From: a virus
Taxonomy: Duplodnaviria > Heunggongvirae > Uroviricota > Caudoviricetes
IMG/VR virus record: IMGVR_UViG_2778261527_000008
Reading direction: 5' to 3' (one strand)
Length of the DNA stretch: 35,461 nucleotides
In this document: one piece after another, positions 1-35,461 of the stretch
Layout of the letters: every line of letters begins with the position of its first letter
Position numbering within the stretch: the first letter of the stretch is position 1
Notes under the pieces: generated by a model
What the model was told of the DNA's origin: nothing
What the model saw: the letters and a program-made list of their open reading frames with translations, nothing else
The model's database searches: none
Translations under genes and position numbers: made by a program

Positions 1-21
1 ATGCGAGGGACAGTCGAAATT

Positions 22-351
22 ATGCGTTATCCCGTCACTCTTACACCCGCGCCGGAAGGCGGTTATATGGTTTCTTTTGTGGATATCCCTGAAGCGTTGA
101 CGCAGGGCGAAACTGTCGCTGAAGCGATGGAAGCGGCAAAAGATGCTTTACTGACCGCATTTGATTTTTATTTTGAAGATAACGAGCTTATCCCGTTACC
201 TTCGCCATTAAATAGTCATGATCACTTTATTGAAGTACCTTTGAGCGTCGCCTCTAAAGTATTGCTGTTAAATGCTTTTTTACAGTCAGAAATCACTCAG
301 CAAGAGTTAGCCAGGCGAATTGGCAAACCTAAATGTTGTAAACCCCAATAA
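22..351 (+). CDS. hicB: HicB-family antitoxin, C-terminally divergent/truncated (frame open from window position 1; first plausible ATG at 22)
   Basis: Translation MRYPVTLTPAPEGGYMVSFVDIPEALTQGETVAEAMEAAKDALLTAF... matches my recollection of the enterobacterial HicB N-terminal domain; ORF ends ...RRIGKPKCCKPQ* at 349-351 where canonical HicB continues into a DNA-binding C-terminus; GC content drops after ~334. Confidence 0.55.
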   Translation: MRYPVTLTPAPEGGYMVSFVDIPEALTQGETVAEAMEAAKDALLTAFDFYFEDNELIPLPSPLNSHDHFIEVPLSVASKVLLLNAFLQSEITQQELARRIGKPKCCKPQ

Positions 352-574
352 CTAAAATTTTTGCAATAAAAAGCCCCATCTCAAGGACAAGGCTTAGAAA
401 TCAACTAATTAACATAGTTTCCAGATCAAAAGGGTTATAATGAAATCCATAAAAGGTGATCTGTTAGCTGGGTGCTGTATATCTAAAATGTTACTTAATT
501 AATATCGTTCTGGTGGTTAGCTTTCATCGCATCCCACCAGTCTTTTGTAATCTTCATGCTATTGAATTTCATAG

Positions 575-1345
575 TTATTTGCACCCGTACTGGTCAACAT
601 AGATTTTAGAATATCCTTGTTTTTGTACTTCTAAGCGAATCATATCTTGATTATCACGCCACACATAATATTTTTTGTTATCCACTTGACCTTCATATTG
701 CATAGCACCATTCTGATGCGTCACGGTTTTTGTTTTTGCTTTATGTGCGTTATAATTATCACGATACACAAATTCAATAATTTCCCCGTCTTTTACTTTA
801 AGTTTAAGTTCACCAGAGTTATAACGAGGATAACTAGGGTCTTTAACTACTTTTGTTTCTACCCCGTCGTGGATTTCCCATTCATAGTGAACATCGCATT
901 GTAATTCCATATCGCCTGTAAATCCTTTTGGTTTCTCTTCAACCTTCGGTTCTTCTACCACTTTTTCTTCCTGTTTCGGTTGTTCTTCTTCAACCTTCGC
1001 AGAAGTCTCTGAAACGCTCCCTGACGCGGTTTCTTCTTTAGATAATACATTCATCAAGTTTTGGATTTGAGCGTTGTATACAGCCTCCAGTGGCTGAATC
1101 TGCCCGATATTGATCATTGTATCACGAACAGTTTTATTCCAGTTGCGTTGCTCTTGTTTAAGCGACGGGTCAATCTTAACAGCCTTAACATATACTTCAT
1201 GAAGTTTAGAATCCAGTGCGGAGATTGACTCATTAGAACAAATAAACTTCTCTGATTTGGTAGTAGCTTTAGCGCAATCAAAGGACGCAGCATTAGCACC
1301 GAAAGCAGTAGCAGAAAGCACGATAGCAGCGATAATGTTTTTCAT
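575..1345 (-). CDS. secreted protein with DUF1311/LprI-like N-terminal domain, Glu/Lys-rich linker and C-terminal beta-rich domain (moron candidate)
   Basis: 256-aa ORF; signal peptide MKNIIAAIVLSATAFGANA; FDCAKATTKSEKFICSNESISALDSKLHEVY resembles the DUF1311 signature; RBS AAGAGG upstream of ATG. Confidence 0.45.
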   Translation of the reverse strand: MKNIIAAIVLSATAFGANAASFDCAKATTKSEKFICSNESISALDSKLHEVYVKAVKIDPSLKQEQRNWNKTVRDTMINIGQIQPLEAVYNAQIQNLMNVLSKEETASGSVSETSAKVEEEQPKQEEKVVEEPKVEEKPKGFTGDMELQCDVHYEWEIHDGVETKVVKDPSYPRYNSGELKLKVKDGEIIEFVYRDNYNAHKAKTKTVTHQNGAMQYEGQVDNKKYYVWRDNQDMIRLEVQKQGYSKIYVDQYGCK

Positions 1346-1703
1346 TTTATACCTCTTTTGGTATGGACTGACTTTTAGATGCTTACTTTATTGATTTTTG
1401 ATATTTTTTCAATTATTGGGATGAGATTTAGTAATTAAATTAAGAAATTAATGCTTGACAAATTAAAAAGGTACTGTTCCACGGATGAAATAAAGGGAGT
1501 TTTCGGCACCCCGGTATTTGATACGCGTGTGAGATTTTAAAACGTGATCAGTGCAGTCCTAGCGCGGTCGCTACGCGACTATTAACCCACTTCCTAGCCC
1601 TTACCATTACTGGATCTTTCCCTTCGTTAGAATGCGATTTAGGCGCTTAGATTGTGCGTAAAACCAATAAATAAAATTACGCAAATTTAATGGAGGATAA
1701 CCA

Positions 1704-2258
1704 ATGAAAGAAGAATTAACCCTTACAGAAATTTCCCGTTTATACGGCTATTCATTGAATGGTGGCGCTAAGCGATGGATAGAAAGGGGATTGCCATTTA
1801 ACACCAATACCCGCCGCGTGCCAGCCAAAGAAGGAACAGAATGGGTCTTGAAAAATATTATCAACCCGCTTAAACAAACTTCTATCAAAGAACAAATCGA
1901 TGTAGAGAAATTACGCCGTGAACGTGCTTTGGCAGATGCAGCCGAACGAGAGAACCAGGAAAAAATGAATCTCCTGATTCCTGTCGGTTATGTAGAACAG
2001 GAACTAGCGGAATATTGCGGGAAAGTGAAGCAGACTATTTTGCAGATCGCCACAATTGACGTTTTGGAAGTTCTCGAATCTGCCACCGACCAGAAAACAT
2101 TGAAGAACAAATTAAGGGAGATCATCGAGCGTCGTTTAAATGAAGTAGGGGACTTGTTCGAAAATGCTGATTTGGGAGAAGACGAGGAAGAAGAATTACC
2201 ATTAATGGATGAACCGGAAGAAGAACCAGAAGAAGACGATGAATTTGATGTGTCTTAA
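1704..2258 (+). CDS. terminase small subunit, Nu1-like (winged HTH N-terminus, acidic C-terminus)
   Basis: 184 aa; N-terminal LTLTEISRLYGYS...WIERGLPF HTH-like segment, EKLRRE segment and acidic tail reminiscent of lambda Nu1 architecture; RBS GGAGGA; same strand as terL. Confidence 0.5.
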   Translation: MKEELTLTEISRLYGYSLNGGAKRWIERGLPFNTNTRRVPAKEGTEWVLKNIINPLKQTSIKEQIDVEKLRRERALADAAERENQEKMNLLIPVGYVEQELAEYCGKVKQTILQIATIDVLEVLESATDQKTLKNKLREIIERRLNEVGDLFENADLGEDEEEELPLMDEPEEEPEEDDEFDVS

Positions 2259-2359
2259 AATTTCTATACTAAATACATATGTGAAAGATGTTGAGCTGGT
2301 CAACGTCTACGGGGGAGAACATCCCCCGCTTAACCTTTTTCTTATTTGAGGATTTACCT

Positions 2360-2461
2360 ATGGTTGAATTTTTGATTTATCTTACTGTAGGATTAACTAT
2401 CGTATATTCACTGGCACATATTGGCATTTCTGCTGTGTGTAACGCTTTCAAGTATCATTAA
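2360..2461 (+). CDS. small hydrophobic peptide (33 aa), single TM helix
   Basis: ATG at 2360 with GAGGA RBS 7 nt upstream; MVEFLIYLTVGLTIVYSLAHIGISAVCNAFKYH; below the ORF-track size cutoff. Confidence 0.25.
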   Translation: MVEFLIYLTVGLTIVYSLAHIGISAVCNAFKYH

Positions 2462-2514
2462 TTAAATCGATGAATTGAACTATAGATGATGGTCGTGTTC
2501 AAAGAGGATTATCT

Positions 2515-2688
2515 ATGGATCTTTTTGTCTACTTTGCTACTCTGCTGTTTTTGACTATCGTCGCTGGCATTAAATTGATTTTTATATCGCTGGTGGTGTT
2601 TTTCAAATTTCTAATCGGTACGCCTTACGGCTGGGTATGCTTCTTTTTGTTTATTCTTTTTAGTTGCTGTAAAAAGGATACTAAATAA
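2515..2688 (+). CDS. small membrane protein (57 aa, two predicted TM helices)
   Basis: ATG at 2515 with AGAGGA RBS; MDLFVYFATLLFLTIVAGIKLIFISLVVFFKFLIGTPYGWVCFFLFILFSCCKKDTK. Confidence 0.3.
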   Translation: MDLFVYFATLLFLTIVAGIKLIFISLVVFFKFLIGTPYGWVCFFLFILFSCCKKDTK

Positions 2689-2846
2689 TAGTGTAATCTG
2701 CCTTTTCTCCTTATGGTTATTAACAGGGGATCTTCTTTGAGGATTCCCGATTAAAAGCCATAAAACACACTCCAGTACAGTGTTTTCATAGTCAGTGATC
2801 TATACAACACAAAAACATAACAAGTATAGATTGAGTATTAATCCTC

Positions 2847-2872
2847 CCGCCCCTTCGGGGCGGTTATTTTTC
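2847..2872 (+). terminator. rho-independent terminator (UUCG tetraloop hairpin + U tract)
   Basis: ccgcccc-ttcg-ggggcgg followed by ttattttt. Confidence 0.6.
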
Positions 2873-2948
2873 TGGCTTTAAAGAATAATGTAGCATTATG
2901 TTCATTATAACCTCATCTTTGTTGTGCAAACCTAACCTAAACTTACTA

Positions 2949-2974
2949 GGGACTCTTCGGAGTCCCTTTTTTTT
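2949..2974 (+). terminator. rho-independent terminator (second, tandem)
   Basis: gggactc-ttcg-gagtccc followed by 8 T. Confidence 0.6.
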
Positions 2975-3215
2975 ATGCAACAATTCGAAGTGTAAGTTTC
3001 TTATGTTGTGTAGGTTTAGTTTCATTTCGCCACTCAGGGAATACATGATCCATCATAACCGCATTAGTCTCATCAATCAGCTTTAAGGACTTTCTCAACG
3101 CCTTATTATCAGCTTTAAGAGTTTTAATCTCTGATTCCATCGCTACCATTCTTTCTTTCATTTTGGTAATTTCTAACATCAGATTACCCAGAAATTCTTT
3201 GTTTTGATTCATCAT
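2973..3215 (-). CDS. hypothetical coiled-coil protein (80 aa)
   Basis: ORF with GAGGGG RBS; heptad-like KxL periodicity; no recognisable catalytic motif. Confidence 0.4.
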   Translation of the reverse strand: MMNQNKEFLGNLMLEITKMKERMVAMESEIKTLKADNKALRKSLKLIDETNAVMMDHVFPEWRNETKPTQHKKLTLRIVA

Positions 3216-3230
3216 AGATTCACCCCTCTA

Positions 3231-4232
3231 TTAAGCTGCGTATGCGTAGGCGCTGTAGTTGGTGTCGTAGATAGCGTCATGCAGTGCCATCTGTGCTTCG
3301 CGGATCTCGTCTTCGTTTACTTCAATCTCTTCTTGTTCTTCTTCGGTATCTTCCCAAGTGGTTTTGAATTTAGCCATAAAGTTATTGCGCAGGGATTCAA
3401 AGTTAGTAACAGGTGCGGATTTTTCTTCAACCGGAACTACTACCGGATCAGCTTCTTTCTGTTCTTCCTGTTCTACTTTTTCACCATTACCCCAGCGATA
3501 GTTAAGGAGTTCTTCCAGTTCTTCATCAATGGATTTTTCTTCAACTGCTTCAACTTCAACCGCTGCTACTTCGAAAGTGGTTTCCTGTGCTGCCAGTTCA
3601 GCTTTCAGAGATGCGTTTTCAGCTTCCAGTTCAGCAATGCGTGCTTTCAGTGCTTCAACTTCGGAAGATTCAACCACTGCAACTTCTTCTTTAACTTCTT
3701 CAACTACTACCGGAGCAACTTCTTTCTGTGCTTCTTTTTTGCAGAAGAAGGAGGAAGTAACCTGTAATGCGTGGTTGTAGAAGGAACCGCCTTTAGCGGT
3801 GTTAACAGTACCAGAAACATCCTTTACAGTGGATTCGGTAGCAACAGTACGGAAGCGTTTTGCGACTTCCTGGGTCTCTACGCCGTATTCGTTACGCTTG
3901 CTCTTGTGATGCATTACAGCACGGAAGCCGGAAGCAGTTTTAACAACAGCCAGATAGTAAGTTTCATCGGCTTTAACAGCACGAGCGAAGCAATAAACGG
4001 ATTCACCTTCTACCAGTGTAGGTTTAACGTGACGTTTGTCGAAACGGTTAGTGATCTGCCATTCAGCACCGTCTTTGATGCCAGCATTCTGACGCATTTC
4101 GGTCAGAGTCTTACCGGATACTACTTCAAAGGATTTGTCTTGTTTGCTTGCTTTACCTTCCATGACGGTAATGTTCAGTTTGCCGTTGGATTTAATAAAC
4201 AGGTTGAAGGTGATGCGCTTAGAATTTTTCAT
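3231..4232 (-). CDS. hypothetical protein: basic N-terminal domain, coiled coil, strongly acidic C-terminal tail
   Basis: 333-aa ORF with GGAG RBS; EVEALKARIAELEAENASLKAELAAQ coiled coil; Glu-rich tail; family not recognised. Confidence 0.5.
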   Translation of the reverse strand: MKNSKRITFNLFIKSNGKLNITVMEGKASKQDKSFEVVSGKTLTEMRQNAGIKDGAEWQITNRFDKRHVKPTLVEGESVYCFARAVKADETYYLAVVKTASGFRAVMHHKSKRNEYGVETQEVAKRFRTVATESTVKDVSGTVNTAKGGSFYNHALQVTSSFFCKKEAQKEVAPVVVEEVKEEVAVVESSEVEALKARIAELEAENASLKAELAAQETTFEVAAVEVEAVEEKSIDEELEELLNYRWGNGEKVEQEEQKEADPVVVPVEEKSAPVTNFESLRNNFMAKFKTTWEDTEEEQEEIEVNEDEIREAQMALHDAIYDTNYSAYAYAA

Positions 4233-4349
4233 TTATAAATACTCCTGAATGCTGTGTTAGTTTTAATTGTTCATATCAAAAGCCTCCTTGCGCCAACAGG
4301 GAGGCTTTTTTATTTTTAAAGCCATCATATAATTCTCAGTGAAAGGTTA

Positions 4350-4532
4350 TTACCAGACCTCGGCGGTAATCTTTACTTTAATGTCATACTTCTTTAAGAG
4401 TTTGTGGAAGGTTGATTGATCAATACCTTCACCTTTAAACCATTCACCCATCACTACATCAGGTGTCAGTTCAAAATAACGCTTTGCCATTTCTAAAACG
4501 ATTTCACGAGTGAACTTAACAGGTCGTGCCAT
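4350..4532 (-). CDS. small hypothetical protein (60 aa), possible DNA-binding regulator
   Basis: ATG preceded by AGGAGG RBS; first gene leftward of the noncoding control region. Confidence 0.4.
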   Translation of the reverse strand: MARPVKFTREIVLEMAKRYFELTPDVVMGEWFKGEGIDQSTFHKLLKKYDIKVKITAEVW

Positions 4533-4874
4533 CTTATATCCTCCTAAATCTGGAATAATGATTTCTTAAAAAAGAGCTTTTCGCTCTGAACAATTCTATT
4601 TATAAAATGTTTTTCGAAAAACCCTGTAAAACCACTGTATATCCGATCAGTGGGAGCACGAATTGCTAAAGAGAAGATTAATAATTAATCAATTCGTACA
4701 TTATTCAATCGAATAAGCACTGTATGTTTAGCCAGTTCTGTATGAATTAACAGTGAGTCAGGGGATTTTCAGAAGTGAACAATCATTTCATGCATGTATT
4801 TATACACGAAAAAATCTTGCGTATCATCAATATGGGGATTGTTTCGAAAATTTCAACCCCTACCAACGAGAAAA

Positions 4875-4903
4875 AGCATAAAATAATCCTTGACAGTTGT
4901 CAA
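4875..4903 (-). promoter_or_regulatory. candidate sigma70 promoter reading leftward, embedded in palindrome TTGACA-gt-TGTCAA
   Basis: on minus strand -35 TTGACA (4903..4898), 17-nt spacer, -10 TATGCT (4880..4875); the palindrome could also be an operator. Confidence 0.3.
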
Positions 4904-5100
4904 TACACTTGATCTAAGCGAGAGATGACTATCAAAATTTTTGTGTGAAAATGGCGGATAACGATTATCAACCTTTATAACCTATTATAGCACGGCGACC
5001 TTTTGATAATTCTTTTTAAATCATGCATTTACGGCGATTTTTGGTGATTTTCTGGTTAAATAATATACAAGAATTTTCTATCAAAATTTTTGATGAAAAA

Positions 5101-5220
5101 CCTACACTACAAACCTACGCTTTAAAGGGATTGGCCTACACTACACTAGCCAGTAAACCTACACTATAACACCCTCAAACCTACACTATGAAACCTACAC
5201 ACCTACACTAACCCTACACT
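5101..5220. repeat. iteron-like direct repeat array, core CCTACACT (6 perfect + 2 variant copies)
   Basis: copies at 5101, 5114(var), 5135, 5158, 5180, 5194(var), 5202, 5213; three successive spacings of 21-23 bp; often preceded by AAA. Confidence 0.6.
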
Positions 5221-5408
5221 TCAATCTCATAAGTGTATGATATTGAAAGACATTTCACCCCACAGACCATAGAATATAAAATTCGAACTAACGTTCTCCT
5301 TTTTGCTCGTTTTCTCTCACTACGTTCAAGAAAGATCTCGCAAAAAGAATACGGCGTAGCCGTGCGCGAAGCGCCCATCAACACCTTCTAAGACCTGCAA
5401 GCAGGATT

Positions 5409-5561
5409 CGAAAGGGATTGGATAGTTCGCTTCGCTCACGTTCACGCCTACGGCGTTCACTCGCTTTTGAAAGGATTTTCTTAGAAAGGGATTTAATACT
5501 AGTTACTAACTGATTCTAGTAAACGAACGAAGTGAGTAACAATCACTTTCTAGAAAGGTAT
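5409..5561. repeat. second direct-repeat family GAAAGG(G)ATT (4 copies)
   Basis: copies at 5409, 5468, 5483, 5552 inside a GC-richer structured segment. Confidence 0.4.
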
Positions 5562-5799
5562 TGGTTATCCCTTCGGGATTGCAACCTTCGGTTGCTAAAT
5601 TGCTTCCTGATTATTATTTCTCCAAAAGAAAGATTCTTATATTCTAAAGATACTTCTTCGTTTTGATGATGATTTAATCAAACCATGAAGGAGGGCTTTA
5701 GCCCGACTGAATACAATCACCTTTCATAATAACAAGAATTTTCTCTTTATAAATAATAGTGAACTTACTTGATTCACTTTCTTTTAGAGGATTTCCACT

Positions 5800-6267
5800 A
5801 TGAACCATAAAATGACTACCACTACTCCTTTTATCCTTCTGGGTCTGGATTCTGATAGCTTCCACAATGACAAGTTAATGAAGATGTTCCGTGAACGTGG
5901 TTATAACATCCTTTTCAACTCTGATGAATCCCATTTCTCTAGTGCATGGTATGCGTTTTACCGTAATAAGAAGCCGACCATTGTAGTTAACTGCTTCACC
6001 GATGAAGAACGCTTAAAGTACCAGGATCTACCAGCAATTATTGTCCGTGATGATCTGCCGTTTCAAGTCCGTTCCGGTGACATTGATCTGGGTAGCTTCG
6101 TTACTGTCTATGAACTGGATGAAGCAATGTTTAACTACGGCAAAGAAACCGCTCAGGAAGCCCCAGAAGAAGATGAACAAGACGAAGATGACGACGACTA
6201 CGCACCAATCTGTTTTTCTTCTCAGAATGGCTTCTACGGTTACGACGAAGGCTTAGATATGCTGTAA
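5800..6267 (+). CDS. hypothetical protein with strongly acidic C-terminal tail (EEDEQDEDDDDY)
   Basis: 155-aa ORF, AGAGGA RBS, E. coli-like codon usage; first rightward gene after the control region. Confidence 0.5.
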   Translation: MNHKMTTTTPFILLGLDSDSFHNDKLMKMFRERGYNILFNSDESHFSSAWYAFYRNKKPTIVVNCFTDEERLKYQDLPAIIVRDDLPFQVRSGDIDLGSFVTVYELDEAMFNYGKETAQEAPEEDEQDEDDDDYAPICFSSQNGFYGYDEGLDML

Positions 6268-6302
6268 GTTAGGTCAACCCTTTGGCGTCTTGTCAAGGGG
6301 TA

Positions 6303-6331
6303 TTGACAAAAATTTCTGACTTTTTTATGAT
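6303..6331 (+). promoter_or_regulatory. candidate sigma70 promoter
   Basis: -35 TTGACA 6303-6308, 17-nt spacer, -10 TATGAT 6326-6331; upstream inverted TGTCAA at 6291-6296. Confidence 0.35.
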
Positions 6332-6389
6332 TGTCGCACTTGACAACTTTAAACCTATTTGACCTAGATTTGTAAATGGGGTGTTAATT

Positions 6390-6536
6390 ATGAACACTAC
6401 TAAGAAAATTGATGGACGTAAAACCCCGAACCGCAAACCGTGGACCCCAAACCTGAATTTCTCAATGGTTGACTTCCATGAACGCCAGCGTCGCATTCAA
6501 GAAGAAATTGATCGCGCGATTGCTGAATCTAAATGA
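6390..6536 (+). CDS. small basic protein (48 aa)
   Basis: ATG at 6390 with GGGG RBS; MNTTKKIDGRKTPNRKPWTPNLNF...; below ORF-track cutoff. Confidence 0.35.
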   Translation: MNTTKKIDGRKTPNRKPWTPNLNFSMVDFHERQRRIQEEIDRAIAESK

Positions 6537-6633
6537 GATAAAAACTTCTTATAAATAAAATTGTTCCGGTGATGCTGCCGGAACTAGGAGGATCAATATC
6601 ATTATCGCAAAACCGTTTAAGGGGAATTTAATT

Positions 6634-7440
6634 ATGAATACTGTTACTGCTATGAATACTACTAAAACCGCTTCCGTGTCTCTGGTTGTTGATAACACCA
6701 AACCGCTGACCATGTCTTCTCGTCAGATCGCTGAATTTACCGGAAAGAAACACTTTCACGTAAAACGCGACATTCGCGAAATGCTGATTACCTTAGAATT
6801 AGATGAATCCAAATTTGGATGCATCTTTTTTGATCAATATGGACGCGAGCAAACAGAATATCACTTGAATGAAGAACTGACTCTGACTCTTGTCACTGGT
6901 TACAATATCCAGATGCGAAACGCGGTTATTCAGGAATGGAAGCGACTGAAAGAAGAAAATGAAAAACTTCGCTCTACTCCGGTTAACCCGTATGCAGACT
7001 TTGAAGAAACCGACTGGATCGAACTGGCGTTAAAGAAAACTCGCGAGAACAAGCAACTGATTACTCTACATCATCGCAAATCCGTAGATAGCCATTCAAT
7101 GACGCGTTTGTTAGGTGCTAAAAAGGGCGCTACGAAGGTTAAAGAAGCACTGACGGCCTTACGTACTGCCGGATACATTGAGCGCGTCTATGATGAAAAT
7201 AACAAGCCGTGTGGGTATGTTGCTAATGATTCCGCGATACCGTTTTGCAGCATGAACGCTCACTATCAACTTTCTTTCACTGTTGATGTGCTTCCGGTGC
7301 TGGTTGAATTGGGTGTTCTTGAAGAAGAACAAAAAGCAGCTTTGACACTGCCTAAACCGAATAACACGATCATGATTCAGAATAAAGCGACTATCATGAT
7401 TCGTCAGAATGTTGGATCGCTAGAACACTTCGGACTGTAA
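6634..7440 (+). CDS. phage regulatory protein, Rha-family antirepressor-like
   Basis: 268 aa; N-terminal SSRQIAEFTGKKHFHVKRDIREML typical of Rha/ORF6N DNA-binding domain; AAGGGG RBS. Confidence 0.55.
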   Translation: MNTVTAMNTTKTASVSLVVDNTKPLTMSSRQIAEFTGKKHFHVKRDIREMLITLELDESKFGCIFFDQYGREQTEYHLNEELTLTLVTGYNIQMRNAVIQEWKRLKEENEKLRSTPVNPYADFEETDWIELALKKTRENKQLITLHHRKSVDSHSMTRLLGAKKGATKVKEALTALRTAGYIERVYDENNKPCGYVANDSAIPFCSMNAHYQLSFTVDVLPVLVELGVLEEEQKAALTLPKPNNTIMIQNKATIMIRQNVGSLEHFGL

Positions 7441-7448
7441 TAATTTTT

Positions 7449-7473
7449 GCCCCTGAATTTCAGGGGCTTTTTT
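7449..7473 (+). terminator. rho-independent terminator
   Basis: gcccctgaa-t-ttcaggggc perfect inverted repeat followed by tttttt. Confidence 0.6.
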
Positions 7474-7522
7474 GTATCTGTAGGTATAAAAAAAGCCAAC
7501 CCCGAAGGATTGGCCTAGAGAA

Positions 7523-7753
7523 TCAAATTCCTGTTGCTTCTACCATTTCACCATCAACCTGAACAAAGAATTTCAAATCAACTTTATGAAGGGATTTGTA
7601 TAGCTGGGCTATGGATAAGCCATGCTCATTTAATACCCGCTCTTTGTTCTCTTTACCTTTCGGTGCTTGATAGTACGCTTTTACAATCGCTGCCAGTTGT
7701 TCACGATTAAAACGGGCAGGGCGACCGCGAGTAGCTTTAGTAGTCATAGTCAT
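7523..7753 (-). CDS. small putative DNA-binding protein with AT-hook-like RGRP motif (76 aa from internal ATG)
   Basis: ORF track starts at a GTG; the ATG at 7753..7751 has a GGAG RBS; MTMTTKATRGRPARF... Confidence 0.4.
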   Translation of the reverse strand: MTMTTKATRGRPARFNREQLAAIVKAYYQAPKGKENKERVLNEHGLSIAQLYKSLHKVDLKFFVQVDGEMVEATGI

Positions 7754-7782
7754 TTTCTCCAAATTAAAGTGAATGTTCACCT

Positions 7783-8388
7783 TTATTTAGAGGACTTACA
7801 TTTTATCGGAAAAAGTTCTCCATCGTCAACCGACATAAAGAACTCTGCCTTAATCCCGTACTTCTTCAACCGTGAATAATATGTACCCCGACTAATATCA
7901 ACCTTGCGCAGCACTTCGAAGAACTCTTTAGGATTCCTGTAATAGTGGCTATATCGCACGTTAGCGAGTTCTACAAACAATTCCCTTGTATCACCATAGC
8001 CTTTCTTGAAAGCCACGTTACGATAGCGTGTAATGGCATGATTCAATCTCTTCTGTTTAAGCACTTCCCTGATCGGCTTCCACTGCAACCGATAGATAGG
8101 ACCGTCATCAATGCGATAATAACGCTTGATATCAAAATCAAACCAATCTCGGACTCTCCGAAACTCTGTATGTGATGTTCTATGCTTCTTAAAGAAGTTG
8201 TGAACGTCTCTATAGCCATTATCACGGTAAAATTCTATTAAAATCTCTTTCGCTTCCTCACGGCTAAACCCAGATGTTGTGTAATCGGTCTTTAAGTGCT
8301 TATGTTTTACTGGCAAACGATATTCATGATCGGTACAACAAGACAAGGCTAATTCTACTTCATCTCTTTGTTGCTGATTAATTAGCAT
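7783..8388 (-). CDS. hypothetical basic protein with C-terminal HTH-like segment
   Basis: 201-aa ORF; Arg/Lys/Tyr-rich; ISRGTYYSRLKKYGI resembles an HTH recognition helix. Confidence 0.45.
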   Translation of the reverse strand: MLINQQQRDEVELALSCCTDHEYRLPVKHKHLKTDYTTSGFSREEAKEILIEFYRDNGYRDVHNFFKKHRTSHTEFRRVRDWFDFDIKRYYRIDDGPIYRLQWKPIREVLKQKRLNHAITRYRNVAFKKGYGDTRELFVELANVRYSHYYRNPKEFFEVLRKVDISRGTYYSRLKKYGIKAEFFMSVDDGELFPIKCKSSK

Positions 8389-8474
8389 ACACCCTCCTTA
8401 AATCTTAATACCGTATTTATCAAAATATAAACAATTTAATAAATACCTTCATATTTCGTAATGAGGGTAATTAC

Positions 8475-10382
8475 ATGAAACTGATTTCTAATAAGGCAAA
8501 ATTAAAAAAGATTCTCAGAAATGCAGCCAAATATATTACGCCACCGCCTAAACTCCTTCCATCGGAATGGTGCGAAGCGAATCTAACGCTAGTCGATGGT
8601 CCTCGTGCTGGGGATAAAGTTAAATTGCTGTCATTTCAGAAAGGCATGATTGATGCTCCTTTCCTTGAGAAGAAAAAGAAGTACGTTTTTTGTACGAGTG
8701 CGCAGATCGGAAAGACGACCATCATGTCAGGGATCATGTTTAACCAGATGGCAAACGATCCGTGTAATATCATTATCGGGCAAAGTACCGCTAAAGAAGT
8801 GGCTATGTACTTGAATACTAAGATCCGTCCTTCTATTGAAGCATGTCCGGCATTACAGGAAGTGGTAACAGATAAGAATGATCGTAATGCGGTAAACAAC
8901 AATAACCAGATTCAGCTAAAAACAAACCATTTCCTTTACATGGTTTCTTTGACCAGTCCTTCAAGTTTGCGCGGGCGTACTGCCAAGTTAGGGATTGTAG
9001 ACGAATGCGACGCAGCAACAATCACCGAAGAAGGTTGCCCGGTGGCACTAACTGCAAACCGTTTAACTACCTTTGGTGATGAAGCTCGATTGATTGTTTC
9101 TAGTACCCCGACCAATAAGCTGGGAATCATTAACCAGCAATGGTTATCAAGTGATATGCGTATGTTTTTTGTTCCGTGTCCTCATTGCGGGGAACACCAG
9201 GTGATCGAGTGGGAAAACGTTCAATTTGAATGGCGTAACATTGATGGTAAGAACTTACCCGATCCTGATACCGCTCGTTATATTTGCCCCCACTGTAAGA
9301 ACGCATGGACAGAAGGGGAACGAATCAGGGCAGTAGCGCAAGGCGAGTGGAGAGCAACCCGTGAAAGTGAAGTAGCAGGATTCTGGATCAGTCGTCTGTA
9401 TTCACCTTTCAGCACGATCCGCGCTTGTGTGGTTGATTTTAGTCATGCGTGGCAATCCTTTGATTTACAATCCTTTTTTAACACCGTGTTAGGCAAGGTA
9501 TACGACGATCAGGACACGGCAGTAGAAGCAAATGAACTGGAACAACTCAAAACAGATGTTTCTATCGAGAATATCCCTGATGACGTGATTTTCTTGTGTG
9601 CGGGTACTGACCAGCAATTAGATCGCGCAGAAACTACGATCATGGGCGTGGCAAAGGATAAGATTTATATTCTGGATCACCGCAGCTTTTACGATCATAA
9701 CTGTGAACGATATGAATCACCTGTATGGGATAGATTAATCAACTTCCATAAAACCAAATTTACTACTGTATCGGGTGATCGTGTTCCTATGCTCGCCAGC
9801 TTCCTTGATACATCGAACGGTCGATTCACTCAAGCTGGATACCGTATTTGCGGCAAGTGGAAGAACTTACACGCTATCAAAGGTAGTTCTGCTGGTAACG
9901 CTCCGATCATTCCGGTTAAACCTACCCGCACAGGTGGTCATGAATTGCTTATGCTGGGCGTTAACGTTGGGAAATCCGCTGTTCGTGAAATGCTGGTTAG
10001 AAACCTGAAAGATAATCCTCATATTGGCTTAGAAATATCAGAAACCATTCCTGATGATTATCTCGATCAGCTTTTGAGTGAATCCATCAAGCGTACTACT
10101 ACTGGCGTGCGTTGGGTGAAAAATCCAGGTAGTACCCGAAACGAGGCTCTCGACTGTCTGGTTTATAGCTATGCTGCTTCTCGCTACGTTCTTTCAAAAA
10201 TGTCATGGGATAAACTCATTGCAATGAAAGACAGCTTAAACCGTGTTGTCGAAGAATCCGTAGAAGCTCCTAAATCGCAATCTGACGAGCAAATCGAAGA
10301 AAATAAGCCAATCACACGACCACAACGTAAAAACATCGCCAGACGCCCAAATAGAGGCCGTAGCTGGGTAACATCGTTCTAA
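8475..10382 (+). CDS. terminase large subunit, lambda GpA family
   Basis: 635 aa, size and motifs (zinc-finger-like CPHCG...CPHC segment) consistent with GpA-type terminases; GAGGG RBS. Confidence 0.8.
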
Positions 10383-10454
10383 TAACTCGCCGTCCTTCGG
10401 GGCGGCTTACTCCTAAATATTGTTAATCCAATAACAATTAAATAAGGGGTAATT

Positions 10455-10949
10455 ATGAGTTTAGAACTAATTCCCTTAGTAATTCGTAAAGGTGAAAAAA
10501 TCACGCTGGCGAATGAAGAGGGTGTAACAATTCAGGTAGGAAATAGTAAAGGTATCATTTATCAGGTTGATGATACTCCGGCTAATCATGAGATTAAAAC
10601 CTTAGATTTTGCCGAAGGTAAATATACCATCGTAACCACTTTGGAAGAAGAACTGGTATCAATGCAGGAATTAACTGTTTTACCAGTATTCGCCAAACAA
10701 TCCAAAAAAGAATATCTGCGGGAAACTATCGCCTTAATCGAGCAAGTTATTTTCGCCCGTTTATCTGGGGACGAAGCCGCATTATCTCAAATGACAGTGA
10801 AAGGGAATACTTTCGCCTATGAGTCATTAGGTGTTCTCCAGCAATTAAAGACTGATTATGAACGTCAGTTATCAAAATTAATTCAAGCCGAACGACGTAA
10901 ACAGGGAATTAGCCCGATTAAAAATATTAAAGTACGTCTTACGCGATAA
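10455..10949 (+). CDS. gpW-like head-tail joining protein with extra N-terminal domain
   Basis: position between terL and portal as for lambda W; C-terminal half shows gpW-like spacing of hydrophobic/Gly residues; 164 aa vs 68 aa for lambda gpW. Confidence 0.35.
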   Translation: MSLELIPLVIRKGEKITLANEEGVTIQVGNSKGIIYQVDDTPANHEIKTLDFAEGKYTIVTTLEEELVSMQELTVLPVFAKQSKKEYLRETIALIEQVIFARLSGDEAALSQMTVKGNTFAYESLGVLQQLKTDYERQLSKLIQAERRKQGISPIKNIKVRLTR

Positions 10950-10959
10950 GGGGTAAATC

Positions 10960-12471
10960 ATGTTTAATCTTTTTCGACGCAAAAAGGCGGTAGAAACTCC
11001 AGTTAAAACTAATCACCGCCAACAACAACCAAAAATTTTCATCGACAAACAAGTAGAAAAATTTCAGAAAGATTTGTCTAAGCGTTCTTTGGGCTTAGTC
11101 GGTGATCGAATTGATGGGCAGCTTCAACAAGATACTATCACCGGAACGTTCAATAAGGCTCTCAAATCGAACGGTAAGCGCCTTTATGATCAGGGTCGTA
11201 CTCTGGCCTTAAACACTTCCGTAGGCAGTCGATACACGCAATACATCACCGATATGGTGGTAGGTACTGGCCTAGATCCGAAGCCGTCAATCGTTAAATC
11301 AAATGGCAAACTTGATAGCGCACTGAATAAGCAGATCGAGAATGCTTTCTGGAAGTGGGCGCAGAATGCTAAACGCTTCTCTCGTAACGGTCGCTTTAAC
11401 TTCCGTGAATTGCTGGTAATGGCTGAACGTGAGCGCGTTATGGGTGGTGAGTGTTTCATCGTTTTAACTAAAGAAAACAATGAGTTAAATGTTTCTATCC
11501 TGTCTGCTGATAAGTGCGACTGGACTCTCAACCGTGAAGTGAGCAAAGAACGTGCGATATATCAAGGTGTGGAGTATGCCGTAGAAACGATGAAGCCCGT
11601 GGCATACTGGTTTCGTAAAGTCAACCTACTGACTCAGACCTACACTGGTGATAACTATCGCGTCGATGCTTCGCAAGTATGCCATTATTATCAACCGCTT
11701 ACCGCCGAATCCCTGCGTGGTGTGACTGACTTCCTGCCAGTGATTAAGGATATCGCACATCAAGATGCATTCCGCGAAACTGCGATCATCCAGAAACGCA
11801 TTGCAGCTAGCTCTATGGGCTTTATCGAACGTCCGAAAGATTCTGGTGACGATTTTGATACTGGTGAAGAGGATGAACAATATCAAGCGCCGGAAGTAGT
11901 ACAGGACTTTGCACCGGGTACTATTCAGGAATTGCCGGAAGGGGCAACGATTAAGTCAATTCAGAGCGCCCAAAGTGGCGATGACTTTAACAGCTTCAAT
12001 GATGCGATGTTTACTAGCGTATCAATGGGCTTAGGCGTGTTTAAACAGGGCTTAACTGGTGATACCAGCCAGATCAACTACAGCGCAGCCCGCTACGGCG
12101 AATTGCTTCAACGCACACGAGTTAAAGCACTGCAAAACAAATTAATTGAAACAGTGGTATTGCCAATTTTTGAAGCATATCTACGCCATTATTCCGCGCG
12201 TGGTATTGTTCCGATTCGTATTACTGCAATTCCGCATATTATCGACAACACTACTATTATTCGTCCGCGTTTTGAATCCGTCGATCCTATTAAAGACGTA
12301 AACGCTGATATTGCTTTAATTGATAAAGGACTTAAATCACGTACTGCCGTTATATTAGAACGTGGTGATGATCCTGAAAAAGTATTCTCAGAGATTCAAG
12401 CCGAAAAGAGCGCACTAAATATTATCGTTGATGGTGAGGGTGAAGAAAAAAATTCCCCAGCCGATCCCTAA
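10960..12471 (+). CDS. portal protein (lambda gpB-like)
   Basis: 503 aa, immediately downstream of terL, acidic C-terminus; synteny. Confidence 0.75.
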   Translation: MFNLFRRKKAVETPVKTNHRQQQPKIFIDKQVEKFQKDLSKRSLGLVGDRIDGQLQQDTITGTFNKALKSNGKRLYDQGRTLALNTSVGSRYTQYITDMVVGTGLDPKPSIVKSNGKLDSALNKQIENAFWKWAQNAKRFSRNGRFNFRELLVMAERERVMGGECFIVLTKENNELNVSILSADKCDWTLNREVSKERAIYQGVEYAVETMKPVAYWFRKVNLLTQTYTGDNYRVDASQVCHYYQPLTAESLRGVTDFLPVIKDIAHQDAFRETAIIQKRIAASSMGFIERPKDSGDDFDTGEEDEQYQAPEVVQDFAPGTIQELPEGATIKSIQSAQSGDDFNSFNDAMFTSVSMGLGVFKQGLTGDTSQINYSAARYGELLQRTRVKALQNKLIETVVLPIFEAYLRHYSARGIVPIRITAIPHIIDNTTIIRPRFESVDPIKDVNADIALIDKGLKSRTAVILERGDDPEKVFSEIQAEKSALNIIVDGEGEEKNSPADP

Positions 12472-12516
12472 TAACCAACGGGGGCGCAATGCCCCCAATT
12501 AATTAAAGGTGATTAA

Positions 12517-14523
12517 ATGCTTAAATTTCGCCGCGATCTTAACGGTTACGGTGGAGTTATTAATGAAGGGCATAACGATCAATACGAATTTGAAATTGCT
12601 TTCTCAAGTACACAGCCTTATCAGCGCCAATTTTGGGATGAGCAAAATCAAGAAATGGTGGTATTAGATGAAATTCTGGTACATACACCGGAAGCGGTTG
12701 ATCTGTCTCGTCTGAATAATAACGCTCCGTTGCTGTTCAATCACAATTTCGATAATCACATTGGTGTAGTTTGTAACGCTCGAATCGATGCGGATAACGT
12801 AGGTCGTGCTCTGGTTAAGTTCTCCAAGCATGGGACTTTGGCTAATGATATTCGTAATAAAGTCATTGAAGGTACGATGGAAAAAATTTCTGTCGGCTAT
12901 GACATTAAAGAATATCACATCGATTATGCCAAAGGACAATTGATTGTTACTAAGTGGGCACCCTATGAACTCTCATTTGTCACCGTTCCCGCAGACGATA
13001 CGGTCGGTTTAAATCGCTCTCTAAATACTATCACAGTTAATTTGGAGGCTAAACGCGATATGACTAAAGAACAAATTGAAGAAATCAAAGAAGAACAAGA
13101 ATCCGCTCAGGTTGAAGAAACTCCGGTAGAAGAAAATAAAGAATCGGAAGTAGAAGAAACTCAAGAGCGCCAAGTTGAAGAGAATAAAGAAGATGAAAAT
13201 CTCGAAGACGGAAAAGACGCTGAACATCCTGAAAGTGTTGATGATGATAGTTCAACTGTTCGGGAAACAGAAGAAGTAAAAGAAGAACGTGAAGCCGCTC
13301 CGGTTGAAGAAGAAAAAATCGAAGAAGTGGCTGAACGTTCCGAAGAAGACGAATTAGAAATTCGCGAAATTGCACGCGAACTAAATATTGATGACGAAGA
13401 ATTGAAACGCGCATTGGCAATTAAAGATATGACGCCGGAAGCATTCCGCACTAAGGCACTAAATAACATTACCAATGCTCAACGTATTAACGAACAACAA
13501 ATTAAGGACTCTAAAATGGAAAAAACTTTTGACCTGAACAACGTAATTCGCTCTCTGGTAGATGGTGAAGCTCTGGGTGCTAACGAAGCCGAGTTTTCTG
13601 CAATGGCTGCTACTACAACTATGCAGCGTGGTCGTGCCGCTCGTGGTGGCTCTGTATTCGTTCCGGCTGCTGCTATGCGTGCTGCTGCTGATGGCAACAC
13701 CAAAGCTAATCTGGTTGCTATCACTGACGAAAAACTGATGACTGAATCCTACATCGAAATGCTGATGCCTCAGAGTGTTTTAGGCCGCCTCGGGGTGACT
13801 GTTTATAGTGGCTTGACTTCTCCGACCGCTATTCCAAAAATGACTAAATCCAGCGTTGACGCTTTCGGATTCGTTGACGAAAATGGCGCTGCCCCCGAGT
13901 CACATGCGGAATTTTCGAACGTGAAACTGTCTCCGAAAACTTTTGCTGGTGGCAACCCGATCAGCCGTCAGTCGCTGAAAACCGTTCCGGGCATCGCTAC
14001 CCTGATCACCGATCACATTAACAAATCTGTTCGGATCAAACTGGAACAACTGATTCTGTCTGATAAAGAAAATGCTCGTGGTCCGGCTGGTCTGGTTAAG
14101 CAACTGGTAGACGCTAGCCGCGTTACCAAGAAAGCTGCTTTCTCTTATAAAGACTTCCTGAAAGAAATTGCAGCACTGACTGACGCTGGCGTTCCTGCTC
14201 AGGCGATCAAGTTTGCGATGAGCGGTGCAACTGCTGCTGAACTGGAATCTACCCTGAAAGATAACGGCGTTTCCGGTTATATCATCGAAAACGGCAAACT
14301 GGCTGGTTACGAAGTAGTTACTTCTGGCGTTATTCCGGCAGACCACATCGTTCTGGGTGACTTCTCCGGTATTACTATCGGTGAGTGGGGCGGTCTGGAA
14401 CTGGATATGGATCTAACTACATACCGTGATCGTGGTGCGGTAGTGCCTCGTATCTTTGTAGATTTGGACTACGTTGTAGCACAGCCGGAAGCTCTGAAAG
14501 TTCTTCACATCTCCGCTGAATGA
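12517..14523 (+). CDS. prohead protease (HK97 gp4/S78-like) - acidic scaffold-like linker - major capsid protein (HK97 fold) fusion
   Basis: N-terminal ~170 aa with protease-like SVGY/ELSFVTVPA motifs; ~110-aa Glu-rich linker; C-terminal ~340 aa capsid-like; single uninterrupted ORF. Confidence 0.7.
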   Translation: MLKFRRDLNGYGGVINEGHNDQYEFEIAFSSTQPYQRQFWDEQNQEMVVLDEILVHTPEAVDLSRLNNNAPLLFNHNFDNHIGVVCNARIDADNVGRALVKFSKHGTLANDIRNKVIEGTMEKISVGYDIKEYHIDYAKGQLIVTKWAPYELSFVTVPADDTVGLNRSLNTITVNLEAKRDMTKEQIEEIKEEQESAQVEETPVEENKESEVEETQERQVEENKEDENLEDGKDAEHPESVDDDSSTVRETEEVKEEREAAPVEEEKIEEVAERSEEDELEIREIARELNIDDEELKRALAIKDMTPEAFRTKALNNITNAQRINEQQIKDSKMEKTFDLNNVIRSLVDGEALGANEAEFSAMAATTTMQRGRAARGGSVFVPAAAMRAAADGNTKANLVAITDEKLMTESYIEMLMPQSVLGRLGVTVYSGLTSPTAIPKMTKSSVDAFGFVDENGAAPESHAEFSNVKLSPKTFAGGNPISRQSLKTVPGIATLITDHINKSVRIKLEQLILSDKENARGPAGLVKQLVDASRVTKKAAFSYKDFLKEIAALTDAGVPAQAIKFAMSGATAAELESTLKDNGVSGYIIENGKLAGYEVVTSGVIPADHIVLGDFSGITIGEWGGLELDMDLTTYRDRGAVVPRIFVDLDYVVAQPEALKVLHISAE

Positions 14524-14649
14524 ACTCCTGTAGAACCATCTGAACCTTCCCCCGATTTGGGGGAAGAAAATCTGATTCCTGAACCGGAAGAAGAATCCCA
14601 GACGGTTAAGGCGAAAGCCACAGCTAAAAAACAGCGTAAAACTAAAGAA
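14524..14649 (+). other. in-frame post-UGA extension of the capsid ORF (42 codons), candidate readthrough isoform
   Basis: no stop in frame from 14524 to TAA TAA at 14650-14655; no start codon or RBS; encodes TPVEPSEPSPDLGEENLIPEPEEESQTVKAKATAKKQRKTKE. Confidence 0.4.
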
Positions 14650-14657
14650 TAATAATT

Positions 14658-14684
14658 AGCCCTGCCTAACGGTGGGGCTTTTTT
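14658..14684 (+). terminator. rho-independent terminator after capsid gene
   Basis: agccctgcc-taac-ggtggggct followed by tttttt. Confidence 0.6.
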
Positions 14685-14714
14685 GTATGTAAATACTCCA
14701 TAAAGGGGGTAACT

Positions 14715-15005
14715 ATGTTCAAATTATCAGAATCACAATTAAATCGAATGTTTAAAAGTGCTCCTGTATTTTCGGTGGAAGGTGGTAAATCAATTCGTGC
14801 TTATCATGAAATTACTACTACCGACGAATCGGGGGTAATGACAGAAACAGAATTTCTATTCTGTCGTGAGGGAGACTTAAAGCAAGGTGATATTGTCACA
14901 GTAGAAAACCAGCGTTTCAAAGTTCAATACGTTAAGCGCAATGGTGACAATACTTGTGATTGCTTTATCACTTTAGCAGGGGGTACACATGCTCGCTACC
15001 GTTAA
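14715..15005 (+). CDS. head-tail adaptor / head completion protein (candidate)
   Basis: 96-aa ORF directly after capsid gene, AGGGGG RBS; synteny only. Confidence 0.4.
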   Translation: MFKLSESQLNRMFKSAPVFSVEGGKSIRAYHEITTTDESGVMTETEFLFCREGDLKQGDIVTVENQRFKVQYVKRNGDNTCDCFITLAGGTHARYR

Positions 15006-15411
15006 TAATATGCCGAGACTGAAAATCAAACGCGCCTTGCAAGATATTATCGAACAAGATTTAGGTCTGGCTTTAAACGTAGAACAAACTCAGCAAGGCT
15101 TTAGTGATGACGTGGTTTGTTGGATTACTGGCATGAATGAGACTTACACAAGGGTCCGTGGCGGTAATGCAATGCAAGCTGAATGCGTTATCGAAATGCA
15201 GTTATATTCTCAGATTCATGAAACGAAAATTCATGAGGGTATTTGCCAGATAATCCAGATTCAGCCAGATAACCCACGATTTAAAGATTTGGGCTTCTCT
15301 ATTTCAGATATCACTCCAGTAGCTTCTAATACCGATTATGACGATGATTCTAGTGATGGGGGTATCGTTGGGACACTTAGCCTTAAATTTTCTTATCTAG
15401 CGCGTTTTTAA
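14989..15411 (+). CDS. head-tail joining or tail completion protein (candidate)
   Basis: 140-aa ORF overlapping previous stop by 17 nt; synteny only. Confidence 0.35.
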   Translation: MLATVNNMPRLKIKRALQDIIEQDLGLALNVEQTQQGFSDDVVCWITGMNETYTRVRGGNAMQAECVIEMQLYSQIHETKIHEGICQIIQIQPDNPRFKDLGFSISDITPVASNTDYDDDSSDGGIVGTLSLKFSYLARF

Positions 15412-15420
15412 GGGGTAATA

Positions 15421-16254
15421 ATGAATATTACACAAGATAACTTAGATATTTTTACGGGGTCGCATGTTGAAGTCTCCGTTTCTACTATGGTCGATAGCCA
15501 GCCGGACTTTTTCGATCCTAGTTTTAGTTCTATTGAGAACGTCGCAGCATTCCCTACGCTAACCGAATCCACAGAGATTGAAACTCTGGAAGAGTACGAT
15601 CAGGACGCTACGGGGAAACTTGCTGGTTATCGTAGACTGGAACCGACAACACTCACATTAAACCGTGTTCTTGACGATGAACATCAAGCAATGTTGATGA
15701 AAGCGGTAGGGGATAAAACACCTTTACGCTTCCGTATGTTCTATGTTGTGAACTCTGGCTATAGTGCTGCTAACACTGGTTACTATGTCATCTATGACGC
15801 TTATGTCACTAGTCACAAAACCCGTGGCGCAGATAACAAAGCTGTAACACTGGAATTTAAACTTGAACCAGATGGCGGGATTTTGGCAAGGGGGATTGCT
15901 ACCGAAGGCCGGATCTTACGTCAGGGTGATTTTGGTTTGGGTGCTGGTGTAAATCCATTCACGGGTCCGATTGACAGCGAGGCATTAGCCGGAAACCGTT
16001 TCGTAACTTACAAGGGAACTGCTAGCGGTAATCCATATTCAACCGACACAGCATTAATTCACCTTCAAGCTAATGAGCATGGCGCATGGCAATTAACCTG
16101 TAATACTTCTGGCGCACCACGTTTACGCGTCCGAAATATTCAGGAAAACGGTCGCTCTGAATGGATCAAGGTATATTCCACCAATGAGAAACCGACACCT
16201 AGCGAAATTGGCGCAGTAGCTAAAACTGATAGAGTCGATTTCGGGGAGTATTGA
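15421..16254 (+). CDS. putative tail-tube-fold protein with C-terminal fiber-like segment (candidate side-fiber anchor/collar)
   Basis: 277 aa; N-terminal half has tube-protein-like pattern; C-terminal KPTPSEIGA motif shared with the downstream fiber. Confidence 0.35.
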   Translation: MNITQDNLDIFTGSHVEVSVSTMVDSQPDFFDPSFSSIENVAAFPTLTESTEIETLEEYDQDATGKLAGYRRLEPTTLTLNRVLDDEHQAMLMKAVGDKTPLRFRMFYVVNSGYSAANTGYYVIYDAYVTSHKTRGADNKAVTLEFKLEPDGGILARGIATEGRILRQGDFGLGAGVNPFTGPIDSEALAGNRFVTYKGTASGNPYSTDTALIHLQANEHGAWQLTCNTSGAPRLRVRNIQENGRSEWIKVYSTNEKPTPSEIGAVAKTDRVDFGEY

Positions 16255-16331
16255 TTCACTTCCTAAATAAAACATGAACGTTGGGAGGTTAACGCCTCCC
16301 TTATTCCTGTTTTATAGTGAGGTGATTCTAG

Positions 16332-25544: not shown

Positions 25545-25964
25545 ATGCTAAAAACTAGGCTTATCACCGATTACATCAATTCTTTAATAGGTCAGGAGTT
25601 CGTTCAGGGTGAGAATGATTGCAATCTCATTGCATGTAAGATCATCGATATTCTCGCTGGTACTGACCTATATAATTCTCTTTATAAAAAATATTCAACT
25701 AAAGAAGAAGGCTTGAAAATCTGCAAAGAATTAAGCGGGTATTCAAATATCCTTCAACCAATTAAGAAACATTTCAAATTAGTCACTGATGATTTACAGG
25801 ACGGCGACTTACTGGTCACAGCCCACAAATTAGGAAACCGTAATTATTATTCCGTAGTTCCTCATTATTCCGGTTATGGCCTCGTTGAAGAAGATGGTAT
25901 CTGGATGACCATTCCTGTTTCAGACATTGACTATGAACAAGTTTATAGATTCGGGGGTGAATAA
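25545..25964 (+). CDS. tail tip protein with NlpC/P60-like Cys/His motif (gpK C-terminal-like)
   Basis: ATG at 25545 with GGAGG RBS; GENDCNLIA and downstream His; 139 aa. Confidence 0.35.
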   Translation: MLKTRLITDYINSLIGQEFVQGENDCNLIACKIIDILAGTDLYNSLYKKYSTKEEGLKICKELSGYSNILQPIKKHFKLVTDDLQDGDLLVTAHKLGNRNYYSVVPHYSGYGLVEEDGIWMTIPVSDIDYEQVYRFGGE

Positions 25965-28900
25965 TGGGATTTGAAATATTAGTAGGCGCGGTTATTGCTG
26001 GTGCGTCTGCTGGGATGGCTGCTGCTGCAACATTTTCTGTTATGACCGCAGTCGCTATCGGTATGGCTGCTGGTGCAATGACCTTGATCGCTTCCACTGT
26101 AGGCGCACCAAAAACACCGAAAGTACAAAGCCCAGATAATGCGGTGACACTAGGAACATCAAACGATCCGAAGACAGTATTACCCGTTCTTTTCGGTACT
26201 ACCCGCACGGGTGCAATCTGCGTTTACAAGGCAATTTCTAAGCAAGAAAACAATAAGTTAGTGCAAATCTTCGCTATTGCCGAGGGTGAAATCGACCATT
26301 ACAAAGCACTCTTTATTGATAATAAAAATGTTCTTGTTGGTAAGAACATGACGATCCGTGATGGTATTCTCGATAAGGGCAACATTAAAGAAGAATATCG
26401 TAAAGTATTAGAAGTCGAGTTCCGCACGGGCAAGAATCCTAACACCGCTTTGTCGCTGGCAAAACGTCACTTAGGGTCAGACTGGAACGACAACTACAAA
26501 GGCAATGGTATTGCAACCATGTGTATTGTGTTACGTCGTGATGACAAATCTCTTGCTGCTGGTGTTGATATTCTCCAGCCTAATAGCCAGGTGGCAGTAG
26601 ACGTTTGCGGGTTAAAGATTCGTAACCTTGAAACCAATGCTATTGAGGCTAGCACTAACGGCGTGGACCAGATTTTCCATTATCTGACAAATACAAAATA
26701 TGGTCTTAGTGTACCAATTGAAAACATCAACGTTGATTCATTCCTGAAAGTACGTAAACAAGTACGCCAGATGGACCTACATTCAAACGGTGCATGTGAT
26801 CCGAACGCCAGCTTTAAAGAGAACTTGACCAGTCTTATGCAGACTTTCGGCGGGGTGATGTTCGAATCCTTCGGAAGAATTACCCTGAAACTGGATGCTC
26901 CTGATATTGTTAAGCATACCTTCAATGAAGACAATATTATGATGGGTAAGGTATCACTGAAAACAGGTGGCACTAACGGTTATTTCAATACCATTAACGC
27001 GATGTATCAAGAACCATCAATCGACTATTCAGAACAAATGCTACGTTATCCGGCTGATGCTGAAAACGATGCTACTATTCGTCAAGATGGTCGAATTATC
27101 GCTAAAGATATTGAATATCGTTTTGTTAAGTCTAAAGCCCAGATTGATAAACTTGCGAGTATTGAACGAAATAAATCTCGTATCACTCAGGTTATCAGCT
27201 TTATGACTACTGACGCATTCACTGCCGAAGTTTGGGATGTTATCAGCGTAACCTATGATGAATTGAAACTGAATAATTCCTTATGGCGTATTACTGCAAT
27301 TGATCGCTCGATTGATTCTGGTATTGCTGGGATGATGACTATCACCGCTACAGAATATAATTCTCAGGTTTATACTGACCTGAACTATGCGGCTAACCCA
27401 GATAACCGACCAAGTGGTTTACCGGATTCAATGACAGTACAGAAGCCTACTAATTTCAGAATTAAGGCAACTGGCGAGACGATTTACGGTAAAAACGTTA
27501 CTTTGACATGGGATGCGCCGGAAGATTTTAACCGTTATGGTTTTCAGATTGATTACCGTGTAAGCGGATCACCTAACTGGATTAAGCTGGGACAGACTTC
27601 ACAGCAAATTTTCAGTGTCAATGCACTGGCAAAAGATCGTTCTTATGATTACCGAGTTTGTGCTTTCGGTATCATCGCTCGATCCGATTGGGTAGAACTG
27701 GTTAACCAGAATCCGACTGTTACCTATGAATTGCCGACTCCGGTTATTCGAATCAAAAATCAGGGTAGCACGCCTGGTACTTTCGAAGGCAATGATCTGA
27801 TTATCGAATGGGAAAATCAGCAACAATTAGATGTTGAGATCAACGGTGAAACTAACAAGTTTAGTGACCTGTTTGAAGCATACATTATCAAGGTGACTAA
27901 CAAGGCTGGTAAGTCTATTCAGTACCGTACCCGCGATCCTGAATCATGGACTTATACGCTTGATATGAACCAGTTTAACGGCCTTTCGCGTCAACTGACG
28001 GTAGAAGTATCAGCTAAGGGCTATAACAACTCAGAGAGCGCCCCAGCGCGTTTAGTGGCTATCAACCCACAACATAAGCCAATGAAAGGTTTTAGTGCGC
28101 GTGGTGGCTTTAATACTGCGTTTGTTAGCTGGGCGGATGACGTAGAACATGACTATGCAGGGTCAATCATCCAGTATGCAACCGACAACACTTTCTCAGA
28201 TGCAAGGGCAGTAAGTACGAATAGTGTTAGCCATACTTCCTTTGATATTGCTGACGGTGATTATTATATCCGTGGTGCTCACTACGATATTTTCGGTATG
28301 GATGATGCTGTTTGGTCTGAACCGTATTTCATGCAAATGAAATCTACCATTAGCTGGGACGATCAGGACAAAGAAGCACTGGAAGATCTGATCGGTTTAC
28401 AAGATCGCTTAGATGAAACTATCGCGGATGCTATTAAGCAAGCTGGCGCTAATGCCGATGCTAAAATTGATGCAATGCATAAGCAAATCACTACCGAGAC
28501 GGGTAAAACTGTTCAAGCCTCAGCCGATACCTTAAAGAGTCTGATTGCTTCTGGTGATAAGGCAAGTTCAACTAAGATTGATCAGGTTAAAGCTGAACTG
28601 AAAGGCGATATCACCAAAGAAGTTAGCGCCTCCGCTACAACCCTGAAACAAGCTATTGCTACCAGTGAAGCAGCAAGCGCAAGTAAGATTGACCAAGTTC
28701 GGGTAGAAATGGATGGCAAGATTGCTGGTGTGAATCAGGAAGCGGACGTTAAGATCGATGCTTTGAAAGGAACCATTAACAGCAAATACAATCTAGCGGT
28801 TAATGCAGATGGTCGCGTGGCTGGTATTCACATGAGCGCAACTAACGATCCGGCACAACCGACTAAAATCATCTTTACGGCTGATAAAATTGCTGTAGCT

Positions 28901-29740
28901 CCGCAGAACGGGACCGATGTTTGCCCGTTTGGTATCGAAGGTAACAAGGTTTATCTCGATAATGCGATGATTCGTAATGCTGCAATTGGCACAGCCCAGA
29001 TTAATGATGCGGCAATTACTACCGCTAAGATCGGCAATGCTGCAATTAACAGCGCGAAGATTCAGGACGGGGCGATCACCAATGCGAAGATCGTAAACGG
29101 TGCTATTGATAACGCCAAAATTGGTAACTATATCCAGTCTTCCAACTGGAACGGATCAACCGGATGGCATATCAACAAGAACGGGTCCGCTACGTTCATG
29201 AACGCTACCGTTAAAGGTAATATCACGGCTGATTCTGGTACTCTGAACAACGTCACGATTAACTCTAGCTGTGTTATTAAGGGTATGCTTGAAGCTACTC
29301 AGGTTAAGGGTGATTTCGTTAAGGTGATTGGTCGTAAGTTCCCACACCGTGATGTTAACGTTGATAATGGTTATGGCGGCTATCCGCAAGGTACAGTAAC
29401 CGTTCGCGTTGAAGATGATCACAAGTTCGATCGTCAAATCGTTATTCCGGCGATTAGTTTTGGTGGATTGCGAGCGCGTGAAGGGTCGAACAATAATACC
29501 TATTACGACACCTGTCGCCTGATTGTTCGTAAGAATGGGTCAGAGTTGTATAATAGGGCGTATGGCGGTAATACTGGTCTTTACTCAGGTGTTATTGATA
29601 TGCCAGCGGGTAAAGGTGCTGTGACCTTGACCTTTGAAGTGCAATCAAGCGCAATCAACAACTGGACGCCTAGCACATGGATCAGTGATTTAACTGTAAT
29701 GGTAACTAAAAAAGCCACTACGGGTATTACTGTTTCTTAA
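25964..29740 (+). CDS. central tail fiber / host specificity protein, lambda J-like
   Basis: 1258 aa; C-terminal ~160 aa aligns by eye with lambda J receptor-binding region (DDHKFDRQIVIP.., VIDMPAGKGAVTLTF.., DLTVMVTKK..GITV); unusual 50-aa hydrophobic N-terminal extension. Confidence 0.8.
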   Translation: MGFEILVGAVIAGASAGMAAAATFSVMTAVAIGMAAGAMTLIASTVGAPKTPKVQSPDNAVTLGTSNDPKTVLPVLFGTTRTGAICVYKAISKQENNKLVQIFAIAEGEIDHYKALFIDNKNVLVGKNMTIRDGILDKGNIKEEYRKVLEVEFRTGKNPNTALSLAKRHLGSDWNDNYKGNGIATMCIVLRRDDKSLAAGVDILQPNSQVAVDVCGLKIRNLETNAIEASTNGVDQIFHYLTNTKYGLSVPIENINVDSFLKVRKQVRQMDLHSNGACDPNASFKENLTSLMQTFGGVMFESFGRITLKLDAPDIVKHTFNEDNIMMGKVSLKTGGTNGYFNTINAMYQEPSIDYSEQMLRYPADAENDATIRQDGRIIAKDIEYRFVKSKAQIDKLASIERNKSRITQVISFMTTDAFTAEVWDVISVTYDELKLNNSLWRITAIDRSIDSGIAGMMTITATEYNSQVYTDLNYAANPDNRPSGLPDSMTVQKPTNFRIKATGETIYGKNVTLTWDAPEDFNRYGFQIDYRVSGSPNWIKLGQTSQQIFSVNALAKDRSYDYRVCAFGIIARSDWVELVNQNPTVTYELPTPVIRIKNQGSTPGTFEGNDLIIEWENQQQLDVEINGETNKFSDLFEAYIIKVTNKAGKSIQYRTRDPESWTYTLDMNQFNGLSRQLTVEVSAKGYNNSESAPARLVAINPQHKPMKGFSARGGFNTAFVSWADDVEHDYAGSIIQYATDNTFSDARAVSTNSVSHTSFDIADGDYYIRGAHYDIFGMDDAVWSEPYFMQMKSTISWDDQDKEALEDLIGLQDRLDETIADAIKQAGANADAKIDAMHKQITTETGKTVQASADTLKSLIASGDKASSTKIDQVKAELKGDITKEVSASATTLKQAIATSEAASASKIDQVRVEMDGKIAGVNQEADVKIDALKGTINSKYNLAVNADGRVAGIHMSATNDPAQPTKIIFTADKIAVAPQNGTDVCPFGIEGNKVYLDNAMIRNAAIGTAQINDAAITTAKIGNAAINSAKIQDGAITNAKIVNGAIDNAKIGNYIQSSNWNGSTGWHINKNGSATFMNATVKGNITADSGTLNNVTINSSCVIKGMLEATQVKGDFVKVIGRKFPHRDVNVDNGYGGYPQGTVTVRVEDDHKFDRQIVIPAISFGGLRAREGSNNNTYYDTCRLIVRKNGSELYNRAYGGNTGLYSGVIDMPAGKGAVTLTFEVQSSAINNWTPSTWISDLTVMVTKKATTGITVS

Positions 29741-29759
29741 AAATTTAATTTTAATAATT

Positions 29760-29799
29760 AATCCCGCTTAATTCTTTTGAGTTAGGCGGGATTATTTTT
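29760..29799 (+). terminator. rho-independent terminator after J-like gene
   Basis: aatcccgcttaa ... ttaggcgggatt followed by attttt. Confidence 0.55.
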
Positions 29800-29844
29800 A
29801 TCTAAATAATTCTGCCATTAAATTATAAAAATATCGGGGGCGTA

Positions 29845-30123
29845 ATGACTGAAATTATATATGGCGGTATCGGTGTTATCGCCTTAATTTGCGGTGGTCT
29901 TTGGAGACTTCACCGAAATCAATTAGCAACTGAAAATAGATTGTCGAAATTGGAATCCAGCGACGCATTGTTAAACCAGAAGTTTGAGACGATGCAGAAT
30001 AACCATACTCAGATTGCTGAACGTGTTTACCAAATGGAACAAACACTACACGGTATAGAGAAGAAAGTGGTTGCGATGGACGCCAAATTTGACCAAGTTC
30101 TCGACATACTCAAACAAAAATAA
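29845..30123 (+). CDS. membrane-anchored coiled-coil protein (holin/antiholin or spanin-like candidate)
   Basis: 92 aa; N-terminal TM IIYGGIGVIALICGGLW then coiled coil; GGGGG RBS. Confidence 0.35.
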   Translation: MTEIIYGGIGVIALICGGLWRLHRNQLATENRLSKLESSDALLNQKFETMQNNHTQIAERVYQMEQTLHGIEKKVVAMDAKFDQVLDILKQK

Positions 30124-30141
30124 TAATAAAGGGGTGAATAT

Positions 30142-30312
30142 ATGAAGAATAAACTTAAGAAATATTTTGGTTATCTCTTGATTGTCGCCCTCACTTATAA
30201 CGTAGCTATTAGACCTCTGCTAACGTCCTTTGGGCTTGAACTCCCGGCTATGACCGTGGATGAACAATTGCTAAGGACACTGGCGGGGGTCTTTTCGTTA
30301 TTAGGGGGCTAA
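30142..30312 (+). CDS. small membrane protein (56 aa), holin-like candidate
   Basis: ATG with AAAGGGG RBS; hydrophobic core YLLIVALTYNVAI; stop overlaps next start region. Confidence 0.3.
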   Translation: MKNKLKKYFGYLLIVALTYNVAIRPLLTSFGLELPAMTVDEQLLRTLAGVFSLLGG

Positions 30313-30313
30313 C

Positions 30314-30997
30314 ATGGCAACCAGTACCAATAAACGAAACGCTCTAAGGACTAAGAAAGCGTTACGGCAATGGTCTGAAAAGGCAACCGATACATTCGAA
30401 AAGGCACTAGGGGAAGGGGCGATCTTTGCTTCCAGAGCACTCCAGAAGAAGATTAACAAGAATGTTGATAGACCTACTCGATGGACTCAGCAAGCTGTAG
30501 GTAATACCAACTACAAGAACCGATCAGGGACGAGACACCAAATCTTCATCAAGGGCGCAAGGGATAAGGACAAGAAGATCGGCAGTCAGGATGACTATCT
30601 GAAACACTATTTCGATGGGGGAAAAATCAATAAGCTAGTTCCAATCGCCAACGGTAAGGTCTTAGACGCCCACGGGAACATTAAGGCCATCAAAGGCGGT
30701 AAGATGATGCGTAACATCGAAAACGGCAACTTCATCAAGGTAGAGAACAAGGAAGGGACTTTTATCATGAAGAAGTACAAGCCTAAGAAATCCCGAACCA
30801 AACGCGCTAAGAATGGATCGGCGGTGGCAAAACGTCGCTTAGAGAAACGCATACAGAAACAGAGTAAGCGAATCGTTGCCGTTAAATCGGATAAAATTTC
30901 TACTCGTTATTCGACGCTAGGATCGTGGGAAAGCAACGAGGAAATGATGCTTAAGAACATTAATAAGCACATTAAATCGCGCATGAGATACGTTTAA
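30314..30997 (+). CDS. highly basic hypothetical protein (Lys/Arg-rich)
   Basis: 227-aa ORF with GGGGG RBS; function not recognisable. Confidence 0.45.
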   Translation: MATSTNKRNALRTKKALRQWSEKATDTFEKALGEGAIFASRALQKKINKNVDRPTRWTQQAVGNTNYKNRSGTRHQIFIKGARDKDKKIGSQDDYLKHYFDGGKINKLVPIANGKVLDAHGNIKAIKGGKMMRNIENGNFIKVENKEGTFIMKKYKPKKSRTKRAKNGSAVAKRRLEKRIQKQSKRIVAVKSDKISTRYSTLGSWESNEEMMLKNINKHIKSRMRYV

Positions 30998-31035
30998 TCC
31001 ATAAATACCCTCATAGAATCTTATGGGGGTATAAC

Positions 31036-31383
31036 ATGGCTAAAAATATTTTCACTGAATTTCCTACTTATCCGGTCGATCAGCTTTCCGGTATTTTTAT
31101 TAATGGCATTAGTCCAGAATCAATGACTTATGATTTTGAGGCGAAGAGAGTTAAACATAAACAATATAAAGAATGTATCCGTGACCATGAAAAGGGGACC
31201 GTGTTTTGTGTCGCTACATTGGCTAAACGTCCTAAGTATCGTTTTCGTGTCGGGCAAGAAGTCGATGTAGTTAATCCTTATAGCTTTAATTGTCTGGGCG
31301 ATGCACGCGCGGTGTGTGTAGGTACTGCTCCTTATTATATCAAGGGTATGCGCTTTATTGGTTATATCTTCGAAATGATCTAA
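31036..31383 (+). CDS. hypothetical protein
   Basis: 115-aa ORF with GGGGG RBS. Confidence 0.45.
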   Translation: MAKNIFTEFPTYPVDQLSGIFINGISPESMTYDFEAKRVKHKQYKECIRDHEKGTVFCVATLAKRPKYRFRVGQEVDVVNPYSFNCLGDARAVCVGTAPYYIKGMRFIGYIFEMI

Positions 31384-31392
31384 GGGGGTAAT

Positions 31393-31746
31393 ATGTTAAG
31401 CAAACATTTTTCTCGCAAGGAATTTAAATGTAAATGCGGAAAATGTGATTATGATACAATCGACGCTGAATTACTGGTAATTCTTGAGGATGTACGAGAG
31501 CACTTCGGTAAACCAGTGATTATTAACAGTGGCAACCGTTGCCCGACTCATAACAAGAATGTAGGCGGGGCAGCCAATAGCTATCACGTTCGAGGCCGTG
31601 CGGCTGACATTGTTATCAAGGGTGTCTCACCTGATATTGTTCATGCTTATCTTGATGGGAAATATCCTACTCAATACGGCTTAGGAAAATATAAAACATT
31701 TACGCATATCGATTCCAGATCAAAAAAATCACGGTGGAATGGATAA
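31393..31746 (+). CDS. endolysin, zinc peptidase M15 family (cell-wall peptidase)
   Basis: 117 aa; INSGNRCPTHNKNVGGAANSYHVRGRAADIV and later His/Asp fit the M15 zinc-binding signature. Confidence 0.65.
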   Translation: MLSKHFSRKEFKCKCGKCDYDTIDAELLVILEDVREHFGKPVIINSGNRCPTHNKNVGGAANSYHVRGRAADIVIKGVSPDIVHAYLDGKYPTQYGLGKYKTFTHIDSRSKKSRWNG

Positions 31747-31752
31747 AACAAA

Positions 31753-31776
31753 AGCGCCTCTGGTGGGCGCTTTTTT
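31753..31776 (+). terminator. rho-independent terminator after endolysin
   Basis: agcgcc-tctggtg-ggcgct followed by tttttt. Confidence 0.55.
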
Positions 31777-31955
31777 GTTAGAATATGCTGGCGACGTTAG
31801 CTATATTTCTGACCATTTTTTCATTATAGACAAATATACCGCAGACGATAAAGTCGTTTTTGACGAAGTAGATCCGTCTCTGGTTGAAGTAATGAAAGAA
31901 CCGGAAGACCTAGAGCTTGATTTAAGCCAATTATAGACTCTCTAACGCAATTAAA

Positions 31956-31980
31956 TTAAAAAGGGGTACGGATGTACCCC
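31956..31980 (-). terminator. terminator hairpin for leftward transcripts
   Basis: ggggtac-ggat-gtacccc with A tract on + side (U tract on minus strand). Confidence 0.45.
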
Positions 31981-32018
31981 TTAAAGCGTTTGGTTCGTTA
32001 TACGGCGATTTAGGCCGC

Positions 32019-32276
32019 CTATGATTTATTTTCTTGTTCTATGAAAATCTTTCTCACCTCATCAGAATAAATGTCTAGTGATTCCTCATAACATTTTCTG
32101 TATTCATCGTAATTACTGGTGGTCTTTTGACATAGCAATTTCAATGTCTTATGTGCTCCATCAATGAAAGCATCTTCTCTATAGGTTAGCGGTCTACGCA
32201 TTTCTTGGTCTACGGTTGCCAATGCCAAGCAAGAATTCATAGATAAAATCAAACCTAAAATCTTAATCATCTTCAT
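32019..32276 (-). CDS. small secreted protein
   Basis: signal-peptide-like N-terminus MKMIKILGLILSMNSCLALA; 4 nt downstream of recombinase stop. Confidence 0.35.
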   Translation of the reverse strand: MKMIKILGLILSMNSCLALATVDQEMRRPLTYREDAFIDGAHKTLKLLCQKTTSNYDEYRKCYEESLDIYSDEVRKIFIEQENKS

Positions 32277-32280
32277 TAGC

Positions 32281-33960
32281 TTAAATTCCAAATTCTTGTA
32301 ATGGACCTGGTATTTCTTCTTCTGGTTTCCAGTTCTTATCTGTCAGCATGTCTAAACATGGATGCAGAACAAGCCCGTTACTCTCCAGAATCTGCCTATC
32401 ATTGATAGTCTTCAAATCAACGAAGATCCGGCCTTTCCTCGGTCCTCTTGAATTTTCTATTACAACTCTCTGGGTCTTGCCATCGATGTATTCCAGTACA
32501 AACAAGTTTTTGTACTTGTCAATCCTGCTACACCCGATCCGTTTTAGAGCTTGCTTAATCTTAAACCGGACCTTAATGCGATCCTCGTTGTAAACATCTT
32601 CTAAATCAAATTCTGCGAGCTTCTCCCAGCCTTGAGAGTCAACAGAATACATTTCCTCTTCTGCCATCTTAAGTTGATTGTAGAGTGTTTCACGCTCGCT
32701 ATTGAGGGTAGTAATCTGATCGGCTAGCTCCTTCGTTGCTCCTGTCATAGCAGAAAGGGTAATCAGGTTATCAATCTTGCGTGATATTTCATCAATCTGT
32801 ACTTTCAAAGCCGGAACCGGATTAGCCTTATCTTCAGCAATCCAGATTTTATCAGCCAGCAATTGCAATACAGCTTTCTCTAATTGGTCGCCGCGAAAAC
32901 TCCAGTTTGTATGCACACATTCAATACGACTAGAGCGCATTGCATCGCATGAATAACGATATTGGTTAGGCCGTCTGTTTGTTCCTTTCACCTTAACCAT
33001 AGCGGAACCGCAATGTTCACATTTCAATAGACCAACACCACTAAGCAAGGGAATAGGTTTAGCTTCTTCTTTGTCTCCAAAGTTACATGCTCTAACACCA
33101 ATGCTTTTCTTAAGGTGATAAAACTCAGCGTCATCTAGCACACGAGGATAATAATCCTTTAACTCATACTTAACGCCATCTACAGAGATTTCCTTGATAC
33201 CAATCAAAGCGCGGGTATGGAACAACCTTTCAATCATTGCCCGTGACCAGTTTGAATGCCTCTTGTGACTTGCGGCTGGTGGTGGTGTGTATGTCGCGTT
33301 AAGGTGATCCAGTATCTCGGCGGTTGACCGTCCATTCCTGCGTAATTCCACAACTTCCTGAACAATAGGGAAGAAGACCGGATGAGGAAGCACATAACCA
33401 GATGTGGTATCAGTCCACCACATATTCTTTCCAATTTCCTCGATTGCAACAGCCGGATTTTGTGGATTTTCTTGATGAGCTTTAATCTTAATCAGTGCGC
33501 TTGAGTTAGTACGATTGCGCTTAGTCTGGCTTTCCTCATTACCACGGATGAATAAAAGGATGGAGAACATCAGGTCCATCGGGTTAGCGGTAACAGTATC
33601 AAGCGAGTAGATCTTGTTATCCATGCCAGTAACAATGGTTATCCCCCTACGGATGATTGAAAGGAATAACTCCTGCGCACTGACAATATCGGCACGGGAT
33701 AAACGGTCCAAGTTTTCGATGAATAGCCAGCTACCAACAGGAACGGATCTACCTATTGCATCAAGGAAACGAGATAGCGCCCCTGTTTTGGAGTTAGCAC
33801 CCTTAAACGCAGATACACCCAGATCCTGATAATCATTTACCAGTTCAAGGTCATACTTTACCGCAATCTCTCTAGCCATCCTGATTTGTCGTTCATAACT
33901 CGAACCATCATTCTGACGCATAGACGAGAAGCGAATATACGAATACAGTTTAGTTTTCAT
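32281..33960 (-). CDS. large serine recombinase (integrase/resolvase family)
   Basis: 559 aa from ATG at 33960; N-terminal resolvase catalytic motif YIRFSS..Q; Cys-rich zinc ribbon CEHCG...C..C; coiled-coil segment. Confidence 0.8.
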   Translation of the reverse strand: MKTKLYSYIRFSSMRQNDGSSYERQIRMAREIAVKYDLELVNDYQDLGVSAFKGANSKTGALSRFLDAIGRSVPVGSWLFIENLDRLSRADIVSAQELFLSIIRRGITIVTGMDNKIYSLDTVTANPMDLMFSILLFIRGNEESQTKRNRTNSSALIKIKAHQENPQNPAVAIEEIGKNMWWTDTTSGYVLPHPVFFPIVQEVVELRRNGRSTAEILDHLNATYTPPPAASHKRHSNWSRAMIERLFHTRALIGIKEISVDGVKYELKDYYPRVLDDAEFYHLKKSIGVRACNFGDKEEAKPIPLLSGVGLLKCEHCGSAMVKVKGTNRRPNQYRYSCDAMRSSRIECVHTNWSFRGDQLEKAVLQLLADKIWIAEDKANPVPALKVQIDEISRKIDNLITLSAMTGATKELADQITTLNSERETLYNQLKMAEEEMYSVDSQGWEKLAEFDLEDVYNEDRIKVRFKIKQALKRIGCSRIDKYKNLFVLEYIDGKTQRVVIENSRGPRKGRIFVDLKTINDRQILESNGLVLHPCLDMLTDKNWKPEEEIPGPLQEFGI

Positions 33961-34023
33961 ACCATTTCCAAACAAAAACGCCCCTACCGCGTATTATAAC
34001 GATAGGGGCCAGGTGATTAAAGA

Positions 34024-34443
34024 TTAAAGAATTTCACGGCAGCTAATCAGGGAATAAGACGTATCACCTTTTTTAACATCAAATATAGGTGCGCCATCTA
34101 CAGAATGCAGATATTTGATGTAGGATTTACCATCTTCGGAACCATAATATTCTTCTTTCTCGTTCTTATCTTCTTTCAGTTTTGGGCTTTTGATTGTTTT
34201 ATCAAATACCGGATCGTTGAAAGCAAATTGACTATTATCATCATTCACTCGAACCTTTACACCGATAAAACCACGGTATTTGCCAGACGGCGCATGATAA
34301 TAACGGTCGCCATCACTCAGGTAGCGTGTATCATCTCCTTTATATTCGAAGTAGGAATTGCACACATAATAGGTATAGGTATTAGCATTCGCAGCACCAA
34401 CCAAACCCAGAGCAAGAACAACACCAGCGATAATCTTTTTCAT
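34024..34443 (-). CDS. secreted/periplasmic hypothetical protein
   Basis: 139 aa; signal peptide MKKIIAGVVLALGLVGAANA; two Cys. Confidence 0.4.
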   Translation of the reverse strand: MKKIIAGVVLALGLVGAANANTYTYYVCNSYFEYKGDDTRYLSDGDRYYHAPSGKYRGFIGVKVRVNDDNSQFAFNDPVFDKTIKSPKLKEDKNEKEEYYGSEDGKSYIKYLHSVDGAPIFDVKKGDTSYSLISCREIL

Positions 34444-34488
34444 AGTAGAATTTCCTCTTGTTGTTTGAATTACGATATATTTATATCA

Positions 34489-34611
34489 TTAAAAGTTAAT
34501 GCTAATAATCAGACCAAACACAACCGCACCAATCAAATCAATCCAGTTAATACACAGCGAATATTCTTTCTTGAATGTCTTAGATGAAATGCCATCATGA
34601 AATTGTTTCAT
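34489..34611 (-). CDS. small hydrophobic peptide (40 aa), type I toxin-like or membrane modulator candidate
   Basis: ATG at 34611..34609 with GGGGTGAG RBS; MKQFHDGISSKTFKKEYSLCINWIDLIGAVVFGLIISINF. Confidence 0.2.
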   Translation of the reverse strand: MKQFHDGISSKTFKKEYSLCINWIDLIGAVVFGLIISINF

Positions 34612-34751
34612 TGCTCACCCCATACTAACGACAATATAAGAAAGACTAATCATGGTTGTGAGACTACCTCCCACGAATGAGATAAAAGCTAACATGTTTG
34701 ATTCTCCATTTAAAAAGCGGTGGGAATTACACCCACCAAATTAGAAATTAA

Positions 34752-35189
34752 TTAAGCGCGAACGATGGTCAGAGTATCCAGCAAACCTTTTTCGTATAAT
34801 TCGAAACACGTTTTATATTGCTCAATCTTCCAACCGTAGCGGGTGATCTTATTCAGTAGAATAATCACGGTATTCTCATCTAGGTATTGTCCTTGCTTAC
34901 CAATTACATATGACTCGCGGGATAGTCTCAGCTTACGGAAACCTTTAACACCTAATTCCTTAGCCACCGCTTTAACCTCGTTAATCTCACCTTCTGCGGC
35001 TACATATTCAGCGTCGATAATCTCAGTTGATGATCTCAGTGCTACCAGAACTAAGGCCATTGCTTCTTCTTCGGTACGAGCAACACCAGCTTTCTCGAAA
35101 GTCATCTCACCAAATTTACGAGTCATAATATTGAACATTGTCTGTATTCCGTTTAAATCGGCGGGAATAGTACCCGCCAAATTAGACAT
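34752..35189 (-). CDS. hypothetical protein
   Basis: 145-aa ORF; start overlaps upstream gene stop. Confidence 0.4.
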   Translation of the reverse strand: MSNLAGTIPADLNGIQTMFNIMTRKFGEMTFEKAGVARTEEEAMALVLVALRSSTEIIDAEYVAAEGEINEVKAVAKELGVKGFRKLRLSRESYVIGKQGQYLDENTVIILLNKITRYGWKIEQYKTCFELYEKGLLDTLTIVRA

Positions 35190-35461
35190 TACTTCTTGCT
35201 GATAAACTCTTTAGCGATAAAGTTGATTACTTCTTTCAGCTTCTTGTCTGTATCGATGCACGCTGGTAATTCTTCTTTAATATCCTGCGGCAGATACACA
35301 TTCCCTTTAAAGTGGAGGAAACCATCATTACCAATCATGTAGGAGAACATCCATTCACAATCGTTATCCGCTTCCCAGAACGCCACGGTCTCATCGTCAA
35401 TCAAGGTAATGTCCATGTTGCGACGTGCTGCGTAGTTGATGATTGCTTTACCGATGTTCAT
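35189..35461 (-). CDS. hypothetical protein (start coincides with window edge; may be N-terminally incomplete)
   Basis: 90-aa ORF whose ATG is the last three bases of the window. Confidence 0.35.
   Translation of the reverse strand: MNIGKAIINYAARRNMDITLIDDETVAFWEADNDCEWMFSYMIGNDGFLHFKGNVYLPQDIKEELPACIDTDKKLKEVINFIAKEFISKK

Follow-up and report, generated by a model that had tools for sequence, protein, structure and literature searches.

A host/prophage junction within the Escherichia coli antitoxin gene hicB, probably formed by a prophage-encoded serine recombinase

The viral DNA analysed here, a stretch of 35,461 nt referred to as the window, opens with a hicB-like ORF that ends early, which raises the question whether its left end is a host/prophage junction inside an antitoxin gene or whether the element carries a truncated hicB of its own. 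The comparisons described below lead us to regard nt 1-574 as very probably the left attachment junction (attL) of a temperate siphovirus-like prophage of ~35 kb that was integrated into E. coli hicB by its own serine recombinase.

Left junction, empty site and reciprocal junction

The following features were assigned to the left end of the window.

1-326, plus strand: host DNA, 5′ part of chromosomal hicB (98.5% identity to K-12; match to Pfam HicB_lk_antitox), coding for the HicA-binding N-terminal domain and helices 1-2 of the HTH
299-324, plus strand: left (B) half-site of attB in hicB, AGCAAGAGTTAGCCAGGCGAATTGGC, placed from the mapped crossover, its 26-nt extent being nominal
325-326, plus strand: crossover dinucleotide AA, inside the Lys codon AAA (K102 of K-12 HicB)
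327-352, plus strand: right (P′) half-site of the phage attP, ACCTAAATGTTGTAAACCCCAATAAC, mirroring the attP left arm GTTATTGTGGGTACATGATATTAGGG at 15/26 positions
334-35461, no strand assigned: sequence without hicB match (the prophage body proper begins at nt 327)
371-395, minus strand: terminator-like hairpin with a 10-pair stem, a 5-nt loop and a TTTATT tail, 3′ of the LprI gene

The ORF occupies nt 1-351 (+), comprises 116 aa and has the C-terminal end ...ELARRIGKPKCCKPQ, followed by the stop; the annotated start of K-12 hicB corresponds to nt 22 of the window, giving a product of 109 aa. In ungapped comparisons with K-12 hicB, 328 of the 333 bases of nt 1-333 were identical (98.5%), whereas nt 335-440 showed 31% identity over 106 bases; the identity break at nt 333/334 is sharp and not due to chance. 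An earlier note on this DNA had described a hicB-like ORF that matches chromosomal HicB up to GKPK, diverges at about nt 334 and terminates early with CCKPQ. This description was correct, residues 1-104 being identical to those of K-12 HicB and the ORF stopping at nt 351. The P′ half-site contributes the codons for ..PKCCKPQ as well as the TAA stop (nt 349-351) that ends the truncated HicB. The note had also pointed to a drop in base composition. GC content does fall locally, from 44.5% in nt 1-326 to 33.5% in nt 327-574 (41.6% in the remaining window), but the drop is weak as evidence, because 27% of the same-sized prophage windows reach or exceed the GC content of the hicB part; base composition was therefore rejected as an indication of a junction. 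At the left end of the prophage the first 70-80 nt are conserved, divergent relatives included. Read on the minus strand from nt 395 to 371, the hairpin would halt leftward phage transcription ahead of the truncated gene (hicB′).

Megablast searches with nt 1-1400 against 5426 complete E. coli genomes matched hicB in 5322 of them. In a minority of genomes the whole of nt 1-1400 was matched contiguously, hicB being annotated there as a pseudogene 'missing C-terminus'. A query spanning the right junction (attR) revealed the prophage or remnants of it in hicB in ~33 of the 5426 genomes (~0.6%) and the prophage family in ycdX in ~12; ~5300 genomes aligned only from the attB core TTGGCAAACC onward, as expected of an uninterrupted hicB. 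The empty site was observed in K-12, where hicA, hicB and ydcR follow each other without interruption, in agreement with the suggestion that intact hicB would be found in enterobacterial genomes. The occupied site was observed in strain 266917_2, in the order rlhA-yncJ-hicA-hicB′, ~35 kb of phage genes (terminase gpA, portal, capsid, tail tube, tail tip, D-Ala-D-Ala carboxypeptidase and a 'recombinase family protein'), a 117-nt hicB 3′ fragment and ydcR. The reciprocal junction, i.e. a hicB 3′ fragment of 117-120 nt and then ydcR directly after the last phage gene, was present in the genomes L002, L032 and L037-L040.

The window's final base belongs to the start codon (ATG) of the last phage gene; in 266917_2, 40 nt separate that codon from the hicB 3′ fragment. 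The window thus comprises hicB′ and almost the whole prophage and ends ~40 nt short of attR. The hicB 3′ fragment that the earlier note had proposed for the other prophage end was thus found in complete genomes, but lies outside the window. hicA and attR are likewise outside, and their context was taken from near-identical genomes and not from this molecule. The exact 116-aa product was indexed in 406 blocks of an assembly collection; among the matches listed, the ORF stood behind sutR-rlhA-yncJ-hicA in 6/6 places, and hicA (58 aa) ended 24 nt upstream of the identical ORF in 6/6 contigs.

Two alternatives to a junction were weighed against these data. The first, already raised in the earlier note, is that the element carries a truncated hicB homologue as cargo and that the start of the window is not a junction at all. 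hicAB modules do occur on prophages and plasmids, and hicB′ is the only host gene in the window; this reading is nevertheless extremely improbable, since the 333 nt match the chromosomal allele at 98.5% identity, the chromosomal genes sutR-rlhA-yncJ-hicA precede it in every genome or contig examined, the exact remainder of hicB and ydcR are located at the other prophage end, and a sister phage with the same attP arms, inserted in ycdX, has no hicB sequence. The second dispenses with a mobile element and takes the short C-terminus for a normal HicB variant, a frameshift or an assembly artefact. HicB predictions with frameshifts or odd ends are numerous in public assemblies; here, however, the alignment breaks off into DNA that is unrelated to hicB and codes for phage structural genes, and the junction recurs base for base in independent complete E. 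coli genomes together with its reciprocal, which makes such an origin next to impossible. The host/prophage junction inside hicB is borne out by hicA upstream, by the hicB fragment and ydcR at the far end and by the ~5300 uninterrupted genomes. It follows for prophage calls of the IMG/VR type, the window included, that 'partial HicB' ORFs at their ends are host DNA and can be mistaken for phage genes.

Remnants of the prophage at hicB were found in strains EC42405 (L049) and L73 (L050). They measure 4-7 kb, are riddled with IS1/IS3 and have no integrase, indicating that the split can become permanent. L73 has kept hicA and hicB′; its hicB split is permanent, because prophage and integrase were destroyed by IS elements. 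EC42405 contains a similar remnant, but hicA and ~200 nt at the start of hicB are missing there as well, as might be seen if selection on the split locus were relaxed or adverse.

Two further arrangements were observed at this locus. In E. coli C325 (Accession No. NZ_CP124819.1), attL at ~846.5-847.9 kb (+) and attR at ~1052.0-1052.4 kb (-) are ~205 kb apart and in opposite orientation, which suggests a chromosomal inversion with one breakpoint within the prophage. In Logan contig ERR4567657_696 (L051, 4940-5784), a different AT-rich element with a DUF2726 gene is joined to hicB. This joint lies 8 nt further right (..AAACCTAAACAG/CAACTATG.., the slash marking the joint) and generates a HicB fusion ORF of 167 aa. 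The HTH-coding region of hicB may therefore have been hit by more than one element.

Crossover position, integrase and target choice

The recombinase gene is located near the right end of the window.

32281-33960, minus strand: large serine recombinase (integrase), 559 aa from the ATG of MKTKLY, assigned by Pfam and phrog_95

Its start follows the RefSeq annotation of homologues, the listed ORF reaching nt 33975 from an upstream TTG. The protein showed Pfam matches to PF00239 Resolvase (residues 11-158), PF07508 Recombinase (203-291) and PF13408 Zn_ribbon_recom (315-373), all above the curated cutoffs, and belongs to the phrog_95 integrase family; it is the sole recombinase annotated in the syntenic prophages. 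Typical of large serine integrases (LSRs) are a core of 2 bp that is not palindromic, a dyad attP of ~50 bp and integration without target duplication.

To position the crossover, attachment sites at hicB and at the second target, ycdX, were aligned on the central AA.

hicB attB (K-12): CGAATTGGC-AA-ACCTAAACAGG
hicB attL (window, MEI003, L3Cip3): GAATTGGC-AA-ACCTAAATGTTGTAAACCCC
hicB attL (266917_2): GAATTGGC-AA-CCCGAATGTAGTCAACCC
hicB attR, first of three variants: ..GATATTTGGC-AA-ACCTAAACAGG
hicB attR, second variant: ..ATTAGGC-AA-..
hicB attR, third variant: ..ATTAGGG-AA-..
ycdX attB (K-12): CATCCCGGA-AA-TCCCAAATATG
ycdX attL: CATCCCGGA-AA-CCC[G/A]AA..
ycdX attR: ..ATT[T/A]GG[C/G]-AA-TCCCAAATATG

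Junction variants also occurred at hicB, namely GGC/AA/CCCGAATG in attL of L002 and ATTAGGG/AA/ACCTAAAC in attR of L037, L038, L040 and L011. At ycdX, the bases flanking AA are of host origin at one junction and of phage origin at the other, and both flanks differ between attB, attL and attR; the exchange is therefore confined to the AA dinucleotide. Position -1 is A in K-12 ycdX, and an intact hicB allele with GGG was no longer needed to place the origin of the G in attR. Because the same phage arms occur at hicB, the hicB crossover is at nt 325-326, in the AAA codon of Lys102. This is 8 nt upstream of the visible divergence and not at nt 334, where the earlier note had put it. Identity with hicB persists to nt 333 because the right arm of the phage also begins with ACCTAAA, 7 nt that coincide with hicB. 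The description of an integration into the 3′ end of hicB has to be corrected as well, since the insertion lies in the HTH turn, at codon 102 of 138.

When attP was rebuilt from the left part of attR and the right part of attL of one genome, a 54-bp site, GTTATTGTGGGTACATGATATTAGGG-AA-ACCTAAATGTTGTAAACCCCAATAAC, was obtained. Its 26-nt arms are mirrored at 15/26 positions when centred on AA, which is the best register (next best, 11), and this dyad score was reached in 14 of 20000 shuffles. A target-site duplication is absent, the crossover being located at a 2-bp central dinucleotide. As a serine recombinase that crosses over at 2 bp, the integrase would not leave the flanking direct repeats that had been suggested.

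Integration by a tyrosine integrase, or by homologous recombination via the shared core of 9-14 bp (GGCAAACCTAAA), is very improbable. attL and attR of the window-type phage do share 9-14 bases around the junction, resembling the core of a tyrosine integrase; the shared stretch is, however, reduced to 7 bp in L002 and to the 2-bp AA at ycdX. The syntenic prophages have no annotated tyrosine integrase, and AA is the symmetry centre of attP, in the manner of serine-integrase sites.

In the mechanism we propose for the serine recombinase, the integrase would pair the ~54-bp attP (GTTATTGTGGGTACATGATATT[A/T]GG[G/C]-AA-ACCTAAATGTTGTAAACCCCAATAAC) with the hicB attB (..GCGAATTGGC-AA-ACCTAAACAGG..), an activity and specificity that are predicted. 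Strands would be exchanged at the central AA (nt 325-326 of the window) with no target duplication, splitting hicB in the HTH turn and leaving a left part that ends at the stop inside the attP arm. Precise excision should restore hicB, with the predicted attB ..GCGAATTGGCAAACCTAAACAGGAG.. and the circular attP ..GTTATTGTGGGTACATGATATT[A/T]GG[G/C]AAACCTAAATGTTGTAAACCCCAATAAC.. as products.

Several LSR integrases are known to split protein-coding genes, e.g. those of Listeria A118/phi10403S (comK), Bacillus SPbeta (spsM), the skin element (sigK) and Bxb1 (groEL1). The element described here resembles them in the order Resolvase-Recombinase-Zn ribbon, in the 2-bp non-palindromic crossover, in the imperfect dyad attP of ~50 bp and in the lack of target duplication; as in these elements, a host ORF is split, probably reversibly by precise excision. 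It differs from them in its host, E. coli, in its target, hicB (ycdX in the sister lineage), and in its integrase, which is at most ~30% identical to the LSRs of the phage collection. Splitting of a host gene by a serine integrase is thus a known and ordinary type of event, and it is the hicB site that appears to be undescribed. The searchable literature yielded no description of hicB (ydcQ) or ycdX as a prophage attachment site, and the accessible part of the supplementary text of Durrant et al. (2022), a large LSR survey, contained neither the att sequences nor the integrase N-terminus, which does not prove that they are absent. The list of E. coli prophage attachment sites can be extended by hicB and, in the sister lineage, by ycdX, with attB, attP and crossover defined to the base.

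Twelve integrases from complete genomes formed three clades, two of which are located at hicB. The two hicB clades differ from each other by 32 fixed differences, 31 of them in the catalytic N-terminal domain. The hicB-type and ycdX-type integrases, which are 87-93% identical, are likewise separated by 32 fixed differences, but here the catalytic domain has none of them, and 26 of the 32 fall in residues 176-375, which form the DNA-binding recombinase and zinc-ribbon domains (binomial p = 2e-7). The attP arms of 266917_2 (hicB) and UTME-9 (ycdX) are identical. These data fit a target choice that resides in the C-terminal domains of the integrase. The association between integrase type and site is perfect, and it could alternatively reflect the shared ancestry of the ycdX clade, that is, lineage history.

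The sister prophages in ycdX (E. coli UTME-9, ES2, PEC41 and STEC1575) have the same phage backbone and the same AA crossover, and differ in their attB (CATCCCGGA-AA-TCCCAAATATG) and in the 32 fixed integrase substitutions relative to the hicB clades. In this lineage (UTME-9 = L033, L034-L036, L041, L052 and L053) the insertion is in the middle of ycdX, at codon ~133 of 245 and at the same AA. The attB sites of hicB and ycdX are alike (GG.AA.CC.AAA), coding for G-K-P-K and G-N-P-K, respectively. The ycdX lysogens gave a second match to the attR query, which was taken to be their own hicB locus. Such a pair of serine integrases, closely related and sharing attP but differing in attB and in their DNA-binding domains, offers a ready system in which target specificity can be studied or engineered.

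Consequences for the HicAB module

The truncated HicB retained its match to Pfam PF15919 (residues 3-67, 33.6 bits; cutoff 27), the HicA-binding N-terminal domain being intact. Full-length HicB matched HTH_3 at residues 88-134 (31.6 bits; cutoff 23), and this match is absent from the truncated 109-aa product, so that the loss of the C-terminal DNA-binding part, as claimed by the earlier note, was confirmed. An AlphaFold2 model of full-length HicB (mean pLDDT 83.7) placed helices at residues 32-52, 74-89, 93-100, 104-110 and 119-128. According to this model, the cut at residues 102-104 lies in the HTH turn and removes the recognition helix (104-110) and everything after it. In comparison with E. 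coli K-12 HicAB (PDB 6HPB/6HPC and 6U0I), residues 1-104 are identical in the window product, which lacks 105-138, i.e. the recognition helix, the fourth helix and the dimerisation strand. The C-termini of the junction variants differ, CCKPQ (five phage-encoded codons) terminating the product in the window and GNPNVVNPK in others; both arm variants give a product of 109 aa, because the stop (nt 349-351) sits in the outer AATAAC motif of the attP arm.

According to reviews, the N-terminal domain of HicB neutralises HicA, with helix alpha1 packing on the toxin; EcHicB dimerises via the strand after the HTH; and HicB represses promoter P2 at hicO, the P2 transcript giving HicB only. Yersinia HicB3 without its C-terminal domain is still found in complex with HicA3, and some natural HicBs ('class 1/2', 63-103 aa; Gerdes 2024) have no DNA-binding domain. 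HicB′ of the window resembles the latter in architecture and differs from them by its origin through insertion. In the 109-aa HicB′ the regions by which HicA is bound and blocked, the partial RNase-H domain and helix alpha1, are retained, and the recognition helix, the fourth helix and the C-terminal dimerisation strand are missing; during lysogeny HicA would be neutralised while the repression of P2 at hicO by HicB would be lost. We consider it rather probable that HicB′ still neutralises HicA but does not autoregulate hicAB. HicB′ may also be unstable or inactive. As hicAB of ~0.6% of complete E. coli genomes has an antitoxin without DNA-binding domain, the insertion matters for the scoring of toxin-antitoxin and defence surveys.

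The integration could be more than a neutral choice of site. It might be adaptive, either by disarming or rewiring HicAB as an abortive-infection defence or by serving as a reversible switch. In favour of this, the gene is interrupted precisely at the HTH turn and the toxin-neutralising domain stays whole, HicA systems have been proposed as anti-phage modules, and hicA was intact in three lysogens. On the other hand, the sister lineage uses the unrelated gene ycdX with a similar sequence around AA (GG.AA.CC.AAA), which points to sequence-driven targeting, and the insertion occurs in only ~0.6% of genomes; an adaptive role is accordingly regarded as unlikely. The same low probability was given to a functional targeting of hicB, in which lysogeny would yield a HicB without DNA-binding domain, derepress P2 and lock off the HicA RNase, and, separately, to a specificity switch by ~30 substitutions in the recombinase and zinc-ribbon domains. 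If true, targeting of hicB would counter a defence by insertion or would rewire a toxin-antitoxin module in a reversible way.

The prophage and its relatives

Gene content was derived from the annotation of the syntenic prophages in L002 and L032 and from PHROG matches, and the right end from a comparison with L002. The prophage of ~35 kb codes for small terminase, large terminase (gpA type), portal, capsid, tail, lysis genes and integrase. Two genes next to the attachment sites were recorded in addition.

575-1345, minus strand: gene of an LprI-family secreted protein, 256 aa (Pfam LprI and phrog_14799)
35189-35461, minus strand: last prophage gene, 90 aa, by attR (match to phrog_6147; comparison with L002)

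This last gene borders directly, in L002, on the attP left arm and the hicB 3′ fragment. The structural region (window 8475-16254, packaging and head module) gave only trivial nucleotide matches in 50,697 phage records, and the large terminase was at most 42.7% identical to that of any phage in these records (best match, phage DCP80). Since nucleotide matches to phage genomes were lacking and the large terminase is so divergent, the lineage has no cultured representative: on these comparisons it is an uncultured temperate siphovirus-like lineage of E. coli with no cultured relative in its family. IMG/VR contained ~28 viral contigs with integrases 86-100% identical, plus one at 72%. These related contigs are prophage calls, mostly trimmed at gene borders like the window; three reach attR and none is circular. 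An excised circular attP was not found in IMG/VR, an exact-pattern scan for the left arm of attP/attR, GGGTACATGATATTTGGCAA, giving 0 matches, and no recombination directionality factor was identified in the element.

A region of ~1.3 kb (window 4533-5800) showed no convincing ORF, the longest comprising 56 aa, and is also unannotated in the RefSeq prophage copies. It may be a regulatory or origin region; Rfam gave no match anywhere in the window, this region included. A tRNA-Glu(ttc) of 91 nt predicted by ARAGORN at 15176-15266 (-) is probably spurious, as it is antisense to the coding sequence 14989-15411.

The position of the LprI gene next to attL (575-1345) is a variable cargo slot, which in other lysogens is occupied by genes of 101 aa or 358 aa. 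The 5′ ~410 nt of the LprI gene (nt 932-1351) showed 95-97% nucleotide identity with a hypothetical gene of the Krischvirus phages RB49, JSE and Phi1, which are virulent and T4-like. This similarity suggests a recent exchange of a gene fragment between the temperate siphovirus-like prophage and lytic myoviruses.

Follow-up and report, generated by a model that had tools for sequence, protein, structure and literature searches.

The left end of an Escherichia coli prophage carries a small gene that RefSeq names "lysozyme inhibitor LprI family protein," and the locus raises the question of what the product does for a phage and whether this name describes it. The window, meaning the whole 35,461-nucleotide stretch of DNA that was analyzed (IMG/VR virus record IMGVR_UViG_2778261527_000008), provides all coordinates given here. 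An earlier note on this DNA had regarded the gene as a terminal moron encoding a secreted DUF1311/LprI-like protein, which might alter lysogens by inhibiting lysozyme in the periplasm. The gene is real and a database name for it already exists; what is new here is its distribution in Krischvirus, the constancy of its N-terminal domain, and the replacement of its C-terminal barrel as a cassette. The features of the locus are as follows.

1..333, plus strand: host DNA, hicB cut short past codon 104 by the inserted prophage (attL junction 333/334)
371..395, minus strand: intrinsic-terminator-like hairpin, a 10-bp stem and then a T run, between the gene and the attL junction
495..572, minus strand: 25-codon ORF remnant (MKFNSMKITKDWWDAM...), its first 16 codons matching the annotated 5' end of RB49p261
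575..1345, minus strand: coding sequence of a putatively exported two-domain LprI-family protein (ORF, Pfam, PHROGs, alignment)
1352..1357, minus strand: Shine-Dalgarno sequence AAGAGG, 6 nt upstream of the ATG
1385..1412, minus strand: weak sigma-70-like promoter candidate TTGAAA-16-TAAAGT, 9/12 (motif scan)
32281-33975: large serine recombinase gene

Position of the gene in the prophage

Homology to K-12 hicB stops exactly at window nucleotide 333, so the gene is the first inside the left end of the prophage, adjoining the junction as the earlier note had supposed. The coding sequence starts with ATG and comprises 256 codons plus a stop. It runs antiparallel to the packaging genes, a TerS-like gene (1704-2258) and TerL (8475-10382), which lie on the other strand; both this orientation and the presence of a ribosome binding site of its own had been read correctly from the sequence. 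Four terminator-like hairpins were found where 1.0 was expected. Promoter-like sites numbered 3 against 4.3 expected, and the candidate at 1412..1385, the sole such site upstream of the gene, is therefore indistinguishable from chance. A terminal moron is thus suggested by the terminal position, the opposite orientation, the ribosome binding site, the terminator-like hairpin, and a foreign origin (97% identity to Krischvirus), but not by a promoter.

The element is a temperate phage of ~35 kb found as an E. coli prophage integrated in hicB, and it also encodes a lambda-type portal, a protease-capsid fusion, and a J-type tip protein. The remainder of hicB was not found in the window; in strain C325, further lambdoid prophage genes occupy the downstream region. 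In IMG/VR, nine prophage-derived contigs (23.6 to 36.3 kb, six of them 35 to 36 kb) have the gene at a contig end, and PGAP annotation of related genomes gives a truncated hicB followed by the "lysozyme inhibitor LprI family protein." The N-terminal module is present in 25 of 5,426 complete E. coli genomes, in one chromosomal copy each. Most of these carriers (22 of 25) match at least 80% of a query spanning hicB, the gene, and the TerS-like gene, and all six carriers inspected have the gene at hicB. The module is absent from the GTDB species-representative genomes, and no relative lacking the gene was found. The neighbors in the prophage are the truncated hicB and the TerS-like gene, with no effector gene adjoining.

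Probable origin in virulent Krischvirus phages

Over its first 408 nt (938-1345), the gene shares 95 to 97% identity with a hypothetical gene found in RB49, Phi1, JSE, GEC-3S, and further Krischvirus phages (RB49-like T4-type phages), and Krischvirus UPWr_E1 matches along the entire gene. The homologous DNA extends slightly beyond the coding sequence on both sides.

499..1351: segment common to Krischvirus, beginning 6 nt ahead of the ATG and ending ~75 nt beyond the stop codon

Within this segment, 938-1351 is 97% identical to RB49; compared with UPWr_E1, the segment is 79% identical by blastn and 89% identical over two megablast pieces covering ~70% of it. Searches with tblastn recovered the complete protein from 57 Krischvirus records and the N-terminal part from the two JSE records, and the gene is present in all ~59 Krischvirus genomes searched, 59 being the number detected via gp5. 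The N-terminal domain alone occurs in 24 Klebsiella, 28 Aeromonas, and 2 Salmonella phage records. Among PHROGs, phrog_14799, to which no function is assigned, matches the entire protein (2e-119), and the second match, phrog_4675, is restricted to amino acids 1 to 132; the latter partial match fits Klebsiella phage Clarke_MM3, in which the N-terminal domain carries a quite different C-terminal domain. The family is mainly one of obligately virulent T4-like phages. Its presence in all ~59 virulent Krischvirus genomes, as opposed to 25 of 5,426 E. coli genomes, means that lysogenic conversion, proposed in the earlier note, cannot be the primary role.

In RB49 the gene is p262, one of the small early ORFs that the hyperplastic early region contains between gp52 and holin t, and an early-type sigma-70 promoter (TTGACA-17-TAAGAT) lies 35 nt upstream of it. 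We infer that the gene is expressed early in Krischvirus. Its neighbors in the Krischvirus loci inspected are small early ORFs, with no effector gene adjoining; the region also holds a Tad2-like ORF. The remnant MKFNSMKITKDWWDAM... that the prophage retains past the stop codon of the gene matches the annotated 5' end of p261, the next gene in RB49. This remnant and the distribution both suggest that the temperate phage received the gene from a Krischvirus, a direction that is probable rather than proven given the uncertain start codon of p261.

Domain architecture of the protein

The protein reads as a Sec-exported, two-domain protein whose parts correspond to the window as follows.

1289..1345, minus strand: putative signal peptide, amino acids 1-19, with a signal peptidase I site between A-N-A and A-S and no lipobox (inspection; pLDDT <50 for amino acids 1-20)
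1031..1285, minus strand: DUF1311/LprI-type helical domain, amino acids 21-105, with a Cys24/Cys36 pair (Pfam, AF2, alignment)
923..1030, minus strand: disordered E/K/P-rich linker, amino acids 106-141 (pLDDT <50 for amino acids 105-139), in which the cassette breakpoints fall
578..922, minus strand: predicted 8-stranded beta-barrel, amino acids 142-256, hypervariable, with invariant Cys150 and Cys255; this copy is type A

On inspection, the N terminus (MKNIIAAIVLSATAFGANA, then AS past the cleavage site) has a basic n-region, a hydrophobic core of ~15 residues, and an A-x-A cleavage motif, which agrees with the signal peptide that had been noticed previously. The lipobox L-[AS]-[GA]-C is absent (TAFGANA is followed by ASFDC), and the first Cys comes 5 residues past the A-x-A site. 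AF2 leaves residues 1 to 20 unstructured. A signal peptide of this Sec type suggests a periplasmic location for the mature protein.

The membership in DUF1311 that the earlier note suggested was borne out, if marginally: Pfam PF07007 (LprI/DUF1311) scored 23.6 bits against a gathering cutoff of 22 (E = 7.2e-5) at amino acids 24 to 77, a match that is marginal and partial, covering profile positions 1 to 72 of 106. All 19 family members match PF07007 at an E value of ≤0.01, the best at 9.7e-6. Canonical PF07007 members have four conserved cysteines (PMC7933661). Here Cys24 and Cys36 are invariant in the 19-sequence alignment, and the second pair is absent from amino acids 21 to 105, the other two cysteines of the protein being in the barrel. 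With the family alignment, AF2 predicts helices at residues 30-37, 39-58, 62-80, and 83-105 (pLDDT 62 to 79). The C-terminal domain, which has no Pfam family, was modeled alone with a pLDDT of 92 and a pTM of 0.84 as an all-beta domain of eight main strands.

A constant N-terminal module joined to an exchanged barrel

In the 19-sequence alignment, amino acids 1 to 105 are almost invariant, and past the linker the only invariant residues are Cys150, Gly161, and Cys255 (C9, G20, and C114 in barrel numbering). At least four deeply diverged classes of barrel can be told apart: type A and its subtype A' (window and UPWr_E1), type B (RB49), type C (Phi1-like), and type D. Amino acid identity to the barrel of the window is 11 to 38% across classes and 57% for subtype A'. 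All classes occur in Krischvirus contexts, and A, C, and D occur in prophages as well.

The DNA of six prophages at the same hicB site was compared across the gene.

537..960: replaced cassette, 30 to 50% identical in four of the six prophages (L005-L008), with flanks at least 97% identical

Such a drop in identity inside flanks of at least 97% denotes a discrete replacement with one breakpoint in the linker. Homology breaks at window positions ~938 to 975. The N-domain DNA is 93 to 99% identical in every pair except those with a divergent contig, L016 (80%), and barrels of different types are 22 to 70% identical in DNA. The type A allele is 93 to 99% identical in DNA between prophages and a Krischvirus contig. 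Substitution rates by the Nei-Gojobori method were as follows.

N-domain: dN 0.010-0.015; dS 0.04-0.24; omega 0.06-0.39 (0.06-0.15 in 8 of 10 pairs)
Barrel within type A: dN 0.018-0.059; dS 0.05-0.27; omega 0.15-0.37
Barrel between types: dN 0.21-0.56; dS >1.5 (saturated, so that omega is not meaningful)

Taken with the pattern of identity, these values indicate that the barrels are old, individually constrained alleles on a young, homogenized N-module. This is the pattern that would be expected of a recombination-shuffled specificity determinant under balancing or frequency-dependent selection.

The lysozyme inhibitor label and the MliC/PliC fold

The name LprI derives from Mycobacterium tuberculosis LprI (Rv1541c), which consists of DUF1311 and MliC and in which MliC is experimentally sufficient for lysozyme resistance; the DUF1311-only periplasmic protein ScwA of Salmonella does not confer lysozyme resistance and instead controls the levels of MltD and Slt, its overexpression leading to lysis (PMC7933661). 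"Lysozyme inhibitor" is therefore an inherited label and not a demonstrated property of DUF1311, and the name "lysozyme inhibitor LprI family protein" overinterprets the feature. The window protein shares with LprI an export signal, an N-terminal DUF1311 domain followed by a small C-terminal beta-barrel, and the PF07007 name. However, LprI is a lipoprotein, and the window protein lacks a lipobox, having a signal peptidase I site instead; in LprI the barrel can be recognized as MliC (PF09864), and in the window protein no MliC sequence signature is detectable in the barrel. A long disordered linker, a hypervariable barrel, and a phage-encoded gene further distinguish it from LprI.

Whether the barrel belongs with MliC was examined at several levels. 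Its predicted fold is like those of PliC and PhiA; among the closest known systems are the peptidoglycan-hydrolase inhibitors of the PliC/MliC family, namely, E. coli MliC, Brucella PliC and PhiA, and Neisseria ACP. As in MliC/PliC, there are eight strands with Cys on the first and last strands, and similar sequence positions are occupied by Cys in E. coli MliC, which also has a lipobox (LLSGC), a feature absent from the window protein. The invariance of these two residues in all barrel types is as expected for a periplasmic disulfide. At the level of sequence, PF09864 gave no match at an E value of ≤10 in any of 14 barrels, the full protein had no match among PDB sequences at an E value of ≤10, and a PDB profile search with the barrel did not find MliC or PliC. 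A test set of K-12 mliC, homologs, and fragments of solved MliC/PliC chains was compared with the barrel alignment using hhalign; against two MliC/PliC alignments, the probability was 3.4% and 0.6%, and the real score was above 60 of 60 column shuffles by a narrow margin, a faint excess. In the MliC/PliC alignment S70, G71, Y74, K84, and G85 are invariant. The inhibitory-loop motifs S-x-S-G-x-x-Y and Y-x-x-x-T-K-G were looked for in the barrels, and the SGxxY and TKG loops are not conserved among them, the equivalent NGAMQY...YYVWRDN varying by type. Searched against 1.84e9 representatives, the barrel profile recovered the family alone, three repetitive proteins taken as spurious, and one 66-amino-acid fragment. 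MliC homology by sequence was accordingly rejected, having failed at Pfam (E ≤10), in the PDB profile search, and with hhalign against both alignments. The resemblance of the barrel to PliC/MliC is thus one of predicted fold.

Comparison with Spackle, gp5, and the tail fiber

The tail lysozyme gp5 of T4 is inhibited in the periplasm by Spackle, an early protein (PMC7677548). RB49 has a gp5 with a lysozyme domain, and a tblastn search with T4 Sp against the RB49 genome gave only a spurious match inside gene 41 (E = 0.049); T4 Imm likewise has no detectable homolog in that genome. The presence of gp5 without detected Sp or Imm leaves room for a functional analog. Spackle (gp61.3) and the window protein are both small exported proteins encoded in the early region of T4-type phages, the latter by its signal peptide. 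However, they have no sequence relationship (the PDB sequence search at E ≤10 gave no homology to Spackle), and they differ in size and architecture. A Klebsiella T4-like phage carries both Spackle and a distant homolog of the window protein, which weakens the idea of a simple Spackle replacement. Krischvirus phages of every barrel type have gp5 sequences at least 98.8% identical to one another, so that the barrel does not vary in step with gp5, and an arms race with gp5 was rejected as the explanation of barrel diversity. If gp5 is a target at all, the invariant N-domain would be a better candidate for binding it than the barrel.

A second comparison concerns the long tail fiber. The prophage fiber gene (16332-19862) is 67% identical over 913 amino acids to the distal subunit of the RB49 long tail fiber, p251, which is encoded ~3 kb from p262. 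Similar fibers are found in RB49 (type B), contig L011 (type C), and the window (type A), and no covariation of fiber type with barrel type was seen in the few loci compared.

A possible role in envelope-level conflict

Starting from what can be observed directly, namely, the gene, its export signal, how the domains are arranged, which phages carry it, and the replacement of the cassette, we tentatively favor the following proposal. The protein would be a Sec-exported, disulfide-stabilized periplasmic protein composed of a constant DUF1311/LprI helical domain, a flexible linker, and a variable 8-stranded barrel. Its gene would be an early accessory gene of virulent Krischvirus, captured by a temperate ~35-kb phage integrating in hicB as a terminal, separately transcribed moron. 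In the periplasm the protein may act as a stoichiometric binder or inhibitor of something attacking or crossing the envelope from outside, the first-choice target being a peptidoglycan-cleaving enzyme (a phage tail lysozyme or lytic transglycosylase) or a lysozyme-like toxin. The infected or lysogenic cell would thereby be shielded from superinfection or from lysis from without, and the barrel cassette would set the specificity. Both the inhibitory activity and the target are conjectural parts of this proposal.

Several lines of evidence argue for a periplasmic binder or inhibitor in envelope-level conflict. The domain order is that of M. tuberculosis LprI, the barrel has an invariant Cys pair as in E. 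coli MliC, and the gene is universal in Krischvirus, where it lies in the early region with a promoter close upstream. The low dS of the N-domain against the saturated between-type dS of the barrel is the signature of a specificity determinant. In addition, secreted DUF1311 proteins encoded beside lysozyme-like or other cell wall-targeting type VI secretion system (T6SS) effectors act or are predicted to act as immunity proteins, with examples in the Pantoea hcp island (PMC9796082), among WHIX effectors (PMC12135965), and in enterohemorrhagic E. coli Etsi4 (PMC12981562); these examples link DUF1311 to antagonism of periplasm-acting cell wall enzymes. Counted against the proposal were the lack of an MliC/PliC signature, the constancy of gp5, and the co-occurrence with Spackle, as well as the marginal DUF1311 match, the absent second Cys pair, the chance-level prophage promoter, and the lack of a match in PADLOC. 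The last result also led to rejection of a known defense system as a candidate.

The reading implied by the database name and by the earlier note, a lysogenic-conversion factor making the lysogen more resistant to lysozyme or serum through inhibition of animal (c-type) lysozyme in the periplasm, is possible but improbable, and less likely than the binder or inhibitor that we favor. The PF07007 match and RefSeq name, the LprI-like domain order, the PliC- and PhiA-like fold of the modeled barrel, and the moron-like position beside attL with a terminator-like hairpin would all suit it. Its basis in LprI is undercut by the attribution of that activity to MliC and by the example of ScwA (PMC7933661), and the barrel has neither an MliC sequence signature nor conserved inhibitory loops. 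Moreover, a gene universal in obligately lytic Krischvirus and rare in E. coli is poorly accounted for in this way; conserved animal lysozymes do not explain at least four deeply diverged barrel types, and E. coli already encodes MliC. A similarly small chance is given to an orphan immunity protein directed against the lysozyme-like or cell wall toxins of rival bacteria (T6SS effectors or pesticin-type bacteriocins), by which the phage would keep its host alive. Secreted DUF1311 genes do adjoin lysozyme-like T6SS effectors, and a constant-plus-polymorphic architecture with ancient allele classes resembles the diversity of immunity genes. The T6SS immunity proteins (EHEC Etsi4 and the Pantoea hcp-island orphans) share with the window protein a secreted nature and an implied role against periplasm-acting cell wall toxins, but their genes adjoin effector genes and they have no beta-barrel, whereas the gene studied here sits in phage genomes with no effector gene adjoining it in the prophage or at any Krischvirus locus. 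A virulent phage with a short latent period would also gain little from such protection, and DUF1311, the part implicated in immunity, is here the invariant and not the polymorphic part.

Superinfection exclusion could alternatively be brought about by receptor masking or a block of DNA entry, in the manner of T5 Llp or Cor, with the barrel binding a host envelope protein. Llp-type exclusion is established (PMC9586334), the Krischvirus gene lies near the receptor-binding long-tail-fiber gene, a homolog of the same fiber is carried by the prophage, and diversity of the barrel would parallel that of receptors. Nevertheless, the protein is neither a lipoprotein nor provided with a membrane anchor, similar fibers accompany barrel types A, B, and C without covariation (in a small sample), and the association with the fiber could reflect physical linkage alone, so that we regard this explanation as unlikely, if marginally less so than the two just described. 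The most doubtful of the alternatives is a modulator of host peptidoglycan enzymes, controlling lytic transglycosylases as ScwA does and thereby tuning wall remodeling or lysis timing. The control of MltD and Slt levels by ScwA and the lysis of cells overexpressing it (PMC7933661), together with the location of the Krischvirus gene in the same region as holin t, make it conceivable. ScwA is likewise soluble, disulfide containing, periplasmic, and horizontally acquired. However, its DUF1311 domain is C-terminal, it has no barrel, it is chromosomally encoded, and it regulates MltD and Slt without inhibiting lysozyme; conserved host enzymes would, in addition, leave the hypervariability of the barrel unexplained.

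Weighed in this way, a role in phage competition or envelope protection seems to suit the periplasmic binder or inhibitor better than that of a classical lysozyme resistance gene. A bolder extension, which we consider rather unlikely as a whole, though less so than the four alternatives above, is that phages encode a class of periplasmic "specificity" factors typified by this family. An exchangeable barrel, or another domain in Klebsiella phages, would be attached to a constant DUF1311 handle and would choose which incoming phage component or envelope-acting toxin is neutralized, and the alleles would be an old polymorphism traded between virulent phages and prophages via the conserved N-module. 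If this were the case, the prophage would gain a ready-made exclusion of the very virulent phage that it robbed of the gene.

Implications

The locus clearly illustrates how genes have recently passed between obligately lytic and temperate phages, and it carries a warning that the name "lysozyme inhibitor LprI family protein" was inferred from a domain without demonstrated inhibitory activity. RB49-like phages are widely used in phage therapy cocktails. A function in exclusion or envelope protection, if confirmed, would place the protein in the vacant role of Spackle or Imm in these phages and would explain why some E. coli lysogens might resist them. The design of a constant handle with a swappable barrel provides a natural set of testable specificity variants.

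Prophage boundaries

The prophage is inserted inside hicB, the truncated reading frame of which opens the window, and a large serine recombinase lies about 1.5 kb from the window's right end:

1-351, (+): truncated hicB reading frame, with the junction at 333/334
32281-33975, (-): large serine recombinase with Resolvase, Recombinase, and Zn_ribbon_recom domains

Through the insertion, the antitoxin (138 amino acids in K-12 HicB) loses its last 35 codons and gains 5 foreign ones. The upstream hicA gene is intact in most carriers and is frameshifted in E. coli EC05. The recombinase is probably the integrase; attR and the remainder of hicB are absent from the window. In E. coli C325, the stretch between about 31 and 49 kb rightward of the hicB junction (878-896 kb) has a further set of lambdoid early, lysis, and terminase genes. 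These point to another prophage, arranged in tandem or close by, and hence to a right boundary that varies among hosts.

Terminase gene layout

The TerS-like gene and the gene encoding TerL are about 6 kb apart, an unusual layout in which unrelated genes, among them the regulator and reading frames listed here, fill the interval:

1704-2258, (+): TerS-like gene (phrog_57, 1.5e-11)
2973-3215, 3231-4232, 4350-4532, and 7783-8388, (-): open reading frames without a family match
6634-7440: Rha/Ant-type regulator
8475-10382, (+): TerL

Homologs in other phages

In five Krischvirus-like metagenomic contigs (L011, L012, L014, L016, and L017), the hyperplastic region that carries the homolog of the exported LprI/DUF1311-family gene also has a Tad2-like open reading frame, assigned on weak to faint Pfam matches, and likewise one of the T4 Y16F family. 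The adhesin region adjoining holin t varies among these contigs: a gp38-type adhesin stands beside holin t in L014 and L016, no adhesin is found beside it in L011 or L012, and L017 has three small open reading frames there.

A 251-amino-acid homolog is encoded by Klebsiella phage vB_KpnM_Clarke_MM3 (L024, positions 2501-3256), about 2 kb from an annotated gene for Spackle, the periplasmic inhibitor of the T4 tail lysozyme. It has a signal peptide, an N-terminal domain (40% identity), and a K/E/P linker as in the window protein, together with an unrelated C-terminal domain that has two cysteine residues of its own.

Tail fiber and short patches shared with RB49

Similarity to RB49, a virulent Krischvirus, extends to a tail fiber gene and to three short patches:

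5607-5683: AT-rich patch of about 76 nt
16332-19862, (+): side tail fiber of 1,176 amino acids with Gp34_trimer and Peptidase_S74 domains
20585-20649: short patch, 80% over 65 nt to RB49 46064-46128
31838-31906: short patch, 88% over 69 nt to RB49 100898-100966

The fiber is 67% identical over 913 amino acids to p251, the RB49 long-tail-fiber distal subunit, and the genes match at 72% over 2.7 kb of DNA; it is a second module common to the temperate phage and virulent Krischvirus. The AT-rich patch matches RB49 at four places (near 62.8, 97.5, 97.7, and 150.0 kb; 75 to 82% identity), each intergenic. It contains no tRNA and was not recognized as a PeSL; a possible reading is a regulatory element that occurs repeatedly. 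The patch at 20585-20649 has its RB49 counterpart within the gp38-like gene p079, toward the 3' end. Because of this patch and that at 31838-31906, the sequences suggest that recombination between the temperate phage's lineage and that of RB49 happened repeatedly.

Follow-up and report, generated by a model that had tools for sequence, protein, structure and literature searches.

A candidate cos-type packaging region upstream of a Nu1-like terS in a temperate siphophage family inserted in hicB

The window, that is, the whole stretch of 35,461 nucleotides of IMG/VR record IMGVR_UViG_2778261527_000008, contains a prophage of a temperate siphophage of about 35.1 kb inserted in hicB. The 5' part of this E. 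coli gene (1-333) forms the left flank of the prophage, and the attL crossover core, AAACCTAAA (325-333, inside hicB), marks the prophage left edge. This 9-mer is common to attL and attR in strain MEI003, in which the 3' hicB remnant is located directly after the sequence matching the window end, and hicB is also split in the annotated genomes of related prophages. Between att and the region upstream of terS there is a cargo gene of the LprI family (575-1345, minus strand; Pfam LprI, phrog_14799), which is variable: other lineages show other genes, or nothing, at this position. The cargo gene is followed by a gap of 358 bp (1346-1703), located between the minus-strand LprI gene and a plus-strand ORF of 184 aa (terS, 1704-2258). 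The gap had been described as gene-free in a preliminary description of this DNA and is indeed ORF-free; in related RefSeq prophages, no CDS is annotated in the corresponding gap. Downstream of terS are small ORFs, then a 333-aa gene and a 60-aa gene (both on the minus strand), an ORF-free stretch of 1.27 kb (4533-5799), a Rha-like gene and a 201-aa minus-strand gene, which precedes terL (8475-10382, plus strand). Portal, protease-capsid fusion, tail and lysis genes are found downstream of terL, and a serine integrase is encoded on the minus strand at 32281-33975.

The product of the ORF at 1704-2258 belongs to phrog_57, a terminase small subunit family, over nearly its full length (E = 1.5e-11, PHROGs), and shows no match in Pfam. 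Residues 4-75 of the TerS family profile match, among the PDB structures, 6hn7_B, a lambda-type TerS (E = 4.9e-4), and 1j9i, the DNA-binding domain of gpNu1 (E = 1.4e-3). The AlphaFold2 model (mean pLDDT 73) predicts helices at residues 7-13 and 21-27, a short strand at 38-40, a long helix at 41-89 and more helices up to residue 153, followed by a disordered acidic C-terminal tail; residues 7-40 would form a helix-turn-helix (HTH) plus wing. Foldseek gave no significant match with this model, the weak ones including winged-HTH proteins such as MerR, BldC, RacA and Xis. A homologue of Pluralibacter gergoviae (L077), about 30% identical, matches phrog_57 with E = 9e-27, and its gene overlaps the start of a gene encoding a gpA-type TerL. 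The ORF is accepted on these similarities as terS, encoding a Nu1-like small terminase; its earlier description as a terS-like gene of GpA/Nu1 type is borne out by phrog_57, by the gpNu1 profile matches, by the homologue adjoining a gpA-type TerL and by the TerL of the window, which has both GpA domains (Pfam GpA_ATPase, 1.9e-55; GpA_nuclease, 2.7e-44).

A point absent from the preliminary description is that terL is not adjacent to terS but lies 6.2 kb downstream. This separation, occupied by replication and regulatory genes, is kept in the E. coli, Salmonella and Proteus relatives, whereas more distant relatives (Pluralibacter) show the usual overlapping terS-terL in the canonical Nu1-A order. 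TerL exists in two alleles of about 57% identity, which are found in prophages that differ little otherwise (the window, L003, L065 and L054). The boundary of this mosaic is at about residue 15: the first 14 residues or so, and the promoter-like 86 bp upstream, are constant within E. coli, and Salmonella has its own version of the first TerL residues, paired with its own TerS C-terminus. This pairing fits a contact of the TerS tail with the TerL N-terminus, plain phylogeny being the alternative explanation.

The upstream regions of 20 IMG/VR relatives were aligned. Lineages with different upstream genes are alignable from CTTGACA (1454-1460) through to terS, and this defines a conserved non-coding module of about 250 bp (1452-1703, plus strand), which always accompanies terS and does so in E. 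coli, Salmonella, Proteus and metagenomic relatives. The module shows two conserved islands. Island 1 (1469-1509, plus strand) is bipartite, consisting of AGGTACT (1469-1475), about 20 variable bases and GGGAGTTTTCGGCAC (1495-1509). A nhmmer profile for island 1, built from the close family only, found matches upstream of terS in distant relatives with adjacent terS and terL (L088, E = 2e-5; L086, E = 3e-4; L087, E = 0.012), and weaker, correctly placed matches in L076 and DCP80. Island 1 is thus conserved better than the neighbouring gene, since the TerS of these distant relatives is only about 30% identical. In L076, a 186-aa minus-strand gene lies between the island-1 motif and terS (2269-2998 of that locus), so that island 1 is separable from terS. 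No consensus RNA or secondary structure was found for island 1. We favour island 1 as the candidate nick region of the terminase (cosN-like); alternatively, it may be a late promoter element.

Part of the module must be transcriptional, because the genes to the left of terS are on the other strand and terS needs its own promoter. A TTGACA at 1455-1460 is conserved in E. coli, Salmonella, L057, L078 and L081, and an inverted repeat, TGCGTAA-N14-TTACGCA (1656-1683), a possible operator, is located just upstream of the terS ribosome-binding site in both of the site types defined below. Both elements are candidates for the transcriptional role; no full sigma-70 promoter was found in a scan of the plus strand.

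Island 2 is an invariant 16-mer, GCGGTCGCTACGCGAC (1564-1579), which contains the palindrome GTCGC-TAC-GCGAC noticed earlier. Read directly, the palindrome (1567-1579) is GTCGCTACGCGAC, two arms of 5 bp around a spacer of 3 nt, and a second dyad, TAGCG-CGGT-CGCTA (1560-1573), overlaps it. Its description as a GC-rich palindrome in an AT-rich context is accurate: the gap is 36% G+C and reaches its maximum, 75%, in the 20-nt window from 1558. Palindromes with 5-bp arms and a spacer of 0-6 nt are common in the gap (7 observed, 3.3 in shuffles) and a palindrome with G+C-rich arms appears in about 3% of gap shuffles (P about 0.03), and by itself the palindrome is thus suggestive at most. Its single-strand hairpin is not unusually stable (z = -0.57). 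An RNA or DNA hairpin, a terminator or a known RNA was considered and rejected: there is no Rfam match, the hairpin is unstable and island 1 lacks a consensus structure. An ACGCGT palindrome, also reported earlier at about 1524, is present at 1523-1528, but it is not conserved, many relatives showing GTGCGT, and was judged irrelevant.

Among 32 distinct palindrome-bearing upstream sequences of E. coli and Salmonella, no invariant run is longer than the 16-mer, both flanks of which are variable. In Salmonella and in locus L057, 15-16 nt of it are intact despite diverged flanks, with a TerS 57-70% identical to that of the window. Comparison of these sequences thus excludes a chance origin of the palindrome, given that the 16-mer is unchanged from genus to genus. 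A search of the window that allowed three mismatches found no second copy of it, and in this it is unlike a set of repressor operators.

The relatives show two types of site. Type A contains the palindrome. In type B, represented by E. coli ETEC4085 and by several further loci, the segment of about 1535-1650 is replaced by an unrelated, also G+C-rich, palindrome-free sequence (GGTTTAGTTAAGCCCTCCAGCACACTCCACAACGAGC), and Proteus carries a relative of the type-B sequence. Island 1 is common to both types. Type A goes with the TerS helix N(G)(G/A)(A/G)K(R/K)W, and type B (e.g., CCAGCACACTCCACAACGAGC) goes with the helix (P/Q)AV(T/Q/N)KW; site type and helix type are concordant in 33 of 33 distinct TerS N-termini, in which the two elements are 130-290 bp apart and which represent few independent lineages. 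The variable residues are located on the predicted helix 21-27, which aligns with the second helix of the gpNu1 HTH. In contrast, the DNA-binding domain and the coiled-coil segment that follows (KQTS.KEQID or REVD.QAQIQ) are found in all four combinations, so that recombination happens right beside the DNA-binding domain. This co-variation argues for a functional coupling of the palindrome to the TerS DNA-binding domain, with plain linkage as the alternative. The TerL alleles do not follow the site type: TerL-1 occurs with type A in the window, and TerL-2 with type A in MEI003 but with type B in ETEC4085. Since alleles only 57% identical share one site, the nuclease would read little or no allele-specific sequence there.

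In phages lambda and 21, cosQ and cosN are identical, while cosB and the TerS recognition helices are different, and in N15 only one TerS site, that at the R3 position, is critical, a 'simple cosB' (PMC4669245). As in lambda and 21, the module combines a shared element with a specific one to which the TerS helix is matched, and 1452-1703 is read on this basis as a cos-type region. The likeness to lambda includes the gpA ATPase and nuclease domains of TerL, the alignment of the TerS winged HTH with gpNu1, a modular build in which a common element is joined by a specificity element, and the position of the site directly upstream of terS: the palindrome centre is 131 bp from the start codon, and the lambda left end is 190 bp from nu1. 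A difference is in gene order, since terS and terL are overlapping in lambda and 6.2 kb apart here, with a replication and regulation module in between. As in the comparison of 21 with lambda, two alternative sequences occupy one position beside a shared element and match two TerS helices, and the TerS C-terminus and the first 14 or so TerL residues do not vary within a host genus, in contrast to the remainder of TerL, which is exchanged; the specificity is proposed here from co-variation, in difference to 21 and lambda. N15 is resembled in the one unique candidate TerS site, which is located to the right of the candidate nick region, at a distance of tens of bp, and has no second copy within three mismatches. 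The site is, however, a short dyad of two 5-bp arms, and no accessory rR2-like copy was found inside terS.

Direct similarity to the lambda cos sequence was also searched for. The lambda 12-nt cohesive end, GGGCGGCGACCT, has 11 matches with up to three mismatches (10.7 expected), none of them in the gap. The 'lambda-like' phages of Feiss et al. have 12-base 5' ends similar to those of lambda (PMC4669245), and no sequence of this kind is seen at the site. When the family profile was run with nhmmer against the lambda genome, the cos junction ranked 16 (E = 41). A resemblance by eye of island 1 to the lambda cosN flanks (AGGTTAC ... GGGTTTTCGC) is not supported by the nhmmer scan, which does not single out cos, and is not used as evidence. 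A complex cosB, with three R repeats, one of them inverted, and an IHF site between R3 and R2, is not apparent either: a repeat search of 1300-1750 gave only short pairs at chance level, and no IHF consensus was seen in the region by eye. The region is most likely a Nu1/gpA-type packaging site of known kind, with an unusual but conserved terS/terL split.

Our best reading is that 1452-1703 is a cos-type packaging region whose palindrome is the TerS-specific element (cosB/R3-like), rather than a proven cut site, and we give it a probability of about one half. The preliminary description had placed a candidate cos region upstream of terS, and that part stands in the form of a conserved cis module inherited with terS; the palindrome that it had pointed out switches with the TerS recognition helix and so behaves as a TerS binding site (cosB) and not necessarily as cosN, and the universal element is island 1. 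Several points weigh against the cos reading: no searched contig shows an end that demands a cut in the module, part of the module must be transcriptional, the site is not similar to the lambda cos, TerL alleles only 57% identical use the same site, and the centres of the two half-sites of the palindrome are separated by 8 bp, a tight fit for a pair of winged-helix domains. Cohesive-end packaging is inferred from the terminase family, and binding, nicking and packaging direction are proposed by analogy. By analogy with lambda, a dimer or oligomer of the Nu1-like TerS would read the region through its N-terminal winged HTH, with the 16-mer as the specificity element, in the role of cosB or of the one R3-type site in N15. 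The acidic C-terminal tail of TerS would recruit the gpA-type TerL encoded 6.2 kb away, whose nuclease would make staggered nicks nearby, the best candidate being island 1, about 70-100 bp to the left of the palindrome, and the palindrome itself the alternative. Packaging would then proceed rightwards, with the terS end first.

Contigs from IMG/VR, JGI metagenomes, ENA, NCBI assemblies and Logan were searched for DNA ends, and none showed an end that demands a cut in the module: they run through the region, or break at or next to the prophage left end (att junction), or break inside the iterons of the 1.27-kb stretch. Two short metagenomic contigs start at 1468 and 1471; these starts are equally explained by a branch of the assembly graph, because exact identity between variants begins at the same place. 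Two other contigs, L049 and L114, were rejected as cos ends since they start at or next to the att junction instead, and the contig breaks in 4533-5799 were rejected as physical ends, as they fall inside iteron arrays and the iterons co-vary with an initiator-like protein. A lambda-like 9-mer, CGGCGACCT, at 4992-5000 in the 1.27-kb stretch was also discarded: the segment is not conserved among relatives with a near-identical terS and cos region, and matches to the lambda end are at chance level. The surrounding 12 bases, GCACGGCGACCT (4990-5001), in this non-conserved segment, agree with the lambda cohesive end at 10 of 12 positions, nine of them contiguous. A cos immediately upstream of terL is unlikely, given that the 86 bp there are A+T-rich and promoter-like, contain no G+C island and are the same whichever TerL allele follows. 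The 4533-5799 stretch is likewise a less likely place for cos, being a variable module of iterons and an initiator. Among isolated phages with known ends, none could be related through TerS or TerL, the sole match being part of the chimeric-looking record DCP80.

The alternative that deserves most weight, although we consider it rather unlikely, is that the module mainly controls the transcription of terS, through an activator-dependent promoter with TTGACA as its -35 element and operators, the palindrome being one of these (for TerS autoregulation or another regulator) and cos or pac lying elsewhere. The absence of a co-directional gene upstream of terS, which needs its own promoter, the TTGACA conserved in E. 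coli, Salmonella, L057, L078 and L081, the second inverted repeat at the terS ribosome-binding site and a winged-HTH fold common to Nu1-like proteins and to regulators of the MerR and Xis types (the weak Foldseek matches) all agree with such a role. The plus strand shows no sigma-70-like promoter, however, and island 1 is kept where terS trails a co-directional gene at about 190 bp, a position in which its own promoter is unneeded. The 16-mer is found only once in the window, and no other conserved non-coding segment of the family resembles a packaging site.

That the palindrome itself is cosN, with symmetric TerL nicks that give G+C-rich cohesive ends and with the TerS sites further right (1580-1700), appears improbable. 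Cohesive ends are typically G+C-rich, and the palindrome is the G+C maximum of the gap, dyad-symmetric, invariant and unique, with an unrelated but G+C-rich island at its position in the type-B relatives. Its exchange nevertheless goes along with that of the TerS DNA-binding helix, although one allele, TerL-2, is used with both types of site, and the element conserved across all relatives is island 1 and not the palindrome. In lambda and 21 it is cosB, and not cosN, that co-varies with TerS (PMC4669245). Still less probable, to the point that we give it little weight, is headful packaging from a pac site without defined cohesive ends, or a palindrome that is a chance feature, as might be supposed from the contig searches that showed no ends and from the marginally non-random palindrome taken alone. 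The TerL with both gpA domains speaks against headful packaging, and to our knowledge the characterised phages with a TerL of the gpA family are cos packagers; the invariance of the 16-mer across genera speaks against chance.

The reading of 1452-1703 as a cos-type region can be extended, tentatively and with rather more doubt than confidence, to an arrangement of three freely exchangeable cassettes: a universal nick element, a single palindromic address site together with the TerS DNA-binding domain, and the TerS tail together with the TerL N-terminus, with cos-terS uncoupled from terL by the 6.2-kb replication module and placed beside attP, at the outermost part of the prophage. If this is true, the family would be a natural system in which cos and terS need neither co-transcription nor adjacency with terL, and in which packaging specificity is swapped independently of a nuclease 57% identical between alleles. 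If the region is cos, the family would also add to lambda and 21 a second natural case of joint change in a TerS helix and its DNA site, and the split terS/terL layout would be a convenient system to study how much sequence a gpA-type nuclease reads.

The distance from the palindrome centre to the attL core (attL/attR core, 325-333) is 1.24 kb, in agreement with the 1.2 kb given earlier for the candidate site and att, and is explained by the LprI cargo gene in between. The preliminary description regarded this closeness as an unusual arrangement, a view that does not hold, since closeness is the family norm: in variants without the cargo gene, the prophage left end is only about 0.1-0.25 kb from the module. 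One metagenomic contig fuses the integrase region directly to terS, as is expected for the excised form. With cos at this position, attP would be at the extreme right end of the virion chromosome, as a family-wide trait and not an anomaly of the window.

The structural genes of the prophage are present in 61 of 5426 complete E. coli genomes, and the module (1452-1703) is found on the same scale, in 60 of the 5426, always in the chromosome; no copies of the module or site were found in the plasmids searched, and none on satellites. The module of E. coli CE0007a (NZ_CP119011) and that of HCP5S3_I4 (NZ_CM149869) are 99.6% identical to the window, and that of MEI003 is 96.9% identical. Related prophages are also present in Salmonella, Proteus and metagenomes, and the phage is carried in public sequencing runs such as SRR31546711, SRR31546763 and those of ERZ1034969. 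The phage collection contains no close isolated phage: the best TerL match, 43% identical, is the record DCP80, and the TerL of the other collection phages is about 31% identical or less. In DCP80 (GenBank PQ671644, 'Escherichia phage DCP80'; L002/L084), the first 26.3 kb or so are siphophage-like, with terL, head, tail and lysis genes and a terS-like gene, and the sequence after them contains T4-like genes, including two inverted copies of rIIA; the record looks like a chimeric assembly. Its siphophage block stops right after the terS-like gene. A literature search on the 14-mer or on hicB-integrating prophages found nothing useful. If the region is cos, it would determine where the virion chromosome ends, and which packaging specificity applies, in a temperate family not characterised before; about 1% of complete E. 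coli genomes carry this family, which has no sequenced virion relative except part of one chimeric-looking record. Knowledge of such a cos would help to define genome coordinates, to predict mobilisable satellites or cosmids and to interpret transduction.

The ORF-free stretch at 4533-5799 is conserved in position in all relatives. It shows seven copies of a CCTACAC iteron, mostly at 5100-5215, and the iteron type co-varies with the adjacent minus-strand protein of about 320 aa, relatives with an unrelated protein carrying TTTGCCCC iterons. From its sequence, this stretch looks like a replication module made up of an initiator and iterons. Short-read contigs often break inside it. Its right part (5461-5799), which is conserved, shows, near 5569-5596 and 5694-5705, adjacent tetraloop hairpins with compensatory changes between the E. 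coli and Salmonella relatives (ATCCCTTCGGGAT vs ATCCGCTTCGCGGA; GCAACCTTCGGTTGC vs GGATGCTACGCATCC and GGACACTGCGTGTCC). These hairpins have no Rfam match and, judging from the compared sequences, could belong to a small RNA or serve as a signal for single-strand priming at the origin. ARAGORN called a tRNA-Glu of 91 nt at 15176-15266 (minus strand), inside the ORF 14989-15411 of the head-tail region, and its length and location suggest a false positive. At the left edge of the prophage (1-351 of the window), the hicB antitoxin gene is truncated after about residue 111 and extended by five phage-derived codons (CCKPQ) and a stop codon, and in related genomes the hicA gene upstream of hicB is intact.

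Follow-up and report, generated by a model that had tools for sequence, protein, structure and literature searches.

Why do the genes for the two terminase subunits of this phage lie 6.2 kb apart, and what occupies the interval between them? The window, that is the whole analysed stretch of 35,461 nucleotides, carries terS at 1704..2258 and terL at 8475..10382, both on the + strand, with a gap of 6216 bp (2259-8474) that contains about 10 called genes on both strands. A preliminary description had read this gap as an accessory island inserted between terS and terL, made up mostly of moron or anti-defence cargo and representing a hotspot of host-interaction genes; it was right about the two strands and somewhat high in its count of at least 11 genes.

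The window holds a complete Escherichia coli prophage of ~35.2 kb, integrated in hicB and bounded by host genes on both sides. Its termini are the two halves of the split hicB gene, with HicB interrupted after ..GKPK. The 14-bp core TTGGCAAACCTAAA is present at both junctions: the attL copy (320..333) lies within host hicB, with the prophage beginning just rightward of it, and the second copy adjoins the 3' hicB remnant in the related prophage L056. Insertion into hicB is by a large serine recombinase. All ORFs in 8475-31936 belong to head, tail or lysis functions, and otherwise the element outside 2259-8474 encodes only the serine integrase and a handful of proteins that are small or secreted. 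ORF and family searches found no separate early or regulatory region elsewhere within the att-bounded element, which lacks genes for a helicase, a primase or a helicase loader. As the stretch from terL to 31.9 kb is given over to structural and lysis genes, 2259-8474 is the only candidate for the early, regulatory and replication region.

Of 5426 complete E. coli genomes, about 63 (~1%) carry this prophage family. In all 27 distinct E. coli relatives the gene order across the gap is identical, namely terS, small membrane genes, p80 (where present), a p333-family gene, p60, an intergenic region, p155, p51 or a 110-aa gene (where present), Rha, p85, p201 and terL. The same order recurs in relatives from Salmonella, Proteus and Edwardsiella, the exception being p201/p85 in Edwardsiella, and terS stands beside terL in no relative examined from these four genera, whose integration sites differ. 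Comparison with relatives thus recovers the same conserved core genes in the gap, contrary to the proposed insertion: p60, the p333 family, p155, Rha, p85 and p201 are missing from few or none of the 27. Variation is confined to 3-4 small slots (after terS, p80, p51/110-aa and after Rha), which are the only parts of the gap that behave like cargo. The G+C content of 0.34-0.45, compared with 0.37-0.50 elsewhere in the phage, is not distinct. At least 80% of 2259-8474 is covered in 14 of 63 genomes; for head genes over an equal length the figure is 37 of 54, and the region is therefore more mosaic than the head module; the variability anticipated in the preliminary description holds to this extent and for the few slots, but not for the core gene order, which is constant. 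We put at roughly 0.7 the probability that 2259-8474 is a conserved early module of a hicB-integrating temperate siphophage, devoted to regulation and most likely including an origin and its initiator, rather than a hotspot of defence or anti-defence genes. The view that terS-module-terL is the normal genome plan of this lineage and not the product of an insertion is held with equal confidence. The observations that carry this reading are the gene order, its conservation across genera, the lack of any other early region in the element and a strict pairing between DNA repeats (iterons) and a protein domain.

The module would comprise three transcription units: a leftward one with p60, p333 and p80, a rightward one with p155, p51 and Rha, and a second leftward unit, formed by p201 and p85 and divergent from the late (terL) operon. 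Hairpins of the terminator type exceed chance (14 found against 5.7 +/- 2.3 in shuffled sequence), which bears out the four terminators first reported; five are strong, at 2847-2863, 2948-2967, 4278-4309, 7449-7467 and 7493-7516. The first two (2847..2967) are placed to close the terS-side and leftward units, the 13-bp-stem hairpin between p60 and p333 (4278..4309) might be an attenuator or a bidirectional terminator, and the face-to-face pair at 7449..7516 is placed to end the rightward and p201-p85 operons. Promoter-like matches, of which at least two had been claimed as promoters, are no more numerous than chance (20 against 18.2), so that promoters in the gap are inferred only from the divergent gene layout. 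An 86-bp putative divergent control region separates p201 from terL (8389..8474). The slot after terS (2360..2688, + strand) encodes two small hydrophobic membrane peptides of 33 aa (2360-2461) and 57 aa (2515-2688), both without family matches; nine distinct relatives have a 94-aa membrane protein here instead, and in one relative an IS4-like transposase is inserted.

Between the two divergent units lies a non-coding control region of 1267 bp (4533..5799), in agreement with the 1.2 kb originally noted; the 31 distinct E. coli versions all measure 1.16-1.40 kb, and the region has no Rfam match. It combines candidate divergent promoters, an AT-rich stretch, eight phased iterons and a leader. 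The palindrome TTGACAGTTGTCAA (4892..4905) contains two back-to-back -35-like hexamers and is a candidate for the divergent promoters, its minus-strand promoter match scoring 10/12 as a pattern match. The segment 5053..5224 (+ strand) consists of an AT-rich stretch (5053-5093, 82% A+T, in surroundings of 60-75% A+T overall) that abuts eight direct iterons of the form (A)CCTACAC(TA), starting at 5101, 5114, 5135, 5158, 5180, 5194, 5202 and 5213 with spacings of 11, 13, 21, 22 and 23 bp; a motif scan returned 8 matches against 1.5 expected, 5 of the 8 falling in the 5053-5224 cluster. Such arrays occur in every lineage, with 9-16 copies in the relatives examined, and are phased in multiples of ~11 bp. 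Neither a DnaA box with up to one mismatch to TTATCCACA nor a match to the IHF consensus was found near the iterons. Further downstream, the leader of the rightward operon (5360..5799, + strand) is 85-93% identical among relatives, exceeding the adjacent genes, and has a fold z-score of -5.6 on both strands. It contains clustered half-sites GAAAGGnATT at 5410, 5469, 5484 and 5553, the palindrome AATCACTTTCTAGAAAGGTATT at 5541-5562 and two UUCG hairpins at 5573-5601, which are kept in the relative L015 and in Proteus with differing stem sequences.

The protein paired with the iterons is p333 (3231..4232, - strand; 333 aa). It comprises an allele-specific N-domain of ~170 aa, a leucine-zipper coiled coil and an acidic linker, and closes with a conserved C-terminal tail whose last residues are ..YAYAA. 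Proteins of this family are ~313-377 aa long; their N-domains cannot be aligned from one type to another, whereas all have the coiled coil and C-terminal tail in common, a layout with a swappable N-domain that resembles that of lambdoid O proteins. The protein has only 6 matches in 1.84 billion representative proteins, and the alleles tested had no match in Pfam, NCBIfam, PHROG or PDB, known initiators included. Iteron type co-varies perfectly with the p333 N-domain in 27 of 27 E. coli loci (13 of type A, 12 of type B and 2 of type C). The pairing extends across genera: the Salmonella locus L061 combines an A-like N-domain with CCTACACT, and the Salmonella locus L060 and the Proteus locus L058 have a common N-domain together with CTAGGGAT. 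The p60 gene sits between the p333 gene and the iterons, and its alleles I and II each occur with both types A and B; this reassortment indicates that the pairing is not mere linkage. The coiled-coil protein p80 (2973..3215, - strand; 80 aa), which has only weak coiled-coil matches, accompanies all 13 type A loci of the E. coli relatives and is absent from types B and C.

On these sequence patterns there is about an even chance that p333 and the iterons form an initiator/origin pair. The N-domain would bind the iterons, the protein would oligomerise via its leucine zipper and open the adjacent AT-rich DNA in the manner of lambda O or a plasmid Rep protein, and the conserved C-terminal part would recruit host replication proteins. 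The same specificity pairing of N-domain and repeat fits a repressor and its operators equally well. Within the same early module, p333 might then be a lysogeny (immunity) repressor comparable to Mu c, with an N-terminal DNA-binding domain, leucine-zipper oligomerisation and a protease-sensitive C-terminal tail, whose binding to the repeats silences the rightward early operon while another gap protein replicates the phage. The array does lie between divergent operons, and weak rightward promoter-like matches follow it directly at 5247-5282; allele-specific pairing is the pattern of heteroimmune phages; no other repressor candidate of known fold is present; and in most alleles the last residues are ..AA, ..VA or ..FA, ends that resemble C-terminal degrons. 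However, 8-16 repeats in the same orientation with 11/22 bp phasing and an AT-rich neighbour are more origin-like, a repressor role would leave the phage without an initiator candidate, and the independently reassorting p60 and the family-wide GAAAGGnATT set already supply components of a switch. We consider the repressor role somewhat unlikely and favour p333 as an initiator.

A single copy of a new HTH-like domain, with the pattern RPxKFTxE...GIxxSTFxKLLKKYxIK, makes up the 60-aa p60 (4350..4532, - strand), which is paralogous to p85 (7523..7780, - strand; probably 74 aa, 7523-7747), which has one copy, and to two tandem repeats in p201 (7783..8388, - strand; 201 aa), which is divergent from terL. 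Three p60 alleles reassort independently of iteron type. The most conserved gap protein is p201, with 87-98% identity in full-length E. coli relatives, truncated ORFs in two E. coli relatives, and orthologues of 201-202 aa in Proteus and Salmonella; it is absent, with p85, from the Edwardsiella relatives. The small DNA-binding proteins mentioned in the preliminary description have an HTH-like sequence pattern but no family-model match. The first rightward gene encodes p155 (5800..6267, + strand; 155 aa), whose alpha/beta N-domain and acidic linker are accompanied by a C-terminal peptide, DDYAPICFSS..GFYGYDEGLDML, that is invariant; p155 is truncated in some relatives. Structure prediction, which had been proposed for the gap proteins, gave only a generic alpha/beta fold for p155, and the single-sequence AF2 model of p201 was unusable (pLDDT 41). 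The variable slot that follows holds p51 (6381..6536, + strand; called as 48 aa), replaced by a 110-aa gene in other relatives.

Next comes a 268-aa Rha-family regulator (6634..7440, + strand), whose N-terminal Rha domain matches Pfam Phage_pRha at 8.9e-13 (49.1 bits against a cut-off of 29.9) and PHROG anti-repressor families at 6e-19, in support of the Rha assignment made earlier; it may act here as an anti-repressor or an early regulator, and its identity among relatives is 35-90%. Apart from this protein, to which the Pfam match does assign a family, the earlier statement that no function can be assigned by homology holds: the other gap proteins have no detectable homologues outside the phage family in Pfam, PHROG, NCBIfam or PDB. 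Together with Rha, the HTH-like proteins p60, p85 and p201 may constitute the lysis/lysogeny and late-gene switch. A bolder reading, offered tentatively, is that a multi-genus siphophage family runs lysogeny, early functions and replication from a 6-kb module of proteins without known relatives. It would include a new class of modular iteron-binding initiator, with a swappable N-domain, a leucine zipper and a degron-like C-terminal tail, that works without a helicase or loader of the phage's own. The switch would be built from a new ~60-aa HTH-like domain present in four copies, one each in p60 and p85 and two in p201.

The separation of the terminase genes presupposes that the 184-aa product of 1704..2258 is indeed the small subunit. 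It is improbable that this protein is instead a Nu1-like HTH regulator or excision factor, with terS function supplied by another protein such as the HTH-like proteins beside terL, in which case the split would be only apparent. The window protein itself has no Pfam match, and its Edwardsiella and Proteus orthologues (53-55% identical) match Phage_Nu1 below threshold (E of 1.2e-5 and 4e-3; scores up to 25.5 bits against a cut-off of 30 bits); it is also transcribed separately from terL, and identical terS alleles accompany terL types whose mutual identity is only 57-59%. Nevertheless, it matches PHROG 57 'terminase small subunit' over nearly its full length (residues 2-169, E 1.5e-11), and its position beside a conserved non-coding block is kept in all relatives; the proposed substitutes, p201 and p85, are encoded on the other strand and missing from Edwardsiella. 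The 184-aa protein is most probably a Nu1-like terS, with an acidic C-terminal tail. The 260-bp block upstream (1444..1703) is 87-97% identical in 22 distinct relatives despite a differing left-hand gene, and is a candidate for cos, the terS promoter or both; as cos adjoins Nu1 in lambda, cos would by analogy lie within it. The product of terL is of the GpA type, with Pfam matches far over the cut-offs (GpA_ATPase, 1.9e-55, 188.7 bits; GpA_nuclease, 2.7e-44, 152 bits) and a PHROG 15 match at 8e-133. Both genes are as first described, and the 6.2 kb that separates them contains opposing genes and terminators, in the window as in every relative.

Marginally less probable still is that the prophage is defective or depends on a helper, its replication and immunity genes having been lost and the gap left as a remnant set of regulators. 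Recognisable replication or CI/Cro genes are indeed missing, and the p155 or p201 ORF is truncated in some relatives, but four genera keep the compact plan, in which ORFs are intact and alleles diversify, at differing integration sites, and independent decay would not yield one architecture repeatedly. Least probable of all is the accessory island of host-interaction or anti-defence cargo in an otherwise contiguous terS-terL module, which would suit the unassignable proteins, the mosaicism, the differing membrane peptides after terS and the IS elements and mcr-1 inserted in the gap of one strain, but is contradicted by the separation of terS from terL in every relative, the core genes shared by four genera, the need to accommodate early functions in the only place left, the matching G+C content and the lack of any PADLOC defence-model match for 10 gap proteins.

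The prophage family is undescribed and almost all of its gap proteins are without known relatives; the closest isolated representative is distant, with a best terL identity of 43% from an anomalous record. If confirmed, the conserved early module would represent a temperate-phage plan in which terS and terL flank the early region and reassort independently, which bears on the compatibility of terminase subunits and on the annotators' rule that terS is next to terL. The pairing of iterons with N-domains offers at least five specificity types for a protein-DNA recognition family without known homologues. The induction biology is of practical interest, given that a hicB antitoxin gene is interrupted and that one strain carries an mcr-1 transposon.

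Among known systems, the packaging genes most resemble the cos-Nu1-A segment of lambda, with a GpA-type terL, a lambda-type portal and a Nu1-like terS preceded by a conserved non-coding block; unlike in lambda, terS and terL are here 6.2 kb apart in separate transcription units, and the integrase is a serine and not a tyrosine recombinase. The control region recalls lambdoid O and its ori iterons, in that a swappable N-terminal specificity domain is paired with direct repeats by AT-rich DNA, and the module, like the lambdoid replication module, is exchanged mosaically between relatives. In contrast to lambda, the iterons are outside the putative initiator gene, ~870 bp upstream and beyond another gene, and there is no P-like loader, no similarity to O and no homologue of CI, Cro, N or Q. 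Iteron plasmids of the pSC101, R6K and P1 RepA type share the 8-16 direct repeats with ~11/22 bp phasing, the AT-rich neighbour and a single dedicated binding protein (predicted here), and the specificity types resemble incompatibility groups; p333 differs in lacking a Rep_3/RepA-like signal and in having a long coiled coil and acidic region, and a DnaA box is missing. The Mu repressor c with O1-O3 offers a parallel in its many direct repeats between divergent operons, and in a putative N-terminal DNA-binding domain, a leucine-zipper-like region and a possible C-terminal degron; no sequence similarity was found, however, this phage is not transposable, and it has more repeats, with a more regular phasing. 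The gene at 6634-7440 joins the Rha family (PF09669) by its N-terminal domain, above the Pfam threshold, while its C-terminal 160 aa are without a family match. In P2, the terS gene M and the terL gene P are separated by capsid genes in the late region and the terminase family differs, but P2 and 186, in which these two genes are not adjacent, provide a precedent for terminase genes that are neither neighbours nor co-transcribed.

The 35.2 kb or so that make up nearly all of the window are essentially one complete prophage, since hicB is split, a 14-mer is present at both junctions and a large serine recombinase (564 aa; 32281-33975, minus strand) is encoded. In E. coli the element is located between hicA-hicB' and ydcR. 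The start of the window falls within hicB, and the 116-aa ORF at 1-351 corresponds to HicB cut after ..GKPK. The 14-bp core of the insertion, TTGGCAAACCTAAA, is found at 320-333, and its second copy adjoins the hicB 3' remnant just past the right end (2992-3108 in the right-junction record L056). The RefSeq annotation of strain CE0007a (NZ_CP119011.1), whose copy of the terS-terL stretch is 99.8% identical, likewise marks half of a hicB pseudogene on either side of the element. The insertion leaves hicA intact, and HicB loses its C-terminal ~30 residues, presumably its DNA-binding part, and acquires ..CCKPQ instead. From the left, the order is attL, an LprI-like lipoprotein gene on the minus strand, a conserved non-coding block, terS and the stretch between terS and terL (2259-8474; the island). 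From terL onward it continues with genes for a gpW-like protein, portal, protease-capsid fusion, tail proteins and an M15 endolysin (31393-31746), and the right end comprises the integrase gene and three small genes, all on the minus strand, and attR. A 91-nt tRNA-Glu(ttc) called by ARAGORN at 15176-15266 (minus strand), opposite a 140-aa ORF (14989-15411), is probably a false positive; Rfam reports no tRNA there. As the ORFs tested in 8475-31936 are structural, lysis-related or unassigned, with none looking regulatory or replicative, and the small genes near int encode secreted or unassigned products, early, immunity and replication functions have no place in this prophage other than the island.

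The preliminary description was right in placing terS at 1704-2258 and terL at 8475-10382, both on the plus strand, and 6216 bp separate them. The 635-aa product of the latter is unambiguously a GpA-type large terminase by its profile matches (Pfam GpA_ATPase, 1.9e-55; GpA_nuclease, 2.7e-44; PHROG 15, 8e-133). The 184-aa product of the former is very probably a Nu1-like small subunit: it matches PHROG 57 ('terminase small subunit') over nearly its full length (E 1.5e-11). A Pfam search of this protein itself gave no match, and its orthologues from Edwardsiella (55% identical) and Proteus (53%) have sub-threshold matches to Pfam Phage_Nu1 (E 1.2e-5 and 4e-3, respectively). The 260 bp upstream of terS are 87-97% conserved and would contain cos. 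Alleles of terS with 96-97% identity to that of the window occur in L023, L026-L028, L031 and other relatives, where the accompanying terL is 92-97% identical in some cases and only 57-59% in the rest; the two subunits reassort independently of each other. Isolated phages gave no match in a megablast search with 1400-10500 or a tblastn search with terS. Their best terL match, from Escherichia phage DCP80 (PQ671644.1), is 43% identical, and the others reach only ~30%. The 141 kb DCP80 record bears a Straboviridae label, and its first segment (1-12611; L057) opens with a GpA terminase, a gpW-like protein, a lambda-type portal and a protease-capsid block; the record could be either an unusual mosaic or a chimera produced by assembly. 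The ORFs upstream of its terL are not terS-like by eye. A scan of species-representative genomes with the terL alignment recovered nothing.

The same description had regarded the intervening stretch as an inserted accessory island, a view contradicted by the relatives, which carry the same conserved core genes at this position. IMG/VR yielded 24 loci via terL and 23 via terS, and the island finds a match in 63 of 5426 complete E. coli genomes; every contig with both terminase genes has a gap of 5.7-7.6 kb between them. Clustering of the ORFs from 27 distinct versions recovered a single invariant order, given here with the coordinates of the window and with most genes named by protein length. 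terS is followed by one or more small membrane genes and then by the leftward genes p80 (2973-3215; not always present), p333 or a family member (3231-4232) and p60 (4350-4532). Beyond an intergenic region of 1.16-1.40 kb come the rightward p155 (5800-6267), p51 (6381-6536) or a 110-aa alternative, and Rha (6634-7440), and then the leftward p85 (7523-7780) and p201 (7783-8388), and terL. Identities range over 87-98% for p201, 57-99% for p155, 35-90% for Rha and 54-100% for p60, which exists as three alleles. An Edwardsiella relative lacks p201 and p85 and has Rha directly upstream of terL. As to the smaller claims, genes do occur on both strands, about ten of them rather than the 11 or more counted earlier; the 1.2 kb non-coding control region is present (1267 bp; 4533-5799); and the proposed terminators agree with an excess of hairpins (14 versus 5.7 expected), whereas promoter-like matches are not above chance. 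We favor, with a probability of about 0.7, the reading of the terS-terL stretch as a conserved early module rather than cargo. It is conserved, forms the sole non-structural block of the prophage, has an operon layout and displays a specificity pairing between a protein and a set of DNA repeats.

The variability anticipated for the island is real in part. At least 80% of it is covered in 14 of the 63 genomes, whereas a stretch of head and tail genes of the same length reaches that coverage in 37 of 54. By this measure it is more mosaic than the head genes, a common trait of early regions in temperate phages. True cargo is limited to a few slots within the constant core order: one after terS (occupied by hydrophobic peptides of 33 and 57 aa, by a membrane protein of 94 aa or by an IS4-like transposase), the variable p80 and p51/110-aa positions, and one after Rha (156-aa or 214-aa extras). 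In E. coli HeN100 (NZ_CP044443.1, 2388969-2402014) the region is enlarged to 13 kb and holds mcr-1.1 and copies of ISApl1 and ISKpn26, a colistin-resistance transposon having inserted in the early region of this prophage. A 543-aa reverse-transcriptase/TIR protein, defence-like in character, is encoded beside terS at the prophage edge in Edwardsiella (L059, 13413-15044). The typical moron positions are instead those of three genes near the att site and integrase, all on the minus strand and encoding signal peptides: the LprI-like lipoprotein (575-1345) and proteins of 90 aa (32019-32291) and 139 aa (34024-34443). Relatives either lack the lipoprotein gene or have a 59%-identical allele in its place. 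The idea of an anti-defence hotspot proved largely wrong; no island protein has a PADLOC match.

The intergenic region contains eight direct copies of the iteron (A)CCTACAC(TA), termed type A, starting at 5101, 5114, 5135, 5158, 5180, 5194, 5202 and 5213, which places them 13, 21, 23, 22, 14, 8 and 11 bp apart; directly to their left is an 82% A+T stretch. The motif has 8 matches in the window against 1.5 expected, 5 of the 8 being in the iteron cluster. Other relatives have at the same place type B (TTTTGCCCCTGAA) or type C (TCCCCG(CG)) repeats; Proteus and one Salmonella have CTAGGGAT in tandem at exactly 11 bp, and Edwardsiella has TTCAAATGCTAC at 21 bp. Without exception, each iteron type goes with its own version of the first ~170 residues of the 313-377-aa protein encoded beside p60; this holds at 13 loci of type A, 12 of type B and 2 of type C. 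In Salmonella L061 an A-like N-domain accompanies CCTACACT, and Salmonella L060 and Proteus L058 have a common N-domain and both carry CTAGGGAT. These N-domains are unalignable between types; a leucine-zipper segment around residues 190-240 is common to all alleles, as are an acidic linker and a C-terminal tail. As p60, which lies between the two and reassorts, occurs as alleles I and II each with both type A and type B, the pairing does not result from physical linkage alone. Recombination has repeatedly cut between the iterons and the p333 gene, with only matched combinations surviving. Type B arrays in five relatives (L044, L043, L046, L047 and L030) retain 1-3 CCTACAC copies at their left edge, remnants of the recombination events by which the specificity module was exchanged.

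The N-domain of p333 is predicted to bind the iterons. If the stretch is an early module, there is about an even chance that p333 and the iterons are an initiator/origin pair, in which the array and the AT-rich stretch would form the replication origin. Against this, the search for origin motifs found no DnaA box or IHF motif, p333 has no homology to any initiator, and there is no loader or helicase gene. On the same premise, a repressor/operator pair modelled on Mu c is a possible but clearly less favored alternative, and other roles take up the remainder. A ParR-like partition centromere is unlikely, as the phage integrates and encodes no ParA, ParM or TubZ partner. Binding sites for terS are rejected too, since terS alleles show no correspondence with the repeat type. 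An exhaustive search with the p333 N-domain gave 6 matches, too few for useful alignment depth, and among the 120 matches listed for the full-length protein all are near-identical Escherichia or Shigella sequences. The family's C-termini (window 3231-3260; L031, L058-L061) end in ..YAYAA, ..FAYAA, ..DFAA, ..NVA, ..MFA or ..LVA, and one relative has an enlarged YA repeat (AYAYAYAYAYAA). By analogy with ssrA-like or tail-specific protease degrons, such nonpolar ..A ends suggest that the protein is unstable.

A pattern of ~60 residues, (R)GRPxxFxxE ... GIsxxxFYKxLKKxdIK with a beta-hairpin-like end after it, occurs once each in p60 and p85 and twice in tandem in p201, and by eye resembles homeodomain-like or Hin-type helix-turn-helix domains. 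Its profile has no significant match in Pfam or PDB, and recovers members in Salmonella, Proteus, Providencia and Edwardsiella on contigs with the same plan as in E. coli. Together with Rha, these proteins might constitute a lysogeny and late-gene switch. Across all E. coli relatives, the rightmost 440 bp of intergenic DNA (5360-5799) show 85-93% identity, above the flanking genes; they fold better than shuffled sequences on both strands (z = -5.6). Within this leader are a cluster of GAAAGGnATT half-sites, the palindrome AATCACTTTCTAGAAAGGTATT and a pair of adjoining UUCG-loop hairpins (5573-5601; ATCCC-TTCG-GGGAT and GCAACC-TTCG-GGTTGC). The second hairpin reads GACGCTC-AGG-GAGCGTC in L015 and CAGTC-TTCG-GACTG in Proteus L058. 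Retention of the stem despite differing sequence, an anecdotal covariation, hints at a structured RNA, for which Rfam has no match at its gathering threshold or with E values as high as 1. Proteus, with p201 and p85, has the GAAAGGnATT and TTCTAGAA sites, and Edwardsiella, with neither protein, has none of them, a faint hint that p201 or p85 binds these sites. A perfect back-to-back -35 palindrome, TTGACAGTTGTCAA (4892-4905), and a terminator-like hairpin just before p60 (4573-4587), ~300 nt downstream of it on the minus strand, suggest that transcription ahead of p60 may yield a short leader or undergo attenuation.

When every island protein was compared by sequence with Pfam, PHROGs, NCBIfam, PADLOC and PDB, the only ones to give a match were Rha and terS, and homology and structure searches with p333, p201, p60, p85, p80 and p51 were fruitless. 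Literature on hicB-integrating phages or a split terminase arrangement yielded nothing relevant, and no described phage with an early region between terS and terL was found in the limited literature and INPHARED. The stretch probably represents the core early module of an uncharacterised phage family, combining an unusual position and a clean iteron/partner specificity system with proteins that are almost all orphans. The resemblance to lambda extends to the packaging and head genes but not to the gene order: in lambda cos, Nu1 and A are contiguous and the early genes lie on the other arm. In P2 terS and terL are also apart, but there capsid genes separate them. The logic proposed for p333, a variable recognition domain joined to a conserved effector part, is that of lambda O and plasmid Rep proteins.

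Follow-up and report, generated by a model that had tools for sequence, protein, structure and literature searches.

Phages and prophages encode several kinds of very small membrane proteins and accessory genes that have been described in detail. The small inner-membrane proteins that exclude superinfecting phages include Imm of phage T4 (83 aa, two transmembrane (TM) helices), gp15 of HK97 and proteins of the lactococcal Sie2009 type. Holins are represented by S105 of phage lambda in class I (three TM helices, N-out/C-in) and by S21 in class II (two TM helices), and the two-component holins by Gp4/Gp5 of mycobacteriophage Ms6 and XhlA/XhlB of PBSX. Three-helix N-out/C-in or two-helix N-in/C-in layouts, short basic C-terminal tails, small size, very fast sequence turnover and constant presence are the classical traits of class I, class II and two-component holins, and adjacency of holin and endolysin genes is usual, not obligatory. 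The type I toxin peptides comprise Hok, TisB, Ldr and Fst as well as the prophage-borne BsrG and TxpA. The moron of lambdoid prophages, a concept of Hendrix, is an additional gene that brings a promoter and a terminator of its own; bor and lom are examples. To our knowledge, no class of phage genes is annotated less well than that of the small membrane proteins. We describe a module of two such genes, referred to as ORF A and ORF B throughout this paper, and compare it with these systems.

The window, i.e., the whole stretch of DNA that was analysed (35,461 nt, IMG/VR record IMGVR_UViG_2778261527_000008), is a prophage of about 35.5 kb with a serine recombinase, inserted inside hicB. The 5' part of hicB occupies bases 1-351, and in E. 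coli CE0007a, which is the most closely related complete genome, the 3' part of the gene adjoins the opposite prophage end. In addition to portal, capsid and tail genes, the element encodes the following functions:

1704-2258, plus strand: terS, Nu1-type small terminase subunit of 184 aa, with a match to phrog_57
8475-10382: large terminase TerL, gpA-type
31393-31746: M15 endolysin
32281-33975, minus strand: integrase, a large serine recombinase

The identity between the window and CE0007a is 99.9% over positions 1400-3300 but only 98.7% in the tape-measure gene (21801-24233), and the window is therefore a different, mosaic relative of the CE0007a prophage. Relatives at other loci (L002-L017) are integrated in hicB, ycdX or codB, and the target gene is truncated each time. 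Among 50,697 records of phage isolates, the region had no megablast match, terS had no tblastn match, and the best TerL match reached 42.7% identity; a full-text search of the literature returned nothing on this prophage lineage or on the module. The lineage that carries the module consists of temperate, siphovirus-like prophages of Enterobacterales. Between attL and terS lies a cargo hot spot (575-1345, minus strand, in the window; also loci L014, L047 and L044). It holds an LprI-family lipoprotein in the window; in other loci the cargo is a 101-aa protein, a GIY-YIG nuclease or a CapR-like protein of 397 aa. In Providencia, AbiTii was inserted after terS, and the insertion is flanked by two copies of the TATAAATA box. 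Positions 4533-5799 of the window (1.27 kb) contain no credible ORF and carry at least seven direct copies of AAACCTACACTA, with an iteron cluster at 5098-5221. Allowing up to two mismatches, this motif has 14 matches in the window vs. 3.0 expected, and the array is probably a replication origin or an operator array.

The gene upstream of the module had been called terS in a sequence-only reading of the window, and this identification was borne out. The protein matches phrog_57 "terminase small subunit" with E = 1.5e-11 along almost all of its length (residues 2-169), its homologue P0083 gives a faint match to PF07471 (Phage_Nu1), and one homologue is named "terminase small subunit" by PGAP. 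In a distant relative (L050, 3001-5383), a 33%-identical homologue stands directly before the gpA-type TerL, followed contiguously by the portal gene. The window protein itself has no Pfam match, and no relative of terS was found among the GTDB species representatives. In the window, terS is separated from TerL by 6.2 kb, which are mostly taken up by opposite-strand genes and include a Rha-like gene and the iteron region, and no other terS candidate lies near TerL. In this lineage, terS has split off from TerL. A conserved leader of about 250 nt precedes terS (1453-1703); it begins after an A-tract at an invariant CTTGACAA, which has no -10 partner, and holds small GC-rich palindromes such as GTCGCTACGCGAC. 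This leader may serve as cos or as a region bound by terS, or it may be an activator-dependent promoter.

The module and its flanks consist of the following elements:

2286-2308, plus strand: hairpin 1, 9-bp stem AGAUGUUGA/UCAACGUCU
2310-2328, plus strand: hairpin 2, CGGGGGA-GAACA-UCCCCCG
2360-2461, plus strand: ORF A, 33 aa with one TM helix, sequence MVEFLIYLTVGLTIVYSLAHIGISAVCNAFKYH
2462-2514, plus strand: A-B spacer, 53 nt, containing the Shine-Dalgarno (SD) sequence of B
2515-2688, plus strand: ORF B, 57 aa with two TM helices
2689-2846, plus strand: structured 3' untranslated region (3' UTR) with hairpins at 2716-2758, 2762-2786 and 2799-2830
2847-2872, plus strand: terminator T1 (hairpin 2847-2863 plus tail), seven G-C pairs and a U-tract, -14.6 kcal/mol
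2948-2975, plus strand: terminator T2 (hairpin 2948-2967 plus tail), 8-bp stem and U8, -14.1 kcal/mol

The earlier reading had described two small hydrophobic peptides with good ribosome-binding sites, located directly after terS and before tandem terminators, and this description agrees with what was found. The sequence GAGGA stands 7 nt upstream of the ATG of ORF A (2348-2352) and 6 nt upstream of that of ORF B (2504-2508), and the GRAVY values of the two products are 1.22 and 1.56, respectively. The distance from the terS stop to ORF A is 101 nt, and "directly after" thus includes two conserved hairpins. The AlphaFold model of ORF B is a helical hairpin (helices 2-35 and 37-55, mean pLDDT 80), with a GTPYGW turn between the helices and a basic C-terminus, KKDTK. 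Based on hydropathy and helical models, both A and B are predicted to be inner-membrane proteins, with the predicted topologies N-out/C-in for A and N-in/C-in for B. The exact ORF A sequence is present on 66 public contigs. Some pipelines call both peptides "uncharacterised" or "putative membrane protein," and RefSeq PGAP annotates neither of them in CE0007a, even though at least 1000 public contigs contain the identical 57-aa sequence.

It is conceivable that the two ORFs are non-functional, either as the halves of a broken three-TM gene or as chance ORFs in the structured 3' UTR of terS. The missing PGAP annotation in the closest genome is in line with this, as are the AT-rich composition of the module (GC 32-35% vs. 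42-44% in its neighbors) and the fold of 2259-2980, which is more stable than that of shuffled sequences (z -4.9). Comparison of related loci argues against it. A total of 40 loci were surveyed, i.e., 16 from E. coli genomes, 23 from IMG/VR and the window. The A-spacer-B arrangement was found in 23 of them; ORF B is intact in all 23 and ORF A in 22, the single frameshift being in L013, a decayed prophage with IS3 insertions. Both ORFs are also intact in L052, a remnant lacking 21 kb that was fetched after the survey, so that all but one of 24 A-B-type loci retain them. Most polymorphism in both ORFs falls on third codon positions, with 8 synonymous and 3 non-synonymous changes in ORF A (omega about 0.12) and 15 and 14, respectively, in ORF B (omega about 0.27). 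In the other frames, omega is about 1.1-1.3 for ORF B, and for ORF A it is 0.29 in one frame with zero synonymous change in the other. For A and B together, 23 synonymous and 17 non-synonymous changes stand against an expectation of 23% synonymous (binomial p = 2.7e-6, an indicative value as the sites are partly dependent). The purifying selection is thus seen in the proposed frames only, and each ORF has a separate SD.

Homologous proteins were also detected in another genus. Salmonella prophages whose terS is 53-70% identical carry, behind the same two hairpins, a two-TM ORF of 59-60 aa followed by a one-TM ORF of 33 aa, each with its own SD; the order is inverted relative to E. coli (B'-A'). 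The Salmonella 33-aa protein is 39% identical to A in an ungapped alignment (shuffle z = 7.5-8.0), and at this level of similarity the two are clearly homologous. The 59-60 aa protein shares the GW turn and the KKDTK end with B (shuffle z = 3.0-4.2) and is probably its homologue. Between two Salmonella versions, pN/pS was 0.33 for the A homologue and 0.57 for the B homologue, which indicates purifying selection in this genus as well. A simple split cannot give the inverted order, and A and B are therefore not merely the two halves of a broken gene. On these comparative grounds, A and B are genuine, separately translated small membrane-protein genes kept by selection, and the frame-specific selection and the conservation across genera place their conservation beyond chance. 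The non-functional explanation is accordingly regarded as highly improbable.

The slot occupied by A and B is filled differently in other prophages. In 16 other E. coli loci, it holds one ORF of 94 aa, which is annotated as hypothetical; the protein is modelled as three helices, and purifying selection acts on this allele, with pN/pS values of 0.2-0.45 and a pS that reaches 0.77. Homologues of 92-98 aa fill the slot in other prophages of E. coli, Salmonella and Providencia, and a 74-aa two-TM protein does so in Proteus. Altogether, 39 of the 40 E. coli/IMG-VR loci have a membrane ORF in the slot, as do the loci examined from Salmonella, Providencia and Proteus; in the remaining E. coli locus (L028) the cassette is disrupted. 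The cassette type swaps among near-identical prophages, and its boundaries are sharp: in a comparison of A-B DNA with the 94-aa allele, the similarity ends at the SD and returns at the last two codons, ACT AAA TAA. The A-B pair is one of several alleles of a cassette that can be replaced between conserved boundaries; these alleles are A-B (E. coli), B'-A' (Salmonella) or a single three-TM protein of 92-98 aa.

The lengths of A and B add up to about that of the 94-aa protein, which would fit a broken gene. The three-TM proteins end in FKQTK or KKDTK and have a cytoplasmic loop after the first TM helix, and A followed by B gives the same topology. A possible homology between the 94-aa protein and A or B was considered and rejected: BLASTP gave no alignment, shuffle z was at most 1.2, and the hhalign probability was about 1%, with only the C-terminal KKDTK aligned, which is encoded by the conserved junction. 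The absence of detectable homology also argues against A and B being fragments of the three-TM gene, and the two versions appear to be positional and architectural equivalents, not homologues.

No described family could be assigned to either version. There was no credible match for A, B or the three-TM proteins in Pfam, PHROGs or PADLOC, and the sole library match was PycTM (E = 0.005), a TM-only similarity. An exhaustive profile search of 1.84 billion representatives returned only the own cluster of ORF B, and a word-indexed search only sequences at least 95% identical to it. The model of ORF B had no structural match in BFVD at E ≤ 10, and that of the three-TM protein had none below E = 0.6. 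In Rfam, no family was found at the gathering threshold or at E ≤ 1. The A/B module forms a new orphan family, and as phage genes its members are of an ordinary kind.

The RNA flanking the ORFs is structured, and much of this structure is conserved. In hairpin 1, an A-U pair is changed to G-C with compensation in 6 of 23 distinct sequences, and a different hairpin takes its place in Providencia and Proteus. Hairpin 2 shows a compensatory change in four sequences and was scored as terminator-like in Providencia; the two hairpins together have a folding energy of -25.4 kcal/mol (z -4.5). A U-rich tract starts 7 nt past the stem of hairpin 2, which makes it a leaky terminator at best, and this hairpin is a candidate leaky terminator, attenuator or stabiliser. 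In L010 (NZ_CP024131), the loop of hairpin 2 is inverted, with GGGGGATGTTCTCCCCC in place of GGGGGAGAACATCCCCC, which hints that the palindrome was flipped in the DNA itself. Hairpin 2 was also considered as a cos site, being a GC-rich perfect palindrome conserved across genera. This was judged less likely: its loop sequence varies freely, the neighboring hairpin 1 keeps its structure and not its sequence, and both hairpins are linked to the membrane gene, not to terS, in Providencia.

The 3' region is more stable than expected (-16.9 kcal/mol, z -4.0), and its hairpin at 2716-2758 shows a full UA-to-CG compensatory change in 10 sequences; in Salmonella and Providencia, hairpins of different sequence were seen at matching positions (by eye, with no pair count). 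The tandem terminators named in the earlier reading are canonical hairpins followed by T-runs, and they are conserved with compensatory changes. Loop and stem variants of T1 retain pairing, T2 begins about 100 nt after T1 and shows a CG-to-GC compensatory change in four sequences, and both are found in E. coli, Salmonella, Providencia and Proteus. T2 adjoins the stop codon (2973-2975) of a convergent 80-aa gene, and the tandem terminator would thus insulate the convergent operon from plus-strand transcription. Three more iteron-like sites lie around T2, at 2928-2939 (plus), 2988-2999 (minus) and 3006-3017 (minus). Two of these sites are within the final codons of the convergent 80-aa gene and encode KPTQ...KLTL there; a C-terminal PTLR(I/L/V)VA ending is common to unrelated downstream proteins in other loci.

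As for transcription, no sigma-70-like promoter was predicted between terS and A, nor upstream of terS. An invariant TTGACA 250 nt upstream of terS stands without a -10 partner, and the conserved TATAAATA box before the hairpins would make a poor -10. In the 94-aa cassette, the SD begins about 10 nt past hairpin 2, which leaves no room for a promoter. Given this spacing and the lack of a predicted promoter, read-through from terS is the simplest model. Co-transcription of A and B with terS is plausible from the arrangement of the genes, but two conserved hairpins intervene, and the second is the one with terminator-like character in Providencia. In that genus, the AbiTii gene lies between terS and the hairpins, and the hairpins remain with the membrane gene.

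Such RNA features raise the question of whether A and B are membrane-depolarising peptides, either similar to type I toxins or acting as abortive-infection effectors, that are restrained by mRNA structure or antisense RNA. Lengths of 33 and 57 aa are within the type I toxin range, and the conservation of the flanking RNA structure is unusual. The A-B spacer is the least variable segment of the A-B type, with 2 of 53 columns varying, while the ORFs vary in 12-16% and the flanks in 27-44% of columns. A possible stem (2480-2490/2508-2518) would cover the start codon of B, although its stability (-11.8 kcal/mol, z -1.7) is not significant alone, and an antisense promoter-like site lies within B (2606 to 2578). 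A hok-like fold-back through an 11-nt complementarity between the SD of B and an arm of the 3' UTR hairpin was examined and rejected, since neither the second hairpin variant nor Salmonella retains the pairing. Several results speak against a toxin: promoter-like sites do not exceed the shuffled expectation and the antisense ones are not position-conserved, the SDs of both ORFs are strong, with that of A left unpaired in the predicted fold, the Rfam and PADLOC searches gave no match, and the alternative allele of 92-98 aa with three TM helices is too large for a type I toxin. We consider a toxin improbable.

The function we favor, tentatively and at less than even confidence, is that of an inner-membrane superinfection-exclusion or protection factor. 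The proposal has two grounds: the cassette is always present (apart from the one disrupted locus) and yet its type changes among near-identical prophages, and the module lies in the prophage region where defence and conversion cargo accumulates. The cargo near the module across relatives comprises the LprI-like lipoprotein, the GIY-YIG nuclease, the CapR-like 397-aa protein and AbiTii. According to the proposed mechanism, A and B would act together as a split three-TM unit in the cytoplasmic membrane, as their topology and co-occurrence suggest. Transcription would enter from terS through the two leaky hairpins and keep the dose low, as the spacing and the lack of a promoter imply, and it would halt at T1/T2 so that no antisense transcript runs into the convergent early operon. 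The module may then interfere with the DNA entry or membrane attack of competing phages.

Other observations weigh against the exclusion function. Neither A nor B showed homology to exclusion proteins or defence models in the profile libraries, PADLOC or the 1.84 billion representatives, and no promoter able to express them in the lysogen was found in the window or its relatives. As an indirect linkage test of exclusion, the cassette type was compared with the tape-measure allele, and no association was found: identity of the tape-measure gene to that of the window is 95-98% in genomes of the 94-aa type and 93-96% in those of the A-B type, with CE0007a as the exception. Moreover, the presence of a membrane ORF after terS in every intact locus examined from four genera looks more like a core lytic function than cargo.

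The lytic function in question would be that of a holin or a holin/antiholin pair, formed by A and B or by the fused three-TM protein. The product would be made late with terS and would open the inner membrane to the cytoplasmic M15 endolysin, which could then reach the wall. This endolysin lacks both a signal and a SAR sequence and therefore depends on a holin, and Pfam and PHROGs recognised no holin family anywhere in the prophage; in a phage with no recognisable holin, a role in lysis is a serious rival. When the whole window was scanned outside its larger genes for short ORFs that follow an SD and encode a strongly hydrophobic segment, only A, B and one signal-peptide protein came up, which leaves A and B as the only strongly hydrophobic small non-secretory proteins found there. 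The predicted three-TM N-out/C-in and two-TM N-in/C-in layouts and the short basic C-termini (KKDTK, KGNKGKRNK and KSKSK) fit a holin, as do the small size of the proteins, their very rapid turnover in sequence and their constant presence; co-transcription with the late gene terS would fit as well. On the other side, the module lies about 29 kb from the endolysin on the prophage map, and the endolysin operon (29845-31936), which begins directly after a terminator, opens with membrane candidates of its own: a 92-aa protein with an N-terminal TM helix and a coiled coil, which has a weak Rz-like match (E = 0.036), and a weakly hydrophobic 56-aa protein. No recognisable holin or o-spanin was found in that operon. 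Furthermore, the N-termini of A and B (MVEF and MDLF) have no second start and hence no dual-start motif, the C-terminal tails measure only about five residues, the upstream hairpins would keep expression low, and there is neither a structural match to an annotated holin in BFVD nor a Pfam or PHROG holin family. A role in lysis is therefore possible but rather unlikely in our judgement, and it comes after the preferred exclusion function.

A broader version of the lytic function can also be formulated, and we hold it to be quite unlikely. It supposes that the module is an undescribed, lineage-wide three-TM device, built as one piece, as two or as two swapped, which would be the missing non-canonical holin or lysis clock and would be coupled physically and transcriptionally to packaging instead of to the endolysin. 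Its dose would be set by the conserved RNA architecture, namely the 5' tandem hairpins, the spacer stem occluding the start codon, the structured 3' UTR and the double terminator. The probability that remains is assigned to other or unknown membrane roles.

Whichever function applies, the case provides comparative evidence that such mini-genes are real, in a pair that the RefSeq annotation of the closest genome omits. The split, fused and order-swapped versions of the three-TM unit constitute a natural experiment, and a defined replaceable cassette is now described in a prophage lineage with no isolated representative. If the module is an exclusion factor or a packaging-linked holin, a new family is added to the class of small phage membrane proteins; if it is neither, A and B are an ordinary orphan accessory gene pair.

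In comparison with the known systems, the module resembles each of them in part. It has in common with the exclusion proteins that A and B are very small, predicted to be polytopic in the inner membrane, phage-encoded and fast in sequence change, and it lies beside defence and conversion cargo, as exclusion genes often lie outside obvious functional modules. It differs from them in lacking sequence or profile similarity, in being seemingly tied to terS and in having its function split over two peptides. Like type I toxins, it is located in a prophage and encodes hydrophobic peptides of 30-60 aa on an mRNA that is highly structured and conserved, but no Rfam match or described antisense RNA was found, the SDs are strong and exposed, there are two cistrons, and a 92-98 aa protein is the allelic alternative. 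The GC content below that of the neighbors, the strong terminators, the position near the prophage end among cargo and the sharp-edged allelic replacement are moron-like; unlike a moron, the module has no detected promoter of its own, and its slot is filled by a membrane ORF near-constantly and not sporadically. Compared with holins, A and B are not beside the endolysin, have no dual start, a very short cytoplasmic tail and no PHROG holin match, but they agree with holins in size, in TM number and predicted orientation, in the basic C-terminus, in the extreme diversity combined with constant presence, and in the existence of one-piece and two-piece versions.

Follow-up and report, generated by a model that had tools for sequence, protein, structure and literature searches.

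The analysed stretch of 35,461 nt (hereafter the window) comprises a whole prophage of about 35 kb, inserted in hicB. A truncated hicB forms its left end; the remaining piece of hicB follows just past the right end in E. coli CE0007a. Besides a large serine recombinase (32281-33975), the prophage encodes a lambda-gpA-type large terminase, a portal protein, a tape measure protein, tail fibres, an M15 endolysin, Rha, a capsid protein that is a protease-capsid fusion (Peptidase_S78-Phage_capsid) and a small-terminase-like protein, orf184 (PHROG 57, E = 1.5e-11). In searches of the whole prophage with Pfam, PHROGs and NCBIfam, no gene could be recognised as one for replication, recombination or a repressor, and none was recognised in the early regions of related phages either. 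When the large ORFs of the window and the related phages were screened for hidden replication genes, only tail, capsid, homing-endonuclease, PIN and Rha matches were obtained. A search of the literature on the RefSeq accession and on a hicB-site prophage brought nothing relevant.

The gene studied here (3231-4232, minus strand; 333 aa) occupies the middle of a short leftward operon with the order orf60, hairpin, 333-aa gene, orf80 and terminator. The operon is transcribed away from a non-coding control region of 1.27 kb (4533-5799). The 333-aa gene is outside the head module, on the strand opposite to TerL and 4 kb upstream of it. The first gene of the operon, orf60 (4350-4532, minus strand), is located between the 333-aa gene and the iterons of the control region and encodes one of three paralogous small HTH-like proteins (orf60, orf85 and orf201). 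Directly downstream of the 333-aa gene, orf80 (2973-3215, minus strand) encodes a small coiled-coil protein that could not be assigned to a family in Pfam, PHROGs or NCBIfam. It belongs to the same allele-specific cassette as the 333-aa gene, was found only with alleles of this type and is followed by a terminator (2948-2967). The hairpin between orf60 and the 333-aa gene (4278-4309) has a 13-bp stem and is terminator-like, with a strong T-run on the plus strand and only TTTT on the minus strand; it is also present in the locus carrying the 313-aa allele described below. Another terminator-like hairpin (4573-4587, minus strand) is located in the conserved leader just upstream of orf60. The 333-aa gene thus sits behind two terminator-like hairpins and has no promoter of its own, which suggests delayed-early expression.

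The ORF runs from an ATG to a stop codon (the latter included in the coordinates), and reading of the sequence places a Shine-Dalgarno motif, AGGAG (4242-4246, minus strand), 9 nt before the ATG. Residues 1-175 have a pI of 9.7 and a net charge of +12, residues 176-225 a net charge of -9 and residues 226-333 a net charge of -23, the whole acidic C-terminal half amounting to -32. The preliminary description had already listed a basic N-domain, a coiled coil and a polyacidic tail for this leftward-transcribed gene; the ORF, the charges, the coiled-coil peptide EVEALKARIAELEAENASLKAELAAQ and the direction of transcription from the control region were all confirmed. The basic N-terminal domain comprises about residues 1-170 (3723-4232). 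Its allele-specific part, codons 1-135 (3828-4232, minus strand), cannot be aligned with the 313-aa allele and is the proposed iteron-recognition module. Residues H109, S111, G148, F151, F162 and F163 are invariant across the protein family.

The leucine-zipper coiled coil (residues 190-216; 3585-3665, minus strand) was recognised from coiled-coil-only profile matches and from its register. The zipper peptide EVEALKARIAELEAENASLKAELAAQ corresponds to residues 191-216 and contains four heptads with V192, L195, I199, L202, N206, L209 and L213 in the a and d positions. Asn206 occupies an 'a' position, which is a feature of dimeric zippers such as GCN4, and the zipper is the proposed dimerisation element. 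Natural alleles are distinguished by an exact 7-residue insertion in the zipper region, as is expected of a real coiled coil.

The acidic C-terminal region (residues 217-333; 3234-3584, minus strand) has a low AF2 pLDDT and is probably disordered. Its conserved motifs are SIDEELEELLNYRW, SLRNNFMAKF and the terminal LHDAIYDTNYSAYAYAA (3234-3284); the C-terminus is conserved in the family, with (YA)n expansions, and the end ...YAYAA is kept in essentially all full-length members. Since ssrA ends in ...YALAA, this nonpolar, ssrA-like end may, speculatively, make the protein a substrate of a ClpXP-type protease. The -AA end is also retained in P0124, P0126 and the L036 allele, and other alleles end in -CQ (...SYCQ, the 313-aa type), -AM (L039) or -FA (L046); given these different ends, proteolytic control is only a suggestion.

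More than 200 protein clusters from E. coli, Shigella, E. albertii and Salmonella contain the gene. Of 5,426 complete E. coli genomes, 17 carry it, in each case as a single chromosomal copy. The wide occurrence in protein clusters, the conservation in relatives and the codon bias described below show that the gene is real.

Codon usage and homology searches

Two features of the locus are new: the strongest codon optimisation in the element and an allele-specific cognate repeat array. Using the classical E. coli optimal-codon set, we obtained a Fop of 0.852 for the 333-aa gene, with 0.9% rare codons. This is the highest value in the element, in which the major capsid protein gene reached 0.675 and every other gene 0.37-0.63; the flanking host genes (n=21) had a mean Fop of 0.467 and a maximum of 0.573. 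Resampling of synonymous codons for the protein gave z = 9.9 with the codon usage of the other phage genes as reference and z = 6.3 with that of the capsid gene, and the former value means that amino-acid composition cannot explain the bias. A local mutation bias is excluded, because both halves of the gene are equally biased and the same-strand neighbours orf60 (Fop 0.51) and orf80 (0.41) are not. The bias is conserved in the orthologs sharing 66% and 45% identity (Fop 0.835 and 0.777, compared with 0.37-0.68 in the neighbouring genes). Even the unrelated alleles exhibited values of 0.68-0.78, which were at or near the top of each locus, against the host baseline of 0.47. This conserved bias points to a protein that would be needed in large, stoichiometric amounts. 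In the phage with the 313-aa allele, the operon is fed by two perfect-consensus promoters. Very high expression is therefore plausible from the codon bias, the strong Shine-Dalgarno sequence and these consensus promoters, and the protein may be unusually abundant early in lytic growth.

The searches assigned this most strongly codon-optimised gene of the phage lineage to no known family; its product is an orphan. Pfam, PHROGs and NCBIfam, searched with the protein, its separate domains, three diverged homologs and nine positional analogs, yielded only sub-threshold coiled-coil matches, and PDB sequence profiles gave only coiled-coil noise. Neither tblastn against 50,697 phage and 72,556 plasmid records nor megablast against phages detected the gene, and the module is thus absent from the plasmids of that set. 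An exhaustive phmmer search of 1.84 billion representative proteins produced six matches with E <= 0.001, namely three fragments and three diverged full-length relatives (66%, 45% and 28% identity). A profile of the N-domain found no additional distant members, a scan of GTDB species representatives found no relatives, and the same scan with a terminase profile found only very distant terminases. No RNA family was detected with Rfam at positions 1-9000.

The AF2 model of the full-length protein had a pLDDT of 52, with residues 6-112 reaching 62-84; the model of the N-domain alone was worse (pLDDT 43). Residues 6-112 were modelled as a beta-rich domain with two helices in the order beta-beta-beta-alpha-alpha-beta-beta-beta. 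Foldseek returned nothing at E <= 0.001 from PDB or BFVD, the low quality of the model making this a weak test of fold, and the top non-significant matches (E = 0.2), PUR-repeat nucleic-acid-binding folds, were disregarded. In Pfam hmmscan, Phage_rep_O was not matched up to E = 5 by the protein, the N-domain alone or the three diverged homologs. The winged-helix domains Rep_3 and RepA_N were matched neither in Pfam, NCBIfam and PDB profiles nor by Foldseek with the low-quality model. There was no profile match to OB-fold, SSB, Erf, RecT or Rad52 and no OB-fold among the Foldseek matches; RHH gave neither a profile nor a fold match. Sequence or fold matches to lambda O, Rep_3/RepA, RepA_N or any DNA-binding fold were thus lacking at this model quality (pLDDT 52). 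Identity with bZIP proteins was rejected: bZIP_1 and bZIP_2 scored 14 bits against cut-offs of 27.6 and 22.3 and covered only the zipper, and residues 171-190, which precede the zipper, are acidic and not basic. In the remote homology and structure searches, the protein accordingly showed no clear relationship to a routine protein of replication or recombination, nor to anything else.

Alleles and the iteron array

The control region contains an array of eight copies of (T)AGTGTAGGTT(T) in the minus-strand reading (5098-5224), all in one orientation and of the iteron type GTGTAGGT. The cores start at 5100, 5113, 5134, 5157, 5179, 5193, 5201 and 5212, and their spacings of 13, 21, 23, 22, 14, 8 and 11 bp are near multiples of 11 bp. 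The number of repeat matches was 19 compared with 6.3 expected, a count that none of 100 shuffles reached. The array is located outside the coding sequence, about 0.9 kb from the 333-aa gene, and is the proposed binding site of its product. Two intragenic copies of the repeat (4016 and 3008) were dismissed as functional sites, as they are retained only in near-identical alleles, and neither in the 66% ortholog nor in others.

The iterons abut an AT-rich tract (5053-5097; at least 80% A+T) common to phages with different alleles. To the left of the tract, a DnaA-box-like sequence, ATTTTCACA (4944-4952), matches 8 of 9 positions and is also conserved across alleles; no IHF consensus was found at the candidate origin region. 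The array displays the iteron, ~22-bp phasing and AT-rich pattern, with DnaA-box-like sites of only 8/9, and these origin-like features are generic. A conserved leftward promoter-like site (TTGACA-17-TATGCT; 4875-4903, minus strand) has a -35 box overlapping the palindrome TTGACAACTGTCAA. The array lies 200-320 bp upstream of this site and overlaps no strong promoter; rightward promoter-like sites (5247-5282) are found just to its right. The rest of the allele-linked cis cassette (5225-5460) contains a GC-rich, long imperfect hairpin (5335-5460; -53 kcal/mol, z = -4.3), which ends in a terminator-like stem on the minus strand and for which no covariation support was found. A separate system of palindromic operators (CACTG-N-CAGTG; ATCAAAATTTTTGAT) was considered and was not convincingly enriched.

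About 50 related phage genomes were recovered from IMG/VR with a terminase profile. In every one with enough upstream sequence, the same fixed slot is occupied by the 333-aa gene, which is syntenic in diverged relatives, or by an allele of the same architecture. These alleles are of a 313-aa type, a 333/337-aa type (L036, L066), a 371-aa type (L039) and a 377-aa type (L046), and all of them share the common plan of a basic N-half, a zipper and an acidic C-half. The 313-aa allele aligns with the 333-aa protein only from residue 137 on (30% identity, E = 5e-6), over the zipper, the acidic linker and the motif LHDxxYxTN[YF]S. Residues 1-135 could not be aligned with it by BLASTP or hhalign (probability 0.3%). 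The zipper of the L046 allele is 53% identical to that of the 333-aa protein.

Coupling between allele and iteron was scored in 31 loci. Alleles of the type found in the window were accompanied by GTGTAGGT iterons (7-11 copies) in 13/13 loci and the 313-aa allele by CAGGGGCAA iterons (5-9 copies) in 15/15 loci. The iterons are TTGTACAYC (x11) in L039, TCAAATGC in L046 and GTGCAGGG (x5) in L002, which carries the 45% ortholog. The array has kept its position in the diverged orthologs. With the 66% ortholog the repeat sequence is unchanged, and with the 45% ortholog it differs (TTAGTGCAGGG). Altogether, the iteron type follows the allele in 31/31 loci, a correlative result in which many loci are close relatives and not independent samples.

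This coupling is not simple linkage, since the intervening orf60 reassorts freely: an orf60 100% identical to that of the window occurs with both iteron/allele types, and versions with 54% identity occur with the window's allele. Similarly, orf155, Rha, orf201 and TerL reassort relative to the alleles, and L022 and L023 have a TerL 97% identical to that of the window, yet different alleles. Comparisons by blastn delimited two separate cassettes without homology, 2973-4232 and 4581/5098 to about 5460/5608, with shared DNA between them. With the 313-aa-allele phages, homology stops at 2972, resumes at 4233 beside the start codon of the 333-aa gene and is lost again from 4581 to 5460. With L036 and L039, the DNA is shared up to 5097 and the break falls at the first iteron; the larger downstream genes of these two phages belong to no family and give no clue to the function of the module. 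The two patches always change in concert across a stretch of recombining DNA, which indicates that the gene and the array are functionally coupled.

Proposed function and alternatives

From this coupling we infer that the 333-aa protein very probably binds the iterons at 5098-5224. The preliminary description had called it reminiscent of nucleic-acid-binding or scaffold-type proteins. The former part of the suggestion is strengthened by the comparative data. The latter found no support: the capsid protein is a protease-capsid fusion, the gene is not part of the head module, and co-variation with a DNA repeat would not be expected of a scaffold. Its placement in an accessory island does not agree with a fixed syntenic slot that holds the most codon-optimised gene of the element.

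By analogy with lambda O and PLE RepA, we propose that the protein is the origin-recognition or replication-organiser protein of the phage, an assignment that we hold to be tentative and just short of probable. The basic N-terminal domain would read the 11-bp repeat, its divergent part serving as the reading head. The leucine zipper would form a parallel dimer, and many dimers could line up along the array with its ~11/22-bp phasing. The acidic C-terminal half might mask the basic domain when it is off DNA or recruit an allele-independent partner; acidic tails mask or recruit likewise in SSB, gp32 and gp2.5. Possible partners are the host replisome, a chaperone or a conserved phage protein. 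A variable origin-binding part would thus be combined with a common recruiting part, as in lambda O or PLE RepA.

The origin role is favoured by direct phased repeats abutting an AT-rich tract that is conserved across alleles, with the DnaA-box-like site further left, by the lack of a recognisable replication gene in any phage of the group and by the delayed-early expression suggested by the hairpins and the missing promoter. It is also favoured by precedents, namely the exchange of origins and binding domains among PLE RepA proteins and the iterons and AT-rich tract of ori-lambda. Of all observations, the codon bias is the hardest to reconcile with a classical initiator and fits a stoichiometric or coating role better, as the gene for a known initiator does not usually rank first in its phage for codon optimisation. 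Neither a helicase loader nor any other partner was identified. Two further observations speak against an origin. The iterons are 0.9 kb away, not inside or adjoining the gene, and the array of the 313-aa allele, directly upstream of strong leftward promoters, would also suit a transcriptional role.

The main rival to the origin role is an immunity repressor or transcriptional regulator, which would coat the array by the early promoters and set the lysis/lysogeny decision, the allele/iteron pairs being immunity types. Many specificities among near-identical phages (L022, L023) are the classic pattern of an immunity region, and no other repressor was recognisable in the prophage. The array of L025 (313-aa allele) is immediately upstream of the two consensus leftward promoters, rightward promoter-like sites adjoin the array in the window, and constitutive expression in lysogens could account for the strong adaptation to host codons. 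However, 8-11 repeats in the same orientation with 11/22-bp phasing are atypical of operators, the array of the window is well upstream of the 4875-4903 promoter and covers no strong one, and the two hairpins and the missing promoter suggest delayed-early rather than lysogenic expression. Moreover, orf60, orf85, orf201 and Rha are available as alternative regulators, and the phage would still be left without any replication function. We consider a repressor unlikely on the whole.

The remaining readings, like that of a scaffold, do not explain the coupling of allele and iteron. The basic core with an acidic C-terminal tail, the very high predicted expression and the early-left operon position would suit an abundant protein that binds or anneals ssDNA irrespective of sequence for replication or recombination, in the manner of T4 gp32, T7 gp2.5 and SSB, and the modelled strand-helix order and the non-significant PUR-repeat matches (E = 0.2) point the same way. 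Such a protein would nevertheless have no reason to exist as unalignable alleles co-varying with a duplex repeat array, only its charge layout is alike, given the missing OB-fold, SSB, Erf, RecT and Rad52 matches, and we regard it as very improbable. The array might instead be a parC- or pac-type site, at which the acidic tail captures a motor in a ParR-parC or small-terminase-like manner. Direct repeats phased by ~11 bp do resemble R1 parC/ParR-type centromeres, and small terminases share the plan of an N-terminal DNA-binding domain, a coiled coil and a C-terminal partner-binding part. The whole prophage, however, encodes no partition ATPase or GTPase (ParM, ParA or TubZ), the phage integrates by a serine recombinase, orf184 is a separate small-terminase-like protein, TerL types reassort independently of the alleles and the protein is found on no plasmid, which leaves an adaptor of this kind quite improbable. 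The preliminary description had seen a candidate host-interaction factor in the gene. The net charge of -32 in the C-terminal half, the early position and the high expression recall T7 Ocr, so that an accessory anti-defence factor such as an Ocr-like DNA mimic acting through its polyacidic tail could be imagined, and the cassette is flanked by terminators like a moron. But the slot is always filled and syntenic, no PHROG anti-defence family was matched and the link to the phage's own cis-acting repeat array would be left unexplained; a host-interaction role is hard to credit.

Returning to the origin role, a bolder version of it is possible, though doubtful. The protein would be the first member of a hitherto unrecognised class of phage origin/control proteins, in which an abundant, zipper-dimerised protein coats iterons through interchangeable, unrelated heads and recruits through a common acidic tail. 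A 35-kb temperate phage would then replicate, and possibly set immunity, without a helicase, primase, loader or classical repressor of its own, and the head/iteron pairs might diversify under competing phages or origin-targeting defences. This temperate lineage, present in natural E. coli isolates including ETEC, O55:H7 and Shigella, appears to be without a recognisable replication or repressor gene. A role of the protein at the array, once shown, would define a new DNA-recognition domain family, or several in view of the unrelated heads, and would assign a function to the fixed slot of the phage group. The natural orthogonal pairs of protein and DNA site could serve as specificity parts. As this case shows, a cis partner can be assigned to an orphan gene from codon bias together with mosaic co-variation where homology and structure prediction fail.

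Relation to known origin and control proteins

Functionally, the protein looks like a new variant among iteron-binding origin/control proteins. Lambda O has a type-specific N-terminal part, a more conserved C-terminal recruiting part and an acidic linker, and is rapidly turned over by ClpXP. Ori-lambda consists of iterons and an AT-rich tract, and the N-terminal part of lambda O recognises the origin repeats (PMC3349717). The 333-aa protein would resemble it as an early phage protein with proposed N-terminal recognition of repeats beside an AT-rich tract. The two proteins have no sequence or fold similarity, and direct 11-bp repeats outside the gene contrast with the four inverted-repeat 19-mers inside the lambda gene. 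No P-like helicase loader accompanies the 333-aa protein, which has a leucine zipper and whose gene shows extreme codon optimisation.

The same population pattern of protein/iteron pairs is found in Vibrio cholerae PLEs, whose RepA variants (RepA_N family) are specific for their cognate iteron origins and which exchanged the origin and the origin-binding domain as a module (PMC8263062). In contrast, the 333-aa protein has no RepA_N or other Pfam match and carries a zipper and a polyacidic tail, its iterons are 11-bp direct repeats and not ~30-bp semi-palindromes, and the co-varying cassettes are separated by shared DNA.

The repeats in one orientation, the ~22-bp spacing and the AT-rich neighbour are also reminiscent of iteron plasmids. 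The Rep proteins of these plasmids (RepA, RepE, pi, TrfA; Rep_3) act at same-orientation repeats spaced by ~22 bp next to an AT-rich region and DnaA boxes, and are proteolysed. The protein studied here shows no WH1-WH2 winged-helix signature or Rep_3 match, its module is on no plasmid, and it looks very highly expressed, whereas plasmid Reps are typically rate-limiting and poorly expressed.

A precedent for the combination of abundance, a phased array and an acidic tail is phi29 p6, a very abundant early protein with an acidic C-terminus, which forms phased multimeric complexes at origins and modulates early transcription. It makes an abundant origin-organising protein possible, although p6 has about 100 aa, reads DNA bendability and not a defined repeat and contains no coiled coil, and no similarity between the two proteins was detected. 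The plan of a DNA-binding N-domain, a zipper and a C-terminal tail resembles that of the Mu repressor c, in which an N-terminal DNA-binding domain is followed by a central leucine zipper and a C-terminal tail controlling ClpXP degradation. The Mu repressor binds multiple sites over an operator region of ~200 bp; it has 196 aa and no polyacidic region, shares no sequence similarity with the 333-aa protein and differs in the arrangement of its sites.

Conserved hairpin block and differing repeat arrays

The GC-rich block at 5335-5460 is predicted to form a long imperfect hairpin on the minus strand (-53 kcal/mol, z = -4.3), which ends in a terminator-like stem and a U-run. The block is near-invariant across the loci encoding the family of the 333-aa orphan protein and is still 81-83% identical at loci whose orthologs share 45-66% identity. 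It forms part of the allele-linked cassette and is missing from phages carrying the 313-aa allele, an alternative protein of the same architecture. No Rfam match to the block and no compensatory changes in its hairpin were found. The block could be a leftward small RNA, an antisense to the rightward leader or a part of the origin.

The repeat arrays of the related phages differ. In L025, a phage with the 313-aa allele, two remnant iterons of the type associated with the 333-aa protein (AAACCTACACTA and CCCTACACTA, at 4672-4694) border the CAGGGGCAA array and look like the scar of a cassette replacement. Two distinct repeat families are adjacent in L039 (5320-5780), TCCCCGGTATTAG in approximately 5 copies and GATGTACAAG in 9-11 copies, and the (A/T)TCCCCG type is the sole repeat family in L036 (5530-5800). 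Both these phages encode, downstream of the allele, a protein of 333-363 aa with a beta-rich N-domain and a coiled coil, the C-terminal ...TLRLVA of which is the same as that of the small protein orf80 of the window. Possibly it represents a second DNA-binding paralog that has repeats of its own.

Control of the leftward operon

The conserved leftward promoter (4875-4903) is separated from orf60, the first gene of the operon, by a leader of approximately 335 nt (4533-4870) with strongly conserved segments, e.g. CTCTTTAGCAATTCGTGCTCCCACTGAT. Since the leader contains a terminator-like hairpin (4573-4587) and a second hairpin (4278-4309) is located ahead of the gene for the 333-aa protein, expression of the leftward operon is suggested to depend on read-through or antitermination.

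The products of orf60 (4350-4532), orf85 (7523-7780) and orf201 (7783-8388) are paralogous small HTH-like proteins. Their family is phage-specific, and no database family was found for it. They have in common the unit RP-x-(K/R)F-x-RE...Y-x-x-L-K-K-(Y/V)-(D/G)-(I/L)-K (BLASTP E = 2e-5 and 1e-3), present in two copies in orf201, and the real transcriptional switch may lie among them.

Acidic tails and C-terminal variation

The product of the first rightward gene, orf155 (5800-6267), is likewise acidic-tailed: its polyacidic C-terminal stretch is capped by an aromatic/hydrophobic tip (...EEDEQDEDDDDYAPICFSSQNGFYGYDEGLDML). All relatives keep this tip (EGLDML), and the remainder of orf155 reassorts. 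The small-terminase-like protein orf184 is acidic-tailed as well, and the tails of these phage proteins may have a common docking target. At the C-terminus of the 333-aa protein (window 3234-3260; homologs P0001-P0120), the (YA)n copy number varies (...NYSAYAYAA versus ...YAYAYAYAA). Short in-frame indels also occur in the acidic region and the zipper among these homologs, and alleles at least 94% identical range from 322 to 343 aa.

Prophage ends and packaging genes

The window is an entire prophage of approximately 35 kb, inserted in the 3' part of hicB with the order hicA-hicB'...'hicB-ydcR. The comparison of insertion sites covered the end segments of the window (1-351 and 35189-35461) and loci L001 and L005. 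The large serine recombinase (32281-33975) is presumably the agent of this insertion. Some relatives neighbour ycdX/ghrA in place of the hicB site. No close isolated phage was found, the best TerL match (43% identity) coming from a 141-kb phage. Two cargo genes at the prophage ends (575-1345 and 34024-34443), with signal-peptide/lipoprotein-like products, are possible lysogenic-conversion genes; one product resembles lysozyme inhibitors of the LprI family and the other has 139 aa.

The small-terminase-like gene (1704-2258; PHROG 57), whose product has an acidic tail ending in DEFDVS, is separated from the large terminase gene (8475-10382) by 6 kb containing the entire early/control region. Such splitting of the terminase genes is unusual for packaging modules of the lambda gpA type.

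Follow-up and report, generated by a model that had tools for sequence, protein, structure and literature searches.

The window (the whole stretch of 35,461 nucleotides that was analysed) is a ~35-kb E. coli prophage sitting in hicB. The region matches the E. coli CE0007a chromosome at 99.6% identity, and parts of it are present in 57 of 5,426 complete E. coli genomes. Searches of known-phage DNA with the region, near and distant, recovered no relative and only an 80-nt RB49-like stretch; a plasmid search matched the host flank alone, nothing relevant on hicB-integrated prophages was found in the literature, and species-representative genomes scanned with an alignment of the 155-aa protein and with the large terminase gave no match. 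The prophage encodes an integrase, lambda-type large terminase, portal, capsid, tape-measure and tail-fibre genes and an M15 endolysin, and no deposited phage has a large terminase more than 43% identical to its own. No repressor, Cro or replication protein is recognisable in it, and a Rha-family protein was the only match of the early genes to Pfam and PHROG regulators. The phage family is widespread yet unstudied, occurring also in Salmonella and Edwardsiella, and its early genes are almost all without known relatives.

The element under study, a palindrome, lies within a 1.27-kb non-coding stretch (4533–5799) that parts leftward genes for proteins of 60, 333 and 80 aa from a rightward set encoding 155 aa, then 48 aa and the Rha-family protein. 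The small terminase has its own gene (184 aa), which matches a small-terminase PHROG, and the Edwardsiella homologue of this gene gives weak Nu1-family matches. The 333-aa protein had been considered as a small terminase and was dropped, since the 184-aa gene fits that PHROG instead. PDB sequences gave no match to the 333-aa, 201-aa or 155-aa protein. The genes and the origin region to which we refer are as follows.

2973..3215, minus strand: 80-aa protein, coiled-coil-like, last gene of the leftward unit
3231..4232, minus strand: 333-aa protein; its N-terminal ~150 aa vary together with iteron type
4350..4532, minus strand: 60-aa protein, predicted three-helix and HTH-like, first gene of the leftward operon and candidate regulator
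5001..5096: AT-rich stretch (22.9% GC) adjoining the iterons
5097..5224, plus strand: iteron array of ACCTACACTA repeats, partly in 22-bp phase
32281–33975: large serine recombinase (integrase)

The palindrome and the leftward promoter

Reading the sequence, together with a string search, bore out the palindrome described in the earlier note. Positions 4875–4903 are AGCATAAAATAATCCTTGACAGTTGTCAA, in which TTGACA (4890–4895), GT (4896–4897) and TGTCAA (4898–4903) form a perfect 6-2-6 palindrome of 14 bp. Perfect 6-2-6 palindromes number seven in the window, against ~10 expected; TTGACAnnTGTCAA itself arose in 3 of 300 Markov simulations (~1%). TTGACA is not over-represented, with 13 copies on both strands against ~22–24 expected. 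Five of the 13 fall within 4890–4903 and 6291–6345, and a cluster like that of five TTGAC in 90 bp (6273–6359) was reached in 2 of 300 simulations.

4875..4880, minus strand: −10 of the leftward promoter (P_left), TATGCT; TATACT, TATGAT or TATAAT in relatives
4890..4895, plus strand: left palindrome arm TTGACA, inside the P_left spacer; candidate operator half-site
4898..4903, minus strand: P_left −35, TTGACA, which is the right palindrome arm; 0.14 bit per position among 36 distinct relatives

The minus-strand −35 followed at 17 bp by TATGCT, from which a leftward promoter had been proposed, was recovered by string search and by a promoter scan. The scan scored P_left at 10/12 (minus strand, 4903..4875; −35 6/6, −10 4/6), and P_left and the rightward site at 6303–6331 are the best two intergenic promoter matches in the window. 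P_left points toward the conserved leftward operon.

We compared this module with its relatives. From ten E. coli loci and IMG/VR contigs we obtained the block left of the iterons in 25 distinct versions and the rightward promoter in 35. The left-block versions from E. coli, collected by a distant search, are all at least 87% identical, which leaves too little variation to test RNA covariation. Homologues of the 60-aa product turned up, by protein search, in Salmonella enterica and Edwardsiella tarda, on contigs with the same gene order as the window, and these more distant loci are the informative comparison. The promoter module was taken from 42 E. coli and Salmonella loci, 36 of them distinct, and was read in the direction of transcription. 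Entropies computed from it come from mutually related sequences and are not independent counts; moreover, the regular expression used for extraction accepted a module only if its hexamers were −35-like and −10-like, so that the values of these two elements are biased and that of the second palindrome arm is not. None of the E. coli and Salmonella loci scanned was without a match to the pattern. In the Edwardsiella relative, TTGACA is absent from this region altogether.

The −35, the −10 (0.27 bit per position) and the distance between them are kept throughout the 36 distinct versions, while the flanks are randomised: mean entropy is 1.19 bits per position in the 35 nt upstream of the −35 and 1.05 bits in the 25 nt downstream of the −10. 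Spacing is 17 bp in all 42 loci, within the 16–18 bp expected of sigma-70 promoters. Most E. coli relatives carry TATACT as the −10, the TATGCT of the window being a weaker minority form; the score accordingly rises to 11/12 in the E. coli majority sequence. It reaches 12/12 in Salmonella relatives, several lineages of which have the full consensus TTGACA-17-TATAAT. With the pattern found in every scanned locus and the unconstrained flanks randomised, a leftward sigma-70 promoter is well supported by the comparison, as the earlier note had proposed. P_left is the main early promoter of this phage family.

The palindrome places a perfect −35 hexamer on both strands, and its arms could in principle serve back-to-back divergent promoters, one firing rightward toward the iterons. 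Transcription toward the origin can activate the origin in lambda, which speaks for such an arrangement. The hexamers 16–18 bp to the right of the plus-strand TTGACA are, however, TCTAAG or CCTAAG in E. coli and ATAAGG, TTCTCA, TATGCA and TAGATA in Salmonella; none fits TAnnnT, none is conserved, and the relatives have no conserved rightward −10 at the right distance. A rightward promoter from the plus-strand arm was therefore rejected, and we regard the divergent arrangement as barely credible.

A candidate operator over the −35

The dyad overlaps the core promoter, one arm being the −35 and the other lying in the spacer. This second arm (nGTCAA) has an entropy of 0.22, near the −35 value, and the two central bases stand at 1.36 bits (36 distinct versions). 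The sixth base of the plus-strand arm varies freely, as do the two central bases, and TTGAC is kept in all E. coli and Salmonella lineages except L183/184. Conserved arms about a free centre are the pattern of a dyad operator, and on this pattern the second arm is probably a repressor-binding site. The possible operator put forward in the earlier note is plausible. The conserved arm, the free centre and the missing rightward −10 speak for it; against it, a search of the early genes in Pfam and PHROG detected no cognate repressor family, and in L183/184 the arm is destroyed (TTGCAT).

The plus-strand arm might instead have no function of its own and be conserved by selection on promoter strength or by block inheritance. 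Fair conservation extends to the remaining nine bases of the spacer (0.39 bit), which speaks for such a promoter-only account and weakens the operator reading, as a constrained core promoter may be what keeps the arm. L183/184, with a consensus promoter intact beside the broken arm, and the regulator search, which identified no cognate protein, point the same way. Yet the spacer of sigma-70 promoters is normally only weakly constrained in sequence. Here TTGAC stays constant, in contrast to the freely varying central pair and sixth arm base, and the other spacer bases differ between E. coli and Salmonella (GGATTATTT versus GAACTTTTT) where the arm does not. We hold the promoter-only account to be possible and give it a minor share of the weight.

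The operator reading, taken as a whole, would work as follows. RNA polymerase would start near 4868 and transcribe leftward on the minus strand. TTGAC (4890–4894), head to head with the −35, would make a TTGAC-N4-GTCAA dyad centred ~28 bp upstream of that start. A dimeric DNA-binding protein on this dyad would cover the −35 and keep a promoter of consensus strength off in the lysogen, since a dimer bound there would exclude RNA polymerase. We regard this reading, a dimer on the dyad over the P_left −35 that keeps the promoter off, as an even call.

The candidate regulator is the 60-aa protein, in which case the operon would be self-regulated. Its AlphaFold2 model is a three-helix bundle (mean pLDDT 73.6) whose nearest solved structures are DNA-binding domains (NtrC4, Fis and DeoR), matches that are not significant (E ≥ 1). 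Its motifs recur paralogously in the 74-aa and 201-aa proteins beside the terminase gene. Both sequence types of the 60-aa protein are found with the same palindrome, so no covariation links protein to site, and on the strength of its model the protein is a candidate only.

Dyad operators of 14 bp are familiar from phage 434 (ACAA-N6-TTGT), the PrfA box (TTAACAnnTGTTAA), the FNR box and NarL/LuxR-type 7-2-7 sites. The element in the prophage resembles them in length, dyad symmetry, conserved outer bases and free centre, and differs in its half-site sequence and in its position relative to the start. The likeness raises the question whether a host regulator binds here, either a CRP/FNR-family protein or some other dimer specific for 5-4-5 dyads. 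The element shares that geometry (5-4-5, 14 bp), four of its five half-site bases match the FNR consensus, and its conservation spans E. coli and Salmonella hosts. FNR, however, recognizes TTGAT-N4-ATCAA and CRP a half-site of TGTGA, and the half-site here is TTGAC; the dyad is centred near −28, not at the −41.5 typical of class II sites or at −61.5. A host regulator of this kind is hardly to be expected.

A phage-encoded dimer on the dyad would make the element itself an ordinary kind of phage control, an early promoter overlapped by a dyad operator. Close parallels are the early sigma-70 promoters of temperate coliphages such as lambda PL and PR, with which P_left shares near-consensus −35 and −10 elements, a 17-bp spacer, an early operon by the origin and an overlapping dyad site. 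Unlike lambda, the prophage has a single dyad and not three tandem operators, it is without a CI or Cro homologue, its half-site is identical to the −35 hexamer, and downstream of the promoter come a long leader, in which the LexA boxes lie, and a terminator.

The rightward promoter and its proposed partner sites

The earlier note had proposed that an inverted arrangement at 6291–6308, in front of the rightward promoter (P_right), shares half-sites with the palindrome and that one regulator controls both units. The sites in this region are these.

6272..6296, minus strand: TTGACA-N13-TTGACC; its TGTCAA (6291–6296) is part of a hairpin that precedes the P_right −35
6303..6331, plus strand: P_right, TTGACA-17-TATGAT; scan 11/12, conserved in E. 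coli and Salmonella relatives
6340..6353, plus strand: TTGACAACTTTAAA, candidate second operator after the P_right −10, with one perfect and one degenerate arm
4909..4916, plus strand: TTGATCTA, second half of a composite repeat at P_left; TTGACCTA in most E. coli relatives

A string search found TGTCAA (6291–6296) and TTGACA (6303–6308) as described. The case for a common regulator acting through them is weak. In all lineages P_right consists of (T/A)GTCAA, 6–8 bp, TTGACA, 17–18 bp, a −10 (TATGAT, TATCAT or TAACAT), 7–8 bp and TTGACA(A). Compared with 4890–4903 the orientation is inverted, the upstream GTCAA pointing away from the −35, and its distance to the −35 ranges from 6 to 8 bp even between close relatives. 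The TGTCAA moreover belongs to a hairpin, in which it forms the loop (CCCCC-TGTCAA-GGGGG) or falls partly within a CCCCTTG...CAAGGGG stem. With a variable gap and a hairpin, 6291–6308 does not look like the same rigid dyad.

The TTGACA(A) found after the P_right −10 in all lineages, in differing surroundings, may be a better partner candidate, judged by its constancy. A related site at this position could let the dyad-binding protein block the rightward unit too. In the window, 6340–6353, the one other match to the palindrome, has two mismatches to it; ~2 such matches per window are expected by chance and only one of its arms is good, which counts against the operator reading. An orphan CTTGACAA without a −10 is likewise conserved upstream of the small-terminase gene (1454–1461).

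In E. coli the half-sites are also part of a longer pattern. TTGACA-N13-TTGAYCTA occurs in three exact copies, at 4890–4916 (plus strand), 6296–6270 (minus strand) and 6340–6366 (plus strand). The unit recognized by a regulator in the E. coli lineage could be this direct-repeat composite, with copies astride the P_left −35, just upstream of the P_right −35 and from +2 of P_right. All three copies adjoin the two strongest early promoters, their TTGAC halves have a start-to-start distance of 19 bp, and 0.64 copies are expected at up to two mismatches. Direct-repeat operators about two helical turns apart are used by the C repressor of phage P2. Set against this, Salmonella relatives in which both promoters and the palindrome persist lack the TTGACCTA half at each of the three sites, the P_left copy has TTGATC in 11 of the 25 E. 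coli variants, and three matches also turned up in 2 of 100 shuffles when two mismatches were permitted. Regulation through the composite is in our view unlikely, and we treat the repeat as an elaboration of the E. coli lineage, its second half not being kept in Salmonella. A scan of IMG/VR for the composite motif gave mostly single chance matches, and the multi-match loci recognizable by name belong to this prophage family. Among alternative sigma-factor promoters, compared by eye with consensus sequences, none fitted TTGACA-N13-TTGACCTA.

Leader, operon and possible lysogeny control

Between P_left and gene 4532..4350 lies a leader that is absent from the earlier note.

4565..4868, minus strand: predicted P_left leader, from the inferred start at ~4868 to the terminator; ~300 nt, highly conserved, non-coding
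4633..4652: LexA-box match 1, CACTGTATATCCGATCAGTG, 12.8 bits
4718–4737 and 4736–4755: LexA-box matches 2 and 3, 18.9 and 14.7 bits, overlapping by 2 bp
4565..4587, minus strand: terminator-like hairpin AGAGC-GAAAA-GCUCU and U-run, just upstream of the ribosome-binding site of the 60-aa gene

No open reading frame in the leader is conserved across relatives, frame-breaking indels interrupting it. Its minus strand folds with a z-score of −4.6 versus −1.9 for the plus strand, and Rfam gave no match to it at gathering or permissive thresholds.

LexA boxes were sought with a position weight matrix built from 26 E. coli boxes, which themselves score 12.7–24.5 bits. The three leader matches, all within 4633–4755, outscore every other match in the 35-kb window; in shuffles the maximum has its 95th percentile at 15.6 bits. 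In relatives box 1 reads CTGT-N8-ACAG and reaches 21.4 bits, and leader boxes reach 22.9 bits. Counted from the start codon (ATG) of the 60-aa gene, the boxes stand at 100–101, 185–186 and 203–204 nt in all E. coli and Salmonella lineages whose leader is long, and the 12-kb loci of the relatives hold no further match of 12 bits or more. L176/177, which has no long leader, has one perfect LexA box on the opposite side of the promoter instead, and L175 and L183/184 have no LexA boxes. In the window the boxes lie ~115–235 nt downstream of the predicted P_left start and overlap no convincing promoter (8/12 matches only). LexA, if it binds there, might act as a roadblock or at a weak internal promoter.

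A terminator between promoter and operon is a constant feature. The stems differ between lineages (GAGCG/CGCUC in Salmonella, GCCGUC/GACGGC in Edwardsiella) and the hairpin and T-run are kept, with folding energies of −6.7 to −11.2 kcal/mol. P_left would first yield a ~300-nt non-coding leader RNA carrying the three LexA-box matches and ending at the hairpin-plus-U terminator (4587–4565), and read-through would reach the operon for the HTH-like 60-aa, the iteron-specific 333-aa and the 80-aa proteins.

Such an arrangement recalls lambda PR'-6S RNA-tR', where a strong promoter with a conserved element between −35 and −10 is likewise followed by a terminator before the genes. The spacer element could on this model be the loading site of a Q-type antiterminator, P_left being constitutive and its short transcript stopping at the terminator until a phage protein, bound between −35 and −10, modifies RNA polymerase for read-through. 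The hairpin-plus-U terminator before the first gene in every lineage, even where the leader is only ~45 nt (L176/177), would suit the model, as would a conserved element in the spacer. The prophage, however, has no detected Q-family protein, and no conserved −10-like pause element (TAnnnT) was seen on inspection of +1 to +25 across lineages. Its operon is early or replication-related and not late, and the terminator of the window is weak (−6.7 kcal/mol). We consider antitermination of this type very unlikely.

The remaining partner of the control region is the origin. Copies of ACCTACACTA at 5157, 5179 and 5201 are 22 bp apart, further copies exist, and other repeat types replace the iteron array in relatives. 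The N-terminal types of the 333-aa protein pair one-to-one with iteron types A, B, C, E and F. A protein whose N terminus changes with the repeats is a repeat-binding protein, and we infer that the 333-aa protein binds the iterons. It is most likely the replication initiator, and the iteron array is a probable replication origin. Searches of Pfam, PHROG and PDB sequences found no homologue of this protein, known initiators included. The origin module, iterons and cognate protein together, has been swapped at least five times.

The palindrome is unchanged when the repeat type changes and is therefore not a site of the 333-aa protein; an iteron-like Rep site was dropped as an interpretation, the palindrome showing no covariation with iteron type. 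A nine-nucleotide identity to the lambda cohesive end at 4992–5000 was dropped too, being variable or absent in relatives. P_left nonetheless resembles the rep promoters of P1 repA, F repE, pSC101 repA and lambda O/ori in standing beside iterons and an AT-rich stretch. The resemblance extends to Salmonella type-A lineages, which have one or two iteron copies directly after the P_left −10, as expected for an autoregulated rep promoter. It differs from the iteron replicons in that its palindrome is not iteron-like and is constant through types A, B, C, E and F, and from systems with known initiators in that the 333-aa protein is without detectable homology.

A small phage protein that reads the −35 sequence (TTGAC) as a dyad, in effect competing with region 4 of sigma-70, and host LexA at the three leader boxes, as a roadblock or at a hidden promoter, could together form two unusual locks on one consensus promoter and so maintain lysogeny. 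This combination is speculative and we think it improbable. LexA boxes are likewise found in the control regions of 186 (p95/tum), the Gifsy antirepressors and GIL01; here there is no recognisable CI-type repressor, and the boxes lie downstream of the predicted start, not over the promoter. Were the two-lock reading true, the SOS response would directly release the replication operon in a prophage without a CI-like repressor. Further TTGACA(A) orphans, found where the Rha operon starts and ahead of the small-terminase gene, may also belong to this reading.

The prophage has no detectable protein homology to the lambda, 434, rep-promoter or LexA-prophage systems with which its control region is compared here. 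The element gains some value from its setting, in which a conserved trio of LexA boxes and a swapped origin module share an uncharacterised control region. The positions of P_left and of its likely operator offer a starting point for finding the missing repressor of this family, and the located control elements make LexA-dependent induction testable.

Iteron array and the 333-aa protein

The iterons lie beside an AT-rich part, with the following features in this region.

Iterons and neighbouring elements
5097–5224: iteron array, repeat ACCTACACTA, in part with a 22-bp phase
4957–4972: GGATAACGATTATCAA and TTATCAACC, within the AT-rich part beside the iterons

Among the E. coli and Salmonella prophage loci related to this one, at least four other repeat types replace the ACCTACACTA array. 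The ~150 N-terminal residues of the 333-aa protein (3231–4232, minus strand), the putative iteron-binding initiator, vary together with the iteron type (A, B, C, E and F). No homology of this protein to known initiators was found. Judged from sequence, the array and the protein are an exchangeable origin/initiator-like module. The protein ends in AYAYA, an ending that has grown into a long (AY)n run in the homologue of one E. coli relative (locus L005, 378–1433).

Shorter resemblances also occur near the iterons. We take GGATAACGATTATCAA to be similar to a 7-1-7 Fur box and TTATCAACC to a weak DnaA box. The element CGGCGACCT (4992–5000) is identical to nine bases of the lambda cohesive end, GGGCGGCGACCT. 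We rejected it as a lambda-like cohesive end; since it is variable among relatives and is replaced in the single locus L021, the identity probably arose by chance.

The leader and a motif of small proteins

The leader, the ~300-nt non-coding stretch (4565–4868, minus strand) between the leftward promoter and the 60-aa gene, contains the top three LexA-box matches of the entire window.

LexA-box matches and copies of TATAAATA
4633–4652: LexA-box match
4718–4737: LexA-box match
4736–4755: LexA-box match
4598–4605, minus strand: TATAAATA, 5' of the 60-aa gene
5749–5756, plus strand: TATAAATA, 5' of the 155-aa gene

The distance of the three LexA-box matches to the start of the 60-aa gene is constant across the E. 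coli and Salmonella relatives, and no CI-type repressor is recognisable in the prophage. Both copies of TATAAATA, neither of which has a matching −35, are kept in the E. coli relatives, with the copy ahead of the 60-aa gene mostly kept in Salmonella too. The 60-aa protein (4350–4532) has a short motif, RP.(K/R)F.RE ... G(I/L)..(S/A)..(F/Y)(H/K)K.L.K..(I/L)K, in common with the 74-aa (7523–7747) and 201-aa (7783–8388) proteins, all encoded on the minus strand. The motif resembles a small helix-turn-helix, and none of the three proteins could be assigned to a Pfam or PHROG family.

Prophage ends and the terminase-proximal region

The left end of the window (1–351) lies inside hicB, and matches to prophage-free chromosomes extend only up to ~333, which by this comparison is the left attachment site. 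At the right end, in the E. coli strain CE0007a, the remaining hicB fragment immediately follows the last prophage gene. With hicB fragments at both prophage ends, leftward transcription from ~1400 would, in the excised circle, pass over the attachment site and reach the genes at 35461..32019, integrase included.

Every E. coli and Salmonella lineage keeps an orphan CTTGACAA (1454–1461), which has no −10, 5' of the small-terminase-like gene. Some 100 nt beyond this element, a conserved GC-rich dyad, GTCGC-tac-GCGAC (1562–1579), is a possible cos site. Elsewhere, ARAGORN predicted a 91-nt tRNA-Glu(UUC) (15176–15266, minus strand) on the strand opposite a structural-gene ORF. From its length and location, this call seems to be a false positive.

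Similarities to T4-type phages

An 80-nt intergenic stretch at 5605–5683 has ~82% identity to an intergenic repeat found in RB49-like (Krischvirus) phages of the T4 type; this repeat is located between RB49 ORF164c and ORF165c and adjoins a stem-loop.

Hairpins ahead of the RB49-like stretch
5568–5596: ATCCCTTCGGGAT and GCAACCTTCGGTTGC, a pair of neighbouring small hairpins, each with a CUUCGG loop, immediately ahead of the stretch

This hairpin pair is kept among relatives. The tail-fibre gene (17116–19794) shares 75–87% DNA identity with Krischvirus gp37. Together, the RB49-like stretch and the gp37-like tail-fibre gene suggest that virulent T4-like phages and this prophage, which is temperate and siphovirus-like, have exchanged sequence.

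Follow-up and report, generated by a model that had tools for sequence, protein, structure and literature searches.

The question raised by this locus is what is specified by a 1268-nt gene-free region lying between two divergent operons, and in particular by the compact GC-rich segment that it contains. The window, i.e. the whole stretch of 35,461 nt that was analysed, is a prophage sitting in the E. coli hicB gene. A sequence-only reading had flagged positions 5340-5600 as a structured non-coding RNA, a long 5' leader of the gene at 5800 or a set of protein-binding sites. The strings on which it was based are all present, although most of them begin 1 nt later than it had placed them, and the GC-richer island is clear, with a GC of 0.56 at 5350-5449 and of 0.23-0.38 in the flanks. 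The small hairpins and repeated boxes flagged in the prophage control region are real and form a conserved cluster. The reading preferred here, with a probability of about 0.4, is that of transcription punctuation and protein-binding boxes beside a putative iteron origin, and not of a stand-alone RNA gene. Hairpin structures, covariation, linkage of alleles and mosaic junctions were observed; termination, binding by proteins and an origin role are inferred.

About 1% of complete E. coli genomes carry the prophage family. No isolated phage is closely related to it, its portal protein being at most 36% identical to that of any phage in the collection, and no replication or repressor genes are recognisable in the prophage. 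The 1.27-kb region is therefore the best handle on its replication and control. A literature search on hicB-integrated prophages returned nothing relevant. Of 5426 E. coli genomes, 57 carry the segment, at 60 places in all and with a median of one per genome having any, and the flanking matches put them in the non-coding region of this prophage. Strains CE0007a (NZ_CP119011) and DEC5A are examples of E. coli lysogens. A MITE- or REP-like mobile element was rejected on these grounds of usual single copy and of linkage to the prophage's non-coding region. A pattern scan of IMG/VR returned the prophage family, two RB49-like contigs and chance matches in GC-rich coding DNA, and nothing else. The scan of GTDB species representatives gave no more distant relatives for covariation, and those of metagenomes and IMG/VR returned only the same prophage family. 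Across all 46 related loci compared, the control region has a length of about 1250-1390 nt and the same order of elements. These elements, with the strand where one applies, are the following:

3231-4232, minus strand: p333, an orphan protein of 333 residues whose N-terminal domain differs between alleles; it also has a coiled coil and an acidic tail.
5097-5224: direct-repeat array of about 8-9 copies of (A)CCTACAC(TA), several of them 22 nt apart; left part of the repeat cassette.
5225-5350: spacer ending in the A-tract CAAAAAGAAT, which is AUUCUUUUUG on the minus strand; near-invariant in allele A.
5351-5456: GC-rich inverted repeat of 106 nt with two-fold symmetry, a 'hairpin of hairpins'.
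5351-5363, minus strand: hairpin h1, ACGGC-GTA-GCCGT, read on the minus strand as ACGGC-UAC-GCCGU and then AUUCUUUUUG; similar to a leftward intrinsic terminator.
5364-5374: mini-hairpin GCGC-GAA-GCGC, which holds GCGAAGC and has an inverted copy, CGCTTCGC, at 5428-5435.
5381-5419: inverted pair of boxes inside the inverted repeat, reverse (R) CAACACCTTCTAAG at 5381-5393 and forward (F) TCGAAAGGGATT at 5408-5419.
5444-5456: hairpin h4, ACGCC-TAC-GGCGT, the mirror image of h1.
5467-5562: box array, with F boxes at 5467-5478, 5482-5493 and 5551-5562 and an R box at 5541-5552.
5567-5595, plus strand: hairpins h5 and h6, ATCCC-TTC-GGGAT and GCAACC-TTC-GGTTGC, then a moderately U-rich tail.
5605-5683: module X, adjoining the flagged segment, AT-rich, with the near-palindrome TTTGATGATGATTTAATCAAA.

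The arms of the inverted repeat (5353-5373 and 5428-5448) are 21 nt long each and 81% complementary. Its parts are the cores GCGCGAAGCGC and TCGCTTCGCTCAC and the apical hairpin CCTG-CAAG-CAGG (5394-5405). The complementary pair previously noticed was recovered, with GCGAAGCG at 5366 and its partner at 5428, and so was the local palindrome CCTGCAAGCAGG, at 5394. The direct repeat TACGGCGT is likewise present, at 5350 and 5449, but it is not an independent repeat: it is a by-product of each arm of the inverted repeat being a small palindrome. Alleles A and B share the cores, GCGAAGCG and its complement included, without any change, although elsewhere the two can be aligned only weakly. The mini-hairpin is conserved in both alleles and its version in phage RB49 is CGCGAAGCG. 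The sole variant of GCGAAGC seen is GCGTAGC (L011, L013, L018, L019, L020, L033 and L034); the GCGNAGC motif class is described in PMC13037366. In allele B, h4 becomes ACGTC-TGC-GACGC, changes that are compensatory in the objective A/B alignment; its RB49 form is ACTCC-TAC-GGAGT. In alleles C and D there is a single hairpin, the second arm being absent.

Covariation was scored over nine hairpin units, anchored on the objective A/B alignment and the RB49 homologue and including some paralogous units chosen by eye. Paired cells amount to 95.6%, and double changes affect four of five pairs (12 double-change cells). The observed score is reached in 0 of 500 shuffles and all slid controls are much lower. 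The small hairpins are thus genuine selected structures. The covariation proposed earlier as a check holds for them but not for a global RNA fold of 5467-5601, a candidate that was dropped as it shows no compensatory pairs and several broken ones.

On the minus strand the inverted repeat runs into UUCUUUUU and looks like a terminator. Positions 5363 to 5351 followed by ATTCTTTTTG have the sequence features of an intrinsic terminator, and the terminator scan calls the site in the window and in L034. The RB49 homologue of h1, TCCGC-TAC-GCGGA, is also called terminator-like, on the transcribed strand of RB49. In all four alleles an A-rich flank, i.e. a U-rich minus-strand tail, stands beside the GC hairpin; AAAAAGA(A/T)AT is kept in alleles A and B and a shorter core, AAAGA(A/T)AT(T), in C and D. 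The terminator-like site is weaker in alleles B and C. The minus-strand hairpin of allele B has only 4 bp with a U-run about 10 nt downstream, so that termination would be weak there, and the scan makes no call. If 5351-5456 is transcribed leftward, the RNA would form a long hairpin, and because this hairpin runs straight into UUCUUUUU, leftward transcription is predicted to end at about 5343, just before the spacer and the direct-repeat block. The segment would then be cis-acting control DNA at the right edge of an allele-specific repeat cassette. In the rightward direction the inverted repeat would be a weak terminator at best.

The site can be compared with known intrinsic terminators, including bidirectional ones of the A-tract/hairpin/T-tract type. 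The minus-strand GC stem-loop stands directly before a U-run (ACGGCUACGCCGU AUUCUUUUUG). As in bidirectional terminators, one side has an A-rich flank and the other a T-rich one, and hairpins of the same class are found elsewhere in the phage, where canonical plus-strand terminators with UUC or UUCG loops and proper U-tracts lie at 2847-2863 and 2945-2962. Unlike ordinary terminators, the segment is a symmetric element of 106 nt with two sub-hairpins, an invariant GCGAAGCG core and internal boxes; its rightward face has a poor U-tract, and termination here is a prediction from sequence. The size and symmetry of the element and the exact GCGAAGCG on both arms and in RB49 suggest recognition beyond termination: this conservation points to a sequence-specific or DNA-level recognition.

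Folding bears on which strand, if any, works as RNA. The z-scores are -3.0 (plus) and -6.0 (minus) for 5340-5600, -3.1 and -5.7 for 5338-5722, and -2.9 and -4.1 for 5340-5462; in each of the four sub-segments, and likewise in allele B, folding is stronger for the minus strand. If RNA structure matters, this disfavours the long 5' leader of the 5800 gene proposed earlier, which would be on the other strand. It agrees with a structured minus-strand non-coding RNA of about 160-380 nt, starting from a promoter near 5513-5542 or 5726-5753 and ending at h1 (about 5343). Such an RNA might present its AAUCCCUUUC motifs as anti-Shine-Dalgarno-like seeds to GAAAGG/GAGGA ribosome binding sites (RBSs), e.g. 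UUAGAGGAUUU of the 5800 gene, or be antisense to a long rightward leader. It would have a canonical terminator at its 3' end, promoter-like sequences TTGTTA-18-TAGAAT (5542 to 5513) and TTTATA-16-TATTAT (5753 to 5726) recur in relatives, and two one-sided changes in h4, those of L004 and allele B, leave G-U pairs in a minus-strand RNA where the plus strand has A-C mismatches. We nevertheless consider this RNA unlikely. Covariation is confined to the small hairpins while the 5467-5601 fold carries pair-breaking changes, and relatives have exchanged internal modules, inverted them or lengthened them by 22-44 nt. Promoter-like matches in the region are no commoner than in shuffles, and the -35 element of the 5542 site is lost in the variants of 157 and 177-179 nt. 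No Rfam relative exists for it either: the whole window has no match at the gathering threshold, and the E-value search of 4400-5900 gives nothing below 0.7, with a top score of 22 bits against a cut-off of 81 and hits to unrelated families only. A discrete multi-helix RNA is not supported, as Rfam has no family match for it up to E = 10 and compensatory changes are absent from 5467-5601; interiors differ by whole-repeat insertions and deletions and several relatives break the predicted pairs.

The tandem hairpins h5 and h6 face rightward. They are near-invariant in relatives, with few changes in linker, tail and loop (a single loop change, UUC to UGC), and have no strong U-tract. The adjacent strings ATCCCTTCGGGAT at 5567 and GCAACCTTCGGTTGC at 5581 are those recorded earlier; the UUCG tetraloops ascribed to them do not stand, as the hairpins have 13 and 15 nt and their full pairing leaves 3-nt UUC loops. 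Closing UUCG loops would shift the stem register and leave 1-2 bp. Note that a true cUUCGg terminator is found in the prophage at 2945-2962. In L006, L009, L034 and L044, h5 and h6 are replaced by GCTTCGC and an unrelated GACGCTC-NNN-GAGCGTC hairpin, which in L006 the scan calls as a plus-strand terminator. At this module junction the pair is best read as a putative attenuator of rightward transcription or a structure at an RNA end: it would attenuate or cap rightward RNA ahead of the AT-rich module shared with RB49-type phages, upstream of the 5800 gene.

A more extended role on this strand was weighed, either as a plus-strand non-coding RNA ending at the tandem hairpins (about 5285-5600) or as a leader of the 5800 gene with antitermination-dependent attenuators. 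Both h5/h6 and the hairpin that replaces them, including its terminator call in L006, face rightward, canonical plus-strand terminators of the same loop type exist elsewhere in the phage, and the plus strand beats its own shuffles with z about -3. There are promoter-like sites at 5247-5282, and three alleles keep another, TTTATA-17-TATCAT, at 4799-4827. Such an RNA is nonetheless improbable, since plus is the less structured strand in every segment, the 5247-5282 site is missing from allele B, the tetraloop argument was a mis-parse, and its global fold has neither covariation nor an Rfam match. A small-protein gene was also rejected. Contrary to the statement that no ORF above 20 codons with an RBS is present, ORFs of 28-56 codons exist, some behind AAGG-like sequences, yet they are not kept in frame across relatives. 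Insertions or deletions of 1 nt break them (GGTTATCCC vs GGTATCCC, TTAGAAAGG vs TTGAAAGG) and one ORF straddles the allele boundary at 5461, where it is cut; because of these frameshifts and this boundary they are not regarded as conserved coding sequences.

The stretch between the two hairpin elements carries short CTTTC/GAAAG boxes. Three of the four GAAAGG(G)ATT copies described previously (5410, 5469 and 5484) fit that pattern, while the fourth, at 5553, is GAAAGGTATT and departs from it. Copies in inverted orientation, absent from the earlier list, are found at 5381-5393, 5541-5552 and 5713-5727. With at most one mismatch, TAGAAAGGNATT has four copies in the 35 kb, all inside 5408-5562. 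The R box at 5541-5552 and the F box at 5551-5562 make up the near-palindrome AATCACTTTCTAGAAAGGTATT, and L023 has a perfect palindrome of 26 bp at the box array. Allele B has an analogous pair within its inverted repeat, AATTACTTCTAG ... CTTAGAAGGAATT, with a different spacer. The number and spacing of boxes differ in the variants of the module with 157 and 177-179 nt. No structural covariation was found in the box array, and relatives carry pair-breaking changes there. The GAAAGGNATT family looks like operator boxes because it occurs in both orientations and in variable number and spacing without such covariation. Of the three functions first proposed, protein binding is the one that the conserved sequence of these boxes favours: their most likely role is that of operators to which a protein shared by all relatives, encoded by phage or host, would bind, the candidate half-sites covering 5460-5565. 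Candidate proteins are a conserved one of 201 aa (7783-8388), those of 60 aa (4350-4532) and 155 aa (5800-6267), and a host factor. The resemblance to phage operator arrays includes the inverted pairs CTTTC-N(0-4)-GAAAG, present in several copies between divergent operons, and the palindrome of L023. A difference from them is that some boxes are inside an inverted-repeat hairpin and that one resembles the RBS of the 5800 gene. A CsrA sponge made of GGA boxes was discarded by eye: one box has no GGA, none is in a hairpin loop and both orientations are used.

The preferred reading places these boxes and the predicted terminators beside a putative origin in the cassette at 5097-5460 (repeats, spacer and inverted repeat). 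This cassette is allele-specific and its allele pairs with that of p333 without exception (21/21 for A, 17/17 for B and 1/1 for C). The repeats have spacings of 22/22/22 nt and lie between AT-rich DNA (GC 0.23 at 5000-5099) and a GC-rich block; other relatives have arrays of TTTTGCCCCTGAAA, TCCCCG or ATCCCCCGGTATTAG at the same position. Nucleotide diversity is 0.018-0.07 in the spacer against 0.10-0.20 in flanking non-coding DNA, and 0.004-0.07 in the allele A cassette against 0.10-0.20 in its flanks; that of 5301-5450 is below that of the adjacent genes. The p333 protein belongs to no Pfam or PHROG family and has no tblastn match in phages. A large database holds 120 near-identical hypothetical proteins, and an exhaustive search found only six relatives among 1.84 billion representative proteins. 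Its single-sequence AlphaFold model is unusable (pLDDT 45, no recognisable fold).

Iteron-type origins with a cognate initiator include the lambda O/ori system, RK2 oriV and P1 oriR. The cassette resembles them in its phased repeats, each type of which goes with one version of the variable N-terminal domain in a protein encoded nearby, and in the AT-rich and GC-rich blocks around them. It differs in that p333 is in no known initiator family and that no DnaA boxes are found in allele A; TTWTNCACA is absent from the whole window, TTATCCACA at up to one mismatch from 4533-5800, and the IHF consensus from the control region. Phased repeats with a co-varying protein are a feature of iteron origins; from them we infer that p333 probably binds the 5097-5224 repeats and that the direct-repeat block is probably a replication origin bound by this allele-specific protein. 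Alternatively, the repeats may serve as operators or as sites of some other type.

The architecture of the cassette invites a comparison with the plasmid RSF1010, in which RepC binds oriV and ssiA and ssiB are two inverted repeats of 40 nt (PMC8567376). Direct repeats, a spacer and a large inverted repeat with a hairpin for each strand are common to the cassette and to oriV of RSF1010/R1162 (PMC8567376; PMC13037366), as are mini-hairpin motifs of the C-GAA-G type and a repeat-binding protein specific to its own repeats. In alleles A and B only, h1 and GCGAAGC on the top strand and h4 and GCGAAGC on the bottom strand form a pair of the ssi kind. The prophage differs in that homologues of RepA (helicase) and RepB' (primase) are absent and that its sequence does not resemble ssiA/ssiB; furthermore, alleles C and D have no second arm.

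This parallel with RSF1010 oriV (PMC8567376) suggests that the arms of the inverted repeat may be a DNA-level origin element, namely opposite single-strand priming signals exposed when p333 opens the repeat/AT-rich origin, with hyper-stable DNA mini-hairpins GCGNAGC/CCGNAGG that would keep the sites free of SSB. Both arms, in allele A as in allele B, have an exact GCGAAGC, as does RB49, and the variant GCGTAGC stays within the GCGNAGC class. Mini-hairpins of this type are found at priming sites of G4, St-1 and RSF1010 ssiA (CCGAAGG) (PMC13037366), and the cassette is inherited with the p333 allele. The window also has 10 triloop hairpins C(GNA)G/C(UNC)G of at least 4 bp, where Markov simulations give 3.2 +/- 1.8, and five of the 10 cluster within 5351-5595. 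Such an element is still rather improbable. The same hairpin units occur in the RB49 intergenic region without repeats or p333, the second arm is wanting in alleles C and D, and neither a primase or helicase gene (none was found in the prophage proteins scanned for these families) nor DnaA boxes are recognisable. The strand that carries the GNA loop is not conserved either: in allele C, the hairpin of L044 has the opposite orientation to that of L006. An ordinary terminator with a UNC loop necessarily shows a GNA loop on the opposite strand, and terminators with UUC or UUCG loops exist elsewhere in the phage; together with the flipped hairpin of L044, this weakens GNA-loop polarity as DNA-level evidence. 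A fuller version, in which 5097-5460 would be an origin run by p333 with RSF1010-like iterons and ssiA/ssiB counterparts, perhaps gated by convergent sense and antisense RNAs ending within the repeat, is a shade less probable still.

The control region is mosaic among the 46 loci, with a sharp junction at 5461 in many relatives and others at about 5522, 5553, 5609 and 5684. Most of them adjoin hairpins: 5461 is 5 nt after h4, about 5609 follows h6 and about 5684 precedes a hairpin at 5693-5704. The hairpins mark points of module exchange between relatives. Module X matches, with 82% identity over 76 nt, intergenic DNA in 59 phage records, most of which are named Escherichia phages (RB49, JSE and Phi1 among them), and the homology with the RB49 intergenic region also covers pieces similar to h1, h4 and CGCTTCGCG. 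Neither strand of 5600-5690 has a sigma-70 consensus promoter, and the matching RB49 DNA has none either. One gene nearby shares 95-97% identity with an RB49 gene, and the exchange is therefore recent.

These features recall the promoter-early plus stem-loop (PeSL) cassettes of T4-like phages of the RB49/phi1 type (PMC2839356). Common to both are GC stem-loops beside AT-rich promoter-type DNA, gene-poor stretches and exchange at stem-loops (PMC2839356). The segment is moreover directly homologous to an RB49 intergenic region, and exchange of modules at stem-loops is found in this prophage family. The setting is different, a temperate siphovirus-like prophage instead of a T4-like myovirus, and the stems are not of the polyG/polyC type described for PeSLs, nor are flanked ORFans or mini-circles known here. 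Non-coding cassettes and one gene have thus been exchanged between a temperate prophage and lytic RB49-type phages, which extends the concept of stem-loop-mediated module shuffling beyond T4-like genomes.

Exchange of this kind might leave non-functional debris, that is, promoter/stem-loop cassettes swapped with RB49-type phages that persist as recombination hot-spots only. Its arguments are the homology to RB49-group intergenic DNA, the near-identity of the neighbouring gene, the junctions at hairpins and the inverted modules of variable copy number. We regard it as the least probable of the readings weighed here, because cores and hairpins are kept, with compensatory changes, across alleles that are weakly alignable elsewhere, length and element order are similar in all 46 loci, and 5301-5450 is less diverse than the adjacent genes. 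The flagged segment alone is most likely ordinary regulatory punctuation. The testable parts of the region are the allele-specific cassette matched to an orphan protein, the co-varying hairpin pair with its predicted leftward terminator, and the shared box array, for which a binding protein is to be expected. Note that module X is found in inverted orientation in L034, L043 and L045.

The genes in the window identify it as phage DNA (large serine recombinase, endolysin, gpA-type large terminase, portal and tail proteins). It matches E. coli CE0007a at 99.5%, where the annotation gives a 35-kb prophage inserted in hicB. The prophage splits this antitoxin gene (window 1–351 and 35189–35461), and the lysogen keeps hicA and a truncated hicB. 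Among 5426 complete E. coli genomes, 57 have homologues of the non-coding region, chromosomal in every case. No isolated phage is close to the prophage, since megablast of the non-coding region gave no match and no phage in the collection searched has a portal protein more than 36% identical to that of the prophage. The elements discussed are the following.

Features of the control region and its setting (window positions)
3231–4232 (-): gene of p333 (333 aa), in a leftward operon with 60-aa and 80-aa genes on one flank of the gene-free stretch
4533–5799: gene-free stretch of 1268 nt, containing the segment 5340–5600
5097–5460: repeat cassette, with direct repeats at 5097–5224
5351–5456: GC-rich inverted repeat, with outer hairpins h1 (5351–5363) and h4 (5444–5456)
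5460–5565: box array
5567–5595: tandem hairpins
5605–5683: module X, AT-rich
from 5800 (+): rightward operon on the other flank (155-aa gene, Rha-like gene, others)
32281–33975: integrase, a 564-aa large serine recombinase

The observation at 5340–5600 is real but was partly mis-described. The segment is indeed GC-rich (0.56 at 5350–5449 versus 0.23–0.38 around), and all strings listed by the sequence-only reading can be found, most of them shifted 1 nt rightward from the given position; three GAAAGG(G)ATT copies fit, while the fourth reads GAAAGGTATT. The hairpins taken for UUCG tetraloops are 13 and 15 nt long and close on UUC triloops, the direct repeat TACGGCGT is a by-product of each inverted-repeat arm being itself a small palindrome, and ORFs above the supposed limit of 20 codons do exist (28–56 codons), yet are frameshifted in relatives. 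Inverted members of the repeat family lie at 5381–5393, 5541–5552 and 5713–5727 as well. The features are non-random, given that the four occurrences of TAGAAAGGNATT (at most one mismatch) in 35 kb all lie inside 155 nt, that C(GNA)G/C(UNC)G triloop hairpins of at least 4 bp number 10 versus 3.2 ± 1.8 expected, five of them within 5351–5595, and that folding z-scores reach -3.0 on the plus and -6.0 on the minus strand.

Forty-six related loci were fetched (29 from IMG/VR, 15 from metagenomes, 2 from E. coli genomes); a scan of GTDB species representatives found none. Their non-coding region is stable in length (about 1250–1390 nt) yet mosaic. Positions 5097–5460 act as a single cassette, of which at least four alleles exist that differ in their direct repeats, while the 60-aa gene and the left-hand non-coding DNA, between the p333 gene and the repeats, recombine freely.

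Direct repeats and outer hairpins of the cassette alleles and of RB49
Allele A (window): repeats CCTACAC; h1 ACGGC-GTA-GCCGT; h4 ACGCC-TAC-GGCGT
Allele B: repeats TTTTGCCCCTGAAA; h1 GGGC-GTA-GCCC; h4 ACGTC-TGC-GACGC
Allele C: repeats TCCCCG
Allele D: repeats ATCCCCCGGTATTAG plus GATGTACAAG
RB49 intergenic region: h1 CCGC-GTA-GCGG; h4 ACTCC-TAC-GGAGT

In allele A, nucleotide diversity over 5301–5450 is 0.004–0.02, compared with 0.10–0.20 in flanking non-coding DNA and 0.18–0.32 in neighbouring genes, and GCGCGAAGCGC and TCGCTTCGCTCAC are identical in alleles A and B despite weak A/B alignment here. Both outer hairpins show compensatory changes across A, B and RB49. Over nine hairpin units, a set that includes paralogues chosen by eye, 95.6% of cells are paired, double changes affect 4 of 5 pairs (12 cells), none of 500 shuffles scores as high and slid controls all collapse. 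Such conservation and compensatory change make pure debris unlikely. On the minus strand the inverted repeat runs directly into AUUCUUUUUG, called terminator-like by scan in the window and in L034, as is the h1 homologue of RB49 on that phage's transcribed strand. In alleles C and D the second arm is missing, but a 6–7-bp GC hairpin is kept; AAAGA(A/T)AT(T) precedes it and reads as a U-rich tail on the minus strand. All alleles thus keep an A-rich-flanked GC hairpin, and their common denominator is, as predicted from sequence, a hairpin that resembles a leftward terminator and lies at the cassette's right edge. Within allele B, the 10-nt unit ACTAGATGAT of the inverted-repeat interior varies in copy number (L010, L015, L037), with gains or losses of single copies among relatives.

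Every sub-segment folds better on the minus than on the plus strand (z of -4.1 versus -2.9 for the inverted repeat, -3.6 versus -1.0 for 5463–5566, -2.9 versus -2.0 for 5563–5612, -2.8 versus -1.7 for the allele B inverted repeat, and -5.7 versus -3.1 for 5338–5722). This asymmetry and the terminator-like site would fit a minus-strand non-coding RNA ending at h1, an alternative that lacks covariation and a conserved promoter. The plus-strand structured RNA or leader of the 5800 gene proposed from sequence only is possible, but would lie on the less structured strand. Alternatively, the inverted-repeat arms could act at the DNA level as opposed priming signals, by analogy with ssiA/ssiB of RSF1010 oriV; the similar layout and the exact conservation of GCGAAGC, whose motif class is reported from priming sites of phages and plasmids (PMC8567376, PMC13037366), speak for it. 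Against priming, RB49 has the elements without the repeats, alleles C and D are one-armed, and GNA loops are the mirror of opposite-strand UNC loops in ordinary terminators. Furthermore, the C-allele palindrome is flipped in place between two relatives: the hairpin GCGCCCTGCGGGGCGC (L006 ~2560–2575) is found as its exact reverse complement GCGCCCCGCAGGGCGC in L044 (~160–175).

The boxes to the right consist of the motif GAAAGGNATT and its inverted form AATCACTTTC, which make CTTTC/GAAAG pairs, most clearly AATCACTTTCTAGAAAGGTATT at 5541–5562. Weaker copies directly follow the repeats of allele A (5243–5254, two mismatches) and of allele B (GAAAAGGATTGG); further boxes lie inside the inverted repeat (alleles A and B) and near 5713–5727, and one is similar to the region where ribosomes would bind ahead of the 5800 gene. 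Box number, order and spacing differ among relatives (variants of 133–136, 157 and 177–179 nt), and the array of L023 holds a perfect 26-bp palindrome. RNAalifold on ten variants gave no compensatory change and several broken pairs. Because box sequence is conserved while arrangement is free, a defined RNA fold would fit less well than protein-binding operators.

The tandem hairpins are near-invariant, with few linker or tail changes and a UUC to UGC loop change in one lineage. In L006, L009, L034 and L044 they are replaced, at the same junction, by GCTTCGC and a GACGCTC-NNN-GAGCGTC hairpin, which the scan calls a plus-strand terminator in L006. That an unrelated hairpin can stand in for them speaks for a structural role here. 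Canonical plus-strand terminators of the phage at 2847–2863 and 2945–2962 have UUC and UUCG loops; taken with the replacement, they make a rightward attenuator or RNA-end structure the simplest reading, predicted despite the weak U-tract. Altogether, a tentative joint account (probability about 0.4) is that the allele-specific repeat cassette, a probable origin with p333 as putative binding protein, is closed by an inverted repeat of leftward terminator/insulator type and followed by an operator-like box array and a rightward attenuator pair at the module junction. The kind of element is already known; what is new is this composite, its orphan partner p333 and the fact that lytic T4-like phages share it.

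Protein p333 is found with allele A only. Alleles B and C have, at the same position, proteins of its size and architecture (variable N-terminal domain of ~170 aa, coiled coil, acidic tail) that are only 26% identical to it; repeats and protein occur as four alleles in all. The association of repeat and protein alleles has no exception (21/21 A, 17/17 B, 1/1 C) and persists despite free recombination of the intervening 60-aa gene and non-coding DNA. No Pfam or PHROG family includes p333, its family counts only 6 relatives in 1.84 billion representative proteins, and its single-sequence structure model is unusable. We infer that p333 binds the direct repeats 5097–5224 and is likely a new initiator or regulator of this repeat-binding type. 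Since the repeats are phased at 22 nt and the prophage lacks any recognisable replication gene, the cassette most likely serves as an iteron-type origin; no DnaA box or IHF consensus was found in the control region, so that this role is one that we infer. TTWTNCACA is absent from the whole window (allele A) versus 4.1 expected. Allele D (L009 ~2070–2140) has DnaA-box-like 9-mers, TCATCCACA and GTATCCACA, among its repeats, with one mismatch each.

Module X has 82% identity to an intergenic stretch in 59 phage records, mostly named Escherichia phages (e.g. RB49, JSE, Phi1). In RB49, this stretch further contains pieces like h1 and h4 together with CGCTTCGCG and ACTTCTAGTAA, their order being rearranged. 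The LprI-like gene 575–1345 (-) is 95–97% identical in nucleotides to its counterpart in lytic phages of the RB49 group (Krischvirus); elsewhere the prophage is without close phage relatives, a contrast that points to recent gene exchange. Module X is inverted in L034 (about 3310–3400), L043 and L045, and hairpins adjoin the junctions between modules. In this the prophage is reminiscent of the PeSL (promoter/stem-loop) cassettes, which mediate shuffling in RB49 and phi1 (PMC2839356). No consensus sigma-70 promoter was detected in module X or its RB49 counterpart. Module X, noted at L003 1247–1659 too, holds the near-palindrome TTTGATGATGATTTAATCAAA and is duplicated in RB49-type phages.

Other sites were observed. 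The lambda cohesive-end sequence is GGGCGGCGACCT; at 4985–5045, ACGGCGACCT (4992) and TACGGCGATT (5030) are similar to it and are bracketed by two exact 15-nt repeats CTATCAAAATTTTTG (4929 and 5078). A cos site for the gpA-type terminase is possible, although the sequence varies in L034. The region's strongest promoter-like site, TTGACA-17-TATGCT at 4875–4903 (-), is kept in 4 of 4 alleles examined and is faced, ~35 nt away, by a conserved TTTATA-17-TATCAT at 4799–4827 (+); the two could form a face-to-face promoter switch. A 91-nt tRNA-Glu call (ARAGORN) at 15176–15266 (-), within the structural-module ORF 14989–15411, is probably a false positive. The T4 late-promoter consensus, TATAAATA, occurs 6 times versus 2.5 expected, and four copies (4597–4604 (-), 5748–5755 (+), 6550–6557 (+) and 34478–34485 (-)) are correctly oriented 35–85 nt upstream of accessory genes; they could be no more than -10-like boxes.

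Follow-up and report, generated by a model that had tools for sequence, protein, structure and literature searches.

Described acidic proteins and docking tails

In the DNA mimics Ocr (T7 gp0.3) and ArdA, the acidic residues are spread over a rigid folded surface. The acidic C-terminal tails of SSB and T7 gp2.5 recruit partner proteins; the tail of the Escherichia coli SSB ends in ...DDDIPF, and the pockets that receive this tip take the carboxylate of the C-terminal Phe. The phage proteins lambda P and P2 B hijack DnaB. Gp44, an early host-takeover protein of the Bacillus phage SPO1, combines a folded N-terminal domain with a disordered segment, 57% D/E and lacking basic residues, which has been proposed to act as a flexible, non-specific mimic of nucleic acid, imitating single-stranded DNA on RNA polymerase, and its unstructured C-terminal part is required for full inhibition (PMC8208478). 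Short motifs that bind the β-clamp conform to the patterns QL[SD]LF or Qx[DE][LM]F, as in MuC/Mor of phage Mu (PMC12867686), and CarS is an example of an antirepressor that mimics operator DNA (PMC2926617).

We analysed a window of 35,461 nucleotides (the whole stretch of DNA considered here), a prophage of an uncultured lineage of temperate E. coli siphophages, which encodes an acidic protein of 155 residues with partial likenesses to several of the above systems. Like SPO1 Gp44, it has a folded head, a disordered acidic segment free of basic residues (67% D/E versus 57%) and an unstructured C-terminal part. However, Gp44 has as its head a Xis-like DNA-binding domain of 55 residues, against an α/β sandwich of about 108 residues here; the acidic segment spans 67 residues in Gp44 and 18 here; and the C-terminal part, unlike that of Gp44, is a sharply conserved motif of 22 residues. 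The two also differ in origin, Gp44 being from a virulent Bacillus phage and the 155-residue protein from a temperate E. coli prophage, and library searches recovered no relation between them in sequence or fold. As in SSB, T7 gp2.5 and T4 gp32, the folded domain of the protein is joined through a flexible linker to an acidic stretch that leads into hydrophobic or aromatic residues. With proteins bearing the β-clamp motif it shares a short motif, located at the very C-terminus, with an L-[D/E]-[M/L] centre, which in a phage protein could provide a link to the host replisome.

Conservation and phyletic distribution of the family

The coding sequence, with its stop codon, occupies positions 5800..6267 on the plus strand, in exact agreement with the ATG-initiated 155-residue ORF of the ORF list on which a first-pass annotation, made from the sequence alone, had been based. 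It is a genuine, conserved gene, given that a search of 5.8 billion proteins recovered 79 homologues of 42-98% identity, that its pairwise dN/dS of 0.1-0.6 indicates purifying selection, and that PGAP annotates it in 57/57 region-carrying genomes found among 5,426 complete E. coli genomes. In NZ_CP119011.1 it is listed as the hypothetical protein WP_028132403.1.

The family was considered unrecognisable in the first-pass annotation, and it stayed so in searches of Pfam, PHROGs, NCBIfam, PADLOC and PDB sequences: Pfam at E<=10 gave a sub-threshold match to DUF4835 only, PHROGs at E<=1 nothing relevant, NCBIfam and PADLOC zero matches, and a sequence profile search of the PDB nothing below E=0.15. 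An exhaustive profile search of 1.84 billion representatives returned 11 matches, one of which is an ankyrin-repeat false positive while the others belong to the same family. Neither this search nor that of the 5.8 billion proteins revealed homologues outside the E. coli/Shigella prophage family; a GTDB scan with one genome per species found no locus of the gene, and tblastn gave no match in 50,697 GenBank phage and 72,556 PLSDB plasmid records. By these sequence comparisons the family is a narrow orphan. No paper naming its accessions was found in the literature, and keyword searches found none describing the prophage lineage.

The lineage occurs in roughly 1% of the complete E. coli genomes, O55:H7, ETEC and Shigella isolates among them. 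Within it the 155-residue gene is a syntenic core gene, retained even in the most diverged relatives, while the gene directly 3' of it constitutes a hypervariable accessory slot. Rha is the sole early gene of the lineage with a recognisable family.

Domain architecture and distribution of charge

As modelled, the protein is composed of three modules, namely an α/β head, an 18-residue polyanionic tether and a 22-residue tip. The head (residues ~8-115; 5821..6144, plus strand) is predicted by AlphaFold2 to adopt a β-α-β-α-β-α-β...α arrangement with pLDDT of ~80-85, which bears out the earlier surmise of an α/β domain preceding the acidic run. The tether ETAQEAPEEDEQDEDDDD (residues 116-133; 6145..6198, plus strand) contains 12 D/E among its 18 residues (67%) and no K/R, for a net charge of -12. 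It is followed by the tip YAPICFSSQNGFYGYDEGLDML (residues 134-155; 6199..6264, plus strand), a candidate docking peptide with a net charge of -3; no K/R occurs beyond K115. In the monomer model both tether and tip (residues 116-155) lie below a pLDDT of 50, consistent with disorder. An acidic, basic-free run is found in 71/71 full-length members, with a median of 17 residues and 10 D/E.

One element of the first-pass annotation had to be revised, namely that the protein ends in the acidic run EEDEQDEDDDDY. The run covers residues 122-134, and the chain continues for another 21 residues, APICFSSQNGFYGYDEGLDML; hence it is not the C-terminus, as the aromatic and hydrophobic 22-residue tip comes after it. 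The strong overall acidity noted at the same time is real (32 D/E versus 13 K/R, net -19, pI 4.2), and it is unevenly distributed: residues 1-115 hold 17 D/E against 13 K/R, for a net charge of -4 and a pI of 5.25.

This distribution bears directly on the proposal of the first-pass annotation that the protein is a candidate DNA mimic, of which the classical version would be a rigid mimic with anti-restriction or anti-RecBCD activity of the Ocr, ArdA, Gam or gp5.9 type. In favour are its acidity as a whole (net -19, pI 4.2), its small size, its early position and its high codon adaptation; small size, strong overall acidity, early position and apparently high expression are shared with Ocr and ArdA. 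In contrast to these, its fold is nearly neutral and the charge is carried by an 18-residue segment modelled as disordered; since the fold is only mildly acidic, rigid mimicry of the Ocr/ArdA type is disfavoured. Further, no Ocr, ArdA or other anti-restriction family was matched in Pfam at E<=10 or PHROGs at E<=1, and structure comparison found no similarity to any known DNA mimic. The distribution is also unlike that of the widespread anti-restriction genes, the gene being a core component of one prophage lineage and absent from the deposited phages and plasmids searched, and anti-defence cargo would rather be expected in the hypervariable slot, which is the next gene downstream. We therefore regard rigid mimicry as extremely unlikely.

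The structures nearest to the head belong to nucleotide and polynucleotide kinases and to designed P-loop 2x3 folds, none at a significant level, and the polar residues R33, N36, N56, T60, D68, R71 and Y74 are invariant across the family. Both observations would suit a small enzyme or ligand-binding domain with a degenerate kinase or P-loop-like α/β fold, which the tail localises or regulates. No Walker A motif (GxxxxGK[ST]) follows strand 1, and searches of family libraries, the PDB and fold collections turned up neither an enzyme-like family or motif nor a significant fold match, which also speaks for the protein-binding role proposed below; we consider this reading quite improbable. The invariant residues could mark an active or ligand site, a point against that binding role. 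Structure comparison of the α/β sandwich model also found no OB-fold neighbours.

Evolutionary constraint on the C-terminal tip

Sequence comparisons indicate that the tip is the most constrained module of the protein. It is exactly 22 residues long in 63/71 full-length members and terminates in GLDML or GLEML in 66/71; across the family the C-terminus follows the pattern [GA][LF][DEQ][MT]L-COOH, with L155 invariant in the aligned members. Members whose domains share 30-36% identity have tips that are 82, 64 and 59% identical, and at saturated pS the pN of the tip is 0.10-0.31 versus 0.33-0.46 for the domain. A constrained tip accompanied by a diverging domain is what is usually seen where a slowly evolving partner binds a short linear motif, and the arrangement of tip and tether agrees with a docking peptide on a tether. 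Within E. coli, part of the conservation of the tip reflects a recombination block that it shares with the downstream promoter. A search with linker and tip for the same tail on other domains gave, among the matches listed, only same-family fragments of 45-62 residues, the acidic words having probably crowded the candidates.

Two described classes of tip were compared with this motif. On reading the sequence, the DDDYAPIxF portion is loosely like the DDDIPF of SSB. Unlike the SSB tail, however, DDDYxPIxF is internal to the 22-residue motif and consequently offers no terminal Phe carboxylate: in the present protein DDDYAPICF lies 13 residues before the C-terminus, which reads ...GLDML. As the acidic run does not end in IPF-COOH and an OB fold is lacking, an SSB-type tip was rejected. 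The hydrophobic-acidic-hydrophobic core of the β-clamp motif is present as L-D/E-M in 66/71 members, but position 1 is Gly (Ala in P0080 and P0081) in place of Gln and position 5 is Leu in place of Phe, and a clamp-binding motif was likewise rejected.

Predicted promoters and regulatory elements

The 155-residue gene is preceded by a promoter-like block, ATAACA-17-AATAAT (5729..5761, plus strand; 9/12 in a consensus scan), which includes the invariant TATAAATAATAGTG (5748-5761). The element TATAAATAATA is found 47-53 nt upstream of the ATG in 10/10 of the loci compared, L016 and L018 among them despite their deep divergence, and copies related to the block precede Rha and the leftward 60-residue gene. 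Based on these sequence features, the block is probably the promoter of the gene. An inverted repeat, AGTGAA-N9-TTCACT (5758..5778, plus strand), lies over the predicted transcription start as a candidate operator or 5' leader hairpin and is kept in most relatives in alignment A3. The Shine-Dalgarno sequence AGAGGA (5786..5791, plus strand) stands 8 nt before the ATG, and its GAGG is invariant in the same alignment. Scanned against Rfam at gathering thresholds, the window gave no family.

Directly 3' of the stop codon lies a second rightward promoter region (6290..6346, plus strand) comprising TTGACA-17-TATGAT (6303-6331), the palindrome TTGTCAAggggtaTTGACAA and a third TTGACAA; with 11/12 matches and its TTGTCAA/TTGACAA palindrome, this is the strongest sigma70-like rightward promoter in the consensus scan. 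The same scan identified a leftward promoter, TTGACA-17-TATGCT (4875..4903, minus strand), overlapping the palindrome TTGACAgTTGTCAA. The gene is thus located inside a 1.4-kb interval between two divergent operator-bearing promoters. Its description as the gene that follows directly on the control region and heads the rightward operon does not fully fit this arrangement, in which the strongest rightward promoter is downstream of its stop codon and its own promoter-like block upstream.

The position between operator-bearing divergent promoters could also be that of a lysogen-expressed exclusion or defence gene, moron-like within the immunity interval as are rexAB of lambda, and at least one prophage that has lost packaging genes by deletion (L011) still has the gene intact. 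Its status as a core gene rather than variable cargo, the promoter-like element common to Rha and the leftward early genes, the lack of a PADLOC match and the occurrence of frameshifted or truncated copies (P0051, P0070 and P0079) all speak against such a role, which we judge very unlikely.

The same interval raises the prospect of a part in the lysis-lysogeny switch, with the acidic tail occupying the DNA-binding surface of winged-helix-like phage proteins or of LexA, and the protein acting as an antirepressor or co-regulator. Immunity genes of lambdoid phages are similarly placed between divergent promoters with palindromes, here of the TTGACA/TTGTCAA type; an inverted repeat follows the gene's own promoter-like block; a LexA-box-like triplet occurs in the same control region, with LexA binding predicted for 4633-4755; the phage encodes three small, basic, HTH-like proteins (60, 74-85 and 201 residues; pI 9.0-9.8) as potential targets; and antirepressors that mimic operator DNA, such as CarS, are known. 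However, the relatedness of the 155-residue protein does not track that of the three basic proteins. The LexA-like boxes are ~1 kb away, beside the leftward gene, and are missing from loci with TTGCCCCTG iterons that nevertheless retain the 155-residue gene; the phage already has a Rha/antirepressor-like gene, located two genes downstream; and a codon adaptation index (CAI) as high as 0.50 is unusual in switch regulators. A role in the switch consequently appears unlikely.

Iterons and the candidate initiator

The upstream 1.27-kb stretch contains an array of about 7 ACCTACACTA-type iterons (5098..5224), three of them at 22-bp spacing. This stretch is interpreted as non-coding, as matches to it fall in every frame and on both strands, and no conserved hidden ORF was found in it. 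In relatives this position is taken by unrelated iterons, five iteron types being represented in non-coding stretches of 1.3-2.3 kb, and the 155-residue gene is always the first on the far side of the iteron-bearing stretch.

On the other side a leftward gene (3231..4232, minus strand; CAI 0.70) encodes a 333-residue protein, a candidate iteron-binding initiator whose N-terminal ~140 residues co-vary with the iteron type, being 99-100% identical within a type and unrelated between types. Its counterparts in relatives are 297-357 residues long, with an N-terminal domain specific to each iteron type. No family match for it was obtained in the libraries searched, and its AlphaFold2 model, derived from an almost invariant alignment, was unusable (mean pLDDT 41). 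In comparisons resting on four to seven loci, the 155-residue protein showed no co-variation with the iteron type, with the 333-residue protein including its types of C-terminal tail, or with the 60-, 74-85- and 201-residue proteins, Rha and TerL.

These neighbours suggest a different reading, under which the protein is a replication accessory or adaptor whose tip recruits a component of the host replisome (DnaB, DnaG, the SSB interactome or the β-clamp) to the origin. It resembles lambda P and P2 B in being a small protein located by an iteron array and an iteron-specific protein in a phage without a helicase or primase; indeed, no helicase, primase, polymerase or loader is recognisable among the prophage genes. 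Its gene adjoins the iteron stretch, each type of which is paired with a specific N-terminal domain of the leftward protein, and is core and syntenic in the most diverged relatives. A related promoter-like element before the leftward 60- and 333-residue genes, the 155-residue gene and Rha suggests co-regulation, and a tip that stays invariant while the head varies is what a host-facing motif would show. On the other hand, the protein has no homology to lambda P or P2 B and, unlike them, is transcribed divergently from the candidate initiator rather than co-transcribed with it; it co-varies neither with the iteron type nor with the C-terminal modules of the initiator; and the iteron region is itself a putative origin. 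With respect to the individual targets, the C-terminus of the tip is devoid of the Gln and Phe of the clamp motif, DDDYxP[IV]xF is internal while SSB-tip pockets take a C-terminal Phe carboxylate, and the model contains no OB fold. We hold this reading to be possible, if somewhat doubtful.

Expression and proposed mode of action

Relative to the rest of the prophage the gene has high-expression-like codons, as had been noted at the outset: calculated with Sharp-Li weights, its CAI of 0.50 ranks 4/33. Its proximity to the values of the major capsid (0.46) and tail tube (0.60) genes suggests that the protein is made in stoichiometric rather than catalytic amounts. Taken with its architecture, it probably acts by binding another protein.

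Our best guess, put forward tentatively, is that it is produced early and in quantity to bind or sequester a nucleic-acid-binding protein that is conserved and probably belongs to the host. The product would be abundant, cytoplasmic and early, and would act stoichiometrically through protein-protein binding. The partner would be highly conserved and would have a pocket that receives the tip; the polyanionic tether would serve as a flexible DNA or RNA decoy on its basic, nucleic-acid-binding surface, and the head would add bulk, mediate oligomerisation or make a second contact. Most likely, a host DNA-binding protein would in this way be sequestered or inhibited at the onset of lytic development. 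We infer the docking function of the tip, the host nucleic-acid-binding nature of the partner and the inhibitory outcome from the features described above; in this looser version of DNA mimicry, proposed by analogy with SPO1 Gp44, the tail, polyanionic and flexible, may serve on a host DNA-binding protein as a decoy for nucleic acid. The protein may also be a host-takeover factor, the fallback of the first-pass annotation.

The relatedness pattern of the 155-residue protein is unlike that of any neighbouring phage gene or iteron type, which weakly favours an invariant host partner. Anti-host cargo is commoner in variable slots, here represented by the gene just downstream, and for a core syntenic gene beside an iteron array, as the 155-residue gene is, a role in replication or regulation is no less fitting than host takeover. 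The short acidic tether, 18 residues versus 67 in Gp44, likewise counts against sequestration of a host protein.

If the tail does unite the functions of docking peptide and polyanionic decoy, it would represent a new short linear motif of phages aimed at a conserved E. coli protein. In that event the tail could be used as a probe or inhibitor of its binding partner, and it would provide a first functional handle on this uncultured prophage lineage. Should the protein instead serve replication or regulation as a routine accessory confined to its lineage, the finding would be an ordinary one, of mainly negative value: overall acidity and an early position do not suffice for calling a DNA mimic, and the location of the charge, in the fold or in a disordered tail, should be checked first.

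A more far-reaching, and rather improbable, extension is that tip and tether form an undescribed short linear motif that plugs into a replication or nucleoid hub of E. coli, the protein being the host-recruiting or host-neutralising factor of a new modular replicon. Such a replicon would have no homology to the lambda O/P, P2 A/B, P4 alpha or plasmid Rep systems. Its other components would be the interchangeable iteron arrays and the iteron-specific N-terminal domain borne on an orphan protein of 300-360 residues.

An orphan protein of three modules

The acidic protein is encoded by a real gene, whose ATG-initiated open reading frame of 155 aa occupies exactly 5800-6267 (+) and follows an AGAGGA located 8 nt upstream of the start codon. 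Its 79 homologues, at 42-98% identity, come exclusively from E. coli, Shigella or metagenomes, and wherever the source supplies a name it is 'hypothetical'. Among 5,426 complete E. coli genomes it is annotated in 57 of the 57 that carry the region, being chromosomal every time, and pairwise dN/dS values range from 0.1 to 0.6. The protein belongs to no described family and its homologues form an orphan group: no family was found in Pfam, PHROG, NCBIfam or PADLOC, no sequence relative in the PDB, no locus in GTDB scanned at one genome per species, and no tblastn match in phages or plasmids, and a search of 1.84 billion proteins returned only 11 representatives, one of them a false positive. The protein is probably made in large amounts; its codon adaptation index (CAI) of 0.50, computed with Sharp-Li weights, ranks fourth of the 33 prophage genes, the major capsid and tail tube genes having values of 0.46 and 0.60 respectively. 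Decayed copies (family members P0051, P0070 and P0079) include frameshifted alleles that enter the +1 frame across the acidic region and a 102-aa deletion allele joining the leader sequence to the tail.

The charge of the protein (net -19, pI 4.2) is strongly partitioned among its segments. AlphaFold2 predicts a confident alpha/beta domain at approximately residues 8-115 (pLDDT 80-85) followed by a tail, residues 116-155, which is modelled as disordered (pLDDT <50). Residues 1-115, comprising the folded domain, carry a net charge of only -4 (pI 5.25); the linker ETAQEAPEEDEQDEDDDD (residues 116-133) has a net charge of -12 and no basic residue, and the tip YAPICFSSQNGFYGYDEGLDML (residues 134-155) has a net charge of -3 and five aromatic residues. 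The first-pass annotation is confirmed in part: a real gene for a strongly acidic protein of unrecognisable family, with high-expression codons and an alpha/beta-looking domain ahead of the acidic run, is borne out, but the run does not end the protein, as EEDEQDEDDDDY spans residues 122-134 and is followed by 21 more residues. That the folded domain is an enzyme or a ligand-binding domain appears quite improbable. A Walker A motif was sought in the loop after strand 1 and rejected, the loop reading GLDSDSFHND.

Judged by sequence comparison, the tip is the best conserved module. Its length is exactly 22 residues in 63 of the 71 full-length members, 66 of the 71 end in GLDML or GLEML, and an acidic, basic-free run precedes it in all 71. 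In the four most distant members the identity of the domain is only 30-36%; that of the tip is 82, 64 and 59% in three of them and, in the remaining one (P0082), 36%. A share of this conservation within E. coli reflects a recombination block that also takes in the downstream promoter, as indicated by the lower dS of the tip, by the mosaic map and by DNA matches that in some genomes are confined to the 3' 130-160 nt of the gene. Therefore, two distant-member loci, L016 and L018, were fetched to separate constraint on the tip from the recombination block. In both, synonymous sites are saturated in tip and domain alike (pS 0.5-0.87), and the tip has a pN of 0.10-0.31 versus 0.33-0.46 for the domain, about half the nonsynonymous divergence. 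This comparison places the constraint on the tip at the protein level.

Predicted mode of action

The protein accordingly consists of three modules, of which the C-terminal peptide is the most constrained; this peptide is short, is modelled as disordered and comes after a polyanionic tether, and the protein is probably abundant. Such traits are the signature of action through a short linear motif that binds another macromolecule. Our tentative preference is for a model in which the protein stoichiometrically binds or sequesters a conserved partner, most likely one of the host's nucleic-acid-binding proteins; the tip would give specificity for the partner, and the polyanion, being flexible, would serve as a nucleic-acid decoy. 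SPO1 Gp44 is the closest architectural precedent (PMC8208478).

The first-pass annotation had proposed a DNA mimic or a host-takeover factor. Mimics of the Ocr/ArdA type are defined by a rigid fold whose surface is covered by acidic residues, whereas the fold of the present protein is nearly neutral, and no known DNA mimic occurs among its structural neighbours. The classical form of the DNA-mimic proposal is disfavoured, a rigid mimic being the least probable of the explanations considered, and its loose form is possible but unsupported. The protein does resemble in kind the small acidic early phage proteins that act via charge mimicry, an assignment of low confidence; it differs from them in where the charge lies, namely on a short disordered tether that joins a neutral fold to a sharply conserved putative docking peptide, and in its status as a core gene adjoining a modular iteron region.

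Comparison of the tail with two known peptide motifs lowered the standing of both leads. Relative to the clamp-binding consensus QL[SD]LF / Qx[DE][LM]F (PMC12867686), the terminal [GA][LF][DEQ][MT]L is missing both Gln and Phe, and DDDYAPICF, while similar to the DDDIPF of the SSB tip, is internal. The architecture of the protein is tidy and testable, with no result surprising as yet, and the surrounding control region, with its iterons, type-specific orphan protein, LexA-like boxes and shared promoter element, is of at least equal interest.

Iterons and the leftward protein

The non-coding stretch upstream of the gene contains no conserved hidden ORF and no Rfam family, and carries an iteron array whose type differs between relatives, with five unrelated types at the same place. 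These are ACCTACACTA in the window (array 5098-5224), TTTGCCCCTGAAA in 7-8 copies in the related prophage loci L005-L008, L011 and L013-L015, TGTAGGAGGT in 9-14 copies in L003 and L012, CTTGGAAGATTCC in 4 copies in L016, and ATCCCTAG in about 15 copies with 11-bp spacing in L018. In the leftward protein of 297-357 aa, approximately 140 N-terminal aa are 99-100% identical among loci of one iteron type and show no relationship from one type to another, and the C-terminal coiled-coil/acidic part is modular. An iteron-binding initiator such as lambda O would be expected to show this pattern, though it falls short of proof. Together, the iterons and the type-specific orphan protein look like a new iteron/initiator replicon with a modular specificity cassette, the array being a candidate origin.

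The phage has no recognisable helicase, primase or loader, which favours a role for the acidic protein as a replication adaptor at this adjoining candidate origin, a possibility we consider less probable than sequestration of a host partner. The pattern of relatedness of the acidic protein does not track iteron type and matches that of no neighbouring phage protein.

The version of the leftward protein in the window (333 aa, 3231-4232 (-)) has no family match and a mean AlphaFold2 pLDDT of 41. Its CAI of 0.70 is the highest in the prophage, above tail tube and capsid, and is odd for an initiator. Three of the four C-terminal tail types in its family end in ...YAA, ...EAA or ...LAA, which we take to be reminiscent of ssrA-like ClpXP degrons.

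Predicted regulatory elements

The regulatory readings of the control region are inferred. The block TATAAATAATA(GTG) lies 47-53 nt upstream of the ATG in 10 of the 10 loci examined, including L016 and L018, and is followed by the inverted repeat AGTGAA-N9-TTCACT; in L018, where another gene ends 108 nt upstream, the block is retained within that gap. Rha (6550-6563) and the leftward 60-aa gene (4591-4604, minus strand) are preceded by close copies, each with a hairpin after it, and therefore the acidic protein appears to share its regulation with the other early units. This shared promoter-like element, TTATAAATAnAAnTG(T/A)(T/A)C plus hairpin, stands before the three units at 4588-4614 (-), 5746-5778 (+) and 6540-6584 (+); its outer two copies together form an inverted repeat of 27 nt (89%), with the entire control region enclosed between them.

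Divergent TTGACA-type promoters bearing TTGTCAA/TTGACAA palindromes flank the gene on either side, at 4875-4903 and 6290-6346. The description of the gene as the first behind the control region is not simply so, since the rightward sigma70-like promoter that scores best (11/12, 6303-6331) is, together with its palindrome, located 3' of the stop codon. That it is an exclusion factor expressed in the lysogen seems highly doubtful. Overall there is no excess of TTGTCAA/TTGACAA half-sites (7 against about 8 expected), and five of the seven, at 1455-1461, 4890-4903, 6290-6309 and 6340-6346, fall in three intergenic promoter regions, in two of which palindromes overlap strong -35 boxes; they are candidate operators for some repressor.

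Upstream of the leftward 60-aa gene, at a distance of 101-223 nt, are three LexA-box-like sites: 4633-4652 (CACTGTATATCCGATCAGTG), 4718-4737 (CACTGTATGTTTAGCCAGTT) and 4736-4755 (TTCTGTATGAATTAACAGTG, a perfect CTGT-N8-ACAG). The triplet recurs with the same 85- and 18-nt spacing in L012 and L003 and is absent from the loci with TTGCCCCTG iterons, a distribution suggesting that, in some members of the lineage, the leftward arm is directly SOS-controlled. The acidic protein might itself be a switch regulator or antirepressor acting on LexA or on one of the small basic HTH-like proteins of the phage, a role we regard as unlikely.

In the leader, an (A)AAGG(G)ATT motif occurs about seven times (5124, 5404-5420, 5469-5495, 5553-5580, 5786-5793) and is resembled by the Shine-Dalgarno sequence AGAGGATT of the gene; two of the copies are identical in every variant of alignment A3. 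Tandem UUCG-type hairpins lie at 5567-5600, with a different hairpin at the same position in L012 and L013. These elements could be protein-binding sites or structured RNA, and the region has no Rfam match.

Genomic context and the prophage

Gene order is invariant in all loci examined (L003-L019) across at least two integration sites, namely hicB and, in relatives, a second site adjoining a 2-hydroxyacid dehydrogenase gene: the variable 297-357-aa gene (-), a 59-60-aa HTH-like gene (-), 1.3-2.3 kb of non-coding DNA, the acidic protein (+), a small gene (+), Rha (+), a 72-85-aa gene (-), a 195-203-aa gene (-) and TerL (+). The acidic protein is therefore a core gene. It is intact in L011, where terminase, portal and capsid are deleted. 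The slot between it and Rha (6390-6536 (+) in the window) is hypervariable, encoding 48, 59, 107 or 110 aa, with 11-16% identity between loci with different genes and a basic 48-aa ORF in the window and L008; it is the lineage's likely hotspot for accessory, moron or anti-defence genes. In L018 and L019, the relatives that have diverged most, a 218-aa gene (7236-7892 in each) with weak MUG113/T5orf172-like and faint CapR matches is inserted between the iteron region and the acidic protein.

Three leftward basic proteins (pI 9.0-9.8), encoded at 4350-4532 (-) (60 aa), 7523-7780 (-) (74-85 aa) and 7783-8388 (-) (201 aa), have no family match. Inspection by eye suggests that an Xis/AlpA-like helix-turn-helix with a wing (..GxSxxTxYxxLKKxxIK..F..) is common to all three and is present twice in the 201-aa protein.

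The window (35.5 kb) is in essence a single complete prophage. Over the 4 kb compared (4500-8500) it is 99.8% identical to a region of E. coli CE0007a (NZ_CP119011.1), in which the prophage splits the hicB antitoxin gene into hicB' at the left end and 'hicB at the right. The left junction (1-351 (+); L001, L002) comprises hicA and a 116-aa HicB' retaining the HicB_lk_antitox domain, and the right junction a 39-codon 'hicB fragment. A long rightward structural module encodes a gpA-type large terminase (8475-10382), a lambda-type portal, an S78 protease-capsid fusion, tail genes and an M15 endolysin, and a large serine recombinase (32281-33975 (-)) is the likely integrase. As the prophage DNA has no match among 50,697 deposited phage genomes and the nearest cultured-phage TerL is only 42.7% identical, it represents an uncultured temperate lineage.

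ARAGORN called a 91-nt tRNA-Glu (anticodon ttc) at 15176-15266 (-), within a structural ORF of the rightward module (14989-15411). The call is probably spurious, because a near-identical RefSeq record has no tRNA there and Rfam detects none. The sole small-terminase-like gene (1704-2258 (+), phrog_57, E 1.5e-11) is separated from that of the large terminase by about 6 kb, with the control region between them, and its product is very acidic (pI 4.5, net -19).
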